NCBI GenBank assembly: GCA_964488865.1
Contig: CAZAWR010000074.1
Location: 1 to 50,624 of the forward strand
DNA: 50,624 nucleotides
Direction: 5' to 3'
Origin: an uncultured Polyangiaceae bacterium
Lineage (GTDB): Bacteria; Myxococcota_A; Polyangia; Polyangiales; Polyangiaceae
Under the pieces are notes generated by a model, which was given only the letters and a program-made list of their open reading frames with translations, was not told the DNA's origin and searched no databases. Positions within the stretch are counted from its first letter, which is position 1. The number at the start of each line of letters is the position of its first letter. Made by a program: the position numbers and the translations under genes. This document shows positions 1 to 50,624 of this stretch, one piece after another.

Positions 1-1
1 C

Positions 2-1054
2 GGCGGCGTGACGGGCGGCTCGGGCGGCGGCGTGACGGGCGGCTCGGGCGGCGGCGTGACGGGCGGCTCGGGCGGCGGCACCAGCGCTTGCCAGCTGGAG
101 TACCCCAGCCTTCCCGCAGCGTGCAACAGCTGCCTGCAGACCGAGTGCGAGACCCAGTGCGTCGACATCCAGACGGACGCCGACTTCGCCGCGTACCAGA
201 GCTGCCTGCAGGGCTGCTCCGAGGACGACGACGCCTGCATGACGGGCTGCGACAACTCGTTCCCGACCACCGCCGCGAAGTTCGACACCTTCGTCACCTG
301 CATCGGCGCCGAGTGCGGAGCCGAGTGCGGCGGCACCACCGGCGACTGCATCGTCGGCTGGAATGAACCGGCGTGCCTCGACTGCGCCACGGCCAAGTGC
401 GCGGCCCAGTGCAAGACCTACTCCGAGCTGCCGAACGCGATGGACCACTTCAACTGCGTCCTCGGCTGCGACGACCAGGGCTGCATGGACGGCTGCGACG
501 CGACGTACCAGGCCGAGGGCGAGGCGTTCAATACGTACTACGCTTGCGTCAGCGATGGCTGCAAGGACGAGTGCGGCATCAGCGACTTCTTCGAGATCTG
601 CGACAGCGGGCTGGGACTCGGCAACGAAACGTGCGCCACTTGCGTGGGCGACAGCTGCTGCACCGAAGTCAAGGCGTGCGCGGCCGACACCGCCTGCTAC
701 GCCTGCCTCACCGGCGGCGGCACCGGCTGCGACACCAACACGCTGGCCACTGCGGTCGACACCTGCTGGGAAACGAACTGCACCGCGGCGTGCACGACCA
801 CCGGCGAATGCACCCTCTCCTTTGGGACCAACACCGCTTGCACCGACTGCATGAACGCCAATTGCGAAACCCAGTGCATCGCGGCGTCTGACGACCCGAA
901 CACCGGGGATTACCTCGCGTGCGTCAACGCGTGCACCGACCAGGCGTGCACGGACACCTGCGACGGCCAGTTCCAGGCGACCGCTGCGCTCTTCGCCACC
1001 CTCGAGACCTGCCTGACCGCTCAGTGCGAGACCCAGTGCGCGGCCACTCCGTGA
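2..1054 (+). CDS. Secreted cysteine-rich tandem-module protein, 5'-partial (continues upstream of window)
   Basis: ORF is open from the window start. N-terminal (GGSGGGVT)n is encoded by a 24-bp tandem DNA repeat. It is followed by four ~75-aa modules, each with 8-10 Cys in recurring CxxC...CxxxC spacing (e.g. ACNSCLQTECETQC, ACLDCATAKCAAQC, ACTDCMNANCETQC). GC3 is high. Confidence 0.6.
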   Translation, partial: GGVTGGSGGGVTGGSGGGVTGGSGGGTSACQLEYPSLPAACNSCLQTECETQCVDIQTDADFAAYQSCLQGCSEDDDACMTGCDNSFPTTAAKFDTFVTCIGAECGAECGGTTGDCIVGWNEPACLDCATAKCAAQCKTYSELPNAMDHFNCVLGCDDQGCMDGCDATYQAEGEAFNTYYACVSDGCKDECGISDFFEICDSGLGLGNETCATCVGDSCCTEVKACAADTACYACLTGGGTGCDTNTLATAVDTCWETNCTAACTTTGECTLSFGTNTACTDCMNANCETQCIAASDDPNTGDYLACVNACTDQACTDTCDGQFQATAALFATLETCLTAQCETQCAATP

Positions 1055-1063
1055 CCTAGGCGC

Positions 1064-2056
1064 ATGACGCGGGATACCGTCCGCGGCGTCCCGCGTAGCC
1101 TCTCCCTCCCTCCCATCCTTCTCGTTGCTTCCGCAGTCCTCGTTCTGTCGTGGACGCCTCTTCCCGTTGCACAGGCACAAGCACAGGACCGCCCGCGACG
1201 GACAGGCGCCCTCGCCCCTGCCCCCTCGTCCCGCGCCCTCACCGGTGGCGTGGTCACCCTGCTCACGCCGGGCCCAGCCGAGATCTTGTTTCCGCGGGGC
1301 ACCTTCACCATGGGCTCGTCCCGTGTCGAGGTGCAGCTCGCCCTCGACGCCTGTCGACGCGAGCCCCTCGGCTCCGAGTGCAAGCCCGAGATGTTCGAGA
1401 ACGAACTCGACGCCCACCGCGTGACGCTGTCCCCCTACTGGCTCGACCGCACCGAAGTCACCGTCCAGGCCTACCAGCGCTGCGTCGACACGGGCACATG
1501 CTCGCCCCCTCCCTATCACCAAGGCGCCCGACGTTTCGACGCACCCTCCTTGCCCGTCTCCCTCGTGTCTTGGGAAGACGCTCGCGCCTTCTGCCACTTC
1601 GTGGGCAAGCAACTGCCCACGGAAGCGCAGTGGGAGCGCGCGGCCCGCGGACTGTCAGGACGTCGCTTCCCTTGGGGCTATCACTACGCCACGCGCAGGA
1701 CGAACCACGGCGTGTGGGCGCTCGACAACACGGACGCGTCGGACGGGTATTCCGAGCTTGCACCCGTCGGCTCCTTCCCGCAGGGGAGGACCACGGAGCA
1801 GGTCGAGGACCTGGCCGGCAACGTGGCGGAGTGGACCCTGGACGCGTACGAGGACGGGTACGAAGCGATGCCGGTGCAAGATCCAACGGGCCCCGCGTTC
1901 GGGGCCTACAAGGTCGTGCGCGGCGGGGCCTACAGCTTCGGCATGCCGTGGCTGCGAGGCGCGGCTCGCATGTTCCGAAAAGCTTCGACACGCGCTCCCT
2001 ACCTCGGCTTCCGCTGCGCCCGAAGCGCTTCTCCCAACCCCTCTGGCCATCGATGA
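1064..2056 (+). CDS. Formylglycine-generating-enzyme (FGE/SUMF1) family protein with signal peptide
   Basis: Motifs GTFTMGS, RVTLSPYWLDRTEVT, SWEDARAFC, QLPTEAQWERAARG, VVRGGAY and GFRCAR are typical of the FGE-sulfatase domain. ATG at 1064 is 10 bp after the upstream stop. Confidence 0.8.
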   Translation: MTRDTVRGVPRSLSLPPILLVASAVLVLSWTPLPVAQAQAQDRPRRTGALAPAPSSRALTGGVVTLLTPGPAEILFPRGTFTMGSSRVEVQLALDACRREPLGSECKPEMFENELDAHRVTLSPYWLDRTEVTVQAYQRCVDTGTCSPPPYHQGARRFDAPSLPVSLVSWEDARAFCHFVGKQLPTEAQWERAARGLSGRRFPWGYHYATRRTNHGVWALDNTDASDGYSELAPVGSFPQGRTTEQVEDLAGNVAEWTLDAYEDGYEAMPVQDPTGPAFGAYKVVRGGAYSFGMPWLRGAARMFRKASTRAPYLGFRCARSASPNPSGHR

Positions 2057-2946
2057 AGATCGCTCACCTCTCGGACCCCCACCTGCTGGACCTGCACGGC
2101 GTCCCCTGGCGCACCCTCCTGTCCAGCAAACGCATCACTGGCGCCGCCAACCTGCTCGTCGCTCGCGCGCGCAAGCATCGCGCGCCGATCGCGCGGCAAC
2201 TCGCTCGCCACATCCGCGAGAGCCACGTCGACCACGTGGTCATCACCGGCGACGTCACGAACCTCTCCCTCGACCCGGAGTTCGCGCTCGTCGCACGCTG
2301 GCTTCGGGAGGATCTCGCACTCGATCCCGAGCGCGTGTCCCTCGTTCCTGGCAACCACGACCGCTACACGGGCGACGCGGCGCGCTCTGAAGCGTTCGAG
2401 AGCGTGCTGGGGCCGTATCTCACGGGCGACCTTCCCTCATCCTCGCACTTTCCCTACGTCCGCTTGCGAGGCCCCGTGGCGATCCTCGGCGTCGACTCTG
2501 CCGTCCCGCGTCCTCCTCTCGTGGCGGCGGGCGAGGTCGGACGCGATCAGCTCGAGCGCTTGCGTAAGCTTCTCGAAGACGAAGCGGTACGCCAGCGCAC
2601 GCCCATGATCCTCGTACACCACCCACCGCGCTGGACGCGCTCGTGGTGCAAGGAGATGACCGATGGGCTTCGCGACGCGGCTGCGCTCCAAGCGATCTTG
2701 CCCCAGCGCCCGGGCTTGCTCCTGCACGGGCACATGCATCGAACCATGGTGCATTCGCTCCATGCCGGTCCATCGCGTTGGGCGGTCGTCGGCGCGCCCA
2801 GCGCATCCAGCACGTCGACCGCAGGGGATCGCGCGGCGGGCTACAACACCTACGTCTTCGATGACGAGGGGAAGCTCGTCGAGATGCTGTCGACCACGCG
2901 AGGAGCGGATGGCTCGTTGCACACGAGCGAGCTGCGGTCGGGGTGA
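2053..2946 (+). CDS. Calcineurin-like metallophosphoesterase
   Basis: MKIAHLSDPHL, VVITGDVTN, LVPGNHD, ILVHHPP and LLHGHMH match phosphoesterase motifs I-V. The ATG overlaps the upstream TGA (ATGA), consistent with translational coupling. The overlapping 1150..2946 ORF is an alternate-frame read-through. Confidence 0.75.
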   Translation: MKIAHLSDPHLLDLHGVPWRTLLSSKRITGAANLLVARARKHRAPIARQLARHIRESHVDHVVITGDVTNLSLDPEFALVARWLREDLALDPERVSLVPGNHDRYTGDAARSEAFESVLGPYLTGDLPSSSHFPYVRLRGPVAILGVDSAVPRPPLVAAGEVGRDQLERLRKLLEDEAVRQRTPMILVHHPPRWTRSWCKEMTDGLRDAAALQAILPQRPGLLLHGHMHRTMVHSLHAGPSRWAVVGAPSASSTSTAGDRAAGYNTYVFDDEGKLVEMLSTTRGADGSLHTSELRSG

Positions 2947-3052
2947 CGGGTTCAGAGTGGCCGCAGATGTCACAGAGATTCGCAGAAAGGGGAAAGGGGC
3001 TGGGGAGGCGATCGTCCTGTGCATCGGCGAATACAACCAATGCAACCCCACG

Positions 3053-3304
3053 CGCGGCGATGCCGCGCACACGCTGGACCCGGCGGTGCCGAGTCGCTAC
3101 GTCGGCGGATTTGTACCGACCTGAGCTTGCCTCAAGCATCACCACCCCTTCTGTGGTCTCTGCGGCTTCTGTGGTTTCACGCGCGGCGGTGCCGCGCACA
3201 GCGCTGGACTCGGCGGTGCCGAGTCGCTACGTCGGCGGATTTGTACCGACCTGAGCTTGCCTCAAGCATCACCACCCCTTCTGTGGTCTCTGCGGCTTCT
3301 GTGG
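3053..3304. repeat. Near-perfect tandem duplication of a ~126-bp unit (3053-3178 and 3181-3304) ending in the CTTCTGTGGTCTCTGCGGCTTCTGTGGTTTC element
   Basis: Direct sequence comparison. The units differ by only a few bases. Confidence 0.85.
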
Positions 3305-3481
3305 TTTCTGGGCTCACGCGCATCACCCGCTCTGCCAACCTCCGCACCAACCCACCATCTGTCAAACACGCGACCGCACATCCGCAAACACAACGAAAGC
3401 CATCTGCGGCTCTCTGCGGAATCTGCGGCCAACGAACCGTCTCGGCTCGGGCTCGGGATCAAGCTTGGGAGGATGGGGTGA

Positions 3482-3694
3482 TCAGGAGACCTGGGCGGGA
3501 CGCGTGACGTTGACAGCGAGCAGCCCCTTCGGGCCCTCCTGGATCTCGAACTCCACCGTCTCATCCTCAGCCAAGCTGCGGTGCCCGTCGCCGGTGATCT
3601 GCGAGTAGTGCACGAACACGTCGGGGCCCGCCTCCTGCTTGATGAAACCCCAACCCTTCGCGTCGTTGAACCACTTCACCTTGCCAACACTCAT
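3482..3694 (-). CDS. Cold-shock protein (CspA family)
   Basis: [18 protein letters not shown]...VFVHYSQI is the classic CSD sequence. GGAGG RBS precedes the internal ATG at 3694. The longer ORF start at 3781 is rejected. Confidence 0.9.
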
Positions 3695-3908
3695 GTGAAA
3701 CCTCCACTTGCTGGCTCGCGACGTCCTCGCGAACTCCTTGCCCCCCGGTTCGAACGGATAGATGCGTCCGCTCCGGAGCATGGCAACGCTAATGAAAGCG
3801 CAATGCCGGGGTCAAGTCACAGGGTGGGGATTTGCGGTCGAACGCCGCGGTGAGAACGTTCGCACGGGAACTGACGCGGGGTTTTCAGGGTGGTCACTTT
3901 CTACCGAA

Positions 3909-5672
3909 TCAGGCCTCCGCCGGCTCGATCCAGAGCTCAGAACGCATCGTTTCTAGGTGTTTCTGCAGCTCCTGCAGCCGCGCGTCGTGTTTCTGGCACT
4001 CCGAAACGGCAAGCACTCGCGCCGCCTCTCCCCGCTCTCGCTCCCGGCGCGCCGACGTGAGCACGTCGAGCACTTCGCGATGAACTTCCTCGCCCGCGCT
4101 CACGACCCACGCATCGAGCCCGGTCGCGAACGCTTCGATCATCTCCTCGAGCCTGGGCCCGACCTTGTCCGCGGCTTCCCTCACCGCCTTGGGAGCCAAC
4201 TCCTTCGCCTTGTTTCGCGTCTCCGTCTCCACGCGCCCCCGCATGTACAGCGCGAGCACCGGTGCGGCGAGCACCAGCACCCCGCCGAGCATCCAGTTCG
4301 AGAACATCACCGTCAGCCCCACGCCCGCGAGGGCCGCCACGCCTACGTCGTACGCGAACGTATCGATCTCGATCGTGGGCGAGTGCATGTCGGCTCCCAT
4401 CTTCGTGGCGAGCCGGCCACCTGCGTCCCGCGCGTCTTCCCGCACCAGCGCGATCATCTTCTCCGCAAGCTTCTCGAGAGCCTCGGCGATCTCTTCCGTC
4501 TCCCGACGCGCCCAGTCGCGGAAGGTCCGCTCCAGGAACGCCCCGAGGTGCGCCTTCAGCTCGTCGATCTCCGCACCGTCCACCATGCCCGGGACCTGCT
4601 CGCACACGTCCTCGACGAACCGGTCGAGGTCTCGCTTGGTCCAGGCCTTGATCGCCGCGACCTCCTCCCGGATCGCCGCCCTTCGCTGCTCGATCGTCTT
4701 GGCCTGGCCCGCCAGGTCTTCCTTGATCGCGGCGATGCGACGGTCGATCTCTTCCACGCTCATCTCGAGCGCACGCCGCTTGGCGTCGATCCCCTTGGCG
4801 AGCAAGCCGCACGCCTTGATCCCGTCGCCCAGGGCGTTGTCGAGCATGATGCGGCCGCGCTCCTCGGACAGGAAGGTGGTGAGGTAGCCGAGCAGTTCAT
4901 CCATCCCGGAGTCGTCGCGATGGCCTTCGAGAGCCTTCTCGGCGCTGACGCAGAACACGCGCGGGTTGGTGACGAGCTTTCCGAGCTGCGACTGCACGTA
5001 GCCCATGGCCTGGTCCAGCTCGCCCGGGTCGAGGATGTCCTTCTTCGTCACCACGAACACGATCTTGTCTCGTGATTGCCCGAGCAACTTCTCTTGCAGG
5101 AAGACTCGCTCGCTCTCCTTCACGAGCTGGCCGGCATCCAGCAGAAACAGCACGGCGTCCGACTGGGGGATGTACTCGTAGGTGATCTCGGCGCGCGCCA
5201 GGGACAGGTCATTCACTCCGGGGGTGTCCACGAGTGCAATGTGCTGCCGCAACAGCTCGGCGGGGTACCGGACCTCGAGCACACGCACCGGACCGGGGTC
5301 CGGGTCCGGTGTCGGGTTCCCGATCGCGAAGAGCTTCACGTCACCGAACGCGATCTCCTCTCGCAGCCCGCTGTCGAACACCGCCGTGGCCCGCGGCTCC
5401 TCGCCGTACTCGATCTCGTGGATCACCGCCGTCGTGGGCGTGACCCCCACGGGGAGCACATCGGAGCCGAGCATCGCATTCACGAAGGTGGTCTTGCCGT
5501 GGTTGAACTCCCCCACCACGACCAGGTGGAAGAGGTTCTCCTCGAGCTTGTCCACGACCCCCTTCTGGATCCGGTCGCGGGTGAACGACGTTCCCAGGTC
5601 TCCGGCGACCGCCGTGAGCTGGCCGAGCACACCGAGCACTGACTTTCGCTTTTCGTTGAATGCGTCGAGCAT
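3909..5672 (-). CDS. Bacterial dynamin-like GTPase (BDLP family)
   Basis: G1 motif VVGEFNHGKTTFVNAML and DTPG are present, then long coiled-coil regions and a C-terminal hydrophobic paddle (VGVAALAGVGLTVMFSNWMLGGVLVLAAPVL). Start chosen at MLDAFNEKRK, whose ATG overlaps the stop of the upstream peptidase gene (ATGA). Confidence 0.8.
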   Translation of the reverse strand: MLDAFNEKRKSVLGVLGQLTAVAGDLGTSFTRDRIQKGVVDKLEENLFHLVVVGEFNHGKTTFVNAMLGSDVLPVGVTPTTAVIHEIEYGEEPRATAVFDSGLREEIAFGDVKLFAIGNPTPDPDPGPVRVLEVRYPAELLRQHIALVDTPGVNDLSLARAEITYEYIPQSDAVLFLLDAGQLVKESERVFLQEKLLGQSRDKIVFVVTKKDILDPGELDQAMGYVQSQLGKLVTNPRVFCVSAEKALEGHRDDSGMDELLGYLTTFLSEERGRIMLDNALGDGIKACGLLAKGIDAKRRALEMSVEEIDRRIAAIKEDLAGQAKTIEQRRAAIREEVAAIKAWTKRDLDRFVEDVCEQVPGMVDGAEIDELKAHLGAFLERTFRDWARRETEEIAEALEKLAEKMIALVREDARDAGGRLATKMGADMHSPTIEIDTFAYDVGVAALAGVGLTVMFSNWMLGGVLVLAAPVLALYMRGRVETETRNKAKELAPKAVREAADKVGPRLEEMIEAFATGLDAWVVSAGEEVHREVLDVLTSARRERERGEAARVLAVSECQKHDARLQELQKHLETMRSELWIEPAEA

Positions 5673-6562
5673 CACACCACCTTCACGATCTCGTGGACCT
5701 TCGCGTCCACTTCTTCCATACCAAGCCCATCGTCGCCCAGCCCGGCCCGCTTTCGGTACAGGCGGCTCTGTTCGAAGACACGCATGGCCAGCACGCGCTT
5801 GGGAAGCCAGGGATGGGTCGCGAACACTTCGTTGTATCGCCCGGGCCCCTGCTGACTCTCCTCGTACTGCTCGAGGAACGCTTCGAGGTTCAGGTCGTCG
5901 TAGAGCTTGCGAGATCCCAGGGCGAGCTTGGTGAGGGCGCGGGTGGAGACCTCCGGCTGCTGGACGCACAAGAGCGACGCGCGGTCGCACGTGATTTCGG
6001 CCCTGCGAGACCAGGCCTTGAGGCCCACGAGGGCCGGCGTGACGATCCAACGCACGAAGAGCCCGGCCGCATGCGTCAGGAAGTAGAGCGTGGTCAGGTA
6101 CACCACGTGGTTGTTGTGAATGTGGCCGCACTCGTGCCCGAGCACGCTGGTGAGCTCCTCGTCGCTCATGTGGTCCACGAGGGCGGAGTGCACGAGGATG
6201 AAGGAGTCGTCGTTGGTACCGTAGGTGCCCGCGTTGAGCACGGGGTTGTTGGTGATGTAGATGGTGGGGGTGGCGATGCCGAGGGAGCGTGCGCAGGACT
6301 CCACGAGCCCGTGCACGCGGGGGAACTGCCTGGGCCCTACCTTGACGGAGGTGCCGAGCAGCTCGTTCTTGCCGACGGCCTTGAACATGCGGACGACGGC
6401 TTCGACGGCGAGCTGCACGGGTTTGACTTGTTCGAAGGCCGCGCGGGTTTGGCGATCGGAGACGTAGGCGTAGGCGTGCTCACCTCCTTCTTCGCCTGCC
6501 GACGCGATGGTTTGGCGTTCGGCCAGCCACCCCTGAAAGTCGAGTTGCCCAACACGGGCCAT
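5672..6562 (-). CDS. M48-family Zn metallopeptidase (HtpX/Ste24-like)
   Basis: HECGHIHNNH is the HExxH motif and flanking transmembrane helices are present. Start taken at MARVGQLDF; the upstream part of the ORF looks non-coding. Confidence 0.7.
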   Translation of the reverse strand: MARVGQLDFQGWLAERQTIASAGEEGGEHAYAYVSDRQTRAAFEQVKPVQLAVEAVVRMFKAVGKNELLGTSVKVGPRQFPRVHGLVESCARSLGIATPTIYITNNPVLNAGTYGTNDDSFILVHSALVDHMSDEELTSVLGHECGHIHNNHVVYLTTLYFLTHAAGLFVRWIVTPALVGLKAWSRRAEITCDRASLLCVQQPEVSTRALTKLALGSRKLYDDLNLEAFLEQYEESQQGPGRYNEVFATHPWLPKRVLAMRVFEQSRLYRKRAGLGDDGLGMEEVDAKVHEIVKVV

Positions 6563-6639
6563 TGGGAGCTCCTTCTGCCACGGCCAGTCACCGCGACGGG
6601 GTAACCGTAACCACGGAACCCGGGAGGCGCAATTTGCAC

Positions 6640-8541
6640 ATGGCGCAATCCCCGATCGCATGCGAGGATCCTTTGGATTGGGCGCATTCCGGTGATCGGG
6701 CGCCCTCCCTCGCCAAGGAAGGGGCGAGGTACCTTGCTTGGCACCCCAGCATGACGCAGCTCTTCGGCAACACCACGGGCCTATCTCCTCTCGCGACCCA
6801 GAAGCTCGAACGGATTTACCGGCGACGTGTCCCCCTCGACACGATCGCGACGCCGGAGATGATCCATTCGCTCTGCGAGGCTTCCCATGAAGCATCCCGG
6901 CAGGTCGGTGCGCTCGTGCATCGCTCCGGCCAGGTCGACTACGTGATCGTGGGGGACTCGAACCGGCTGATGCTCCCGGACTTCGGGCGCCTTCGTGCCG
7001 CGAGCGGGCGGTTCCGCGGGTTGCGCCTCGTGCACACCCACCTGCACGGTGAGCCCTTGAGCCCAGACGACCTGGTCGACCTCGTGCGTCTGCGCCTGGA
7101 CCTGATCGCGGCCATCCAGCTGAGCCCGGGGGGAGACCCTCGGGCCGTCTCCTATGCTCACAGCGTCCCGAAGCAACCCCACGCGCCTCCCTACCTCGTC
7201 ATCGGGCCGGACCACCCTTCGCGCCTTCGCGACGACTTCGGCAGCCTCATTTCGAACCTCGAGAGTGAGTTCGCCCGGCATACCCGGACCCATTCCGTGG
7301 TGGCCCAGGTCGAGCGCGCCATCCTCGTGCAGGTGGGGAGCAAGTCCGAGCGCGACTGCGCGCAACGCATGGAGGTGTCCCTGCGTGAGCTGCGCGAGCT
7401 CGCACGAACCGCGGGGGTCGAGATCGTGGAGACCCTCACCCAGCTTCGCGACCGCATCGACCCCAAGCTCGTCATGGGCAAGGGCAAGCTCGAGGACCTC
7501 ATCGTTCGCGCCATCGGGGCCGATGTCGACCTCGTCATCTTCGACAACAACCTGACCCCCACCCAGGCGTCGAACATCGCGCGCCACACGGACCTGCGCG
7601 TCATCGACCGCACGCAGCTGATCCTCGACATCTTCGCGCAGCGCGCCCAGAGCCGCGACGGCAAGCTGCAGGTCGAGCTCGCCCAGCTCAAGTACGCCTT
7701 ACCGCGTCTCAGCCAGAAGGACGATTCGCTCTCGCGCCTGACGGGCGGCATCGGAGGACGGCGCGGTCCCGGCGAAACCAAGCTGGAGATCGGACGACGC
7801 CGCGCGCGTGAGCGCGTCACCCGCCTTGAACACGAGCTCAAGAAGCTCGCGTGCCAGCGGCGCCAGCGTCGTCGCAAGCGCAGCCGGCTCGGGGTCCCCG
7901 TCGTGGCCATCGTGGGCTACACCAACGCGGGCAAGAGCACCCTGCTCAACACGCTCACGCATGCCAACGAGCTCGCGGAGGACAAGCTCTTCGCGACCCT
8001 CGACCCGCGCTCACGACGCCTTCGGTTCCCCGAGGACCGGGAAGTCGTGCTCACGGACACGGTGGGCCTGATCCGCGACATGCCCGAGGATCTGTTTGCT
8101 GCGTTTCGCGCCACCTTCGAGGAGGCTGCCGACGCCGACCTCATCCTGCATGTGATCGATTCCTCCGATCAGGATCGGGACCAGCACATCCGCACCACCG
8201 AGCAGATGCTTGCGGAGATCGGGTGCGAGCAAATCCCCCGCATTCTGGTGTTCAACAAGGCGGACCTGCTGGAGCCGGGCGAAGGCCACCGCCTCGCCGC
8301 GGGCCAGGACCACGCCGTGGTGCTCTCCGCCCTTCGTCGAGAAACCACGCGCGCCCTGTTGAACATGATGGGAGACATGCTCGCCGAGCGCTGGAGCGCG
8401 AGCGCCCTCACGCCCGAGCTCGTGCTGGCTTCGCCCCTCGTGGAAGACTTCGACGAGCAGGAGGACGACCCTTCCTTGACCACGCTCGACGAGATGCTGG
8501 AAGCGTCGGGCAGGCGAGCACGACGCACGAACGCTGCGTAG
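6640..8541 (+). CDS. hflX: GTPase HflX with a ~230-aa N-terminal extension
   Basis: VIDRTQLILDIFAQRA, GKLQVELAQLKY, GGIGGRRGPGETKLE, GYTNAGKST and DTVGLI are present. Start is uncertain: a TTG at 6562 or the ATG at 6640. Confidence 0.8.
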   Translation: MAQSPIACEDPLDWAHSGDRAPSLAKEGARYLAWHPSMTQLFGNTTGLSPLATQKLERIYRRRVPLDTIATPEMIHSLCEASHEASRQVGALVHRSGQVDYVIVGDSNRLMLPDFGRLRAASGRFRGLRLVHTHLHGEPLSPDDLVDLVRLRLDLIAAIQLSPGGDPRAVSYAHSVPKQPHAPPYLVIGPDHPSRLRDDFGSLISNLESEFARHTRTHSVVAQVERAILVQVGSKSERDCAQRMEVSLRELRELARTAGVEIVETLTQLRDRIDPKLVMGKGKLEDLIVRAIGADVDLVIFDNNLTPTQASNIARHTDLRVIDRTQLILDIFAQRAQSRDGKLQVELAQLKYALPRLSQKDDSLSRLTGGIGGRRGPGETKLEIGRRRARERVTRLEHELKKLACQRRQRRRKRSRLGVPVVAIVGYTNAGKSTLLNTLTHANELAEDKLFATLDPRSRRLRFPEDREVVLTDTVGLIRDMPEDLFAAFRATFEEAADADLILHVIDSSDQDRDQHIRTTEQMLAEIGCEQIPRILVFNKADLLEPGEGHRLAAGQDHAVVLSALRRETTRALLNMMGDMLAERWSASALTPELVLASPLVEDFDEQEDDPSLTTLDEMLEASGRRARRTNAA

Positions 8542-8559
8542 CCAGGTCGAGCGCCGCCA

Positions 8560-9957
8560 TCAATCCGGCTGGAACAGCGTCTTCTGGGACCCGTCGATGT
8601 GATAGAACTTGCGGAACGGCGCGCGATCGAACGTGATCGCGCCGAAGGCGTTGACCACGATGGCAAACACGGCCGCGCTGTAGAACAGCCCTCCGAAGCG
8701 TCGTCCGCCGAGGGCTAGCAGAAGGACCAGCATCAGCGAGTAGTCGTTCGAGAACCGGTAGCCGAACTGCATCCAGCCCGTGTTCTGGTAGAGCAAGGTC
8801 AGCGAGGCCACGGCGGCCGTGGTGAGCGTGAGGACGACGACGAGCCAAGAGCCCTTCTTCGGCCACAGCACCCAGAGGTACAGGGGCGTGGTGACCCACA
8901 GGGCGAGACCGTGGGCGTTAATCTGCACGCCCGAGGGGACCTGGTTGAAGTAAGGCACGCTCGCGAGCACGACGCTCAGGTTGCGGCCCAGGTAGTGGTA
9001 GGAGAAGAGTCCCCACTTCTCGATGCGCCCGCGCCACGCGACGGTCAGGTGCTCGTGACCGAACTCGAAGGGGTTCCCGAAGCGGGCGTCGTTGTGCCAG
9101 AGGGCGAGGCCTAGCAGCGCGGCGAGGGGGATCGCGAACAGCACGCATCGCTTCAAGAAAGGCTTCCATTCGAGGACGCGCAGGGTCTCGTAGACCAAGG
9201 CGAGCTTCCCCCCTTGCACCGACGGGAAGCCCCCTCGCAGGCTCATGCGGAAGGCTTCGGCGGCAAAGAGCAAGCCCATCAGGAGCATGGGAGGGCGCGT
9301 GAGGAAGGCGAAGCCCAGCAGCATCCCCGCGAGGAAGGGGTTCCGTGCCTCGATCGCGGCGAGCAAGAAGAACGCGCCGACCGCCACCGCCACCACATGC
9401 GCGGCGAACCACACCGTGCCCTGGACCGCCGTGAACCAGTAGACGGTCCCGAACGCGAAGAGCAACGCGAGCACGAAGTTCGTCGCTTCGCCTCGCTCGC
9501 TGACCTTGCGTCGTCGGAGCCGCTCGAGCACGAGCCACAGGCCTGCCGGACCCACGCCAGCGAGCCAGAGATACGCCTGCCCATCACGAACGTTCTCCAC
9601 GGCTCCCCCGAGCTTGACCCAGGGCAAGAGCCACACGGCGGGGAAGGGCGGGAAGGAGACGAACCACTTGCCGTCCTTCTGCGCGAAGTCGTTGCCTCCT
9701 GCGTAGGGCGGGGGCGGCCCGCGCATGTCGAGCTGGCCGTGAAGCCACGAGTCCGCAAGCAGGGCGTAGTGGTTGTACGGGGTATGCTCGAGGATGCGGT
9801 CCCTCGCGCTCGTGGCGAAGAAGGCCGTCGTACAGATCGCGTAGAGCAGCGCGCCGAGCAGCAAGCGGCGCCGCAGAGAGTCCTTGGCCAACCATCGTCG
9901 CCGCAGCGGAACGCGGGGTGGTAGGACGGCGGGCTTGGGTTCGATCGGGTCCGTCAC
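8560..9957 (-). CDS. Polytopic membrane protein, possibly a GT-C-fold glycosyltransferase (ArnT/PMT-like)
   Basis: Contains 10 or more hydrophobic helices and is rich in W/F/Y. No catalytic motif was verified. Confidence 0.4.
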   Translation of the reverse strand: MTDPIEPKPAVLPPRVPLRRRWLAKDSLRRRLLLGALLYAICTTAFFATSARDRILEHTPYNHYALLADSWLHGQLDMRGPPPPYAGGNDFAQKDGKWFVSFPPFPAVWLLPWVKLGGAVENVRDGQAYLWLAGVGPAGLWLVLERLRRRKVSERGEATNFVLALLFAFGTVYWFTAVQGTVWFAAHVVAVAVGAFFLLAAIEARNPFLAGMLLGFAFLTRPPMLLMGLLFAAEAFRMSLRGGFPSVQGGKLALVYETLRVLEWKPFLKRCVLFAIPLAALLGLALWHNDARFGNPFEFGHEHLTVAWRGRIEKWGLFSYHYLGRNLSVVLASVPYFNQVPSGVQINAHGLALWVTTPLYLWVLWPKKGSWLVVVLTLTTAAVASLTLLYQNTGWMQFGYRFSNDYSLMLVLLLALGGRRFGGLFYSAAVFAIVVNAFGAITFDRAPFRKFYHIDGSQKTLFQPD

Positions 9958-10060
9958 GCTCCGACCTCGAGGCAGGAAGACCGTGGCGAGCAGGTCCTGG
10001 TGGACTCGACAGGGGTCATGACGGGCGGGACCCTAGTATTGGATGCATGAAATCGCTACG

Positions 10061-10164
10061 GGGTTGAGGCCCGGCGCCGCCGTTGGGCGAAGGCTCGCCA
10101 TCAACTAAACAGAATCACATTGATCCGTGCGGAAAACTAGGAAGAGGAACACGGAATGCGAATG
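10061..10164. repeat. Repeat family 2, copy 1 (GGGTTGAGGCCCGG...ATCAACTA...GAACACGGAATGnGAATG)
   Basis: Shares about 75% identity, with indels, with 14284-14369. Both copies sit between a minus-strand gene's stop and the next minus-strand gene's start. Confidence 0.7.
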
Positions 10165-10243
10165 CGAACGCCAGCGTGTCGCGGAGGGTGACCACGAAGC
10201 CTGCGGTGCGGAGCCCATTCTACCTTCCGTGTTCGGACCAGCG

Positions 10244-10522
10244 CTACTTGGCGACCTCACAGGAGTACTCACCGATGATGATGAAGGCGCGGCGGCAGGA
10301 GACTTCGACGGACTTGCCGGCGGCCTCGAAGGTGAAGGTCTGACCGAGGGGCGTACGGGACACGGAGGACTTGGCGTACTTGCAGTTGGTGACGTTCCAG
10401 CACACCGCCTTCTCTGCTTTTTCGATCACGACCTGGTTGTCGCCGAACACGTTGACCACGGTGGCCAGGGTGATGACGATGCACAGGGCGAGCACGATGA
10501 TGCTGGTGGCCTTCTTCTGCAC
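10244..10522 (-). CDS. Small secreted 4-Cys protein (hypothetical)
   Basis: Signal peptide MQKKATSIIVLALCIVITLATVVNVFG with a GTG start. GC3 is very high, which fits native coding, whereas the antisense ORFs look like junk. Confidence 0.5.
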   Translation of the reverse strand: MQKKATSIIVLALCIVITLATVVNVFGDNQVVIEKAEKAVCWNVTNCKYAKSSVSRTPLGQTFTFEAAGKSVEVSCRRAFIIIGEYSCEVAK

Positions 10523-10631
10523 GGGGTCAGTCTATCCGAACCGCCCGTGGGGGCGTCAACGGCCGACCGCGCGAAAGGGGTGTTTCCTCGATTGCTCGGA
10601 CCCTCTCCAGCCGCTATGCTCCTCCGTCCTC

Positions 10632-11237
10632 ATGGCCCCCCGGTTTGTCTATACCATCAAGGATCTCGAAAACGGCGTACGCGAAGTGCGCGAGCCGTTG
10701 CCTCCTCCGTGGCTCGCCAAGATCCTCGAGGACACGGACGTGACCGCCCCGTCCCCGGTAGACGGCCTGCTGGAGGCTTCCCTCACGATGGCCGGACGGA
10801 ACGTTCTCGTGCGCGGCACGGTGCGGGTCACGGTCGTCATTCCTTGCGCGCGGTGCCTTCAGCCCGCCACCTTCCCCGTCGAGGGAGAGCTGGCCTTGTT
10901 GCTCGTCCCGGACAAGCCTCCCAAGGGCAAGTCCCCGAATACCAAGGGCAACGGGGAGAAGAAGCAGCGAAGTCGTGCGGTCGAGGGCGATGACGACGGC
11001 TACCAAATCGAGCCCGGCGAGACCGAGGTGGACACGTTCACGGGCGACGAGGTGGTCCTCGACGGCTTCGTTCGCGAGGCAATCCTGCTGGAGTTGCCCA
11101 TCTTCCCCTTGTGTTCCGAGGCATGTCCGGGTATCGGTGCGCTTCCCTCCGAGACCGCAGTGCCGGCGACCGAGGAATCACAGATCGACCCCAGGTTGGC
11201 TCCCCTGTTGGAGCTGAAGAACAAGAGCAAAGTCTAA
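10632..11237 (+). CDS. yceD: YceD/DUF177 family protein (rRNA large-subunit accumulation protein)
   Basis: Cys pairs CARC...CSEAC and the conserved position directly upstream of rpmF. Start taken at MAPRFVYTI. Confidence 0.7.
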
Positions 11238-11247
11238 GGAGTTCGCC

Positions 11248-11445
11248 GTGGCAGTCCCCAAGCGACGTACCAGCGCTTCGAAACGCGACATGCGCAGGGC
11301 AGCGAACGTGAAGATCGTCGCCCCCAACGTGGTCCCTTGCCCCAACTGTGGAGAGCCGTCCCTTCCGCACCGGATCTGTCCGTCCTGCGGGCACTACAAG
11401 GGTCGAGAAGTCATCGCGAAGACGGTCGAAGAGACCGAAGAGTAG
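11248..11445 (+). CDS. rpmF: 50S ribosomal protein L32
   Basis: [18 protein letters not shown]...CPNCGE...CPSCG. Confidence 0.95.
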
Positions 11446-11767
11446 CCCGCTTCCCCGCTTCCCCGCCCCATCCGGAGCGTCCACCGTCGGTGCAAGCCGA
11501 GACGGTGACGTGTGCCCCGGCATTTCTCAGGTAGGACCCCACCCCAACGGTCTCAGGAGCGGTTCGAGGGTGGTTTGGACCCCAAACCAACGCGCTTAGC
11601 ATCGGTTCGGGGTGGTCTGGACCCGGTTACCCCGGCCTGCCAGCCGATGACTCACCCTGTGCCAGGCGGCCCAATCGTTAAGACTGTCACGGCGACGCGA
11701 ACGCGGCGCACCCGTCCGTCATCCAAGCAGGTAAGATGTTTCCAGGACCTGGGAGGCGAACGTGTGC

Positions 11768-11783
11768 TGGCACGCGATTCGCT
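11768..11783 (+). promoter_or_regulatory. Possible sigma-54 (-24/-12) promoter, TGGCACGCGATTCGCT
   Basis: One mismatch from the TGGCACG-N4-TTGC consensus. It sits about 14 bp upstream of the ATG at 11797. Confidence 0.3.
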
Positions 11784-11796
11784 TGAGTCTCCGACC

Positions 11797-12747
11797 ATGA
11801 CAAAATGGGCGCACATCTCGACGGCTCTGATTCTGGTGCTTGCCTCCACCGAGGCAGCAGCCCAAACAGGTCCCGGGTCGCCCTTCATGCCGGGCGGCCC
11901 CCTCGCCCCCTGGGTGGGTCCCTTGCCTTACCCCAACGTGGCGCCACCGAACGTCGCACCTCAGCCTGCACCTCAGCCTGCAGCTCAGCCTGCAGCTCAG
12001 CCTGCAGCTCAGCCTGCTGCGCCTCAGCCTGCCGCGCTTCCACCGACCGCCGCACCGGCCGCCCCCATGCCGGGCCCCATGGCTTTCCAAGCAGCGCAAC
12101 CCCAGCCCTTCGGCCCCTCCGCCTACGCACCCATGCCGGGCCAAGAGGGCGGCTTCGGCAACCCCGCCCAGCCCTCCTATTCCTACGGCCCTACCCCTCC
12201 CCCCACTGACGAGCCGTGGAAGCCCGTCACCCGGGACCGAGACCGCAAGACGTACGTCGCCGTCACAGGCAACCCCGCCCTCACCGTCGTGGGCAAGACC
12301 AGCGGACGCCTCGAAGTCGCGCCGCTCGCGGCCCATGCGGTCTTCGCAGAGGTCAGCCGCCTGTCCTTCTTCATCAGCGAGTTGAACCGCAAGATCACGG
12401 GCACGGAGATCGACGTCGGCTATCACCTGTTCCCGCAAGGACAGGGAGCCCGCGGCTTCTACCTCGGTCCGCGGTACCTGTCCGGAAGCGGTGATATCCC
12501 GGAAGCGTCGTGGGAGTTCAAGGGGTTCGGCGGCGACCTCGGATACCAGTGGGTCATCGCGAACCACCTGGTATTCAACCTCGGCGCGGGCATCGCACGG
12601 ATCGAAGGGAAGGCCGACCTCAAAGAGGATGCCTACGACCTTCCGGAGGGGATCGATCAGGAAGACCTCGGCGCCTTCTCGCTCTCGTCGCAGGAGGAGG
12701 CGTTCTGGGTTCCGATGCTGACGCTGGGTTTGGGGCTGGCGATCTAG
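11797..12747 (+). CDS. Secreted protein with a Pro/Ala/Gln-rich repeat (APQPAAQPAAQPAA...) and a C-terminal beta-rich domain
   Basis: Signal peptide MTKWAHISTALILVLASTEAAAQ. The longer ORF start at 11512 is rejected. Confidence 0.5.
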   Translation: MTKWAHISTALILVLASTEAAAQTGPGSPFMPGGPLAPWVGPLPYPNVAPPNVAPQPAPQPAAQPAAQPAAQPAAPQPAALPPTAAPAAPMPGPMAFQAAQPQPFGPSAYAPMPGQEGGFGNPAQPSYSYGPTPPPTDEPWKPVTRDRDRKTYVAVTGNPALTVVGKTSGRLEVAPLAAHAVFAEVSRLSFFISELNRKITGTEIDVGYHLFPQGQGARGFYLGPRYLSGSGDIPEASWEFKGFGGDLGYQWVIANHLVFNLGAGIARIEGKADLKEDAYDLPEGIDQEDLGAFSLSSQEEAFWVPMLTLGLGLAI

Positions 12748-12980
12748 CTGTGTTGATATCCCGATGTGGACTCTTCACGGAGCTGCATGACACCGGGATC
12801 CTCGAGTAGATCCCGTACGCGGGCCAAAGAGCCCACGGCAATGCTGGGGAAGCCCGCCGTGGCGGGCTTCGAACGATACACCTTGTCCAACAGTGTCATC
12901 GAGTCCTGCTGGCCCATGCTATCCCGGTGGAGTTCGAGGAGTCCTCACAGGGAGCCAGAAAGCACCAAACAACCCTCTGC

Positions 12981-13013
12981 CTTCTGTGCTCTCTGCGACC
13001 TCTGTGGTTTCTC
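12981..13013. repeat. Repeat family 1 element (CTTCTGTGCTCTCTGCGACCTCTGTGGTTTCTC)
   Basis: Matches 3148-3178, 3273-3304 and 14460-14492. It lies about 40 bp 3' of the rhomboid gene's stop. Confidence 0.75.
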
Positions 13014-13049
13014 TTCCGGCGCGGGCAAGGTCCGTTTGGCGCCTTTCCA

Positions 13050-13769
13050 TCACCCAGCAAGGTAGTTGCGCGCGGCGAACACGACGCTCACCACCATCAC
13101 GATCACGCCGACCGCGCCGCCTGCCATGCCTACCTTGCGAACGACGTCCGGCCGCTGCTTGAGCGCCGCTGCGATCAGAGCACACAGCGCGCCTCCCACG
13201 ATGCCACCCGCGTGGCCCCAGTTGTCGAAGCCCGCCACCACGCCGAGGGCCAGGGCAAAGACCAGCCACTGCACGAGCACGTTGCGCGAGAACCCGGCGA
13301 GCCGCGGGGCGAGGTAGCTGATCGCGGCGGCCATCGCCACGAGACCGAAGATGCCCCCCGAAGCGCCGATGGCCACGACGTTGGAGGGATTCGCGTACGC
13401 GGACAGGGCACTGCCCGTGATGCCGGAGAACACAAAAGGCCCCAGCACCCAGCCCGGCCCCAGCGTCCTTTCGATCGCGGACCCGATGATGAGCATCGCG
13501 TACGTGTTGAACGCGATATGCAACAATCCACCGTGCATCAACGCGGCCGTCACCAGACGCCAGAGTTCGCCTTGCCCGAGCGTGAGCACAGGCGCGTTGC
13601 CCCCAAGCTCACCCAAGGTCCGGGGCGTGATGTTCCAGAGCCCCCCGCCGTCTACGTAGGACTCGATGAGGAACACCACCCCGAACACCACGCACAACGC
13701 GAGGGTGACAGGTCCGTACTGCGATGGCTGGCGGATGCGGGCTCGTGCGTTTTGGTTTTCGTAGCTCAT
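13050..13769 (-). CDS. Rhomboid-family intramembrane serine protease
   Basis: GASGGIFG places the catalytic Ser in a GxSG motif, with a downstream His (GHAGG) and multiple transmembrane helices. Start could be 13769 or 13802. Confidence 0.8.
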   Translation of the reverse strand: MSYENQNARARIRQPSQYGPVTLALCVVFGVVFLIESYVDGGGLWNITPRTLGELGGNAPVLTLGQGELWRLVTAALMHGGLLHIAFNTYAMLIIGSAIERTLGPGWVLGPFVFSGITGSALSAYANPSNVVAIGASGGIFGLVAMAAAISYLAPRLAGFSRNVLVQWLVFALALGVVAGFDNWGHAGGIVGGALCALIAAALKQRPDVVRKVGMAGGAVGVIVMVVSVVFAARNYLAG

Positions 13770-13822
13770 GCGACCGCCGTCAACCTGGGCCGTATCGCCC
13801 ATGGCCGCAAGGTGTTTCGACC

Positions 13823-14206
13823 TCAGCGTCGCTCCAAGACGCCGCTCCCCCACGTCCCCGGCTCGTGCCCGATGGCGACCCACGCCGCGAGCAACCGACC
13901 CCTGTCGTCGGCATCGAGCACCCCATCATCCCGGTCACACCAAGCCTTGGCCTCGGCGAGCCATCGCTCCGCAGACTCCGCGTCGCCCAGGGACAGGTGC
14001 GTCAAGCCGCGATACAGCGCGTAGCGTGCCCGGGTGCGGGGCACCTCGCTCCCCCCGCTCGCCTCCGCTTCGAGCAAATGATCCATGGCCTGAGCGGGCG
14101 CCCCCGCATGGTAGGACCGCACCCCGCGCGACAACGGCGACGAGCAACCGATCGAGATCCCGCACGCGAGCAAGGCGAAGAGCAACATCTTCCAACGCAT
14201 GTCCAT
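13823..14206 (-). CDS. Lipoprotein (hypothetical)
   Basis: MDMRWKMLLFALLACGISIGC fits a lipobox. The gene lies upstream of the rhomboid gene on the same strand. Confidence 0.5.
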   Translation of the reverse strand: MDMRWKMLLFALLACGISIGCSSPLSRGVRSYHAGAPAQAMDHLLEAEASGGSEVPRTRARYALYRGLTHLSLGDAESAERWLAEAKAWCDRDDGVLDADDRGRLLAAWVAIGHEPGTWGSGVLERR

Positions 14207-14283
14207 CCTTCGGACAATGGGGACGGTTGGTTGCGAACAAAGTTGCAGGAGGGCGCCGAAACCTCGAGTGGTGAACAAGTGCT

Positions 14284-14369
14284 GGGTTGAGGCCCGGGGC
14301 CGACGATGGGCGGATGCCGGACATCAACTAGGAGCTGAGAACAGGAATTCGAACACGGAATGTAGAATG
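14284..14369. repeat. Repeat family 2, copy 2
   Basis: See 10061-10164. Confidence 0.7.
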
Positions 14370-14438
14370 CCCCGGCCATTCAGGGAATCTCCCGACGCGG
14401 TGCCCGTTCTTAGGACCGTCCCGCACCGCACTCCCGCG

Positions 14439-14505
14439 CTGCCAACCTCCGCACCAACCCTTCTGTGCTCTCTGCGACTTCTGTGGATTCTCCTCCGGCT
14501 CGGGC
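14439..14505. repeat. Repeat family 1, composite copy (CTGCCAACCTCCGCACCAACCC + CTTCTGTGCTCTCTGCGACTTCTGTGGATTCTC + CTCCGGCTCGGGCTC)
   Basis: The three sub-blocks occur dispersed across 3148-3455 and fused here. This copy lies immediately 3' of the kinase gene that ends at 14506. Confidence 0.75.
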
Positions 14506-16167
14506 TCACTTCGGCGGAGGCACCGAAGGACCGCCACCCACCGGCCGCCCCCACGGGTGCCGCTTCAAGATCGCCCAGCCTCGCTTCTGGATCTGCGGGT
14601 CGAGCCTCCCTTCGGTGGCAGCACGCAAACAGGCCGCGAACTCCTCCACGGTCGCAAACCGGTCGTCTCGACGCTTCGCCATGCCGATCGCGAGCACGAG
14701 CTCCACGTCGATCGGGATCCGCACGTAGTCGCTCGGGCTCGGAGGCTGAAGGTGAAGAACATCGTACAGGACATTGCCGACGTCGGTGCCTGAGAGCGGA
14801 GGGACGCCGGTGATGGCTCGGTAGGCGATGGCCGCGAGGGCGTAGAGGTCGGCCTGGTGGTCCACCTCGGGTCCGACGATCTGCTCGGGAGCCATGTAGG
14901 ACGGCGTTCCCACGGCCATCTCCCCGGTGAGCGAGCTCGTGAGCTCGACGATCTTCGAGAGGCCGAAGTCGAGCACCTTCCAAGTACGCGGGATGGTGTC
15001 CGTGAGGAAGAGGTTGCCTGGCTTGAGGTCCCTGTGGACGATGCCAGCGTCCCGCACGGCAGCTAGCGCGGTAGCGACCTGCTCGCACAGGCTCGCGACC
15101 TCGCCGAGGGCAAGCCGGCCGCTGCGCCGCAGATGCCAGCCCAGATCGTGGCCTTCCAGAAGCTCCATCACAAGGTAGGGGACGCCGGCCTCGGTCTCCG
15201 CAAGCTCGTACACGCGCGGGACGTGTGCGGTGTCGACGGCCGAAGCAGCCTGGGCCTCCCTTGCGAACCGCAGCACGTTCTCTTCGTGCTCCATCATGGC
15301 CGGGTGTAGCAGCTTGACGGCAACGGGCATGCCGCTCGGGTCGACGGCACTGTAGACGTCGCCCATCGCGCCGCGCCCGAGCATCTCTCCGAGCTCGTAC
15401 TTGCCGATCATGCCGCCGACGTAGCGACCGCGCGTCGCGCCTTCCACGCGGGCCAACTCGCCCTGCGCCTCGGCGAGCAGGGCATCCTTCTTCTGGATCT
15501 GAAGGTTCGCGTCGCGGACCCTCTCGACGGCGCGCTCGCCTTCCTTCCGGGTGCTTCGGGCGAGATAGAAGATCAACCCGAAGTTGACCTGCGACATGAT
15601 CACCTGGAACCACGGGGTGAAAGGGTCCGTGGCTCGCACGTGAAAGAGGCTGAGGTCGGGGATGACCCCGGACGCCACGCCCACCGACACGATCAGGTAG
15701 ACGATCGCGACCGTCGCGTAGACGGAGCGAGCCACGAGCGAGCTGTGGCTGGTGCCGTAGAAGTAGACCGCCAAAGCCAGCAACATGGCGCCCGCGGAGA
15801 ACACACCGATGTAATAGATGATGACCGTGCCGATCAGGACGCCGACAGTGCCGATGCCTGCGGCCACTCCGCGCGTGTACCGGTGTGGCGTGCGAAGCAG
15901 GACGAGCGCGATGCCGGACACGAGAATGACGCCCAGACAAGCGATGGCGTTCAGGGCGCGCAGCCAGGGGTCCCCGGCCAGCAGAGGCGTGAAGCCGCCT
16001 GTGGCGGCCACGATCACGAGGACCGCGAGATAGAACACGCGCGATCGGCTGACCTCCTCGGCGTGAAACACAGCGGCGATGTTCACGCCGGGGCGAGATT
16101 CGGCAGGTCCGGCGGACACGACCGAAGCGAACGGCGGAACGGCGTGCTCGTGGTGGATCGCTGTCAT
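14506..16167 (-). CDS. Ser/Thr protein kinase with an N-terminal polytopic membrane domain
   Basis: About 6 transmembrane helices and a coiled coil precede a C-terminal Hanks kinase domain (VAVKLL, HRDLKPGN, DFG, APE). Start taken at MTAIHHEH. Confidence 0.8.
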   Translation of the reverse strand: MTAIHHEHAVPPFASVVSAGPAESRPGVNIAAVFHAEEVSRSRVFYLAVLVIVAATGGFTPLLAGDPWLRALNAIACLGVILVSGIALVLLRTPHRYTRGVAAGIGTVGVLIGTVIIYYIGVFSAGAMLLALAVYFYGTSHSSLVARSVYATVAIVYLIVSVGVASGVIPDLSLFHVRATDPFTPWFQVIMSQVNFGLIFYLARSTRKEGERAVERVRDANLQIQKKDALLAEAQGELARVEGATRGRYVGGMIGKYELGEMLGRGAMGDVYSAVDPSGMPVAVKLLHPAMMEHEENVLRFAREAQAASAVDTAHVPRVYELAETEAGVPYLVMELLEGHDLGWHLRRSGRLALGEVASLCEQVATALAAVRDAGIVHRDLKPGNLFLTDTIPRTWKVLDFGLSKIVELTSSLTGEMAVGTPSYMAPEQIVGPEVDHQADLYALAAIAYRAITGVPPLSGTDVGNVLYDVLHLQPPSPSDYVRIPIDVELVLAIGMAKRRDDRFATVEEFAACLRAATEGRLDPQIQKRGWAILKRHPWGRPVGGGPSVPPPK

Positions 16168-16331
16168 GACGGCTCGTCGCTGGACCGGGTGTCGGTCGTT
16201 GGGCAATCCGCCCCGGTGTCCTCCCGGCCACCGATCTTGGGGCAACCGGGTCGCGAATCCTAGCGAAATGGGCTGCGGAGCCAGAACCGACTGTCGAGGG
16301 GTCAGAGCCGGCCAAGCCGGCCAGGCCAGAG

Positions 16332-17741
16332 TCAGAACCGAGTGTCGAAGGGGTCCGAACCAGCCGGGGCCGCGGTAACAGGAGGTGTCGAACGCACCGG
16401 TGGCGTGCGCCGCGAGGACACGGTCGCGGCGGGAGGGACGTTCACCGGGGAGACCGAAGGGACAGCAGCCGAATCGACTGCCCTGGTGCTCGCCGTGACA
16501 ACGGGAGACACGTCGTGCGAAGCGGAAGGCGACGGCGCTTGCACAGAGGAAGCGGGAGGCACGGTGTCGGGAGCGGGTCGCGCGCGATGGCGGTAGAGGC
16601 CCCACGCCAACCAGCAGGCCACGAGTCCTCCGAGAACCCCCAAGACGATCCATACTCGCGGCGACCGCTTCTCGGGGGGTTGGGGCGACGTGGCGGGCTC
16701 GGAAGCCTCCTTCGCCTGGGCGGCCCTCGTCATGCTCCGATACCGGACGAGGCTGGCAGACGAGCCCTCCCCCGGTCGAGCCACCGACGGCGGCCTGAAG
16801 CGCTTGCCGGTCTCGGAGCGCTCGAGCGTGTCCGCCACCGCCCTGGCAAGCGGCCCGAAGGCCTCTCCTCCCACGGAAGCCAAATCAGCCGCCAACTTCC
16901 CCACGTCGGGTGTGCGTCGTGACAGGTCCCGGGTGAGGCAACGCAGGATGACCGCTTCGAGCGCCGGGTCGACGTCCGGATTTTGCTCGCGCAAGGGCGG
17001 GATGTTGCGACCTTCGGCGACCTGGAGGATGAGCTTGGAGGTGGACTTCTCACGAAAAGGCGGCGCCCCCGCCAGCATCTCGTAAAGGATCACGCCGAGC
17101 GACCAGATGTCCGCGCGATGGTCGACGGTTTCCGCACTGCTGACCTGCTCAGGCGCCATGTACCGAGGCGATCCAATGAGCGTCCCTTCGGCCGTCAGGT
17201 CCTCCGCGGTCAGGTCACGCAGCTTCGACAGCCCGAAGTCGACGATCTTGACCAGGTCGGAGCCGTCGACGTCCTGCGTGATGAACAGGTTTGCGGGCTT
17301 GAGGTCACGGTGGACGATGTTGCGTCGATGGGCATCGGCCAGGCCCTGGCACGTCTGGATTCCGTAGCGAATGACGACGGGCACGTCGAGCTGCTCTTGC
17401 CTCTTGAGCTTCGCGCGGAGGGACTCTCCCACGAGCAGCTCCATGACCAGGAACGGGTGTCCTTGCTCGTCCACGCCGAAGTCGTTCAACCGCACCACGT
17501 GGCGTCCCCGAAGCTTCGCAGTGACGCGCGCCTCGCGGAGGAACCTCGCCCTGAAGTGCTCCTCGTTGCCCTTCGCGACCGAGAGGAACTTCACGGCAAC
17601 GGGCTCGTCGAGGAAGATGTGGCGGGCCACCACGACCACACCCATGCTGCCACGCTCGAGCAAGGACTCGACGCGATACCGCCCATCGATGACCGTTCCC
17701 GGTTCGACGATGGTGGCAGGTGTCGACGGACCTTCTGTCAT
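16332..17741 (-). CDS. Ser/Thr protein kinase: N-terminal kinase, Pro/Ser-rich linker, one transmembrane helix and an extracytoplasmic tail ending DPFDTRF
   Basis: VAVKFL, HRDLKPAN, DFGLS and SPRYMAPE are present. It is a paralogue of 21154..22581. Confidence 0.85.
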   Translation of the reverse strand: MTEGPSTPATIVEPGTVIDGRYRVESLLERGSMGVVVVARHIFLDEPVAVKFLSVAKGNEEHFRARFLREARVTAKLRGRHVVRLNDFGVDEQGHPFLVMELLVGESLRAKLKRQEQLDVPVVIRYGIQTCQGLADAHRRNIVHRDLKPANLFITQDVDGSDLVKIVDFGLSKLRDLTAEDLTAEGTLIGSPRYMAPEQVSSAETVDHRADIWSLGVILYEMLAGAPPFREKSTSKLILQVAEGRNIPPLREQNPDVDPALEAVILRCLTRDLSRRTPDVGKLAADLASVGGEAFGPLARAVADTLERSETGKRFRPPSVARPGEGSSASLVRYRSMTRAAQAKEASEPATSPQPPEKRSPRVWIVLGVLGGLVACWLAWGLYRHRARPAPDTVPPASSVQAPSPSASHDVSPVVTASTRAVDSAAVPSVSPVNVPPAATVSSRRTPPVRSTPPVTAAPAGSDPFDTRF

Positions 17742-17903
17742 CCAGCCATCCTATCTTCAAATCAAGCGCTGTTCGAAGAACGTGCTTGATTTGGGGCTAT
17801 CCAAGCCGAAGGCGAGGCGTTTTGGGGTGAGCCGCGATGAGCGCGGCGAGGGGGCTTTGCGAAAGCCCCCTTAGAAAAGCAGCGCGGAGCGCTCGACTTG
17901 GGG

Positions 17904-20051
17904 CTAGCGGTGCACGCGAACGGTGGAGCGGATCCCGTAGTGCGGCGAAGGCGGTATCTCGTAGGTCTGATCTCCAGCGGTGAAGTCGTGGACCGCCTCG
18001 GTCAGGAACCGATCCATGGACCGGACCGTGGTGACAGGGAGGTTCTGCAGAAACAGGTGCTGCGTCCAGGTGTTCGAACCCGCCGGTGTCATGGTGGGAG
18101 GCGTGATCAAGGGGTTGTCCCGACACAACGTGCAGAGGGGACCGTAGCTTGCGGGGGACGCGACAGCCAGCCCCGCTCGCAACGCATGGAAGACCTCCGG
18201 CGATCGCTCCGCGAGGGACGCCTGCCCCTCCCCATCGAACGCGAGCCCCGTGTCCGTGTCGAGGGCAAGGAGGGCCGGGCGTCGCAGCAGCGCGGAACGC
18301 CCCTTGATCCAGGCCACGAGCCGGTCTGCTTGCAGCAGCTGCTCCTGCACGTAGGCATCGGGGCACGGTGCGCCATTGCCGTAGTGCCCCGTGTACGGTC
18401 GGGTCAGGCAGTCCTCGTGCAGATAGGCGAGGTTCCCCCCGTACACGTCGACCTTCTGGCCCCCGTCGAGCTCGAGGGTGGCGCGGAGGATCACCGCCCG
18501 CCACGACGTCGCCGGAAGAACGTAGGCCGTCCTATCCGAAAGCGGATACTTCGACAGCAGCAGCGGCGCGGCCATTCCATCGTAGGAGTATCGCGCGAGC
18601 GGCTCCTCGGTGCAGTCCTGTCGCGTCTCGCCGATCGTGTGAAAGGACTGGAGCCCCAGCAGCATGCAACGCCAGCACGCCTGACCGGAAGGGGTCGAGA
18701 GCGCCATGAGCTTGGCGATGCAGTTCTGGGTCAAACATCCCGTCGTGTCCTGCGTGACGAGGTATCCCTCCTCGGTCCCCGCATCGGTGCAGGAGTCCCG
18801 CACGCAGTCCAGCGCCTCGTTCAGTTCCGAAAGGACCGGCGCACAAGGAGGCTCCTCATAGGCGGGTGGCACGTGGCCGCTGATGTCCCGCGGGTCGTCC
18901 GCTTCCGTCGCGAAGTCCGTCGACACCCAGTGCGCATGGGGAAAGGTCCCCTTCGCGGCTTGCACGAAGTCGAGCTTGTCCTCGTCGCTCCACGCTTCGC
19001 TCAGCACGAGAACGTCCGCGTCGACCCCGGAGATCGATTCGAACAGGGGAGCCCGACGTGGCGCTTCGACAGCCCAGACACCGTTCAAGTACACGTTGTA
19101 GAGCGCGAACGTGAGGTCCACCGGGGCCATGCTCCCGCAGTCCGCGAGCACGCCCGAGACCTCCGATTCGCTGCAGCCCCAAAGCTCGAGCGGAAACGCA
19201 GGGTCCGACTCGGAGCCGAGCAAGAACAACGTCGTGGCCGTCCCGGGAGGCGCTGAGCGGGTGCATACAGCACGCACAGCGTTCTGCCCCGCGGTGGCCG
19301 CCCCGAACGAGATTGCCCCGATCGTCTGTAGGCTCACGTACCCGTCCCCATCCACCTCGCCGAACACGCCTGAGGATCCTGGGGCCGCGGTCCCGCCTTC
19401 GGACACGCTTCTGAACATCACCCCCGCAAGGCCAGCGGGAGGCTCGGACCCGGTCGAAAACCCCAGGTCCACCGGACCCTCCGACGGCGCCGCGTGAACG
19501 AACCGCACCAACGCCTGCAACACCCCCGTCGGCTGAGCTTCCCGCAGGCGTACGATCCCAGGAGCTTGCTCGGCGCCAAGCAGGTGAAGCGTCGCGGTCG
19601 CCCCCGCCTCGATTTCCACGTCGGTCTCGGCGACGGGCTTCGACAAGCAGGACGCCCCCGCTTCGACGACACGGACCGCGTACGCCCCCGGCTCCACCCC
19701 GAAGACCGCCGTGAGGTCACGGTACCCGAGCCCGTTCGGACAGTCGCGCCCCGAGCCGAACAGCACGGGCACCACGCCGTCGAAGGCTCCGTCGCGCCCC
19801 AGGCAGAAGTCCATACGTCGCCTCGAGGGCATCAGATGGCCCAAGCGAACCGCGGCGGCCCCCTGCGCAGGCAACGAGCATCCCGGGGGAAGATCGTAGA
19901 CGTCGGCTTCGACTGTTCCGTCACCGCTTGCGTCCGCGTTGCCCCCATCGCTGCCGCGCCAGACACTGCGGTCTTCGATGCCGAGCACGGTCTCGCAAGC
20001 CAGGCACGACAGGGCCACACCCGCGAGCAGGACCAGGGATGTCGAGCGCAT
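17904..20051 (-). CDS. Lipoprotein with a DUF4397-like N-terminal region and a C-terminal endonuclease/exonuclease/phosphatase (EEP)-like domain
   Basis: Lipobox MRSTSLVLLAGVALSCLAC. DADVLVLSEAW may be an EEP signature, but this was not verified. The ATG overlaps the upstream stop (ATGA); the upstream 588 nt of the ORF are rejected. Confidence 0.5.
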   Translation of the reverse strand: MRSTSLVLLAGVALSCLACETVLGIEDRSVWRGSDGGNADASGDGTVEADVYDLPPGCSLPAQGAAAVRLGHLMPSRRRMDFCLGRDGAFDGVVPVLFGSGRDCPNGLGYRDLTAVFGVEPGAYAVRVVEAGASCLSKPVAETDVEIEAGATATLHLLGAEQAPGIVRLREAQPTGVLQALVRFVHAAPSEGPVDLGFSTGSEPPAGLAGVMFRSVSEGGTAAPGSSGVFGEVDGDGYVSLQTIGAISFGAATAGQNAVRAVCTRSAPPGTATTLFLLGSESDPAFPLELWGCSESEVSGVLADCGSMAPVDLTFALYNVYLNGVWAVEAPRRAPLFESISGVDADVLVLSEAWSDEDKLDFVQAAKGTFPHAHWVSTDFATEADDPRDISGHVPPAYEEPPCAPVLSELNEALDCVRDSCTDAGTEEGYLVTQDTTGCLTQNCIAKLMALSTPSGQACWRCMLLGLQSFHTIGETRQDCTEEPLARYSYDGMAAPLLLSKYPLSDRTAYVLPATSWRAVILRATLELDGGQKVDVYGGNLAYLHEDCLTRPYTGHYGNGAPCPDAYVQEQLLQADRLVAWIKGRSALLRRPALLALDTDTGLAFDGEGQASLAERSPEVFHALRAGLAVASPASYGPLCTLCRDNPLITPPTMTPAGSNTWTQHLFLQNLPVTTVRSMDRFLTEAVHDFTAGDQTYEIPPSPHYGIRSTVRVHR

Positions 20052-21103
20052 CACCAATCCCCTCGGAGGCTGGCCGCGGCTCCCCCGCGCACGGGCTGCA
20101 TGGCCAGGTCGACACGCGGACGTGCTGCGCTGCCAACAGGGCTGGTGGGAGTCTCGGGCTGTCCGTAAAGGTATAGATAGGCGCCGGCCATCACGGCGAC
20201 CACCCCCACGCCAATCCCGAGGTTGGAGAACCTCGCCGCGTCCTTGGCCTCCTGGTTGAGCGCTACCCCTCGCTCCGAACAGCGACGCTCCCCTTGCACG
20301 ATCGGGCAGGCGTCGTCGCTGTCCTTCCGCTTGCCGTTGGCCACAAACCCGAAGTAGGCGCCGACGCCGATCGCACCGAGACCTACCGATCCCAGGACGA
20401 CGCCGCTGGGGCGCGCCAAGGAAGTCGAGGTTTCGCGCGGCGCTGCGGACCGGGCAGGCGGAGCAGTCGGAGAACGTCGAGGGGGCTCGACCACGGCGGG
20501 CCGACGGGACAACGCGGGAACCTCGACGACGAGCAACTCCCCCTCCCTGGCGGTGAAGCTCCCCGTCCAGGGGACGAGCCCCGGTCCCGTGGCTTCGATC
20601 AGAACGGTGCCCGGGTCCACGGGCGTCTCGGTGTCCCACGACGCGGGACCCAGCACCGTACCGTCCCGTCGCACGATCACGCCCTGTTCACGGGCTTTGG
20701 CCTCCACACGCAGAGAAAGGCGAGGCAACCGCGGCTCGAGGTCCGCAATGCTCGCGCGCGCGATGCGCTCCCGTTCCGGGCGGCCTGCCTGCCGCGCTTC
20801 GGTGGCTACACGCTGGAACTCGGCCCAAGCCGTCGCCACCTTGCCTTCTCGCATGTGGCAGTGGGCCATGTTGAGCAGCGTGCCCGGAGCCGCCTCGAGC
20901 CGATAGCTCTCCTCGAACTTCCTGCAAGCCGGCACCACTTGGTCCGAATGCATCAGCATGCGCCCCTCGCGAAACAACGCCTCCGCGGCCGCACGATCCG
21001 CGGGGGGTCCATCGCCCTGCGCCAGAGCACCGCATCCCCAACCCAGCACGAGGAGCCCAGCCACCCCAGCCACAATCCGATGATGCCCCTTCGTGCCGTA
21101 CAC
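20051..21103 (-). CDS. TPR-like / beta-rich single-pass membrane protein (STK partner, paralogue of 30332..31342)
   Basis: Signal peptide, then TPR-like helices, a beta-rich segment, a Pro-rich linker, a transmembrane helix and a C-terminal YLYLYGQ motif. It sits 50 bp downstream of a kinase gene. Confidence 0.55.
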   Translation of the reverse strand: MYGTKGHHRIVAGVAGLLVLGWGCGALAQGDGPPADRAAAEALFREGRMLMHSDQVVPACRKFEESYRLEAAPGTLLNMAHCHMREGKVATAWAEFQRVATEARQAGRPERERIARASIADLEPRLPRLSLRVEAKAREQGVIVRRDGTVLGPASWDTETPVDPGTVLIEATGPGLVPWTGSFTAREGELLVVEVPALSRRPAVVEPPRRSPTAPPARSAAPRETSTSLARPSGVVLGSVGLGAIGVGAYFGFVANGKRKDSDDACPIVQGERRCSERGVALNQEAKDAARFSNLGIGVGVVAVMAGAYLYLYGQPETPTSPVGSAARPRVDLAMQPVRGGAAASLRGDW

Positions 21104-21153
21104 CGTGTCCCATCATAGGGCAGGGGTCGCCCTCGAGCCACCGCAACTCGCGA

Positions 21154-22581
21154 TCAGAAACGGTCGTCGAACGGATCAGGCGCGGGCACGGAGACGGGCG
21201 AACGCTCGCTCCCCGCCACCGACGGCTTGGACGTCGGTACGACACGCGGTTCCGGACGTGGAGGTCGTGGGCGGGGAGCATCGCCACCAGGGCTTTGGTC
21301 GGCAGACGATGCACCGAAGGGAGGTGGCCCAGCATCCACAGCGTTGTCCGCCGAGGATCCGATGGCGAACGAACCATCGGGAGGGGTGGTATCGGACCGA
21401 GGCGCGGAGGTCACCGGGTTCGAAACGGCACTCGACGGTTCCAGGCGATCCGGACGAAGGGCTGCCCAAGCGAGAACGACGGCTCCCGTGATCCCCGCGA
21501 GCGCGAGGGAAAGAACGAAGGTCCGCGGCCGCTTCCTCTGGATGATCTTCGACCGCGTCTTCGAGGAAGATCGGGAGTCCACGCGGCGCTTCGGCGCGTT
21601 GTGCCGCACGTCCAGCGGGCTCATCCGATTGGGCGGCACCGTTCGCTCGAGGGTCCCGGTGATGCTCGCCGCTGCCGCGGGGAGACCCTCGAGGCTGGAC
21701 GCCTTCGCCAACTCCTGGGCGAGCGTCCCAACATCCGGCATTCGCTCATTCAAGTCACGCCGCAGACATCGAAGGACCACCGCCTCGAGCTCGGGGGTAA
21801 CGTGGGGAACCCGACCCGCGAGAGCGGACGGTATTTCGTCACGCAAGATCTGATGACACAGGGCCGCCGCGGATTCCGCAACGAAGGGAGGATGCCCGGC
21901 GAGCATCTCGTACAGAACGACGCCCAGCGACCAGACGTCCGCCCGCGCGTCGGCCCGCCCTGAGCTCTCGAGTTGCTCGGGCGCCATGTAGCGCGGACTC
22001 CCAAGGATCGCCCCCGTCGCCGTGATGTCGTCCTCTGTCCCGGGCAAGGAGAAGCTCTTCGATACCCCGAAGTCGACCACCTTGATGAGGTCAGTGCCGT
22101 CCGGACGCGTCGTGAGGAACAGGTTCGACGGCTTCAGGTCACGGTGCACGATGCCCAAAGCGTGCGCCTCAGCGAGCCCCGCACACGCCTGCACGGCATA
22201 CCGAATCGCAACCCCCACGGGCAACGAGAGCTCTTTTTGAAGAACCTCGCGCAGGTCGACCCCGTCGAGGTACTCCATGACCATGAACGGGGTGCCGTCG
22301 TCGAGCAGACCGTAGTCCGTCACGCGCGTGGTGTTCTCGCCGCGCAATCTGGCCGTGATCTTGGCCTCGCGCATGAAGCGCGCCCTCGCGGCAGGCACCC
22401 GATCCACGTCCAGGGTCAGAAGCTTGATGGCCACACGCTCCTGCAACTCGAGGTGCTCCGCTTCGACAACGGTGCCCATTCCACCCTGCCCGAGCAGGGC
22501 ACGGATCACGTACTTGCCGGCAATGACATCACCGACCCCGAACGCGTCCCCGCGACATGCCGTCTCGATGGGCTTGGGCAT
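21154..22581 (-). CDS. Ser/Thr protein kinase (paralogue of 16332..17741) ending PDPFDDRF
   Basis: VAIKLL, HRDLKPSN, DFGVS and SPRYMAPE are present. The architecture matches 16332..17741. Confidence 0.85.
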   Translation of the reverse strand: MPKPIETACRGDAFGVGDVIAGKYVIRALLGQGGMGTVVEAEHLELQERVAIKLLTLDVDRVPAARARFMREAKITARLRGENTTRVTDYGLLDDGTPFMVMEYLDGVDLREVLQKELSLPVGVAIRYAVQACAGLAEAHALGIVHRDLKPSNLFLTTRPDGTDLIKVVDFGVSKSFSLPGTEDDITATGAILGSPRYMAPEQLESSGRADARADVWSLGVVLYEMLAGHPPFVAESAAALCHQILRDEIPSALAGRVPHVTPELEAVVLRCLRRDLNERMPDVGTLAQELAKASSLEGLPAAAASITGTLERTVPPNRMSPLDVRHNAPKRRVDSRSSSKTRSKIIQRKRPRTFVLSLALAGITGAVVLAWAALRPDRLEPSSAVSNPVTSAPRSDTTPPDGSFAIGSSADNAVDAGPPPFGASSADQSPGGDAPRPRPPRPEPRVVPTSKPSVAGSERSPVSVPAPDPFDDRF

Positions 22582-22629
22582 GACACGATGAGTGTCGGTA
22601 ATGGGAGGGCGGGTGTCAACGGGCGCTCC

Positions 22630-23634
22630 TCAAAGAACCAATCCCACCCCCAACTGAGCCCCCAGCCACAACCCATCAATCAGAATCTCACGACGGTCAT
22701 CCACCGTGCCCGACATCGGCAGCACGACATATCCCGTCTCTCCCGAGGCTTCGATGACAAGCGGGCCGATGGGCTCCACCCGAAGACCAGCCATGGCCGT
22801 GGGCCATCCCCAGGGCGCGATGCCCGACTCCGCATGCGCTTCCGCACCGGCCCCTGCCTTGCCGGAAAGGCGGGCCATTCCGAGACGGAGTCCAAATCCG
22901 CCCTGAAACGTCGCCCAGGCCCATCGGCGATACAGATAGAGTCCACCCCCGACGGTGAAGGTGTCCATGGAGACGCGGCCGAGCGAAGCGTCCATCTCGC
23001 CGTGCTCCGCAAGCAGGTCGACCGTCCAGCCCGCCATCGCGAACTCGTCCCGACCGACCCGGACCCCCGCCCCCCACAACTCCGCTGGCTCGGAGAAGAA
23101 CGAACGTCGCGACCCCAGTACGAGCAGCCTCATCTGGTCGAGCTGAGGGGCCATCTGCTTTGGCAGCCGTTCGCCGACGACCTTGCGCGCGGCGGCAACC
23201 TCGCGCTCCGAAGGCCGCGGACCGGCAGGCGGAACCTGGGGCGTGGGGTTCGTGGCGAGCTCCGTCCAACTCGCCACGACCAACTCAGCCACCGCAAGGG
23301 CCACGAGCCGAGCCCTGGCACTCACCGGGTCGTGGGACAGGTCCACCACACGAGTCAGCGCCTTTCCCGTGATGGGATCGTCCACCCGAAGCCACACGTA
23401 CTGGCCTTCGCACGACACCGAGGCCTCGGTCACTTCCCCCGAAGCCGCGCCGGTCGTGAGAAGGGCGCCGAGCTCGACCCCCACGAGATGGCGTACTTCG
23501 GTTTCGGAAGCGCCCGTGCACGCATGAACCTTGAGCTGAACCCGCGGGTGATCGGCAGGCGACTCTTGCGCCATGGCAGGACTGACCGCAAAGACAGCCG
23601 CTGCGAAGAGCCAACGCGCTGGATTCACGGGCAT
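22630..23634 (-). CDS. Secreted hypothetical protein (signal peptide; beta-rich)
   Basis: MPVNPARWLFAAAVFAVSPAMAQ. Confidence 0.45.
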   Translation of the reverse strand: MPVNPARWLFAAAVFAVSPAMAQESPADHPRVQLKVHACTGASETEVRHLVGVELGALLTTGAASGEVTEASVSCEGQYVWLRVDDPITGKALTRVVDLSHDPVSARARLVALAVAELVVASWTELATNPTPQVPPAGPRPSEREVAAARKVVGERLPKQMAPQLDQMRLLVLGSRRSFFSEPAELWGAGVRVGRDEFAMAGWTVDLLAEHGEMDASLGRVSMDTFTVGGGLYLYRRWAWATFQGGFGLRLGMARLSGKAGAGAEAHAESGIAPWGWPTAMAGLRVEPIGPLVIEASGETGYVVLPMSGTVDDRREILIDGLWLGAQLGVGLVL

Positions 23635-23651
23635 CGATGGGCCGCTCCCCT

Positions 23652-24782
23652 TCACTCCACCCCACCATAGCGGCGCACGGACTGGATGCGACGGCCCTCC
23701 GGATAGGACTGAACGTACTCGAGGGCGCGGTCTCTCGCGGCCACGGTCTGTCCGGCCTTGGCGAGGGCTTCGACCTCGCGTGCGAGCGCGTCCTGCGACA
23801 ACGCGCCGCCTGGTGCCAAGCGTCGGGCCGCGGCAAAAGCGCCCGCAGCTTCCCCTGGCCGTCCCAACTCGTCGAGCAACACCCTTCCCAAGGTGAACGC
23901 GGCCAGCGGCGCCCTCGGGTCCCCCGCATGGCTCCCCACCACCTGACGCAACGGAGCCACCGCCTGTCCAGCATGCCCACTGAGGCGCGCCACGTCCGCC
24001 GCAAGCATCAGGTCCGCCACGTTGTCTCGAACCGCATCCTTGCCCTCTCGCTGCAACGCCTCATAGGCCTCCGCATGCTGCCCCTGCAACGCCAGCGCTC
24101 GCCACGTCGGAACCTCCACGGCCGACGCGACCGGCGGCACCGCCGCCCGCCCCCGCGCAGAGGACACGGCAGGCGCCACGTCGTCGAAGTCCAACTCCAG
24201 ATCCACCGGCGCCGGCTGGGGCGGGAAGAGCCCGCTCTCCCCGGCTCGCAAGGTCCGGCTCCCGTCCTTCCACGAAACCTCGACCACCCCGTGCTCCACG
24301 GACACCGAAACCCACTCCTCGCGCTCCACCGTGAACGAGGTCCCTACCACCCTCACCGCTACCTCGCCCGCCACCACCACGAACGCCCTCCGCTTCCCAG
24401 GCTCCACATCGAAACGCACCTTCCCCGAGGACACCGCCACCTGCACCCGCTCCTCCGTCTCCACCTCGGGCCGCACGACCGTCCCAGGGCGCAACGGCGT
24501 CGCCGTCGAACCGTCCGCGAAGCGAACCATCGACATGGACGGCACCAGCGCCGTGGTCTCCGGAATGTTCGGCAAAGGCTTCAGACGATCCATGCCCACC
24601 ATCACGAGCAGAGCGATTGCAACCACCGCGGCGAGCGCCACTGCCCCCTGCCGCATCCGGACCCGACGGTCCCTCCGCCGCACCATCATCGCCTCGGCCG
24701 CTTGCGAGCGCTCCGGCGTCCAGCGCACCTGCACGTGCGCCCCCGCGTCCTCAATTTGTCTCAGGAGGTCAGCCATCACCAA
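23652..24782 (-). CDS. FecR-like anti-sigma factor (one transmembrane helix, FecR domain, C-terminal TPR-like)
   Basis: VRVVGTSFTVERE. It overlaps the 3' end of the ECF sigma gene. Confidence 0.6.
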   Translation of the reverse strand: MVMADLLRQIEDAGAHVQVRWTPERSQAAEAMMVRRRDRRVRMRQGAVALAAVVAIALLVMVGMDRLKPLPNIPETTALVPSMSMVRFADGSTATPLRPGTVVRPEVETEERVQVAVSSGKVRFDVEPGKRRAFVVVAGEVAVRVVGTSFTVEREEWVSVSVEHGVVEVSWKDGSRTLRAGESGLFPPQPAPVDLELDFDDVAPAVSSARGRAAVPPVASAVEVPTWRALALQGQHAEAYEALQREGKDAVRDNVADLMLAADVARLSGHAGQAVAPLRQVVGSHAGDPRAPLAAFTLGRVLLDELGRPGEAAGAFAAARRLAPGGALSQDALAREVEALAKAGQTVAARDRALEYVQSYPEGRRIQSVRRYGGVE

Positions 24783-25347
24783 GTGCCTCCTCGATCACCG
24801 CTTGCGCAGCCACGATTCGACGTTTCGCCGTCGCCAGGGAACAACCCGTCAGCTGCGCCACGTCTTCCAGCTTCTCACCCTCCATGTGCCTCAGCACCCA
24901 CGCGATGCGCGCCTCCACCGGGATCTTGTCGAGCACCCCGTACACCCGCGACAGCAACGCCCGTTGATCGGCCGACGCCCCAGGCGCGATCGGCTCGTCG
25001 ATGTACGCCACGTCGTCGAACCCGAACACCGCCTTGAAACGCCTCATCCGCAGCCGCCGACGCACCACCCGCACCGTCACGGTCGCCAGCCACGCCTTGG
25101 CGGCCCCGGGGTCCCGGATCTGATGAATCCCCTTGATCGCCCCGAGAAAGACGTCCTGAACGATGTCGTCCACCTCGTCATCGCGCCCGAGCAGTCGCAG
25201 GGCGATGGCAGCCACGTAGGGCGAGTAGCGACGAAAGGCGGCATCCAGGCTCAAAGGCTCTTCGGCCGAGGCCTGGGCGGCACCTCCGACTACCACGCGC
25301 AGCGCTGCATGACTTGGTCGCATCGTTGATCCCGTGGTGGCATCCAC
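24769..25347 (-). CDS. ECF-family RNA polymerase sigma factor
   Basis: Region-2 and region-4 motifs are present (DIVQDVFL..., LEDVAQLTGCSLATAKRRI). Confidence 0.8.
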   Translation of the reverse strand: MDATTGSTMRPSHAALRVVVGGAAQASAEEPLSLDAAFRRYSPYVAAIALRLLGRDDEVDDIVQDVFLGAIKGIHQIRDPGAAKAWLATVTVRVVRRRLRMRRFKAVFGFDDVAYIDEPIAPGASADQRALLSRVYGVLDKIPVEARIAWVLRHMEGEKLEDVAQLTGCSLATAKRRIVAAQAVIEEALGDG

Positions 25348-25371
25348 GGAGGGAAACGGCTCAGGTAAGGA

Positions 25372-26682
25372 TCATTGTATCCCTACCCGGGGCAAAGAGC
25401 GAAGCGCGGCTTGGATCCTTGCGCGATCCACCGGTCCTTCGCCTTGCAGCGCCTTCTGGTAGGCCTGACGGGCCTTTTCCTTGTCTCCCTCCTTCGAGGC
25501 GATGTCACCCGCCACCTCCCAAGCAGGTCCCCACTTGGGAAACGCCTCCACCGCACGCTGCGCGAACCCCCTGGCCGTGGTCGCCCTCCCCTGGGCAAGA
25601 CACGCTCGCGCCCCACGAACCAACGCCGTGGGTTGGGTGCGCCCGAACCCGTACGCCGCATGGTACGACTCGATCGCAAGGTCGATCTCCCCCTTGGCAG
25701 CCAGAGCATCCGCCTCCGCCAGTTTCCCCCGCGCGCTGTTGGGCACCCGTCGAAGCGCGTCCGCCGCCGCCGCCAGCGCCGGGTCGAACTGCCCCCGACG
25801 AATCAGCACCTCCGCAAGCACCGCGTGCCAGTCCGCCTCCACCTGGGACGACCCGAGTGCCAGGCGCGCCTCCTGCTCCGCCCGCTCCAACCTACCCAAG
25901 TCCAGCAAGACCTCCGCAAGCCGAGCGTGCGACGGCCCGTGCGTGGGACGCGACCGAATCGCCCCTTCGAGCAACCCGACCGCCCGGTCCCCGGAAGGCA
26001 GCAATGCAGCGAGCGCATGCGCCCCGATCGCATCCTCAGCGTCCGCCGCGTACGCCTTCTCCATCGCCTGCAAGGCCTCCGCGGACCGGTTGAGGTACGC
26101 CATCAGCCGCCCGAGCGAAAGCCACGCCTCGGCCCGGCCCGGGTCCGTCTGCGTGGCGGCGCGGAACGACGCCTCCGCCTCCGCCGATCTTCCCTCCAGC
26201 CATTGCGCGTGTCCCAGCACAACCGTCGCCAGGTAGAGCTCTGGGGTCAGGGCCAGCGCACGCTGCACTTCGGGCAGCGCATCCGACGCCCGCTGCCGGG
26301 TCATGTGCGTCTCGCCGAGGCAAGCGTGTCCCATCGCTGCACCGCCCGCCGTGGCCTTGAGAAGCTCGCACGCGCGGAGGGCTTCGCGGAAGCGCCCCTG
26401 CTCCATGTGGACGCGAGCTAGCTCGTACCGAAGGTCGATGGCCGCGGGCCCCGTGCGCGCCCCCGCGAGCAAGCTCCCTCGCTGAAGCTCGTGCATGGCT
26501 TCCTGATGAAGGCCCGCACGACGCAACGCGCGACCGAGCGCCAAGCTCGCTGCCGCGTCCTGACGATGCGACGCAACCGCCGCTCGCGCCTCCGTCACGC
26601 GATGCGCTTGCGCCATGGTCGGCAGAGACGAAAGCCCCGCCAAGCCGAAGACCAGCACGGCCCCAAACCAATGCTTCCTCAT
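25372..26682 (-). CDS. Secreted tetratricopeptide-repeat protein
   Basis: Signal peptide MRKHWFGAVLVFGLAGLSSLPTMAQA followed by about 9 TPR-like repeats. Confidence 0.65.
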   Translation of the reverse strand: MRKHWFGAVLVFGLAGLSSLPTMAQAHRVTEARAAVASHRQDAAASLALGRALRRAGLHQEAMHELQRGSLLAGARTGPAAIDLRYELARVHMEQGRFREALRACELLKATAGGAAMGHACLGETHMTRQRASDALPEVQRALALTPELYLATVVLGHAQWLEGRSAEAEASFRAATQTDPGRAEAWLSLGRLMAYLNRSAEALQAMEKAYAADAEDAIGAHALAALLPSGDRAVGLLEGAIRSRPTHGPSHARLAEVLLDLGRLERAEQEARLALGSSQVEADWHAVLAEVLIRRGQFDPALAAAADALRRVPNSARGKLAEADALAAKGEIDLAIESYHAAYGFGRTQPTALVRGARACLAQGRATTARGFAQRAVEAFPKWGPAWEVAGDIASKEGDKEKARQAYQKALQGEGPVDRARIQAALRSLPRVGIQ

Positions 26683-27662
26683 GGATCACGTTCTTGACCC
26701 GTGTCGGCCCCGGCTGCAACTCCCAGCAACTCCCCTCCCAGGGCGCCTGCCACGTTGCGACGCCAGTCCTCGTACCGCACACGCCTCATCGCGCTTCCCT
26801 GAAGCATCTCGTCCAGGTGTTCGGGAGACGCCGTCGCCAGGTCCGCCAGCGTGATCTGTTGCCAGCGCGGAAGCGGGTCGAAAGGTCCCCCCGGCTCGAC
26901 CCACGCCCCCGCCGCACGATTGAACGGGCACACCTCCTGGCACACGTCGCAACCGAACAGCCAGGGGGCCACACGCGCGTTGGCCTGCCACGGTCCCCGG
27001 TGCTCGATCGTCAGGTAGCTGATGCAGCGACGCGCATCCAGCACGTAGGGGCGCACGAACGCGTCCGTGGGGCACGCACGCAGGCAGGCGGTGCACCGAC
27101 CGCACCGTGGCATCATGGGCGCGTCCGGGGTCAAGCGCACCGACGTGACCACTTCTCCGATCACGGTGAAAGAGCCCAACCCAGGGCGGATCAGCATCCC
27201 GTTCTTTCCGATGAAGCCCAGGCCTGCACGGGCGGCCCAGGCTCGTTCGAGAACGGGCGCCGTGTCGACGAGCGGCCGGGCCACGGCCCCCGGCTCCAGA
27301 GAGCGCACGAAGTCGGCGAGCTTGCGCAAGCGGCGACGCACGTGGTTGTGGTAGTCGAGCCCCCGCGCATACCTGGCGATGCGTCCGACAATTCCGGGCG
27401 GGTCTCCCGGGAGTCGCACGGCGTAGCGCTGCGCCACACAGACGACGCTCCGTGCACCCGGAAGGATGCCTGGCCCGGACAGGCTTTGGCGGACGGTGCC
27501 GTGGTCGGCCAGGTAGCCCATCGAAGCGAGGTAGCCGGCGCGCACGAACGTCTCGAAGCGAGCGAAGTCCTCTTCCAACGGCACGTCAGCGCGGGCGACG
27601 CCCACCGCATCGAAGCCCAAGGACAAGGCCTTCTCTCGTACTGCGGCGTCAGCATCCGGCAT
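26679..27662 (-). CDS. queG: Epoxyqueuosine reductase
   Basis: CGRCTACLRACPTDAF and CDVCQEVCPFN are two 4Fe-4S cluster motifs. The N-terminal region is conserved. Start taken at MPDADAAVRE; the upstream 759 nt of the ORF are rejected. Confidence 0.75.
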   Translation of the reverse strand: MPDADAAVREKALSLGFDAVGVARADVPLEEDFARFETFVRAGYLASMGYLADHGTVRQSLSGPGILPGARSVVCVAQRYAVRLPGDPPGIVGRIARYARGLDYHNHVRRRLRKLADFVRSLEPGAVARPLVDTAPVLERAWAARAGLGFIGKNGMLIRPGLGSFTVIGEVVTSVRLTPDAPMMPRCGRCTACLRACPTDAFVRPYVLDARRCISYLTIEHRGPWQANARVAPWLFGCDVCQEVCPFNRAAGAWVEPGGPFDPLPRWQQITLADLATASPEHLDEMLQGSAMRRVRYEDWRRNVAGALGGELLGVAAGADTGQERDP

Positions 27663-27839
27663 GGCCGCCCATCGTAGCCCTACCCTCGCAGCCGGGTGGC
27701 GGGTTGTTTCGAATCGAGAGGTCGAACGATCCGGGTGCATTTTTTCCGCAACCGATGATTGCGGGTGGCCGATATACACGCCAGACCTGAATCCATTCAG
27801 CGATCGCATCTCACCCATCGGAAATGCGATGGTAGGCAC

Positions 27840-28541
27840 ATGGCCGTACCCACGACCCTCGACGCATTCTTGGAAGGGGCTCTCCTGCTCGAGCAGCCAG
27901 CGCCGGGCCACGGGTACCGGGTGAACGCGGACAGCATCTTGCTCGCGAGATTCGCCGCACGCGCCCGTCCCGCTCCCACGGTCGTAGACCTCGGCGCCGG
28001 CGTGGGGGCGGTCGCGCTCGCCCTGCACACCCTCGACGCGCGAGACGAGCTCATCCTCGTCGAAGGACAACCCGCTCTCGCCGAGCTTGCGCGAAAGAAC
28101 GTGCACCGAGCGGGGCTCGACGGGCGCAGCTGCGTGATCGAAGACGACGTGGCGGCCTGGTCGCAACGTGCCCCGTCCATCGATTGTGTGGTGGTCTCCA
28201 ATCCCCCTTACACGCCTCCGGGATCGGGACGACGGGCGGAGGAGCCCGTTCGCGACGCCGCACGGCACGGCTGCGTCATGCCCTTTCTCGAGGCCATGGG
28301 GCGGATCCTGTCCCGGGGCCGAAACGCCGCCTGTCTGTGCTACCCCGCTTCGAATCTGGTCGACCTCCTCGTTTCCGCAGAAAAGCACGAGCTGCAGGCG
28401 GTGCGTCTTTGCTTCGTTCACCCGGCCCCGGGTCTACCCGCTCGCATCGCACTGGTGGAGCTGCACCGCTCCCCCACAAGCCCCCTGGTGGTCGAGCCTC
28501 CCGCGTTGGAAGCCGCTTGCGAGAGGCCCGAGGACCGCTAA
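27840..28541 (+). CDS. Class I SAM-dependent N6-adenine methyltransferase (NPPY), tRNA m6A37 TrmN6/YfiC-like
   Basis: VVDLGAGVGAVAL and VVSNPPY. Confidence 0.65.
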   Translation: MAVPTTLDAFLEGALLLEQPAPGHGYRVNADSILLARFAARARPAPTVVDLGAGVGAVALALHTLDARDELILVEGQPALAELARKNVHRAGLDGRSCVIEDDVAAWSQRAPSIDCVVVSNPPYTPPGSGRRAEEPVRDAARHGCVMPFLEAMGRILSRGRNAACLCYPASNLVDLLVSAEKHELQAVRLCFVHPAPGLPARIALVELHRSPTSPLVVEPPALEAACERPEDR

Positions 28542-28558
28542 CATGCTTGCCCCAGGGG

Positions 28559-30229
28559 ATGATGGATCGCGGAACCCAAGCCTGCATCGATGACTCCTTG
28601 GCTCGCTGGTGCGCCGCCTACGCCCTCCTGATCACGTCGTGCTCGGTCGTGCTCGACACGGACGCCAAGCAATGCAGTCGTACCGAAGACTGCGCCGCGT
28701 TCGAGGGCACGCTGTGCATCGACAATGCCTGCGTCATCCCTGCCCCAGGCACGCCCGGGGAGTGCCGCAAGCACGCGGACTGTGCGAACCGCGGCGACGA
28801 CTGGATCTGCCGATCGCGCGACCGTGTGTGTGCCCCCCTGCGGAGCCCCGACTGCCAGGTCGTCTCTGGAAACTACCAGAGCGACAACGCGGTCTTCATC
28901 GGCTCGCTGCTCGAGACCGAGGGTGAGTTCGAGAGCACCGGACGTCCCGCTCAGAACGCGATCCAGCTCGCTTTGCAGGACCTGGATGGCGCGAACAAGG
29001 GGCTGCCCGCCATTCCCGGGGAAGAGGACCCGAGCCGGCGCCCCCTCGTGCTCGTCGGGTGCAACAGCGGTTCCGACCCGATCGCCGCCGCCCGCCACCT
29101 CGTCGAGCAGGTGCAAGTCCCCGCCATCATCGGCTCCTCCTTCAGCGGCGTCACCATCCAGATCGCCACCGAGGTCACCATCCCCGCGCAGGTCCTTCTC
29201 ATCTCCCCCTCCGCCACGAGCGCGGCCATCTCCCAGCTGCAAGACGATCAACTCGTCTGGCGAACCGCCCCCTCCGACAACATACAGGCCGTCGCCATTC
29301 AGCAACTCGTCCCTATCGTGGAAGACGACGCCCGCGCCGCGCTCGCGCTCGAGGAGCAGACCCCCATTCAGCTCGCCATCGCCCACAAGAGCGACTCCTA
29401 TGGGCGGGGCCTCGCCGACACCGTGGAGAAGCTCGTCACGTTCAACGGCACGTCCGCCGCTCAGAACAAGCAGAACTACCTCCGTGTCGACTACGGCGAC
29501 CCCGCGGTTCCCGCGACCATCGCCCTCGAGCAAGCCGTCGAGAGCCTCCTCGAGCAAGCCCCGCACATCATCCTGCTGTTCGGCACCACCGAAAGCATCA
29601 CCGACGTCCTGCGACCCATCGAACAACAGTGGGACTCAGCCAACCCCCACGCCGCCCATCGCCCTCGCTACGTCTTCGCCGACGGCGGCGTCGTCGACGA
29701 ACTCTGGACCTATGTTGGCCAGAACGACGGCCTGAGAAGGCGCATCCTGGGGACGATCCCAGGAACGAATCACGATACTGCCGGTAGCGTGTTCAGCTCG
29801 TTCAAGAGCCGTTATCTGTCCTCCATCAAGGACGGCACGAGCCCCGACGTGTTCGGCGCGGCAGGCGCCTACGATGCAGCCTACCTGCTGATGTTCGCGT
29901 TCGCGGTGATCGGTCCCCTGGAGCCGACGGGGCCGCACCTGGCCTCGGGCCTGAGCGCGTTGGTTCCCCCTGGGAGGACGGTCTCCCCCGGTTTCGGCGA
30001 GATCAACGACGTGTTCAAGGCTATCGCCGTCGGCGAATCGATCGACTACGACGGCGCCTCGGGCCCGCTCGACTTCGACTTGTCCACCGGGGAAGCTCGG
30101 TCCGACATCCAGGTCTGGTGCGTGCCGAAGGACGATCAGGGGACGGCCACGGTCGCCCAGAATTCCGGGCTGTACCTGGAGGCCACGTCGGGCACGCTCG
30201 TCGGAGCGATCAGCAACGTTTGTGACTGA
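28559..30229 (+). CDS. Lipoprotein; periplasmic type-1 (Leu/Ile/Val-binding-like) ligand-binding protein with an N-terminal Cys-rich segment
   Basis: Signal plus lipobox (LLITSC). PAIIGSSFSGVT and the overall PBP1 pattern are present. Confidence 0.55.
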   Translation: MMDRGTQACIDDSLARWCAAYALLITSCSVVLDTDAKQCSRTEDCAAFEGTLCIDNACVIPAPGTPGECRKHADCANRGDDWICRSRDRVCAPLRSPDCQVVSGNYQSDNAVFIGSLLETEGEFESTGRPAQNAIQLALQDLDGANKGLPAIPGEEDPSRRPLVLVGCNSGSDPIAAARHLVEQVQVPAIIGSSFSGVTIQIATEVTIPAQVLLISPSATSAAISQLQDDQLVWRTAPSDNIQAVAIQQLVPIVEDDARAALALEEQTPIQLAIAHKSDSYGRGLADTVEKLVTFNGTSAAQNKQNYLRVDYGDPAVPATIALEQAVESLLEQAPHIILLFGTTESITDVLRPIEQQWDSANPHAAHRPRYVFADGGVVDELWTYVGQNDGLRRRILGTIPGTNHDTAGSVFSSFKSRYLSSIKDGTSPDVFGAAGAYDAAYLLMFAFAVIGPLEPTGPHLASGLSALVPPGRTVSPGFGEINDVFKAIAVGESIDYDGASGPLDFDLSTGEARSDIQVWCVPKDDQGTATVAQNSGLYLEATSGTLVGAISNVCD

Positions 30230-30331
30230 CCCAGCCTAGTCCCAAACCAAGCACTGTTCGAAGAACGTGCTTGGGTTTGGGGCTATCCGAGCCGAAGTCG
30301 ATGCACCCATCGATTCGAGTGGAACGAAGCT

Positions 30332-31342
30332 CTAGAAACGTCCCACGACGCCGAGCGACCCGGGCCCCAGGTTCCACTGCACGCCGGAAGCCCTCTGCGG
30401 CTCCGCATCCCGATCCAGAGTCAAGTACAGCGAAATCCCACCCGCCACCACCGCGCCCACCCCCAACACATCCGTAGCCAGCGCCCATCGCTTCGCATCC
30501 GAGCTGGCGTCGTCCAACGCGTCTCTCCCCGCGTTCGGTGTTCCTCGCAGGTCCTGCAGGTCGGACGACGCCCGTAGGGCAAGAGCTCCCGTCGTGACCG
30601 CGCCCACCACCAGCAGCCCCGTCAGCGTCCACCCAACCCACGGCACGGACGTCTCTTCCGGCCCGACCGGCGCCGGAGGCAAGGCGGGCGCCGGCACCAC
30701 GGGCAACGCCACCGAAAGCGCGGTATTGGGCACCTCCGGTTCCATCGGCTGCGACTTCGCCCCATCGAACTGCAAGCGGAGCGTGACCTCCTCCGCTCCC
30801 GCCACATCCACCACGTGGACCACGGGCGCGTGCCCCTCGAACCGGGCCCTGACGCGGCGACGACCCGAGCTCACGAGGACAGGCGGCAGCGGCGTCACGC
30901 CCATCAACACGTCGTCGACGTACACCTCCACGCCGTCGTGCTCCGCGCTGATCGCGATGCGCGCCACGCGCGTGCGCAGCCTCTCCATGTCCCGCTCGAC
31001 CTCTTGTCGTCGTTCGGCGTCGATCCTGTCCGCCCCCTCGTGCAGGTAGCGTTCGAAGGAGCGTAGCGAACCGGCGTAGTCCTGCAGTTGAAACTGCACC
31101 TGGGCGATGTTGTAGAGAATGCGAAAGGAGGGGGCGAGCTCGTAGGCTCGCTGGAATTCCACGAGCGCCGCACGGAAGTCGTCCTCCGCATACAGCTCGA
31201 GACCACGACGGAAGCGCGCCTGAGCTTCCCCCATGGTCTCGCTCTGTTCGTCGTCTGCCACGTCCTGCCCCTGCGCAGGCGCCGCCACGCCCAGCACGAG
31301 CGCGACGCCGCACGGCCAGAGCCGTGCCCTCAGCGCGCCCAT
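30332..31342 (-). CDS. TPR-like / beta-rich single-pass membrane protein (STK partner; paralogue of 20051..21103)
   Basis: Same architecture as 20051..21103. Its start overlaps the stop of the kinase gene by 13 nt. Confidence 0.55.
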   Translation of the reverse strand: MGALRARLWPCGVALVLGVAAPAQGQDVADDEQSETMGEAQARFRRGLELYAEDDFRAALVEFQRAYELAPSFRILYNIAQVQFQLQDYAGSLRSFERYLHEGADRIDAERRQEVERDMERLRTRVARIAISAEHDGVEVYVDDVLMGVTPLPPVLVSSGRRRVRARFEGHAPVVHVVDVAGAEEVTLRLQFDGAKSQPMEPEVPNTALSVALPVVPAPALPPAPVGPEETSVPWVGWTLTGLLVVGAVTTGALALRASSDLQDLRGTPNAGRDALDDASSDAKRWALATDVLGVGAVVAGGISLYLTLDRDAEPQRASGVQWNLGPGSLGVVGRF

Positions 31343-32919
31343 GGGTCCTCCGAGTCGATCGGCCGCTTCGTCGATCCCGGCTTCGGACGCGTCGCCGCCG
31401 GCACCAGCACCCGCGTTGAAACCGGGGCAGGCGCGCTCGCGCTCGGCATGACCGCGAGCGTCATGTCGACGAACACGTCCGACTCGACGACAACCTCCCG
31501 GGTCTCCGGCACACGGCCCGGCGACTCCGCTCGAACCCTGAGGGTCGCCCCGTCCGCCACGAGCGTCCCCTCGTAGGGATTGGTCGAGACCTCGACGCCG
31601 TCGAGAAAAACCGTCGCCTCCGGCGGCTTCACCGAGATCCGAACCCGCACGCTCCCGAGATCAGCCGGCGCCGAAACGGACCTCTCTGCCATTGCGCCAG
31701 CCGCAGCGGGCACCGGCTCTCGCCCTGAACGGAACACCAGCACGAGGATGGCCGCCACCACCGCGGCCGACAGCACCACCAACGCCCCCGCCTTCCACGA
31801 CCTCCCAGTACCTCCTTCGTGATGCCGATCGGAGGCAACCATCGACCGCTCCGTCTGGGTCTGCTCGCCCTGTCCCTTCGGAGGGTGGTCCGAAGACGAC
31901 GCCGACAGATTCTCGACCTCCACGTCCACCTTCGCGTCACGGAGCCGGTGTAGCTGGCGCTCGATGATGGTCTGCATCAAGAGGCGATCGTCGGCAAACA
32001 GCGCCGCCACACGCGCCCCCAGGTCGTCCACGGACACCCTCATGCCGGCCGCCTCGACATAGCTCAGAAGATCCTGGTGCATCTCGAGCGCGTTCGCATA
32101 CCGGTCTTGCGACTCCACCGCGAGGGCCTTGTCGCAGATGCGCGCAAGCGGTTCCGCGACCTCGACACCCTCGTCGCGAATCCGTGGCACGGCGCCAGCC
32201 ATCAACCGCTCGGCGATCTCCGAAGACGGCGCGCCCTTCCACAGCCTCACTTCCGTCAGGAACTCCCATAGCAGGACCCCCACCGAGAACACGTCCGCCC
32301 GACGGTCGACGTCGCCTCCCAGGGCTTGCTCCGGTGACATGTAGGCGAGCTTCCCCTTCATGACGCCCGCACTCGTCTCCGTCGAGGAGTCGAGCGCCTT
32401 CGCCACACCGAAGTCCATCACCTTCACGTCGCCGCCGTAGGTCACGAAGACGTTGTGCGGGGACACGTCGCGGTGCACGACGTGCAAGAGGGTGCCGTCA
32501 TAGTCGCAAAGCTCGTGGGCATGGTGCAATCCTTGAAGCACCTTGAGCACCACGTGGAGACGCATGTCCAGCCCGAACCGGGACTTCGCACGCTGGATGA
32601 TTCTCCGAAGCGGTTGCCCCTCGAGATACTCCATCGCGATGTAGTACCTGCCAGCGTCTTGCCCCACCTCGTGCGTGGAGACGACGTTGCGGTGGCTGAG
32701 CCGCGCCGCGAGCCTGGCTTCGTCCAGGAACATCGCCAAGAACTCTTCGTCCTCGGCGAGGTTCGGCCGAAGCTGCTTGATCACGTGCAGCTTGTGGAAC
32801 CCTCCCATGCCCTTCGCGACGGCAAGGAAGACGTCGGACATACCCCCGTGGCCAAGCTCAGCAATGAGCCTGTACTTGCCAAGGGTGATGGCAGCCGGGC
32901 TTCCGAAGGACACCGCCAC
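31330..32919 (-). CDS. Ser/Thr protein kinase with a transmembrane helix and a C-terminal beta-rich extracytoplasmic domain
   Basis: HRDVSPHN, DFGVAK and SPEQ. Confidence 0.85.
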   Translation of the reverse strand: MAVSFGSPAAITLGKYRLIAELGHGGMSDVFLAVAKGMGGFHKLHVIKQLRPNLAEDEEFLAMFLDEARLAARLSHRNVVSTHEVGQDAGRYYIAMEYLEGQPLRRIIQRAKSRFGLDMRLHVVLKVLQGLHHAHELCDYDGTLLHVVHRDVSPHNVFVTYGGDVKVMDFGVAKALDSSTETSAGVMKGKLAYMSPEQALGGDVDRRADVFSVGVLLWEFLTEVRLWKGAPSSEIAERLMAGAVPRIRDEGVEVAEPLARICDKALAVESQDRYANALEMHQDLLSYVEAAGMRVSVDDLGARVAALFADDRLLMQTIIERQLHRLRDAKVDVEVENLSASSSDHPPKGQGEQTQTERSMVASDRHHEGGTGRSWKAGALVVLSAAVVAAILVLVFRSGREPVPAAAGAMAERSVSAPADLGSVRVRISVKPPEATVFLDGVEVSTNPYEGTLVADGATLRVRAESPGRVPETREVVVESDVFVDMTLAVMPSASAPAPVSTRVLVPAATRPKPGSTKRPIDSEDPWAR

Positions 32920-33017
32920 GCAGCAACACTTTCTCCAGAGAGAATTCCGAAGGAGAGCCTACTGCGGAAGAGGCGCGGGCCGCAACGCGTCGACCGAGGA
33001 TTCAGGCTTTCCGAAAG

Positions 33018-33602
33018 CTACGGTTGTTCGACGGACACGGGACGCTCTCCCACGAGGCGGTCCAAGGTGATGGCGCAGGCGGCGCGTACACTCAGGTGGT
33101 TGAAGCCTGTTTCCGTGGCGGAACGAATGGGCTCGATGCGAACGTCCGATTCGTCGACCAGGCCGGCAGCAAGCCCCCAGCCTGTCCCGAACAGCACCAT
33201 CACGGGCGGCCCGTCTCCCCAGATGCGCTCACGGGCCTGCTCGTACGTACAAGACAACCCCGGACCACGGCGCGCACTCGTGGTCCACACCTCGATCGCG
33301 TCCCGCCCCCCAAGCTCGTCGTACGCCTCGCGCAAACCCGACACGACCCGAAGCAATCTCATCGGCGGCGCACGGTCCGGGATCCGCCGCTGGCCGGAAC
33401 CGTGCAACCAGTGATCCCGCACCCGCTCGGCCAGCTGACGCTGCGCTGCCACGGGATGAACGACGAACATGTCGCTCAGACCGTAGGTTCGCGCACTTCG
33501 CGCCATGTCGTGCAAGTCCAGGTTGGTGATCGCCGTGGTGATCACCGCGCCCTGACGGTCGAGGACGGGGTGGTGAACCAGCGCCAGGCACAGGCGACGC
33601 AT
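33018..33602 (-). CDS. SPOUT-family (TrmH/SpoU-like) RNA methyltransferase
   Basis: NLDLHDMARSARTYG, LFGTGWG and NHLSVRAACAITLDRL resemble SPOUT motifs 1-3. It occupies the position after trmD where rplS usually sits. Confidence 0.5.
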   Translation of the reverse strand: MRRLCLALVHHPVLDRQGAVITTAITNLDLHDMARSARTYGLSDMFVVHPVAAQRQLAERVRDHWLHGSGQRRIPDRAPPMRLLRVVSGLREAYDELGGRDAIEVWTTSARRGPGLSCTYEQARERIWGDGPPVMVLFGTGWGLAAGLVDESDVRIEPIRSATETGFNHLSVRAACAITLDRLVGERPVSVEQP

Positions 33603-34330
33603 CAGCGTGGCCGCTCTTTCTTGGGCACGGGGGGTTCTTCCGCGGGGAGCAGGTCCGGTCGCTTGGCCCGGGTGCGCTCGATCGAACGCGCCTTGCGCCA
33701 GGCCGCGATGCGAGCATGATCTCCGCTCATCAGGATGGGGTCCACGCTCTGTCCCCGGAATTCCGCGGGCCTCGTGTAGTGCGGGTACTCGAGCAGGCCC
33801 GCGTTGCCGGCACTGTGAGATTCCTCCGAGACCGACGCGTAGTTGCCGAGCACGCCAGGCACGAGCCGCACGGCCGCCTCGAGCACCGCCATGGCAGCCA
33901 CCTCGCCCCCGCTCAGGACGAAGTCACCGAGGGAAAGCTCCTCGTCAACGTAAGAGCGGACACGCTCGTCAAAGCCTTCGTAGCGGCCACAGATGAGCAT
34001 GATGGCGTCCAGTTGCGAGAGCCGCTGGGCGACGGGCTGACGGAACGGCTGTCCCTGAGGGGATAGGAGGATCCGATGCGCACGCACGCCGGCTGGAGCG
34101 TCCGCATCGAGGGCCTCCATGGCTTGCACCACGCAATCCACGCGCAGGACCATGCCCGACCCGCCGCCGTAGGGCGTGTCATCCACACTGCGGTGCACCC
34201 CGAGACCGAACTCCCGCGGGGAGCGAAACCGCGTGGTGAGAAGCCCCTGCGCGCAGGCCTTGCCGACGAAGCTCACACCGAGGAAGGGTTCGAACAGCTC
34301 GGGAAAGAGCGTGACGATGTCCACACGCAT
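33602..34330 (-). CDS. trmD: tRNA (guanine37-N1)-methyltransferase
   Basis: MRVDIVTLFPE, GGSGMV and LICGRYEGFDERV. Confidence 0.9.
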   Translation of the reverse strand: MRVDIVTLFPELFEPFLGVSFVGKACAQGLLTTRFRSPREFGLGVHRSVDDTPYGGGSGMVLRVDCVVQAMEALDADAPAGVRAHRILLSPQGQPFRQPVAQRLSQLDAIMLICGRYEGFDERVRSYVDEELSLGDFVLSGGEVAAMAVLEAAVRLVPGVLGNYASVSEESHSAGNAGLLEYPHYTRPAEFRGQSVDPILMSGDHARIAAWRKARSIERTRAKRPDLLPAEEPPVPKKERPR

Positions 34331-34335
34331 GGCGA

Positions 34336-34905
34336 TCAGCCAGCCTCGAAGTCGTCCACACCTTCGACCGTGACGATCTTCTGGACGGTGTCGATGTCGC
34401 GAACGAAGTCGTCGACGAGGGGGATCTCGTAGCGCGCCGCGCCCTGCACGATGAGAACGTCCGTGGTGGGATAGGAAACGTAGTCCACGACTTCGCCGAG
34501 GACCCGGCCATCCGGCTGCACGACCTTGGCGCCCAGGATGTCGTGCACGTAGAACTCGCCATCCTCCGCTTCGGGCAGGATCCCTCGGGGAACGAGGAGA
34601 CCCGCGCCACGCAAGGCATCCGCCTCGGAACGCGTCGTCACGCCATCGAACGCCATCAGCGCGAAGCCATCGGCGGCGGCACGCACGCTGCGAACGGCCA
34701 TGACGCGCCCTTCGTCCTCGCCCTTGCGGACGAAGACCTCGGCGACGTCAAGCAGGATCTCGCTGTCGGGATTGTGAAGCTTGATCCTAAGCTCGCCGCG
34801 AATGCCGTGCGGCCTGGCCACACAACCCACCTCGACCCAGTCGGTCGGCTCACCATGTTGCACGGAAGCCTCCGCCAGAGAGGAATCGGAAGACGTGTTC
34901 GCCAT
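34336..34905 (-). CDS. rimM: 16S rRNA processing protein RimM
   Basis: GRVARPHGIRGELRI and PRC-barrel motifs, in the conserved position. Confidence 0.85.
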   Translation of the reverse strand: MANTSSDSSLAEASVQHGEPTDWVEVGCVARPHGIRGELRIKLHNPDSEILLDVAEVFVRKGEDEGRVMAVRSVRAAADGFALMAFDGVTTRSEADALRGAGLLVPRGILPEAEDGEFYVHDILGAKVVQPDGRVLGEVVDYVSYPTTDVLIVQGAARYEIPLVDDFVRDIDTVQKIVTVEGVDDFEAG

Positions 34906-34913
34906 CCGTACCG

Positions 34914-35150
34914 TCAGTCGATGATGTCGAGGTGAGCACGACGGCCCACCTTGCTGGAAGCCGCGGTCAGAAGCGTGCGCATGGACTGCGCCGTGCGTCC
35001 GTCGCGACCGATCACCTTGCCAAGGTCCTCCCGCGCAACCCGAAGCTCGATGATGGTGTTGTGGTCGCCGTCAATCTCGGCCACTTCCACCTCGTCGGGG
35101 TACTCGACCAGGGACCGGGCAATCGTTTCGATCAAGGTCCGTAGAGCCAT
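34914..35150 (-). CDS. KH-domain RNA-binding protein (UPF0109/YlqC)
   Basis: GKVIGRDGRTAQSMR. Confidence 0.8.
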   Translation of the reverse strand: MALRTLIETIARSLVEYPDEVEVAEIDGDHNTIIELRVAREDLGKVIGRDGRTAQSMRTLLTAASSKVGRRAHLDIID

Positions 35151-35181
35151 CGGGGACTCGAAGAGGAACCCGCGGTCGGGA

Positions 35182-35436
35182 TCAGCTCTCGCTCGCGGCC
35201 GGGGGAGCGGTCTTGATGAGACGGTCGACCGTGTGAGAGAGCTGCGCGCCGTTGCTCACCCAGTAGGCGAGGCGCACGCGGTCCAGTTGGATCGCGCCCG
35301 ACGCGTCGAGGGGGTTGAACGTCCCGAGCTTCTCGATGAAACGGCCATCGCGGCGATTGCGCTGGTCGGCAACGATGATGCGGTAGAAGGGCTTCTTCTT
35401 GGTGCCTTGACGAGTGAGTCGAATGTGAACAGCCAT
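35182..35436 (-). CDS. rpsP: 30S ribosomal protein S16
   Basis: MAVHIRLTRQGTKKKPFYRIIVAD. Confidence 0.95.
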   Translation of the reverse strand: MAVHIRLTRQGTKKKPFYRIIVADQRNRRDGRFIEKLGTFNPLDASGAIQLDRVRLAYWVSNGAQLSHTVDRLIKTAPPAASES

Positions 35437-35594
35437 CTGTCGTCCTGTCGTGTCCCGAAAGCGGGAACAAGCTTCCTAGCACAAGTGGGGCGTCATGCAC
35501 GCCACCCGGAACTCGGGGGCGCGGAAAGTAGCCACCGAAAGGGGTTCAGGTCAACCCCTTCCGAGAAAAAAAGGGTGCATGGAGGTCGGAGCTC

Positions 35595-35879
35595 TCAAGG
35601 CGCGGTCGGGGCGGCTTCGACCAAGACGGCATCCTCGGGCTGCTTGGCCCCCACCGTCACGACCACCCGAACGTTCGGGTCGATGGCGCGAGCCGCCGGT
35701 TCGATGAGGGTCCGAATCGTAAGGGAAGCGCCCGGACACCCCGAACAGCTACCACCCAGGTGCAACGTAAGCTGCCCTTCTGTCACGGACACGAGATATA
35801 GCTTCCCGTCGTCCGCCTCGATCAAGGGGCGCAGCACGTCACGACACAAAGCTAGAAAACGCTGTCGGGCAGCATCCAT
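35595..35879 (-). CDS. NifU-like (Nfu) Fe-S cluster scaffold-domain protein
   Basis: LHLGGSCSGCPGASLT. Confidence 0.65.
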   Translation of the reverse strand: MDAARQRFLALCRDVLRPLIEADDGKLYLVSVTEGQLTLHLGGSCSGCPGASLTIRTLIEPAARAIDPNVRVVVTVGAKQPEDAVLVEAAPTAP

Positions 35880-35936
35880 GGAGGGACCCAGGCTACCACA
35901 GGGCGCGCATCTGTCGAGATGCGACCACGGGAGCGC

Positions 35937-36800
35937 TCACTTCTTCTTCTTGGGGTCCTTCTCTTCCTCTGGACCCGGGGCCGCAGAAGGCGGCCGGATC
36001 AGCGCCTCGACGTCTGGGTCGACACCGCCCACTTCCGCGGGCTTGTTCGTGCGCATCGACGCGAGGTTCGACAGCGTGGCGCGGTCCTCGTAGACGACCC
36101 CGACGATCTGCAGGCCGGACCGGTCCAACACGCGCAGGTGCGTGCGCGGGTCCTGCCAGTCCACTTCCATGTAGTTCCTGTTGATCGCGTAGTCGGGCTG
36201 GGTCACACGCCCCACCACGCCGTAGCGCGTCGCCAGCCGCTTCACCGCTTCCTCGTAGCTCGGCCCCAGCGGCCTCTTCTCCCCGAGCGGTACCTCGTCA
36301 TAGATCTTCCACAGCTTGTCCTGGATGAAGAAGAAGTACCGCGTACCCGCCCCGCGACGGTTCATGTGCATCATCGCTTCGGCGTTCTGGTACGTGTACT
36401 CCCCCTTCAGAGGCGTGGAGTCGACGCCCGTGGGGAGGTTGCCGAAGTCCACCTTGCTGCGCCGGAACGCCGCCTTGGTGTTCGCTACCGCAGCGTCGAG
36501 ACGCGAGGTCTGAGGCCCGGCTTGGGCCTTGCGGTACAGCGGAGCGTAGTCGCGATCGATGACCCGCTCGTAGAACTGGATGAGCTGGTTCGGCGACATT
36601 CCCCAGTGCAACCCCGCCGGTCGGATTTCGATGCCCTCCCGGTTCTTCACCGTGGGCGGATCCACAGGCGCGGCAGGCGCGGCAGGAACCGCTGCCCCCT
36701 TCTTCTTCTGGGCGAACGCGTCGTCAGCCGCCACCATGCCAGCTGTGGCCACACCCAACCCCAGGACGGCACACAATCCCAATCTCGCCAATCGCTTCAT
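35937..36800 (-). CDS. Secreted hypothetical protein (signal peptide; Lys-rich termini)
   Basis: MKRLARLGLCAVLGLGVATAGMVAA. Confidence 0.45.
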   Translation of the reverse strand: MKRLARLGLCAVLGLGVATAGMVAADDAFAQKKKGAAVPAAPAAPVDPPTVKNREGIEIRPAGLHWGMSPNQLIQFYERVIDRDYAPLYRKAQAGPQTSRLDAAVANTKAAFRRSKVDFGNLPTGVDSTPLKGEYTYQNAEAMMHMNRRGAGTRYFFFIQDKLWKIYDEVPLGEKRPLGPSYEEAVKRLATRYGVVGRVTQPDYAINRNYMEVDWQDPRTHLRVLDRSGLQIVGVVYEDRATLSNLASMRTNKPAEVGGVDPDVEALIRPPSAAPGPEEEKDPKKKK

Positions 36801-37002
36801 CGTGGTCTCCTATGACAAGGCCGTGACGCAACCATCACACAACGGTTCGCCGACTGCGGGTCGCAGGCTAGCACCGCAGCCGGAATTTGCTCAAGGAACG
36901 ATTGTTAGACGGCACACCCCCGCACCTCATGGAAGCCCCACGGACACTTTTTTCGTTCGCCCGCGTTCAGGCCCAGTGCTACCAGACCGAATCAGCCTCA
37001 CC

Positions 37003-37566
37003 ATGCTCAATCGCTTCCGCTTTGCGACAGTAATCCTCGTTTTTCAAGGTCTAGCCACCCTCGCCGCCCCCGGGTGCTCCCGTTCCAAACCCGCCGATGC
37101 CGCTCGCGCCGTCACCCCCTGGGAAGGACGCCTGCAGAGCCTGTTCGACGACAGCATCGATCCTGCCAGCCTCGGCCTCGCCTCCACGTCCACCGACCCC
37201 AAGGACGCCAACGTCGCACGGGGACAAGCCGCTCACTTCGTCGTTCGCGCTCGCGCCTCCACCGTCACGGTCGAAGGGCAAGGAAACAAGAAGCGCTACG
37301 TGGTGACCCTGCGCGTCGTCGGAGACCCGATTGTCGGCGCCCGCCCCCCCAGTGACACCATTCAGATCGCCATCGGTTACGGCAGCCCCTCCTTCGGCCC
37401 CGCCCAGTCCAAGGACCTCCTGCTCGCAGGCACCCCGTTCATCGCCTTTCTCCGGGAATTCGAGGCGAATGATGGCCCCATCTTGCACTGGCACCTCGCG
37501 CGCGACGCCCAAGACGTTGTCGACGCCGCTCGCGAGGGCGCCGTTCTCAAGTCCTCGACCGACTGA
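37003..37566 (+). CDS. Secreted protein or lipoprotein (hypothetical)
   Basis: Signal MLNRFRFATVILVFQGLATLAAPGC. The upstream 423 nt of the ORF are rejected. Confidence 0.4.
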   Translation: MLNRFRFATVILVFQGLATLAAPGCSRSKPADAARAVTPWEGRLQSLFDDSIDPASLGLASTSTDPKDANVARGQAAHFVVRARASTVTVEGQGNKKRYVVTLRVVGDPIVGARPPSDTIQIAIGYGSPSFGPAQSKDLLLAGTPFIAFLREFEANDGPILHWHLARDAQDVVDAAREGAVLKSSTD

Positions 37567-37611
37567 CGACTTGACGAGCACACCGCTCCCCCCCTATTCC
37601 CCCCGTACCCC

Positions 37612-38409
37612 ATGGCCATCGAGATCAAGAGCCCCCGAGAGATCGAGGCAATCCGCGTCAGCAGCCAGATGGCTGCCGACACCCTGCAACGGGTTGCAGA
37701 GATCCTTCGCCCAGGCATCACCACCGACCAGATCAACGCCTTCGTCCACGAGGACACCGTGCGCCGCGGCGCGACCCCCTCGCCCCTGAATTACCACGGC
37801 TACCCGAAGAGCGTTTGCACCTCCATCAACGAGGTCGTCTGCCACGGCATCCCGAGCGCCCGAAAACTCATCCCCGGCGACATCATCAACGTCGACATCA
37901 CCACCTTCTTCAACGGCTTTCACGGCGACACCTCCGCCACCTTCTACATCGGTGAGCCGTCCCCCGAAGCCAAGCACGTCACCGAGGTCGCCCGGCGTAG
38001 CCTCGACCTCGCACTCGCCGAGGTCAAAGACGGCGCACGCCTCGGCGACGTCGGCGCCGTCATCCAGGAATTCGCCGAGGCCCAAGGCTGCTCCGTCGTC
38101 CGACAGTTCGTCGGCCATGGCATCGGCCGCAAGTTCCACGAACCCCCGCAGGTCGCCCACTTCGGCAAGCGTGGCAAAGGCGACCGTGTCCGAACGGGCA
38201 TGGTCTTCACCATCGAACCCATGATCAACCTGGGCGGCTGGGAAGTCGAAGTCCTCGACGACGAGTGGACCGCCGTCACACGCGACCGCGCCCTCTCCGC
38301 CCAGTTCGAGCACACCATCGCCGTCACCAAGACCGGCTGCGACGTGCTCACCCGCCGCCCCAAACCGCTGACCAACAGCGAGCTGTTCCCCAACTTCTTC
38401 CCGTCCTGA
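37612..38409 (+). CDS. map: Methionine aminopeptidase type I
   Basis: VCHGIP, DIINVDIT, HGIGR and FTIEPM. Confidence 0.9.
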   Translation: MAIEIKSPREIEAIRVSSQMAADTLQRVAEILRPGITTDQINAFVHEDTVRRGATPSPLNYHGYPKSVCTSINEVVCHGIPSARKLIPGDIINVDITTFFNGFHGDTSATFYIGEPSPEAKHVTEVARRSLDLALAEVKDGARLGDVGAVIQEFAEAQGCSVVRQFVGHGIGRKFHEPPQVAHFGKRGKGDRVRTGMVFTIEPMINLGGWEVEVLDDEWTAVTRDRALSAQFEHTIAVTKTGCDVLTRRPKPLTNSELFPNFFPS

Positions 38410-38455
38410 CCCGCCCGAACATCCCGCACGATCGGCGGTAGCACACCCGCTTCGG

Positions 38456-39982
38456 GTGTCGTACGTTCCTCCGCCGACCATGACCCTCTCCCAAGAATCC
38501 CGCACGCGGATCAGCCCCTTCGTCTCCAACCTCGACCGGCCCGTGTTCGCCATCACCGGCCTGCCCGAAGAGGTCATCGCCGTCCTGCTCGCCTACTACT
38601 CCCGCAGCCGCGACGATCTTCGCACCAACCTCGATCGCCTGATCGCCGACGACACCCTCGGCATCAGCGCCCCCTCCGCAACGACCCCCTCCCGCGCCGA
38701 AGACAAAGCCCGCGCCTTCCACGAAAAGTGGGTGGTCGGATACGGACACGCCTCCGTCGCCGAACACGCCGTCGTCCACCTCGCCATCGAACAGGTGTCC
38801 ATCGTCGCCTCCAAGGTGATCGAAGACCTGCGACTGGGCTCCTATACCGAAAAGAGCACCCGGTACGTCGTGTTCGACACCGGCTCTTTCGCGGATCTCC
38901 CGGCGCTGCCCGAACCGCTGCGCGACGACTACCGCACCGCCTGCAAGAACCTGTTCTCCACATACCTCGATCTGTTTCCCGCGGTCGAAGCTCGGCTCGA
39001 GCAGCTCGTCCCCACCGAGAAGGGACAGTCCCCCACGCGACGCGCCGCCGCCATTCGCGCGCATGCTTGCGACCTGCTCCGCGGCTTGCTGCCCGCCAGC
39101 ACCCTCACCAACCTCGGCATCACCGCCAACGCGCGCGCCCTCGGCATGCTCCTGAGCAAAATGCTCTCCTCACCCCTCGCCGAGGTTCGCCACGTCGCCG
39201 AGCAGATGCGCACCGAAGCCGCTACCGTCGCGCCAACCCTGCTTCGACACGTCGAGACAATCCCGTACCGCGAGACCCTCCGCGATTCGATCGCCGACAC
39301 CATCCCGTGGAACCTGGTCGTTCCCCCCGCGGACTCACCGACCGCTCCCGTACGCATCATCCGCCACGATAGCGACGCCCTCCAGCGGGTCGTCCTGGCC
39401 CTCTGCTACGACCTGGCCGTGCAGCCCCACGCGGGCGATCGGATGGCAATGCTCGACCGGCAGGACGACACCACCCTCGCCTCGATCGTTCGGGCGGCCT
39501 TCGCCAACCGGGGACCCCACGACCCCGCCCCCCGCGCGATGGAGTCGTCGAGCCTCACGGTCGAACTCGAGCTCGACTACGGAGCCTACCGCGACCTGCA
39601 ACGTCACCGTATGCTCACGCCCACCACGCAGGTGCTCGGCTGCACCCTCGGCCCCACCCTGCCCGAGGACCTCCGAGCCCTCGGCATCCACGACCGGTAC
39701 GAGCAAGCCCTCGACGGTGTGAGGCCCGCATGGGAACGGCTGGCTACCCATGACCCCGTCGCCGCACAGTATGTGGTTCCCCTGGCCTATCGGGTCCGCA
39801 CGCTCTGGACGCTCAACCTGCGCGAACTCTTCCACGTGGTCGAGCTGCGCAGCGCGCGCCAAGGACATGCGAACTACCGTCGCGTGGCTCAAGCGCTGTA
39901 CCGCGAGGTCTGCCAGGTTCACCCGTGGCTGGCCGACCTGATCCGCGTGGACCTCGCGGACCACGCGATCGCGCGAAGCTAG
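38456..39982 (+). CDS. ThyX-like flavin-dependent thymidylate synthase, long form with a duplicated domain
   Basis: Two RHR-type signatures (LRLGSYTEKSTRY and LQRHRMLTPTTQ) in a 508-aa protein. Assignment is tentative. Confidence 0.5.
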   Translation: MSYVPPPTMTLSQESRTRISPFVSNLDRPVFAITGLPEEVIAVLLAYYSRSRDDLRTNLDRLIADDTLGISAPSATTPSRAEDKARAFHEKWVVGYGHASVAEHAVVHLAIEQVSIVASKVIEDLRLGSYTEKSTRYVVFDTGSFADLPALPEPLRDDYRTACKNLFSTYLDLFPAVEARLEQLVPTEKGQSPTRRAAAIRAHACDLLRGLLPASTLTNLGITANARALGMLLSKMLSSPLAEVRHVAEQMRTEAATVAPTLLRHVETIPYRETLRDSIADTIPWNLVVPPADSPTAPVRIIRHDSDALQRVVLALCYDLAVQPHAGDRMAMLDRQDDTTLASIVRAAFANRGPHDPAPRAMESSSLTVELELDYGAYRDLQRHRMLTPTTQVLGCTLGPTLPEDLRALGIHDRYEQALDGVRPAWERLATHDPVAAQYVVPLAYRVRTLWTLNLRELFHVVELRSARQGHANYRRVAQALYREVCQVHPWLADLIRVDLADHAIARS

Positions 39983-40057
39983 GCTTCCCCTCCCTGTGCT
40001 ACGCCCGCACCACAAAAAGCAAACGGCTGATTCTCTTTCGAAAACCAGCCGTCTGGG

Positions 40058-40131
40058 TCGGGGCGAGAGGATTTGAACCTCCGACACCACGGTCCCGAAC
40101 CGTGTGCGCTACCAGGCTGCGCTACGCCCCG
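40058..40131 (-). tRNA. tRNA-Pro (anticodon CGG)
   Basis: Hand-folded: acceptor CGGGGCG/CGCCCCG, D-arm GCGC-AGCCTGGTA-GCGC, anticodon loop TTCGGGA, T-arm GGAGG-TTCAAAT-CCTCT. Closely resembles E. coli proK. Confidence 0.85.
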
Positions 40132-40159
40132 AGAGGGCCTGCCACCCTACCGGGCGACA

Positions 40160-40789
40160 TCAATCAGGGGGCGCAGCATGGTTGGCGACGCTCCCTATGT
40201 CAAGCCGCTCGTCTGCTACCCTGACACTTTCCTCTCCGTGGCGCCATGACCGAACCGCACTTTCCCGCTTGTCCCCTGTCCCGAGCGCCAGCACGCGCTC
40301 CGAGGCGGTGCCCTTGAGAAGCGACGCGAGCACCTCCGCCACGCTCTTGCCCCCAAGGATCGCCAGCGGCGCCATCGACTGGGCCACCCGCTCCACCATC
40401 GCCCGGTCCCCGAACGCTTGCCCCACCCGCTTGATCGCGTGCCGCAACCAGGACCGCATGTGGTCCGTCAGGAACTTCACGTAGTTCTCCACGTTGAACC
40501 AGCGGTTCGGGTCCCCCTCCAAGTTCACGCGGTACGACAGACGCACGTGCACCGTGCAGGTGTCCTTCGTCTCCGCCTTCACGATGTCCGACACCTTGTT
40601 GTGCAGCGCGCGCACGTACACCGTCTGCAACAGCTTGTCGTCGTTCTTGGGCGTGCCCGTCGACAGCACCATGCCCTCCAGCGTCTCGTCGTACTCGAGC
40701 AGGTGCGTGGCAGGTCCGACGATGACCTTGCGGCTCCCGCTCTTGCTCACCGCCAGGACCGCATACCCGGTCCACACCGAGATGGTCAC
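40160..40789 (-). CDS. Hypothetical protein
   Basis: High-GC3 ORF with no recognised motif. Confidence 0.4.
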   Translation of the reverse strand: MTISVWTGYAVLAVSKSGSRKVIVGPATHLLEYDETLEGMVLSTGTPKNDDKLLQTVYVRALHNKVSDIVKAETKDTCTVHVRLSYRVNLEGDPNRWFNVENYVKFLTDHMRSWLRHAIKRVGQAFGDRAMVERVAQSMAPLAILGGKSVAEVLASLLKGTASERVLALGTGDKRESAVRSWRHGEESVRVADERLDIGSVANHAAPPD

Positions 40790-40863
40790 GGCCCCTTCGT
40801 ACTTGGTGCCGAGGGTGATCGTGCGCGGCGGCGTGAACTGCGTCCTGAGGCCCGGGTCTCGAG

Positions 40864-40877
40864 GGGCACGTGCCCCA
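40864..40877. promoter_or_regulatory. Perfect 14-bp palindrome GGGGCACGTGCCCC about 80 bp upstream of the 40789 start
   Basis: Seen in sequence. Candidate operator or hairpin. Confidence 0.35.
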
Positions 40878-40968
40878 TCGTGAATCGAACCCTGGCAGAA
40901 TCACTGCGGAGAATCCAGCCACAAGCTGCCGGCGGGATCGCAGAAAAGCGGGCACGAATAGACGAGAG

Positions 40969-41781
40969 CTACGGACGCGACGGCGCCGAGGTGGCCGCGG
41001 GGGCACCCGATGCCGACGCCGATGCCGACGCCGATGCCGACGCCGATGCCGACGCCGATGCTGGCGGATCTCCCGCGCCCGGTCCCACCGAGTCGATCAT
41101 GCGCAAGAACGCCTCTCTCGCCCCGTGCACGGTGGCTTGAGGACCGAGGAGCTTGAAGTAGTACGGGCCCATGGGCGTCTCTACGATCGCACCCACGAGC
41201 GACCATCCCGGGTGTTCGGTGGCCTTGTCGGCCGACTCCATACCCATCCCGGTAGGCTTGTACGTTCCCGACGTCTCCACCACGTGCACCAGGTTGGGTC
41301 CCGCGCGTCGCTGGGATCGCTTCGCCTGCGCCGCGCCATCGAAAGAAGAAACCCAGCGCTGGAGGGTCTCGTCCACGGCCAAGGCGGCGGGGCCGAGGTG
41401 AAATACCGAAACCTCCGCGGGCACGCCGCCAGGTTCCAGCGACGGCACGCGGTACTCGGCCAGACGCATGGGGCTCGAGGGCGGCACCTGCGACCAACCC
41501 TCCGGTAGGTCCCATCGCAGGGCGGGAGCCTCCGCAGCGGGAGATTTCGACTCCGCCATCGGTGCGGCTGCGGAGCCCACAGGTCTGGCCACGCCGTCCA
41601 CGAACACCACGGTCGGCTTCCGGGAGGCATTGGGGCGAAGCACGGCCGGGTCGTTGAACCGGGTATCGACGGGGGCATCGGTGTTGCAGCCGATCGCGAC
41701 CGACGCCGCAACCAGGACGAAGCCCACAGCGCGAGAAGAGCGGCTTCTACGCGAGAATCGGCAAAGCGACGAGCTGGACAT
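40969..41781 (-). CDS. Lipoprotein with a C-terminal (Ala-Ser)n repeat
   Basis: Signal/lipobox MSSSSLCRFSRRSRSSRAVGFVLVAASVAIGC. The (AS)10 run is encoded by (GATGCCGACGCC)n at 41009-41062. Start overlaps the end of serA by about 35 nt. Confidence 0.45.
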   Translation of the reverse strand: MSSSSLCRFSRRSRSSRAVGFVLVAASVAIGCNTDAPVDTRFNDPAVLRPNASRKPTVVFVDGVARPVGSAAAPMAESKSPAAEAPALRWDLPEGWSQVPPSSPMRLAEYRVPSLEPGGVPAEVSVFHLGPAALAVDETLQRWVSSFDGAAQAKRSQRRAGPNLVHVVETSGTYKPTGMGMESADKATEHPGWSLVGAIVETPMGPYYFKLLGPQATVHGAREAFLRMIDSVGPGAGDPPASASASASASASASASASGAPAATSAPSRP

Positions 41782-42961
41782 GCAGTACCTCGTCGTGGAA
41801 CGCGCTGATCTCCTGCAGGCAATGCTCGGTCGGACGCGCCACGACGTTAATGCGCGTGCATGCGGCAGAGGAGTGGTCGAAGACGTTGGTCTTGAGCTCT
41901 TCCACGTTGATGCCGTGTCTCTTGAGCACGTTGAGCGCGTTGGCAAGCGCGCCGATCTTGTCGTAGTGCCGGACCACGATCTGGTAGCGCGCGCTGTGGA
42001 CCGTGCGAACGTTCACCGCGTTGGGGACCGATCCCTCGACGAGGAAGCCACGGACGATGCGGACGGTCTCGGCCGCCACGGCTCGTTTGGCCTCCTGGGT
42101 CTGCGAACCGATGTGGGGCGTGCCGTACCAGATGACGTCGGGGGCGAACGCGGGCGGCGTGAAGGTTGCCACCGGAACGTGGGGGAAGTCGGCGTAGACG
42201 TCGAGCCCCACCCGCAGGGCCTTGGTGGAGGCCAGCTGGAGCAGGGCGTCATAGTCGACGAGTTCGCTTCGCGCGACATTGATGACGGTCGCACCGTCAG
42301 GAAGCGCCTCGAGCACGTCCCGAGAGACGATGCCTTGCGTACGATCGCTCGCCGCGAGATGGACGGTGAGGACGTCAACCTTGGAAGCCAGCTCCTTGGG
42401 CGACTTGGCCGGGGTGACGTCGAGCTCCTTGGCGCGCGCCGCGGTCAGACCGCGAGACCAGGCAAACGGGATCATGCCGAAGGCCTTGGCACGTTCGAGC
42501 ACCTCGCGACCGACCGCCCCCAAGCCCAGAATGCCGATGCGTTTCCCCTTCAAGCCTGCGGCTTCCGCGAAGCTCCCCTTCTCCCAGCGCCCCGCGCGGA
42601 TCGACTGCGCTGCGTCCGGGATGCGACGGTCCAACGACAGCATCAGCGCCATGGTGAGTTCCGCCACGGCGACGGCGTTCTTGCCCTTGCAGGCGGCCAC
42701 GTAGATGCCGCGCGCGGAGGCGGCTTCGACGTCGATGTTGCCCACGCCGTGGCCGGCCCGGACGATGAGGTTGAGCTGGTTGGAGGCCTCGATGGTCTTG
42801 GTCGTGACCCGCTTGGAGCGCACGACAAGGATGCCGACGTTCTGGATGGCGTCGGGCAAGGTGTCGCTGTCGAGCTCGGGCTCGTAGATGACCTCGACAC
42901 CGAGGTGTCGGAGCTCTTCGATCCCGAGGGGGTGAAGTGTGTCGGCAATGAGCAAGCGCAT
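41747..42961 (-). CDS. serA: D-3-phosphoglycerate dehydrogenase (with C-terminal ACT domain)
   Basis: GILGLGAVGREV is the NAD-binding motif. 2-hydroxyacid dehydrogenase catalytic residues are present, followed by a C-terminal ACT-like region. Confidence 0.8.
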   Translation of the reverse strand: MRLLIADTLHPLGIEELRHLGVEVIYEPELDSDTLPDAIQNVGILVVRSKRVTTKTIEASNQLNLIVRAGHGVGNIDVEAASARGIYVAACKGKNAVAVAELTMALMLSLDRRIPDAAQSIRAGRWEKGSFAEAAGLKGKRIGILGLGAVGREVLERAKAFGMIPFAWSRGLTAARAKELDVTPAKSPKELASKVDVLTVHLAASDRTQGIVSRDVLEALPDGATVINVARSELVDYDALLQLASTKALRVGLDVYADFPHVPVATFTPPAFAPDVIWYGTPHIGSQTQEAKRAVAAETVRIVRGFLVEGSVPNAVNVRTVHSARYQIVVRHYDKIGALANALNVLKRHGINVEELKTNVFDHSSAACTRINVVARPTEHCLQEISAFHDEVLHVQLVALPILA

Positions 42962-43198
42962 GGTTGCGGAGCGGCAAGGTAACACAGGCCAAGGGGGTTT
43001 CCCATGGCGGCGGTCGGGGGAAACGTGATTCCCGGCGAACGGCGCGATCGTCGCGATCGTCGACTCGACCTGACGTCACGACCGCGGGTTCGCGACCGCG
43101 GTCCGCTCTCACGTGGGACCATGGCCGGTCCGCCCAGAACGTTGGTGACGTCCCCAGCTCGACGAAGCCAGAAAACCACGTCGCAACGATTGGAAATC

Positions 43199-43235
43199 TG
43201 GCACGCCCGGGGGGACTCGAACCCACGACCCGCGG
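43199..43235 (-). ncRNA. tRNA 3'-end fragment (CCA, discriminator, 7-nt acceptor strand, T-arm GTGGG-TTCGAGT-CCCCC), pseudo-tRNA/att-like remnant
   Basis: Plus strand reads TGG-C-ACGCCCG-GGGGG-ACTCGAA-CCCAC. No matching 5' acceptor, D-arm or anticodon arm lies within 100 nt upstream. Confidence 0.45.
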
Positions 43236-43626
43236 CTTAGAAGAAGTCGTTAACGAGTCACAATTGCCTTGTTTTGAAGCACATTGCGAACAGGCAGGCC
43301 CGACCTCGAGGCACGCTGATTCGCAGGGTTACGAACCGCCCGATCGTACTGTCCGGCATTCTGTCCGCGCCACGTTGCTCCACGCCCTCCGTGTGGCCGC
43401 CGAGGCGGGCGACGCGAAGACCGTGGCCTTGCTCGCCGAGGAGCTCCGTGTTGCGCGGCTCGAGCGGTGTGCAGCCGCGGGGAGTCGGCCTTCTTGTGTT
43501 CGCTCTGACGAGGGCGAGGGCGGCGAGCCGGGGTGAGATCGAAGAGCACGCTGCCTCGGATACGCGCCAAGACTGAACCCTCACAAGAAGCCCGCGACGA
43601 CTTGGCCAGCCCCGCAGGCAAGCTGC

Positions 43627-44487
43627 CTATTCGGTTGCATTGCAGTGACCAAGGTACGGGTAGTAGTAGATGTGGAAGTTGCGCGCTGGCGCGTTGGGAT
43701 CGGCTGTTTCGATCACGATGGTTTGCTCATCGCCGTCGTCAGCCGAGCAACTGCCGTCGAGATTGTTTGAGCAGCCCACGCCAATTCGCTCGTGGGAGAT
43801 GTACCAGGGAGCCATCTCGTTTTCGGCGTCCTCGTGTGCAAAGTACACGGGAAACGAAGATCCACCGTCGGTACGTATCGGGATCCGTATCTGAGCTACG
43901 GACCCGGGGCGCGAACAGCCTCCGCAGTCCAGCTTCGTCCCAGGACGCGACGGCGTCCTCACCCAAACTCCTCCCGTGGAGGGGTCGAAGGGGTCCTCAG
44001 GAGTCAGGTCCTCCTCCCCCAGCGGTGGCAACTCGATCACCTCCGGCTCCGCTTCGCTGCACACACCCGCCGGGTTGTACGTCCCACAGGCCTTGTCCCC
44101 GTTGACGACATAGACGACCCCGTCGAGACACGCGTCATCGTCAGGGTGAGGTTCAGGCTGCGCATCCAGGCCCGCGTCACCGTCCTGGCCGGCAGCAGCG
44201 CCCACCCCGGCCGCACCTCCTTCCCCAGCACCCGCCCCAGCCCCAGATGCTCCTCCGCTCGCTCCGGACCCGCCGCCGGTCCCTCCCGTCGCACCTCCGG
44301 CACTGCCCCCCGCACCTGACATCCCCCCGTCTGGTTCCACAGGCACGCACGCGTTGAGGTCCGGGTCCATCCGCGTCCCGGGACCGCACGTGCCGTAGTT
44401 GTTCGTCGTCGTGTCGCCGCCGCATGCCACCATCAGCACCCAGCTCGCTCCAGCAGCCGCTCCCAGCCATCTCACTTGCGACATCAC
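43627..44487 (-). CDS. Lipoprotein with a Gly-rich linker and a C-terminal Cys-containing domain (hypothetical)
   Basis: MMSQVRWLGAAAGASWVLMVACGG. Confidence 0.5.
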   Translation of the reverse strand: MMSQVRWLGAAAGASWVLMVACGGDTTTNNYGTCGPGTRMDPDLNACVPVEPDGGMSGAGGSAGGATGGTGGGSGASGGASGAGAGAGEGGAAGVGAAAGQDGDAGLDAQPEPHPDDDACLDGVVYVVNGDKACGTYNPAGVCSEAEPEVIELPPLGEEDLTPEDPFDPSTGGVWVRTPSRPGTKLDCGGCSRPGSVAQIRIPIRTDGGSSFPVYFAHEDAENEMAPWYISHERIGVGCSNNLDGSCSADDGDEQTIVIETADPNAPARNFHIYYYPYLGHCNATE

Positions 44488-44576
44488 TTCCTCCTCGCCT
44501 CCCTCACATCTCCACCGGACGCACCACCGGCGTCCTCATGATAGATCTTTCCCCGTTCGTTCGGGGATGGGCCGCA

Positions 44577-45485
44577 TCAGCGCGGTACCCCTGCCTTGTC
44601 GAGAATCTCGTTGAGCTCGTCGTCGGCCAGTTCGCGAATGGCCCACACCTCGGACAGAGGTGGGAACGCTGGGTCGGCAGTCTCGACGGCCTCCTTGAGC
44701 AACCGGACAGCTCCGAAGCGATCGCCGCGAACGAGCGACGAGCGAGCAGCCAGTCCTAACCAAAGTCCACGAGCCGTGGTCGGGCCCTCCCTACCGCGCT
44801 GCACGATGATCTCGGGAGCTACCTGTCCCCGCTCGACGAGCTCCAGCGCGTCCGGGGTGCAACCATATCGAGTCGCGCACCGGAAGAGGATGTCGCCGTC
44901 GACCCCCATTTGCATCAGCATCTGAAGCGTGTTGCGCGTTCGATGGTAGAACACGTCGTCTGGCGTGAACTGCATCAGTCGGTCCCAGGCGTCGACGGAC
45001 GGGGCGCGGGCGAACGCCAGGACCGCTTCCTGCCAGCCGTCCGGCGGTGCGCCAACCGACTCGAGTGCGGCCTCGATCCGCTTGCGCTCCGGACAGTCTG
45101 CCTCGCTCAGCACGTACCGCGCCATGACCGCGGCCATGTGGCTTCGACCGTACCGGACGAGGTGCTCGATGTACGGGGCGGGGCTGTCTGCGTAGTCGCG
45201 CCAGTCGGCGAGCAACTGCGCCAGCAACTCGTCGGGGCTGCCGCGCCGCGCGGTGCACTCCGCAGCGAGCCGTCTCAGGATGGTGCGCCTGCGCTCGAGC
45301 TCGGAGCCACGAGAGGGTTGAAGGGGCGTGGGCAGTGCGTCCAGCGTGGCGCGGGCCCAGTGCTCGACCAACACCAGGTCGTCATCGCCCACGTCGTCCA
45401 GCCACTCCACTACTTCTTCGGGACGGGCCTCGTCACCTGCAACGAACTCGTCGACACGGGCCTCGAGATTCTCGACCACGTTCAT
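44577..45485 (-). CDS. Hypothetical cytoplasmic acidic protein
   Basis: High-GC3 ORF. Start taken at MNVVENLEA. Confidence 0.45.
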   Translation of the reverse strand: MNVVENLEARVDEFVAGDEARPEEVVEWLDDVGDDDLVLVEHWARATLDALPTPLQPSRGSELERRRTILRRLAAECTARRGSPDELLAQLLADWRDYADSPAPYIEHLVRYGRSHMAAVMARYVLSEADCPERKRIEAALESVGAPPDGWQEAVLAFARAPSVDAWDRLMQFTPDDVFYHRTRNTLQMLMQMGVDGDILFRCATRYGCTPDALELVERGQVAPEIIVQRGREGPTTARGLWLGLAARSSLVRGDRFGAVRLLKEAVETADPAFPPLSEVWAIRELADDELNEILDKAGVPR

Positions 45486-45589
45486 CCTTGAAGTCTCCTT
45501 CGGCAGCCCCACGCGAGGCAGCCGATTTGGTTTCTATGAGGGTTCTTCGGACACGCGGTCGGCTTGGTTGCGCGAAAAGTGATCGAGGG

Positions 45590-46026
45590 CAGGCTTCGCC
45601 TCCCTGCAGCTAGACCAGATGATCCGTCAGTACGTGCTCACCCACGGACAGATTGTCAGGTCGGACGTAGTGGACCTCTGCGGGATCGGGGCGGCCCAAG
45701 CTTCGCGAGTCCTGGCCCGCCTGGTCAAAGAGGAAGAGCTCGCCGCCGAGAGCAAGGTTCGATGGCGCAAGTACCTCCCGGGACCGAAGCTGCAAGGGGG
45801 GACATCATGAGCCGTCATAAACGCGGTTCGGGGCCCATGTCTTCGTAACATACTAAATGCAATAGTTTTTTCTATAAGCGGTCTATCCGCGGACCGCGTA
45901 TAGGAAACGCGCGTATCGAGCCTCGCTTCCACGACAACCTCCCGATTGAGTTGAAGGTTCCATATACGCGGCGCCTATGCGCGCCGCGCATAGACCGCGG
46001 ATAGCCACTCCCCGTGACGCGCAGCC
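45590..46026 (+). repeat. Truncated duplicate of 48578-49044: last ~65 codons of the regulator gene plus its 3' flank
   Basis: About 80-85% identity with indels. The copy includes ccatatacgcggcgcct(a/g)tgcg and atagaccgcggatagcca blocks. Confidence 0.8.
45619..45810 (+). pseudogene. Stand-alone winged-HTH C-terminal fragment (paralogue of residues ~250-314 of the 47862..48806 reading frame)
   Basis: MIRQYVLTHGQIVRSDVVDLCGIGAAQASRVLARLV matches MIRQYVRTHGQIVRSDVVDLCGLGTDQATRLLARLV. An in-frame TGA lies just upstream. Confidence 0.5.
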
Positions 46027-46415
46027 CAGAGGTTGGCCCTGCCGGACGCCAGTCTTGGACCGGCTTCGGAACTGTGGACTCGTGCATAGCGTGTCGAAGA
46101 GCCGGGCAAATCCTGGAATCACGAACAGGGTTGGCTAACCAAACAGGCGGCTAAGAAAGACCCCGCAAAAGGGCCGAAGAAAGCCCCCAAGAAACACCCG
46201 AAACTGCCCGACTGGTCGCGTGGCTCTTTCCTCGGCAGCCTTGCGGTTGGCTGTTGGCTTCGGTGCTGACGGCTGCCCCGAAACCCGCACAGTCCCCGGC
46301 GACTTGTTTGGTCCCTTGGATTCCGGTAGCGTCGCCGTGTGTGCATGGTTTCTGCCGTGTGGGATGCGCGGGTCGATCGCCAGGTGGGCGAAAGCCCCGT
46401 GAGACGGACGCTTCG

Positions 46416-50624: not shown

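Follow-up and report, generated by a model that had tools for sequence, protein, structure and literature searches.

The window analysed here, 50,624 nt of a contig (CAZAWR010000074.1) from an uncultured Polyangiaceae bacterium, contains at 2947-3481 a convergent intergenic region bounded by a plus-strand metallophosphoesterase gene (stop codon 2944-2946) and a minus-strand cold-shock gene, csp (stop codon 3482-3484), both identified with Pfam. The region is packed with a mosaic of repeat modules. Part of it is a tandem duplication that an earlier note on this DNA described as nearly perfect and 126 bp in unit length (3053-3304). The duplication stands, but at a different size: TRF gives 2.0 copies of a 130-nt period on the plus strand at 3049-3308 (97% matches), and 3072-3178 is 99% identical to 3202-3308. 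Each unit carries small GC hairpins and a GGATTTGTACCGAC module and has at its end a triple 9-mer, which we call the arm: copy 1 at 3148-3178 (CTTCTGTGGTCTCTGCGGCTTCTGTGGTTTC) and the identical copy 2 at 3278-3308, both on the plus strand and both recovered by pattern match and nhmmer. In four relatives (L121, L123, L124 and L125) the 130-nt unit is single.

Three further plus-strand features follow the duplication. A C-rich module, CTGCCAACCTCCGCACCAACCC (3332-3353), is an exact match and part of the subfamily A consensus; in canonical subfamily A copies it stands immediately 5' of the arm. A divergent third arm, TCTGCGGCTCTCTGCGGAATCTGCGGCCA (3403-3431), has a 1-nt indel in its phasing, and a CTCGGC/CTCGGG hexamer microsatellite (3437-3460) forms the flank. 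At the other end of the region, a reversed arm (2958-2986, minus strand, reading GGCCGCAGATGTCACAGAGATTCGCAGA on the plus strand) is the outer partner of a palindromic element: it forms a 29-nt inverted repeat of 83% identity with the third arm, and in the MFE fold it pairs with a forward arm. The reversed arm is kept in relatives L121 and L122, from which a piece of about 125 nt containing the third arm is missing; a similar piece is inserted at a different site in L126. In length, the csp intergenic region ranges from 535 nt here to 277 nt in L122, 240 nt in L121 and L124, and 24 nt in the more distant L133.

A composite element of 302 nt (12748-13049, plus strand) separates the stop of a plus-strand gene (12747) from that of a rhomboid gene (13050). 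It contains a GC hairpin, GAAGCCCGCC-GTG-GCGGGCTTC (12849-12870), a decayed minus-strand partner arm, TCACAGGGAGCCAGAAAGCACC (12945-12966), and a subfamily B arm (12981-13013, plus strand; pattern match and nhmmer) that lies 37 nt from the rhomboid stop and pairs with the decayed arm in the fold. The subfamily B consensus folds with z = -4.06 on the plus strand and -0.63 on the minus strand. The whole element is present in L195 at 94.7% identity, and paralogous copies at 78-81% are found in L173, L146 and L188. A 57-aa ORF at 12744-12917 was rejected as a real gene: the conserved core is the hairpin, and its loop length differs by 1 nt among the paralogues, which argues against coding. At the kinase gene, a plus-strand unit (14439-14508) consists of the C-rich module (14439-14460), an arm (14460-14492) and a CTCCGGCTCGGGCTC flank, and ends at the kinase stop codon (14506-14508); this locus has two direct copies in relatives L126, L153 and L195. 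Related arms with an 8-nt period (..CCTCCGTGGTGAA) occur at about 49085-49133, 49341-49371 and 50556-50585. Most copies in the window are single-armed, those at 12983 and 14462 being single-armed or with a decayed partner.

The core proposed in the earlier note, CTTCTGTGsTCTCTGCGryTCTGTGGwTTC, is indeed found at 3148-3178, 3278-3308, 12981-13013 and 14460-14492, always on the plus strand. The pattern has 10 matches in the window against 0.10 expected, and an nhmmer profile built from relatives recovers the same four sites (E 7e-14 to 3e-12). The copies adjoin minus-strand stops, as had been stated, at distances of 14-51 nt (csp 3482, rhomboid 13050 and kinase 14506; genes from Pfam). Two shorter recurrences had also been claimed. 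That of CTGCCAACCTCCGCACCAACCC is exact at 3332-3353 and 14439-14460 (0 expected), with the start at 3331 off by one. CTCGGCTCGGGCTC, said to recur at 3440 and 14490, has an exact occurrence at 3441-3454 only; the site near 14490 reads CTCCGGCTCGGGCTC (14493-14508) and has GGCTCGGGCTC alone in common with it, which is part of a (CTCGGG)n microsatellite of variable length that flanks arms of family members in relatives. Absent from the earlier note were the reversed arm 2958-2986, the third forward arm 3403-3431, the partner arm 12945-12966 and the arms of 8-nt period, as well as the cross-phylum nature of the core and the locus differences between close strains.

An arm shared across phyla and phage contigs

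The arm of the window is a member of a module that occurs across phyla and also in phage contigs. It is about 30 nt long and made of three phased 9-nt units, each a heptamer CRCAGAR with a 2-nt spacer. A genome scan for the module, TTMR-CCRCAGAG-NN-CRCAGAG-NN-CRCAGAG, returned at least 120 stretches, in which more than 15 bacterial phyla are represented, among them Myxococcota, Acidobacteriota, Planctomycetota, Bacteroidota, Cyanobacteria, Chloroflexota, Pseudomonadota and Negativicutes, together with their phages. As a rule, the module forms inverted pairs that take up the intergenic space at gene ends. Among cultured phages (INPHARED) the module is essentially absent, the match being one fecal metagenome record. 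With partners sought within 700 nt, an inverted partner was identified for 82 of 147 arms by the criterion of at least 19 of 26 matches, a level that shuffled arms do not attain (maximum 17). The CC ends point to the outside in 75 of these 82 pairs. Pairs and single arms have in common an outer flank, TT[AC][AG], that was not part of the search pattern. Phage contigs carry predominantly single arms (137 vs 24), which are co-oriented and often adjoin a stop codon.

CACAGAG is the commonest unit, and CACGGAG units also belong to the cross-phylum set; arms of different unit types can be adjacent in phage intergenic regions. The R is identical across all three units in 109 of 126 arms (63 expected) and the R positions covary between paired arms, whereas the 2-nt spacer columns fail to pair in 30-54% of inverted pairs. 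With conserved heptamers and spacers that are not conserved, the arms resemble a set of phased recognition sites more than a plain stem.

Could the arms instead be the terminal inverted repeats of a deleted IS, that is, of a classical MITE moved in trans by a DDE transposase that binds several sites at each end? Inverted pairs of fixed relative orientation and variable interior (4-413 nt) would be expected of such elements, and so would the families found within single genomes, where interiors and ends are conserved, and the nesting of elements within one another. However, in several genomes (L004 and a marine low-GC family) the arms are internal to longer family-specific palindromes and so are not simply transposon termini, and single arms predominate in phage contigs and in the window. 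In a search range of 700 nt to each side, no arm pair encloses a long ORF, 413 nt being the longest loop, and none among the first 120 loci is spaced like an IS; both are negative evidence. Together with two empty-site comparisons that lack a target-site duplication (below), this makes a classical MITE very unlikely.

The element settles almost solely in the short gap that follows a stop codon and precedes the next gene, and has a preferred polarity, the CCRCAGAG strand being the sense strand of the gene just ended. In about two-thirds of high-GC loci the GG end of the arm faces the stop of an opposite-strand gene, the right-hand gene lying on the opposite strand and typically 8-150 nt away, and about one-third show the opposite orientation, by heuristic gene calls. 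A test on 122 single phage arms is independent of the gene caller: a long ORF ends at most 45 nt upstream in the CCRCAGAG sense in 55 cases, against 20 in the other orientation, and the triplet preceding CC is a stop codon in 53. Cross-phylum pairs occupy convergent intergenic regions in 17 of 47 cases (36% vs 17% background) and divergent ones in 6. Arms also lie between cistrons inside operons, as at gmd-fcl of Bacteroides ovatus, and inside phage structural operons, and some are in frame within ORFs (e.g. a portal-MuF fusion, L302). Replication strand was rejected as the source of the polarity, the association with GC skew being weak (27:16, p = 0.13, and 54:46).

RNA structure, termination and candidate proteins

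The earlier note named four possible identities: REP-like element, terminator-associated repeat, small RNA and 3'-UTR element. A position directly after stop codons, on the sense strand, is what a functional 3' UTR RNA would show, whether it works as a structured RNA, as a small RNA derived from the 3' end, as a sponge for a protein or as a translation-termination or reinitiation signal on the mRNA. The intercistronic sites agree with this, both gmd-fcl and one at the Geobacter pdh E1 alpha/beta genes in the class 2 material of PMC2700814, as does the commonest spacer, GA, which yields AGAGGA strings resembling Shine-Dalgarno or GGA motifs. For the csp intergenic region as a whole, folding on the csp-sense strand is better than that of shuffled sequences (z = -3.6). 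Against this stand z-scores of -0.4 to -1.2, on both strands, for the copies at 12983 and 14462, and the often unpaired spacers. Rfam at gathering threshold finds tRNAs only in the window and 11 loci, and no link of the element to tRNA or tmRNA was found. Strand-specific selection on RNA was also rejected: in the comparison of G-U with A-C transition mismatches between arms, 20 were concordant against 19.5 expected. The small RNA suggested earlier is thus not borne out as a structured RNA. One-third of the copies are oppositely oriented and some arms lie in frame inside ORFs; a functional RNA in the wider sense is unlikely as well.

A canonical terminator fares no better. Intrinsic terminators (a GC-rich hairpin with a U tract) number 10 against 10.8 expected in 20 kb, and the only terminator-scan site inside the element is 3414-3395, where the csp-sense strand has a consensus hairpin and then a U-rich tail; the arm flanks are A-rich or mixed.

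Another explanation is that the arms are binding-site arrays for a conserved DNA-binding protein, such as a nucleoid-associated protein or global regulator, or a polar roadblock or terminator factor, in which case the elements would be kept for a host function and not through mobility. Literature searches with sequence strings returned primers only, and searches on foldback elements, MITEs and small dispersed repeats brought up nothing relevant; the only prior mention that we found is of the "class 2 global regulator binding sites" of Geobacter metallireducens, putative sites for which Aklujkar et al. (2009, BMC Microbiol 9:109; PMC2700814) proposed binding by an IHF/HU-type global regulator. 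Several observations suit such arrays: the strict 9-nt phase of the three heptamers, whose spacers are free; the conservation of the heptamer in phages as well as across phyla; the polarity with respect to the gene upstream, with arms adjoining stop codons; and the neighbouring of different unit types in phage intergenic regions. No candidate protein is known, however, and with a 9-bp phase consecutive sites would not lie on the same face of B-DNA. Divergent, promoter-bearing regions contain hardly any arms (the 6 of 47 above), and the class 2 pairs considered from the Geobacter supplement include no divergent case (PMC2700814). Arms can be wholly missing from the genomes of close relatives, G. 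sulfurreducens being an example in the account of the same paper. Individual sites are moreover dispensable, as shown by the gain and loss of copies between strains that are 92-97% identical. We consider binding-site arrays possible, if rather improbable.

Nor did the surroundings point to a partner enzyme. The window ORFs scanned with Pfam include no transposase, integrase or RAYT-type (REP-associated tyrosine transposase) gene, and an all-against-all BLAST of ORFs from 120 genome and 120 viral loci gave no recurrent conserved neighbour, only common families and phage head genes.

Gain, loss and rearrangement of copies between close strains

Copies have been gained, lost, tandem-duplicated and recombined between closely related strains. 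Close relatives, 92-97% identical to the window, carry dozens of dispersed copies. Among 96 metagenome loci, at least 35 are on large contigs of one relative (94-97% identical). The two outcomes that the earlier note named as refuting, confinement to this region and lack of an orientation bias, are thus not what is seen, and the description of the element as a non-chance, dispersed and oriented feature of 3' flanks holds.

The rhomboid intergenic region is 302 nt long here and in L195 versus 10 nt in L126 (92-94% identical), and the called gap is 1 nt in L133 and 24 nt in L127, both more distant relatives. At 8542-8559 the difference is reversed, with 18 nt here vs 138 nt, including an arm, in L126. 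In these two filled/empty comparisons between the window and L126, neither insert (at 12748-13049 or at 8542-8559) shows a target-site duplication or terminal inverted repeats. Tandem arrays recur, with periods of 81-158, there are two modular subfamilies, A and B, and a 200-nt module accompanies the arm at four loci. In a small sample, orthologous arms in close relatives are not visibly better conserved than their flanks. Some of the presence/absence differences could be deletions and, as no mobilising enzyme was found, we infer mobility solely from presence and absence.

If the cross-phylum module is what it seems, the family would account, in this Polyangiaceae lineage, for gene-end intergenic length differences of up to about 20- to 30-fold between close strains. 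This is of relevance to assembly and annotation in that such regions draw false ORF calls, an example being a 204-aa ORF called across the element in L126.

Interpretation and comparison with known systems

In the explanation that we prefer, family 1 would be a REP/BIME-like, non-autonomous intergenic repeat of the Polyangiaceae genome, a mosaic of short modules around the arm. We infer that the phased heptamers are recognition sites for a putative trans-acting protein that spreads or uses the element. With no target duplication and no need for terminal inverted repeats, the mechanism would be single-strand/HUH-type, or based on recombination or replication, rather than DDE cut-and-paste. Two facing arms could form a long interrupted hairpin, which, by analogy with REP/BIME hairpins, would probably serve each of the two flanking genes as a 3'-end barrier or terminator; the single arms that dominate phage contigs cannot form one, so a hairpin or terminator role is not the whole story. 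Taken together, a REP/BIME-like gene-end element with phased heptamers, a putative trans-acting protein and a 3'-end role for the hairpin seems to us about evenly poised between right and wrong.

A broader proposal is that the module is a pan-bacterial, phage-borne polar gene-end signal acting just after the stop codon. The reader of its three phased heptamers would be a conserved protein or else a universal machine, for instance the ribosome or RNA polymerase. The signal might be a polar terminator that depends on a factor, or it might be a roadblock or a site of mobilisation, and inverted pairs would be two signals serving convergent genes. If true, this would be a new class of signal and not another species-specific REP family; we doubt that it is. 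Extragenic repeats are normally species-specific, so a 27-nt sequence shared across phyla implies, if the module is what it seems, either a very widespread unnamed trans-acting protein or repeated horizontal spread. In that case the module is also a polar mark of gene ends that often supplies or adjoins the stop codon, with a bearing on transcript ends in phyla where canonical terminators are scarce.

How does the preferred, REP/BIME-like element compare with known systems? Like the REP, BIME and REPIN elements of E. coli and Pseudomonas, it is high-copy and extragenic, lies at gene ends and inside operons, forms inverted doublets and hairpins, and has mosaic and tandem arrangements without target duplications; targeting by the IS110 family, a further likeness, is seen for the related Geobacter class 1 pairs as these are presented in PMC2700814. 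In contrast, the REP unit is an imperfect palindrome of 20-40 nt with a GTAG or CGTC end tag, whereas the arm consists of three direct 9-mers without internal dyad, cannot self-fold and ends in TT[A/C][A/G] followed by CC. REP/REPIN-RAYT systems include in the genome a gene for the RAYT, a Y1 HUH transposase, flanked by REPs; none was detected among the Pfam-scanned window ORFs. REP and MITE families are usually species-specific, so that a heptamer common to phyla and phages is atypical. MITEs have terminal inverted repeats, target-site duplications and an autonomous IS with the same ends. Here, 82 of 147 arms are inverted, arms are internal in L004 and the marine family, terminal repeats are absent from the two inserts, and neither a duplication (two empty sites) nor such an IS (700-nt search) was found.

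BOX elements of Streptococcus pneumoniae and MIRU of mycobacteria are modular, with a variable number of tandem internal units, are intergenic or intercistronic and are oriented with the operon; MIRU overlap or adjoin stop and start codons. The modular tandem build, the placement, the orientation with the operon and the stop-codon abutment are shared with the element described here, but the sequences are unrelated, the BOX and MIRU families are lineage-restricted, and their units measure 45-100 nt versus 9 nt. Integron attC sites, including those of CALINs (attC clusters without integrase), resemble the element in being imperfect palindromes whose ends are conserved while the centre varies, and in following the stop of each gene with one orientation throughout an array. 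A subset of arms has TTAAC|C and G|GTTAA ends, which fit RYYYAAC and GTTRRRY. However, tandem repeats are not a feature of attC arms, the majority of arms here have TTCACC or TTAGCC at the end, neither an integron integrase nor a cassette array is present, and arms also lie in phage structural operons.

Several other candidates were rejected. A cluster of DnaA boxes (TTATNCACA, with T at position 4) does not fit an outermost 9-mer TT[A/C][A/G]CCACA, with a fourth-position T in 1-2% of arms and inner units that by inspection match the DnaA box at 4 of 9 positions. Phase, sequence or distribution speaks against MraZ boxes (10-nt phase), CsrA GGA sites, Hfq ARN repeats, Chi-like sites, lambda-type integrase arm sites and integron attC.

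The G. metallireducens class 2 sites, in the parts of PMC2700814 that concern them, are described in one genome and read as putative IHF/HU regulator sites. They consist of three tandem repeats of about 9 nt, TCTCCGTS[Y] (CACGGAGA on the other strand), and form 21 pairs on opposite strands at variable distance; the pairs considered here are intergenic, in 3'/3' or 3'/5' positions only (PMC2700814). The related class 1 octamer pairs are a target of an IS110-family element, which inserts at a constant distance from them, as IS110 members do at REPs (PMC2700814). Polarity, stop-codon abutment, phage copies and polymorphism between strains are seen here and are not part of the class 2 description in those sections of the paper. 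The class 2 unit is one transition away from CACAGAG, the commonest unit here, and the class 2 architecture is shared by the cross-phylum set and by the csp locus itself (2958-2986 with 3148-3431).

Copies in the window and among close relatives

In the window (63-70% G+C), the convergent intergenic region between the stop of a metallophosphoesterase gene (plus strand, 2944-2946) and that of the cold-shock gene csp (minus strand, 3482-3694; stop 3482-3484) spans 2947-3481. The tandem duplication that the earlier note placed here exists, but its unit is 130 nt rather than 126 bp and it covers 3049-3308 rather than 3053-3304 (Tandem Repeats Finder; 2.0 copies, 97% matches). Each unit is closed by a 31-nt arm of three 9-nt units, CTTCTGTGGTCTCTGCGGCTTCTGTGGTTTC (3148-3178 and 3278-3308), which recurs at 12981-13013 and 14460-14492, as had been claimed. 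A degenerate arm pattern gives 10 matches in the window against 0.10 expected, and a profile built from relatives' copies recovers four window arms (3148, 3278, 12981 and 14460; E 7e-14 to 3e-12). Two arms had escaped the first description: a divergent forward arm (3403-3431, plus strand) and a reversed arm (2958-2986) that forms a 29-nt, 83% inverted repeat with this divergent arm. The flank CTGCCAACCTCCGCACCAACCC does have exact copies at 3332 and 14439, whereas CTCGGCTCGGGCTC, said to occur twice, is exact at 3441 only; its supposed second copy reads CTCCGGCTCGGGCTC, a piece of a (CTCGGG)n microsatellite. The forward arms all lie 14-51 nt from stops of minus-strand genes (csp, rhomboid at 13050 and Ser/Thr kinase at 14506), in line with the 3'-flank location first proposed. 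The original finding is real, and somewhat richer than its description.

An exact look-up of the csp product yielded five contigs in synteny with the window at 94-97% identity, and rhomboid homologues led to contig L126 (92-94% identical) and the more distant L127 and L133. Family 1 elements come and go between these relatives. The csp intergenic region measures 535 nt in the window, 277 nt in contig L122, 240 nt in L121 and L124, and 24 nt in L133. On the csp-sense strand, the relatives' region holds one palindromic element (left arm AACCACAGAAGCCGCAGAGACCACGGAAG, interior of ~108 nt, right arm TCTGCGAATCTCTGCGACATCTGCGGCC), beyond which the window carries the 130-nt duplication and a further piece of ~125 nt that holds the third arm. 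From the rhomboid stop to that of the convergent gene there are 302 nt in the window and contig L195 and 10 nt in L126; the rhomboid-side gap between called genes is 1 nt in L133 and 24 nt in L127. The reverse case occurs at 8542-8559, where 18 nt in the window face 138 nt with an arm in L126, and at the kinase locus relatives have two direct copies and the window one. Neither filled-versus-empty comparison (window against L126, two sites) shows a target duplication or terminal inverted repeats. A classical MITE was rejected given the missing target duplication, arms that are often internal and the lack of any IS-spaced pair among those seen; as an origin for these insertions it is the least supported explanation and a very improbable one.

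A metagenome scan with the lineage-specific arm found 96 loci, at least 35 of them on large contigs (up to 514 kb) from the sample of a 94-97% identical relative, so family 1 is dispersed genome-wide and its copies are not confined to this region, as simple local duplications would be. Alignment separates two modular subfamilies, A (...CGAGTCGCTACGTCGGCGGATTTGTACCGAC...CTGCCAACCTCCGCACCAACCCCAnCCCC-arm-TTTCCGG(CTCGGG)n; csp and kinase copies) and B ((CTCGGG)n-CTGAAACTATCCTCGCAAGGAGCCAGAAAACACCAAACAACCCTCTGCC-arm-TTTCTCTTCCGG(CTCGGG)n; rhomboid copy). At other loci, arms are adjoined by a repeat that corresponds, at 78-81% identity, to the left 200 nt of the rhomboid insert. Tandem arrays with periods of 81-158 nt are frequent (loci L149, L153, L186, L196, L202 and L209), and the 130-nt duplication of the window is thus typical family behaviour. 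Family 1 is, then, a real, dispersed, mosaic and insertion-polymorphic family. Beside the subfamily A arm (e.g. 14439-14460), the module reads GGGTTGGTGCGGAGGTTGGCAG on the gene-sense (minus) strand and GGGGTTGGGGTTGGTGCGGAGG in relatives, the latter a G-tract-rich stretch with putative G-quadruplex potential.

With genes called by a GC3-based caller, the GG end of the arm points toward the stop of an opposite-strand gene in about two-thirds of loci, typically 8-150 nt away. Flanking genes are both on the minus strand at 16 lineage loci, convergent at 14, both on the plus strand at eight and divergent, a rare arrangement, at two. The uniform orientation proposed earlier therefore survives, on these calls for lineage loci, as a bias of roughly 2:1 and not as a rule. 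A 57-aa ORF (12744-12917) was rejected as coding because it overlaps a GC hairpin (12849-12870, inside the left 200 nt of the rhomboid insert) whose loop differs by one base among paralogues. Beside rhomboid in L126, a called gene of 204 aa (1379-1993; no Pfam match) overlaps sequence that in the window belongs to a real gene of the other strand. In this and similar metagenome records, dubious ORF predictions seem to be drawn to repeat-rich, high-GC gene ends.

The arm across phyla and in phages

The distribution of the arm spans phyla and phages. Scanned over one genome per species, the pattern CTGYGNNCTCTGYGNNNTCTGYGG matched at least 120 stretches, where by our own arithmetic chance would give roughly 140 matches in the whole 596-Gb collection. 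Of the 147 arms in the matches listed, 82 have an inverted partner no more than 700 nt away that agrees at 19 or more of 26 positions; shuffled arms never exceeded 17. The layout 5'-CCRCAGAG...loop...CTCTGYGG-3' is common to 75 of these 82 listed pairs, with loops of 4-413 nt (median 53), and an outer flank TT[A/C][A/G], which lies outside the search pattern, is conserved in pairs and single arms alike. Given the inverted partners, the uniform layout and this flank, the cross-phylum matches are not chance.

Pairs occur in Acidobacteriota, Planctomycetota, Verrucomicrobiota, Chloroflexota, Bacteroidota, alpha-, beta-, gamma- and deltaproteobacterial groups, Thermodesulfobacteriota, Binatia, Gemmatimonadota, Aminicenantes, Elusimicrobia, Calditrichaceae, Rifleibacteriota, Negativicutes and Peptococcaceae. 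A BLAST search of annotated plasmids and megaplasmids added unannotated copies from the cultured Bacteroides ovatus, B. finegoldii, Gemmatirosa kalamazoonensis and Pseudoalteromonas shioyasakiensis; in B. ovatus a perfect copy with a ~30-bp stem fills the 100 nt that separate gmd from the fucose synthase gene within an operon. Element interiors are unrelated from genome to genome, and within one genome the family reaches past the arms as longer, family-specific palindromes. Elements of differing unit types (CACAGAG, CGCAGAG, CACGGAG, CACGGAT, CGCGGAG, CGCAAAG and CACAGAT) nest or stand side by side. Almost all classifiable pairs (47 of 50) are intergenic: 17 (36%) are convergent, compared with 17% of intergenic regions or intergenic length at the same loci, 24 are tandem and six divergent. 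A distance of 5-45 nt typically separates their arms from the gene end on either side.

In IMG/VR, scanned with the same pattern, arms are mostly single (137 against 24 paired, among the matches listed) and co-oriented within a contig; the module is essentially absent from cultured GenBank phages. One viral contig, L302 (UViG_3300024287_000138), has arms in many intergenic gaps; its genes (Gp27, large terminase, portal plus Mu F, capsid and virion morphogenesis protein) mark it as a genuine late region of Mu-like type. At 5263-5287 an arm sits in frame within a 764-aa ORF and separates its portal domain from its Mu F domain. Phage Mu encodes the two in neighbouring genes of their own; the element may have fused two genes or may be translated. 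Another contig, L266, carries HNH, a C5-methylase, a ParB-like protein and a phage metallopeptidase. Several unit types adjoin in phage regions, and many arms end in YGYGG followed by TTAA, TAAA or CTAA.

Polarity was assessed without a gene caller on 122 single phage arms, not all of them independent, since some come from a single phage family. In the CCRCAGAG-sense orientation, 55 of the 122 have a long ORF (at least 100 codons) that stops no more than 45 nt upstream, against 20 in the other. The stop codon stands directly against the CC in 22 cases, and the triplet before the CC is TAA, TGA or TAG in 53 of the 122 arms, where 4.7% is expected. Over the lineage loci and these phage arms, location at gene ends carries a polarity of about 2-3:1. 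In one phage family (L235, L237, L277, L294, L301, L307, L314, L324 and related loci), a conserved intergenic region reads, on the sense strand, TGA/TAA stop, CCACAGAG arm, GCGGAAC, four TTAAAAC-like 7-8-mers and start codon, so that a second kind of tandem-unit array directly adjoins the arm.

Phased heptamers and their possible reader

The phased heptamers are conserved. A profile of 126 arms reads CC-R-CAGAG / NN / C-R-CAGAG / NN / C-R-CAGAG, and R is identical in all three units in 109 arms (63 expected). In a formal count over 57 pairs, with arms linked through an artificial loop, 86.8% of cells are paired and both-sided changes number 128 (shuffles: 62 +/- 8.5). The R positions (A-U 43, G-C 12, other 1) and the flank base covary strongly, while each of the four spacer columns lacks a pair in 17-31 of the 57 elements. 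No consistent one-strand G-U was seen among the transition mismatches (20 fully concordant elements, 19.5 expected). Free spacers, R covariation and strand-neutral mismatches together indicate that the heptamers and their 9-nt phase are maintained, rather than a continuous or RNA-specific helix. Judged from sequence, this is the signature of phased recognition sites. An RNA-level role was considered for the polar single arms that follow stop codons; their position would suit it and the strand-neutral mismatches speak against it, and we regard it as improbable.

The heptamers would be read by a putative trans-acting protein. Elements may spread without target duplication or terminal inverted repeats, candidate routes being of HUH or single-strand type, or recombination or replication slippage between arms. 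Where arms face each other, they would fold into an interrupted hairpin whose probable role, by analogy with REP/BIME hairpins, is to stop 3' exonucleases or to end transcription of both neighbouring genes. In the window ORFs that were scanned, Pfam detected no transposase, integrase or RAYT-type gene, and no neighbouring gene recurs in 120 genome loci and 120 viral loci. The main rival is that a host DNA-binding or roadblock protein uses the arms as functional sites. Phased sites are common to both explanations, which differ on whether the elements are selfish or functional; we consider the rival rather unlikely, and the REP/BIME-like family, with heptamer reader, duplication-free spread and hairpin role taken as a whole, evenly poised between right and wrong.

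Other repeats in the window and known systems

A second repeat family, probably the earlier reader's family 2, has 11-nt units CCGCG[C/G]ATAG(A) (45963-46013, 48876-48942 and 48981-49031). Its inverted arms stand the opposite way round to those of family 1 (CTATCCGCGG...CCGCGGATAG), with no loop, and copies lie on both sides of a MukF-like gene (46155-47735); the design principle seems to be that of family 1 with another unit. Arms with 8-nt units (..GTGCCTCCGTGCCTCCGTGGTGAATCTCTTTCAGGC; 49085-49133, 49341-49371 and 50556-50585) match the cross-phylum right-arm end CTCYGTGG-TGAA. Over 52 nt, two copies share 94% identity, and the second runs into the predicted start of ORF 49369-50538. Direct repeats of 225 nt (45588-45812/48584-48808) and 92 nt (45935-46026/48953-49044), ~3 kb apart and 79% identical, bracket the MukF-like gene and an AlkZ-like/HATPase_c_4 gene, and may represent either the duplication of a module or the edges of an inserted segment.

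Elsewhere, a 246-aa minus-strand ORF (40160-40900) with Major Vault Protein shoulder and repeat domains (PF11978, 4e-12; PF17795), unusual in bacteria, adjoins tRNA-Pro (40054-40132). Perfect tandem repeats include CCGATGCCGACG (12 nt x 4.6; 41007-41061) and an in-frame 24 nt x 3.3 array inside an ORF (1-79; 100% identity). The in-frame repeat GCAGCTCAGCCT (12 nt x 5.2; 11956-12017) encodes (AQPA)n in a 411-aa ORF (11512-12747) that has no Pfam match. Four paralogous minus-strand Ser/Thr protein kinase genes within 18 kb (14506-16653, 16332-17741, 21154-22581 and 31330-32919) have DNA-level repeats in common, and an ECF sigma/FecR pair lies at 23652-25347.

Several known identities were rejected for family 1. 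A consensus terminator scan is at expectation, the sole site within the element being 3414-3395, which is followed by a U-rich tail when read on the csp-sense strand. The outermost 9-mer TT[A/C][A/G]CCACA resembles the DnaA box TTATCCACA, but almost never has T at position 4. A strict REP is excluded by an arm that is non-palindromic and has no GTAG or CGTC tag. Rfam gave no matching family in the window and 11 loci (tRNAs only), and arm orientation is weakly linked to GC skew. REP elements attract insertions of IS110-family type.

A literature search by sequence strings and keywords found one relevant description. Aklujkar et al. (2009; PMC2700814) report 21 paired sites in G. metallireducens (class 2, which they propose to bind a global regulator), each of three tandem TCTCCGTS[Y] repeats, on opposite strands and at variable distance, with related classes of octamer and heptamer units. 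IS110-family elements (ISGme8) sit at fixed distance from class 1 pairs there, and G. sulfurreducens is described as being without any of these elements (PMC2700814). The class 2 pairs listed are all 3'/3' or 3'/5' (PMC2700814), a gene-end placement like that of our cross-phylum pairs. What is unexpected is a recognition core common to many phyla and phages, set against stop codons and without a known reader; as a local object, the window family is a variant of the REP/BIME-like extragenic repeat.

Follow-up and report, generated by a model that had tools for sequence, protein, structure and literature searches.

Are two genes that touch on one polyangial contig, encoding an M48 zinc metallopeptidase and a bacterial dynamin-like protein (BDLP), merely neighbours, or do they specify a membrane protein and a protease that belong together? 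The structures of bacterial dynamin-like proteins are well described; their regulation and physiological roles are poorly understood. To our knowledge, every BDLP partner described to date is either another dynamin or a small accessory protein. BDLP1 has been described alone and IniA with a second dynamin and IniB (iniBAC), and we know of neither being described with a peptidase. No description of an M48-BDLP pair was found in the searchable literature, in line with the original prediction, which knew of no characterisation of such a module.

Both genes lie on the minus strand of the window, the whole stretch of DNA analysed (50,624 nucleotides of contig CAZAWR010000074.1 from an uncultured Polyangiaceae bacterium), as do all features located below. 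The peptidase gene (5672..6562) opens with an ATG at 6562-6560, preceded at a distance of 6 nt by a Shine-Dalgarno-like GAAGGAG (6569..6575) read off the sequence, and encodes 296 amino acids followed by a TGA stop at 5674-5672. The BDLP gene (3909..5672) runs from an ATG at 5672-5670 through 587 codons to a stop at 3911-3909. The two meet in a TGATG junction (5670..5674; context GTG GTG TGATG CTC), a one-base overlap in which base 5672 is common to the M48 stop and the BDLP start. The overlap of the peptidase TGA with the ATG of a 587-residue BDLP is thus as originally predicted, in coordinates and in frames. Within the 3′ end of the peptidase gene lies a second Shine-Dalgarno-like sequence, AAGGTGG (5677..5683), separated by 4 nt from the BDLP ATG that follows; it may serve the downstream gene. 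Promoter and terminator consensus scans of positions 3300-7000 gave nothing for the operon above shuffled expectation, and an Rfam search of 2800-7000 gave no match.

The coupling would disappear if the BDLP began instead at an upstream codon at 6131, which the original prediction had listed as a possible ATG. That codon is GTG. Moreover, the GC3 of 5675-6131 is 0.395 in the BDLP frame versus 0.86 in the M48 frame, and the N-termini of 40 homologues correspond to the equivalent of BDLP M1-L2. On these three grounds a start at 6131 is ruled out and the start at 5672 stands. The open reading frame in the BDLP frame extends here to 740 amino acids, an ORF-extension artefact of high-GC DNA. Three BDLP database entries also carry N-terminal extensions (P0258, P0260 and P0262), in which no domain was found; they are probably the same artefact rather than fusions.

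The original prediction had left room for a pairing unique to this genome, and had called for a synteny survey. The survey contradicts such uniqueness from both sides of the pair. From the BDLP side, the best 80 loci in species-representative genomes were collected, all of Polyangia type (Polyangiaceae, Sandaracinaceae, Labilithrix and Kofleriaceae/Haliangiales), and 78 of them hold upstream DNA; in 76 of these 78 an M48 gene lies directly 5′ of the BDLP gene on the same strand. From the M48 side, a BDLP gene lies directly 3′ in 65 of the 66 metagenome contigs that were found through the peptidase gene and extend 250 nt or more past its 3′ end. This adjacency is far beyond chance. It is not absolutely required, since two genomes (L010 and L082) have a BDLP without an adjacent M48 gene. 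The pair is apparently single-copy and near-universal in the sampled Polyangia, and it is kept down to 26-37 % BDLP identity. An orthologous pair also occurs on a contig of 25.6 % GC (L171) from an unrelated lineage, the M48 protein of which shows 38 % full-length identity. No M48 partner accompanies the more distant BDLPs of about 600 amino acids from Firmicutes and Gemmatimonadota, and those of Firmicutes occur in clusters of two to three dynamin genes.

The genes around the pair vary by family, and the M48-BDLP pair alone is constant. Its neighbours are housekeeping genes (hflX, fabH, argH, proS, rnhB) in positions that are family-specific but stable. In Polyangiaceae the pair is flanked by HflX and an APH-family kinase and in Sandaracinaceae by FabH. 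Kofleriaceae have an FHA protein, LPG_synthase_TM, a TPR-dynamin and RNase HII as flanks, and in Kofleriaceae/Haliangiales loci, and there only, the pair is followed by a second dynamin-like protein, which has TPR repeats.

The junction itself is more variable. By estimated BDLP starts, the two genes overlap (ATGA or TGATG) in 32 of 78 loci, with the TGATG geometry seen here at 13/78 and ATGA at 16/78. By the same estimates, gaps of 0-20 nt account for another 16/78, so that 48/78 junctions fall within 20 nt, overlaps included; the remainder are larger. The proposal of coupling through an overlap therefore holds at this locus, in a pair that is very strongly conserved, but is not universal, since over half of the loci lack an overlap; the conserved feature is adjacency and not exact coupling geometry. 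Together, the synteny in 76/78 genomes and 65/66 contigs, the changing neighbours and the junction geometry identify M48-BDLP as a genuinely coupled and conserved two-gene unit. Divergence of the two proteins is correlated (r = 0.90, a value reached in 0 of 999 permutations), which shows co-inheritance and not interaction, as it is expected of any two vertically inherited neighbours. A single database protein of 906 amino acids (P0243) joins M48 and BDLP in one chain; being a single metagenomic gene call, it may owe its existence to a frameshift or a misread stop codon.

The downstream protein is a dynamin-superfamily GTPase with a presumed membrane paddle, as had been predicted. It matches Pfam Dynamin_N at 98.4 bits against a cut-off of 27 (E 5.8e-28) and combines a G domain bearing G1, G3 and G4 motifs with a helical neck and trunk flanking a paddle or hairpin. 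The G1/P-loop, GEFNHGKT (aa 54-61; 5490..5513), is present in 75/75 orthologues, and its G54, E55, G59 and K60 are invariant in alignments A1, A5 and A6. The G3 motif, DTPG (aa 149-152; 5217..5228), also occurs in 75/75 orthologues and is invariant in every alignment made, while K210 and D212 of the G4 motif, TKKD (aa 209-212; 5037..5048), are invariant in alignment A5. A hydrophobic hairpin of about 40 residues (aa 439-479; 4236..4358; Kyte-Doolittle up to 1.82) presumably forms the membrane-inserting paddle. All 19 representatives of the BDLP orthologue cluster have their hydrophobic maximum at the same relative position, and G452, P471, L473 and A474 are invariant in the hairpin region of the BDLP alignment. 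In the AF2 model, long helices (257-425 and 482-580) surround the hydrophobic stretch, and confidence is below 50 at aa 429-480.

Comparison with known structures places the protein with Nostoc punctiforme BDLP1 and Mycobacterium IniA. Its sequence finds Nostoc BDLP (2j68) in the PDB at 3.8e-22 and aligns with IniA (6j72) over aa 41-572, and a Foldseek search with the AF2 model puts 2j69 (2.4e-19) and IniA (TM 0.50-0.52) on top, with Campylobacter DLP1/2, SynDLP and mitofusins among the further matches. BDLP1 and IniA share with it the G domain, the helical neck and trunk and the hydrophobic paddle or hairpin; they are its best matches in sequence and in fold, and IniA is of similar length and aligns over the full protein. 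However, identity to them is 18-20 %, and the hairpin, at about 40 residues, is long enough to span the membrane instead of forming a surface paddle.

Just before the hairpin lies a conserved (I/V)DTFxYDVG motif. It was considered as a motif or cleavage site specific to M48-linked BDLPs and was ruled out as such, as it does not discriminate: although conserved in Polyangia, it has diverged in the low-GC pair, and the unlinked P0266 and P0271 carry part of it. No sequence motif separating M48-linked from unlinked BDLPs was found. Tandem dynamin arrangements, in which Campylobacter DLP1/DLP2, Streptomyces DynA/DynB, Bacillus DynA and ETEC LeoABC likewise combine the dynamin superfamily with operon-encoded partners, offer another comparison. 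A tandem BDLP pair of this kind (DynAB, DLP1/2, IniA/C, LeoABC) is ruled out here, with no second dynamin-like gene adjacent; searched over the whole 50-kb window at E <1e-20, the BDLP profile has its sole match at 3921-5675. Unlike these systems, the pair has no second dynamin beside it in this window, in Polyangiaceae or in Sandaracinaceae, and its constant partner is the peptidase.

That partner belongs to family M48 by its profile, its HExxH motif and Glu helix, and its M48 catalytic fold. Its match to Pfam Peptidase_M48 (PF01435) scores 89.9 bits, where the cut-off is 20.3, and spans profile positions 1-182 of 186. The zinc-binding and catalytic motif HECGH (aa 143-147; 6122..6136) is invariant in the diverse alignment A4, and Glu189 (5996..5998), in the RRAEITCDRA helix, is the presumed third zinc ligand by analogy with the M48 family. 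R186, R187, A188 and E189 are invariant in the peptidase alignment A2, as is the corresponding Glu in A4. Since HExxH is conserved in 75/75 orthologues and the Glu-helix motif AE[IV][TS]xDR in 74/75, selection has probably acted on catalysis.

The original description of an HtpX/Ste24-like membrane peptidase was right about an M48 enzyme with HExxH and went too far about its architecture. Hydropathy of the 296 residues revealed no N-terminal transmembrane helix or signal peptide. The one weakly hydrophobic stretch is a moderately hydrophobic helix-turn-helix (aa 152-185; 6008..6109; 19-residue Kyte-Doolittle maximum 1.45) that separates the HExxH helix from the Glu helix, modelled by AF2 as helices 153-165 and 171-200; nothing comparable precedes aa 152. 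With a single weak stretch and no N-terminal helix or signal peptide, the term membrane peptidase is an overstatement, and the enzyme is probably cytoplasmic or peripheral. In E. coli HtpX, TM3 and TM4 occupy the site matching aa 152-185. Across the family this segment keeps its hydrophobicity while its sequence varies, and it is a possible monotopic membrane contact and the one pointer to membrane association of the peptidase.

HtpX, the M48B membrane quality-control protease, is nonetheless the best named sequence match, with the same peptidase family and zinc site. The peptidase differs in lacking the two N-terminal transmembrane helices of HtpX, and its post-HExxH hydrophobic stretch, at about 34 residues, is too short for two full transmembrane helices. 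HtpX orthology is ruled out (the best NCBIfam HtpX model scores 67.5 bits against a cut-off of 341 and covers aa 74-175 only), as is the four-helix HtpX topology with two N-terminal helices, given the lack of a hydrophobic segment before aa 152. Ste24/ZMPSTE24 (M48A), a seven-helix chamber of about 450 amino acids, is likewise excluded by a length of 296 residues without a strong transmembrane segment, and structural alignment to it extends over the catalytic core only (164-172 residues). The peptidase also has a conserved N-terminal domain of about 75 residues that is distinct from HtpX. Lacking transmembrane helices, it sets apart a distinct M48 subfamily, the substrate of which may be guessed from genome context.

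With the peptidase zinc site and the G1, G3 and G4 motifs of the BDLP all intact, the reading that we favour, and hold to be reasonably likely, is a dedicated two-gene operon. It would encode obligate partners: a predicted-active, cytoplasmic or possibly peripheral M48 zinc peptidase and a hairpin-anchored inner-membrane GTPase of the BDLP1/IniA/mitofusin class. The genes would be co-transcribed and often translationally coupled, which would yield matched protein amounts, and the products would come together on the cytoplasmic side of the inner membrane. There the BDLP may oligomerise on GTP and tether, fuse or repair membrane, as for BDLP1, DynA and IniA. On our preferred reading the peptidase, as its obligate partner, would act on the BDLP itself, cutting it close to the hairpin or to one terminus for regulation or clearance, by which assembly may be switched or recycled, by analogy with OMA1/OPA1 and NfeD/stomatin. 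Within the same frame, the BDLP might instead mark stressed membrane where the peptidase removes damaged proteins. Of the membrane-remodelling or quality-control module first suggested, the conserved unit is borne out by the survey; the role is read from family membership.

There is a precedent for control of a dynamin-like GTPase by an M48 peptidase: under stress, OMA1 cleaves long OPA1 to short forms (PMC2806285). In both cases an M48 zinc peptidase would be functionally tied to a membrane-anchored dynamin-superfamily GTPase. The OMA1 and OPA1 genes, however, are not together, whereas the M48 and BDLP genes are adjacent; OMA1 is an integral inner-membrane protein, whereas the peptidase here is without a clear transmembrane helix; and the BDLP fold is of the BDLP1/IniA/mitofusin class, with S-OPA1 far lower (Foldseek rank 27). 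The resemblance is one of functional analogy only. It is a tentative possibility that the pair is a bacterial counterpart of OMA1-OPA1, in which M48 would cleave the BDLP near the hairpin or trim a terminus to give a soluble or inactive form and so gate fusion or repair by stress.

In stomatin-NfeD ('STOPP') operons, a membrane-scaffolding protein is paired with a dedicated protease that cleaves its partner. Like M48-BDLP, these are conserved operon pairs of a membrane protein and a protease, but the families (SPFH and serine protease) are unrelated, and the precedent is for operon logic only.

The two proteins might also share an operon without being partners. The peptidase would then be a general HtpX-like housekeeping protease that disposes of damaged membrane or cytoplasmic proteins, and the BDLP would repair membrane independently, both serving envelope stress without physical contact. 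The nearest named relatives of the peptidase are indeed HtpX proteins, the pair in Polyangiaceae neighbours hflX, which encodes a heat-shock GTPase, and BDLPs such as DynA and IniA are tied to membrane-stress protection. Yet the peptidase is without the HtpX transmembrane helices and falls far under the HtpX equivalog cut-offs, and co-regulation alone rarely gives 97-98 % adjacency while all neighbours change. Such an arrangement would also leave unexplained the frequent stop/start overlap, the transfer or retention of the unit in a lineage of 25.6 % GC and the fusion protein, and we regard it as unlikely, though not negligible. Matched stoichiometry, as among the subunits of a complex, is what coupled translation suggests, and some source annotations carry the COG name 'Zn-dependent protease with chaperone function'; both would suit a non-proteolytic adaptor or chaperone that merely scaffolds or loads the BDLP. 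The conservation of HExxH and of the Glu-helix motif, which points to selection on catalysis, makes this improbable.

Least probable of all, and by our estimate very improbable, is a 'Dynamins'-type (LeoA/LeoBC) anti-phage or anti-toxin defence in which a protease would be the effector. Bacterial dynamins have been connected with phage defence, and among the PADLOC models the BDLP hits LeoA (E 1.1e-24) and LeoBC (1.5e-09). The LeoA hit, however, reflects homology common to dynamins in general, and no PADLOC model gives a match to the peptidase. Membership in PADLOC 'Dynamins' was rejected for a single BDLP with generic LeoA/LeoBC homology, no second component and housekeeping neighbours. A pair that is near-universal, apparently single-copy, stably placed among housekeeping genes within each family and co-diverging with its host families is anything but a patchy, mobile defence island.

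Judged from the one-base overlap and near-constant adjacency of their genes, M48 and BDLP look like an uncharacterised two-protein membrane module. A peptidase partner that is adjacent in 97-98 % of the Polyangia sample, often translationally coupled and, in a single database entry, fused provides a concrete and cheap experimental handle on BDLP function. The pair is a possible prokaryotic analogue of the protease-gated dynamin function that is central to mitochondrial dynamics. If cleavage of the OMA1-OPA1 kind were true of it, protease-controlled dynamin remodelling would be an ancient prokaryotic invention, approachable in a two-gene system.

In a sequence of about 66 % G+C, whose nearest protein relatives belong to Polyangiaceae and other Myxococcota, an M48 zinc peptidase gene and a bacterial dynamin-like protein (BDLP) gene lie head to tail on the minus strand. 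The peptidase gene runs from an ATG at 6562, with GAAGGAG 6 nt before it, to a TGA at 5674-5672 (296 aa), and the BDLP gene from an ATG at 5672, with AAGGTGG 4 nt upstream, to a stop codon at 3911-3909 (587 aa). At the junction, GTG GTG TGATG CTC, the A at 5672 serves the peptidase stop codon as its last base and the BDLP start codon as its first. Reading frames and junction, read directly, agree with the coordinates and lengths in the original prediction. A divergent HflX GTPase gene (6562-8541, plus strand) abuts the peptidase start, its own true start probably being 6640 or 6751, and a CspA-type cold-shock gene (3485-3694, minus strand) is found 214 nt downstream of the BDLP gene.

The original prediction also named an alternative BDLP start, an ATG at 6131, that would abolish this coupling. 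The BDLP frame does extend upstream to 6131, where the codon is GTG. Over 5675-6131, GC3 is 0.395 in the BDLP frame versus 0.86 in the M48 frame, the whole genes having values of 0.86 and 0.88. This stretch encodes the C-terminal half of the peptidase, which shares 64-90 % identity with 120 database proteins of 296-298 aa, and in 40 BDLP homologues (580-620 aa) the alignment begins at M1-L2 of the protein started at 5672. The upstream start is therefore rejected on its codon, its low GC3, the homologue N-termini and the M48 coding sequence that occupies the region. Because the extension is, by these signs, the usual high-GC shadow ORF, the coupling geometry stands. This 740-aa ORF (3909-6131, minus strand) overlies the M48 gene. 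The family members P0258, P0260 and P0262 are among database BDLPs whose N-terminal extensions of 170-300 aa contain no domain, and in these three the extension is probably the same gene-calling artefact.

The pairing, which might have been unique to this genome, recurs in the synteny survey that the original prediction suggested. A BDLP profile built from 22 diverse family members finds 586 relatives in a species-representative genome collection. The best 80 of these 586 loci are all Polyangia-type, from Polyangiaceae (including Sorangium and Polyangium), Labilithrix, Sandaracinaceae and Kofleriaceae/Haliangiales. When their six-frame ORFs are searched with an M48 profile, M48 is the gene immediately upstream of the BDLP, in the same orientation, at 76 of the 78 loci with upstream DNA; at the other two, L010 and L082, that position is taken by a methyltransferase gene and a secreted esterase-like gene, respectively. 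From the peptidase side, a diverse M48 alignment leads to 80 metagenome contigs; of the 66 that continue for 250 nt or more past the M48 gene, 65 have a BDLP as the next gene. With BDLP start codons estimated from the profile alignment, the 78 junctions comprise 32 overlaps (16 ATGA, 13 TGATG), 16 spacings of 0-20 nt, 26 of 21-100 nt and four that are larger.

Flanking genes, surveyed by Pfam-annotated lookups and clustering of neighbouring ORFs, depend on the family, and the M48-BDLP pair alone is constant among them. Polyangiaceae have HflX and an APH-family kinase upstream, and a small putative GTPase, a histidine kinase and an AIRS-domain (ThiL-like) protein downstream, while Sandaracinaceae have FabH upstream. 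The kinase gene, which stands between hflX and M48 in other Polyangiaceae, is missing in the window; the hflX neighbourhood is Polyangiaceae-specific and outside the conserved unit. In Kofleriaceae/Haliangiales (loci L038, L053, L065, L169 and others), an FHA protein and a membrane protein of the lysylphosphatidylglycerol-synthase-TM family (LPG_synthase_TM) precede the pair, and it is followed by RNase HII and by a second dynamin (about 800-1000 aa; e.g. L065, 8947-11787) that carries a TPR array at its N-terminus. The arrangement appears to be an enlarged form of the module with three components. A FabH/M48/BDLP locus of Sandaracinaceae type is also found in L012 (contig CBDEVG010000045.1, 376 kb), labelled 'Amaricoccus sp.' (Alphaproteobacteria), with the same junction sequence as loci L014 and L019; mis-binning, mislabelling or transfer is the likely explanation.

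Elsewhere in the window, a non-coding tandem duplication of about 130 nt (3049-3178 and 3178-3308; 99 % identity over a 107-nt core, 96 % over a 23-nt segment) lies downstream of the cold-shock gene. A 29-nt inverted repeat has its arms on either side of it (2958-2986 and 3403-3431), and Rfam gives no match. An ORF running in from the edge (8-1054, plus strand) encodes a Cys-rich, repetitive, Thr/Asp/Cys-rich protein, with GGSGGGVT repeats at its start followed by repeated CxxC...C...QC modules. A polytopic membrane protein of 465 aa (8560-9957, minus strand) has no Pfam match at E <= 0.01.

M48 is still found upstream of BDLP relatives that share 32-37 % identity with that of the window. On contig L171, with a G+C content of 25.6 %, the BDLP P0280 (26-29 % identical) is preceded by a 295-aa M48 with a TAA/ATG junction (pair at 1344-3977); this peptidase is 38 % identical to the window's over its full length, the N-terminal domain being common to both. 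The unit therefore exists outside high-GC Polyangia, through either ancient inheritance or transfer as a unit. The L171 pair adjoins a prolyl-tRNA synthetase gene. No M48 neighbour occurs beside P0266 (31 % identity) and P0355, BDLP relatives of similar length, a Gemmatimonadota relative (28 % identity), or the Paenibacillus and Clostridium relatives, which sit in clusters of two to three dynamin genes. Since M48 accompanies some of the ~600-aa hairpin-bearing BDLPs and not others, the peptidase partner defines one branch. In L084 (3073-10684) and L085 (3079-11738), loci of ~600-aa Paenibacillus/Clostridium homologues, three dynamin genes are consecutive, and the third is giant (1305-1459 aa), the Paenibacillus one having beta-helix/NosD repeats and the Clostridium one matching MORN repeats weakly.

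A score of 89.9 bits for Pfam Peptidase_M48 (cut-off 20.3) places the peptidase in the M48 family. Among orthologues near and far, little or no variation is seen in its HECGH motif (aa 143-147), in the RRAEITCDRA helix that carries Glu189 or in an HPxxPKR motif; HExxH is present in 75/75 orthologues and the Glu-helix motif in 74/75. An assignment as HtpX orthologue is rejected, as HtpX equivalog models cover only aa 74-175, with at most 67 bits against cut-offs of 245-422. A signal peptide and an N-terminal hydrophobic helix were looked for and are absent, and a conserved N-terminal domain of about 75 aa takes the place of HtpX TM1 and TM2. The sole hydrophobic stretch (aa 152-185, Kyte-Doolittle peak 1.45) sits between the HExxH and Glu helices, presumably the position equivalent to TM3 and TM4 of E. 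coli HtpX; its roughly 34 residues cannot accommodate two complete transmembrane helices. The peptidase is probably a cytoplasmic enzyme that may dip into the inner leaflet. Its earlier description as an HtpX/Ste24-like membrane peptidase holds for M48 membership but not for HtpX, on scores and topology, nor for Ste24.

The GTPase matches Dynamin_N with 98.4 bits (cut-off 27) and contains G1 (GEFNHGKT), G3 (DTPG) and G4 (TKKD) motifs; PTT, in the G2 region, is also conserved. A hydrophobic hairpin of about 40 residues (aa 439-479) breaks its long helical region. The nearest solved structures by sequence are Nostoc BDLP (3.8e-22), Campylobacter DLP1/DLP2 and IniA, whose alignment spans aa 41-572, and an AF2 model (pLDDT 73) matches BDLP 2j69 (2.4e-19), IniA (TM 0.50-0.52), DLP1/2, SynDLP and then mitofusin/Fzo1. 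Sequence and predicted fold both make it a genuine BDLP, in the BDLP1/IniA/mitofusin class.

Pairwise divergences of M48 and BDLP across 75 loci correlate with r = 0.90, a value reached by 0 of 999 permutations, and the mean divergence (0.53) is equal for both. Such correlation shows co-inheritance without partner swapping and is not proof of interaction. One protein, P0243 (JGI metagenome, 14.4-kb contig), is a 906-aa in-frame fusion in which a complete M48 and two residues precede a complete BDLP from its normal Met (...ELIKITG-LF-MSLEQF...); as a single metagenomic gene call, it may be real or the product of a sequencing or stop-codon error.

Operon geometry, intact active sites and near-obligate co-occurrence are established here, and a dedicated partnership of the two proteins is moderately probable. 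Beside these active sites, a role for M48 as a non-catalytic adaptor is improbable. Judging by architecture, both proteins would face the cytoplasm. By analogy with their families, the BDLP hairpin would insert in the inner membrane, the GTP-bound BDLP would assemble to tether, fuse or seal membrane, and the peptidase would work at the same site. Within the partnership, we lean tentatively, at a fairly low probability for this specific step, towards a peptidase that acts on the BDLP itself, because matched production and the one fusion suggest proximity in a complex, because the peptidase does not have the membrane-embedded build of general quality-control enzymes for membrane proteins, and because OMA1/OPA1 and NfeD/stomatin offer precedents. 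NfeD proteases cut stomatins, their operon partners. OMA1 cuts OPA1 (PMC2806285).

The main rival to a dedicated partnership, in which the two proteins carry out parallel quality control under shared stress regulation, is rather unlikely. Phage defence has PADLOC matches in its favour, but these reflect generic LeoA/LeoBC homology only and the genomic context is housekeeping, which makes it highly improbable.

Taken singly, each protein is an unremarkable member of a known superfamily, and they belong to none of HtpX, Ste24, the tandem-BDLP systems or the 'Dynamins' defence system; the novelty is the pairing of M48 with BDLP. No description of it was found in the full-text literature searched, which mostly leaves out subscription journals, so this is absence of evidence only. 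The interest of the pair is that it reduces BDLP regulation to an experiment on two genes and parallels a mechanism central to mitochondria.
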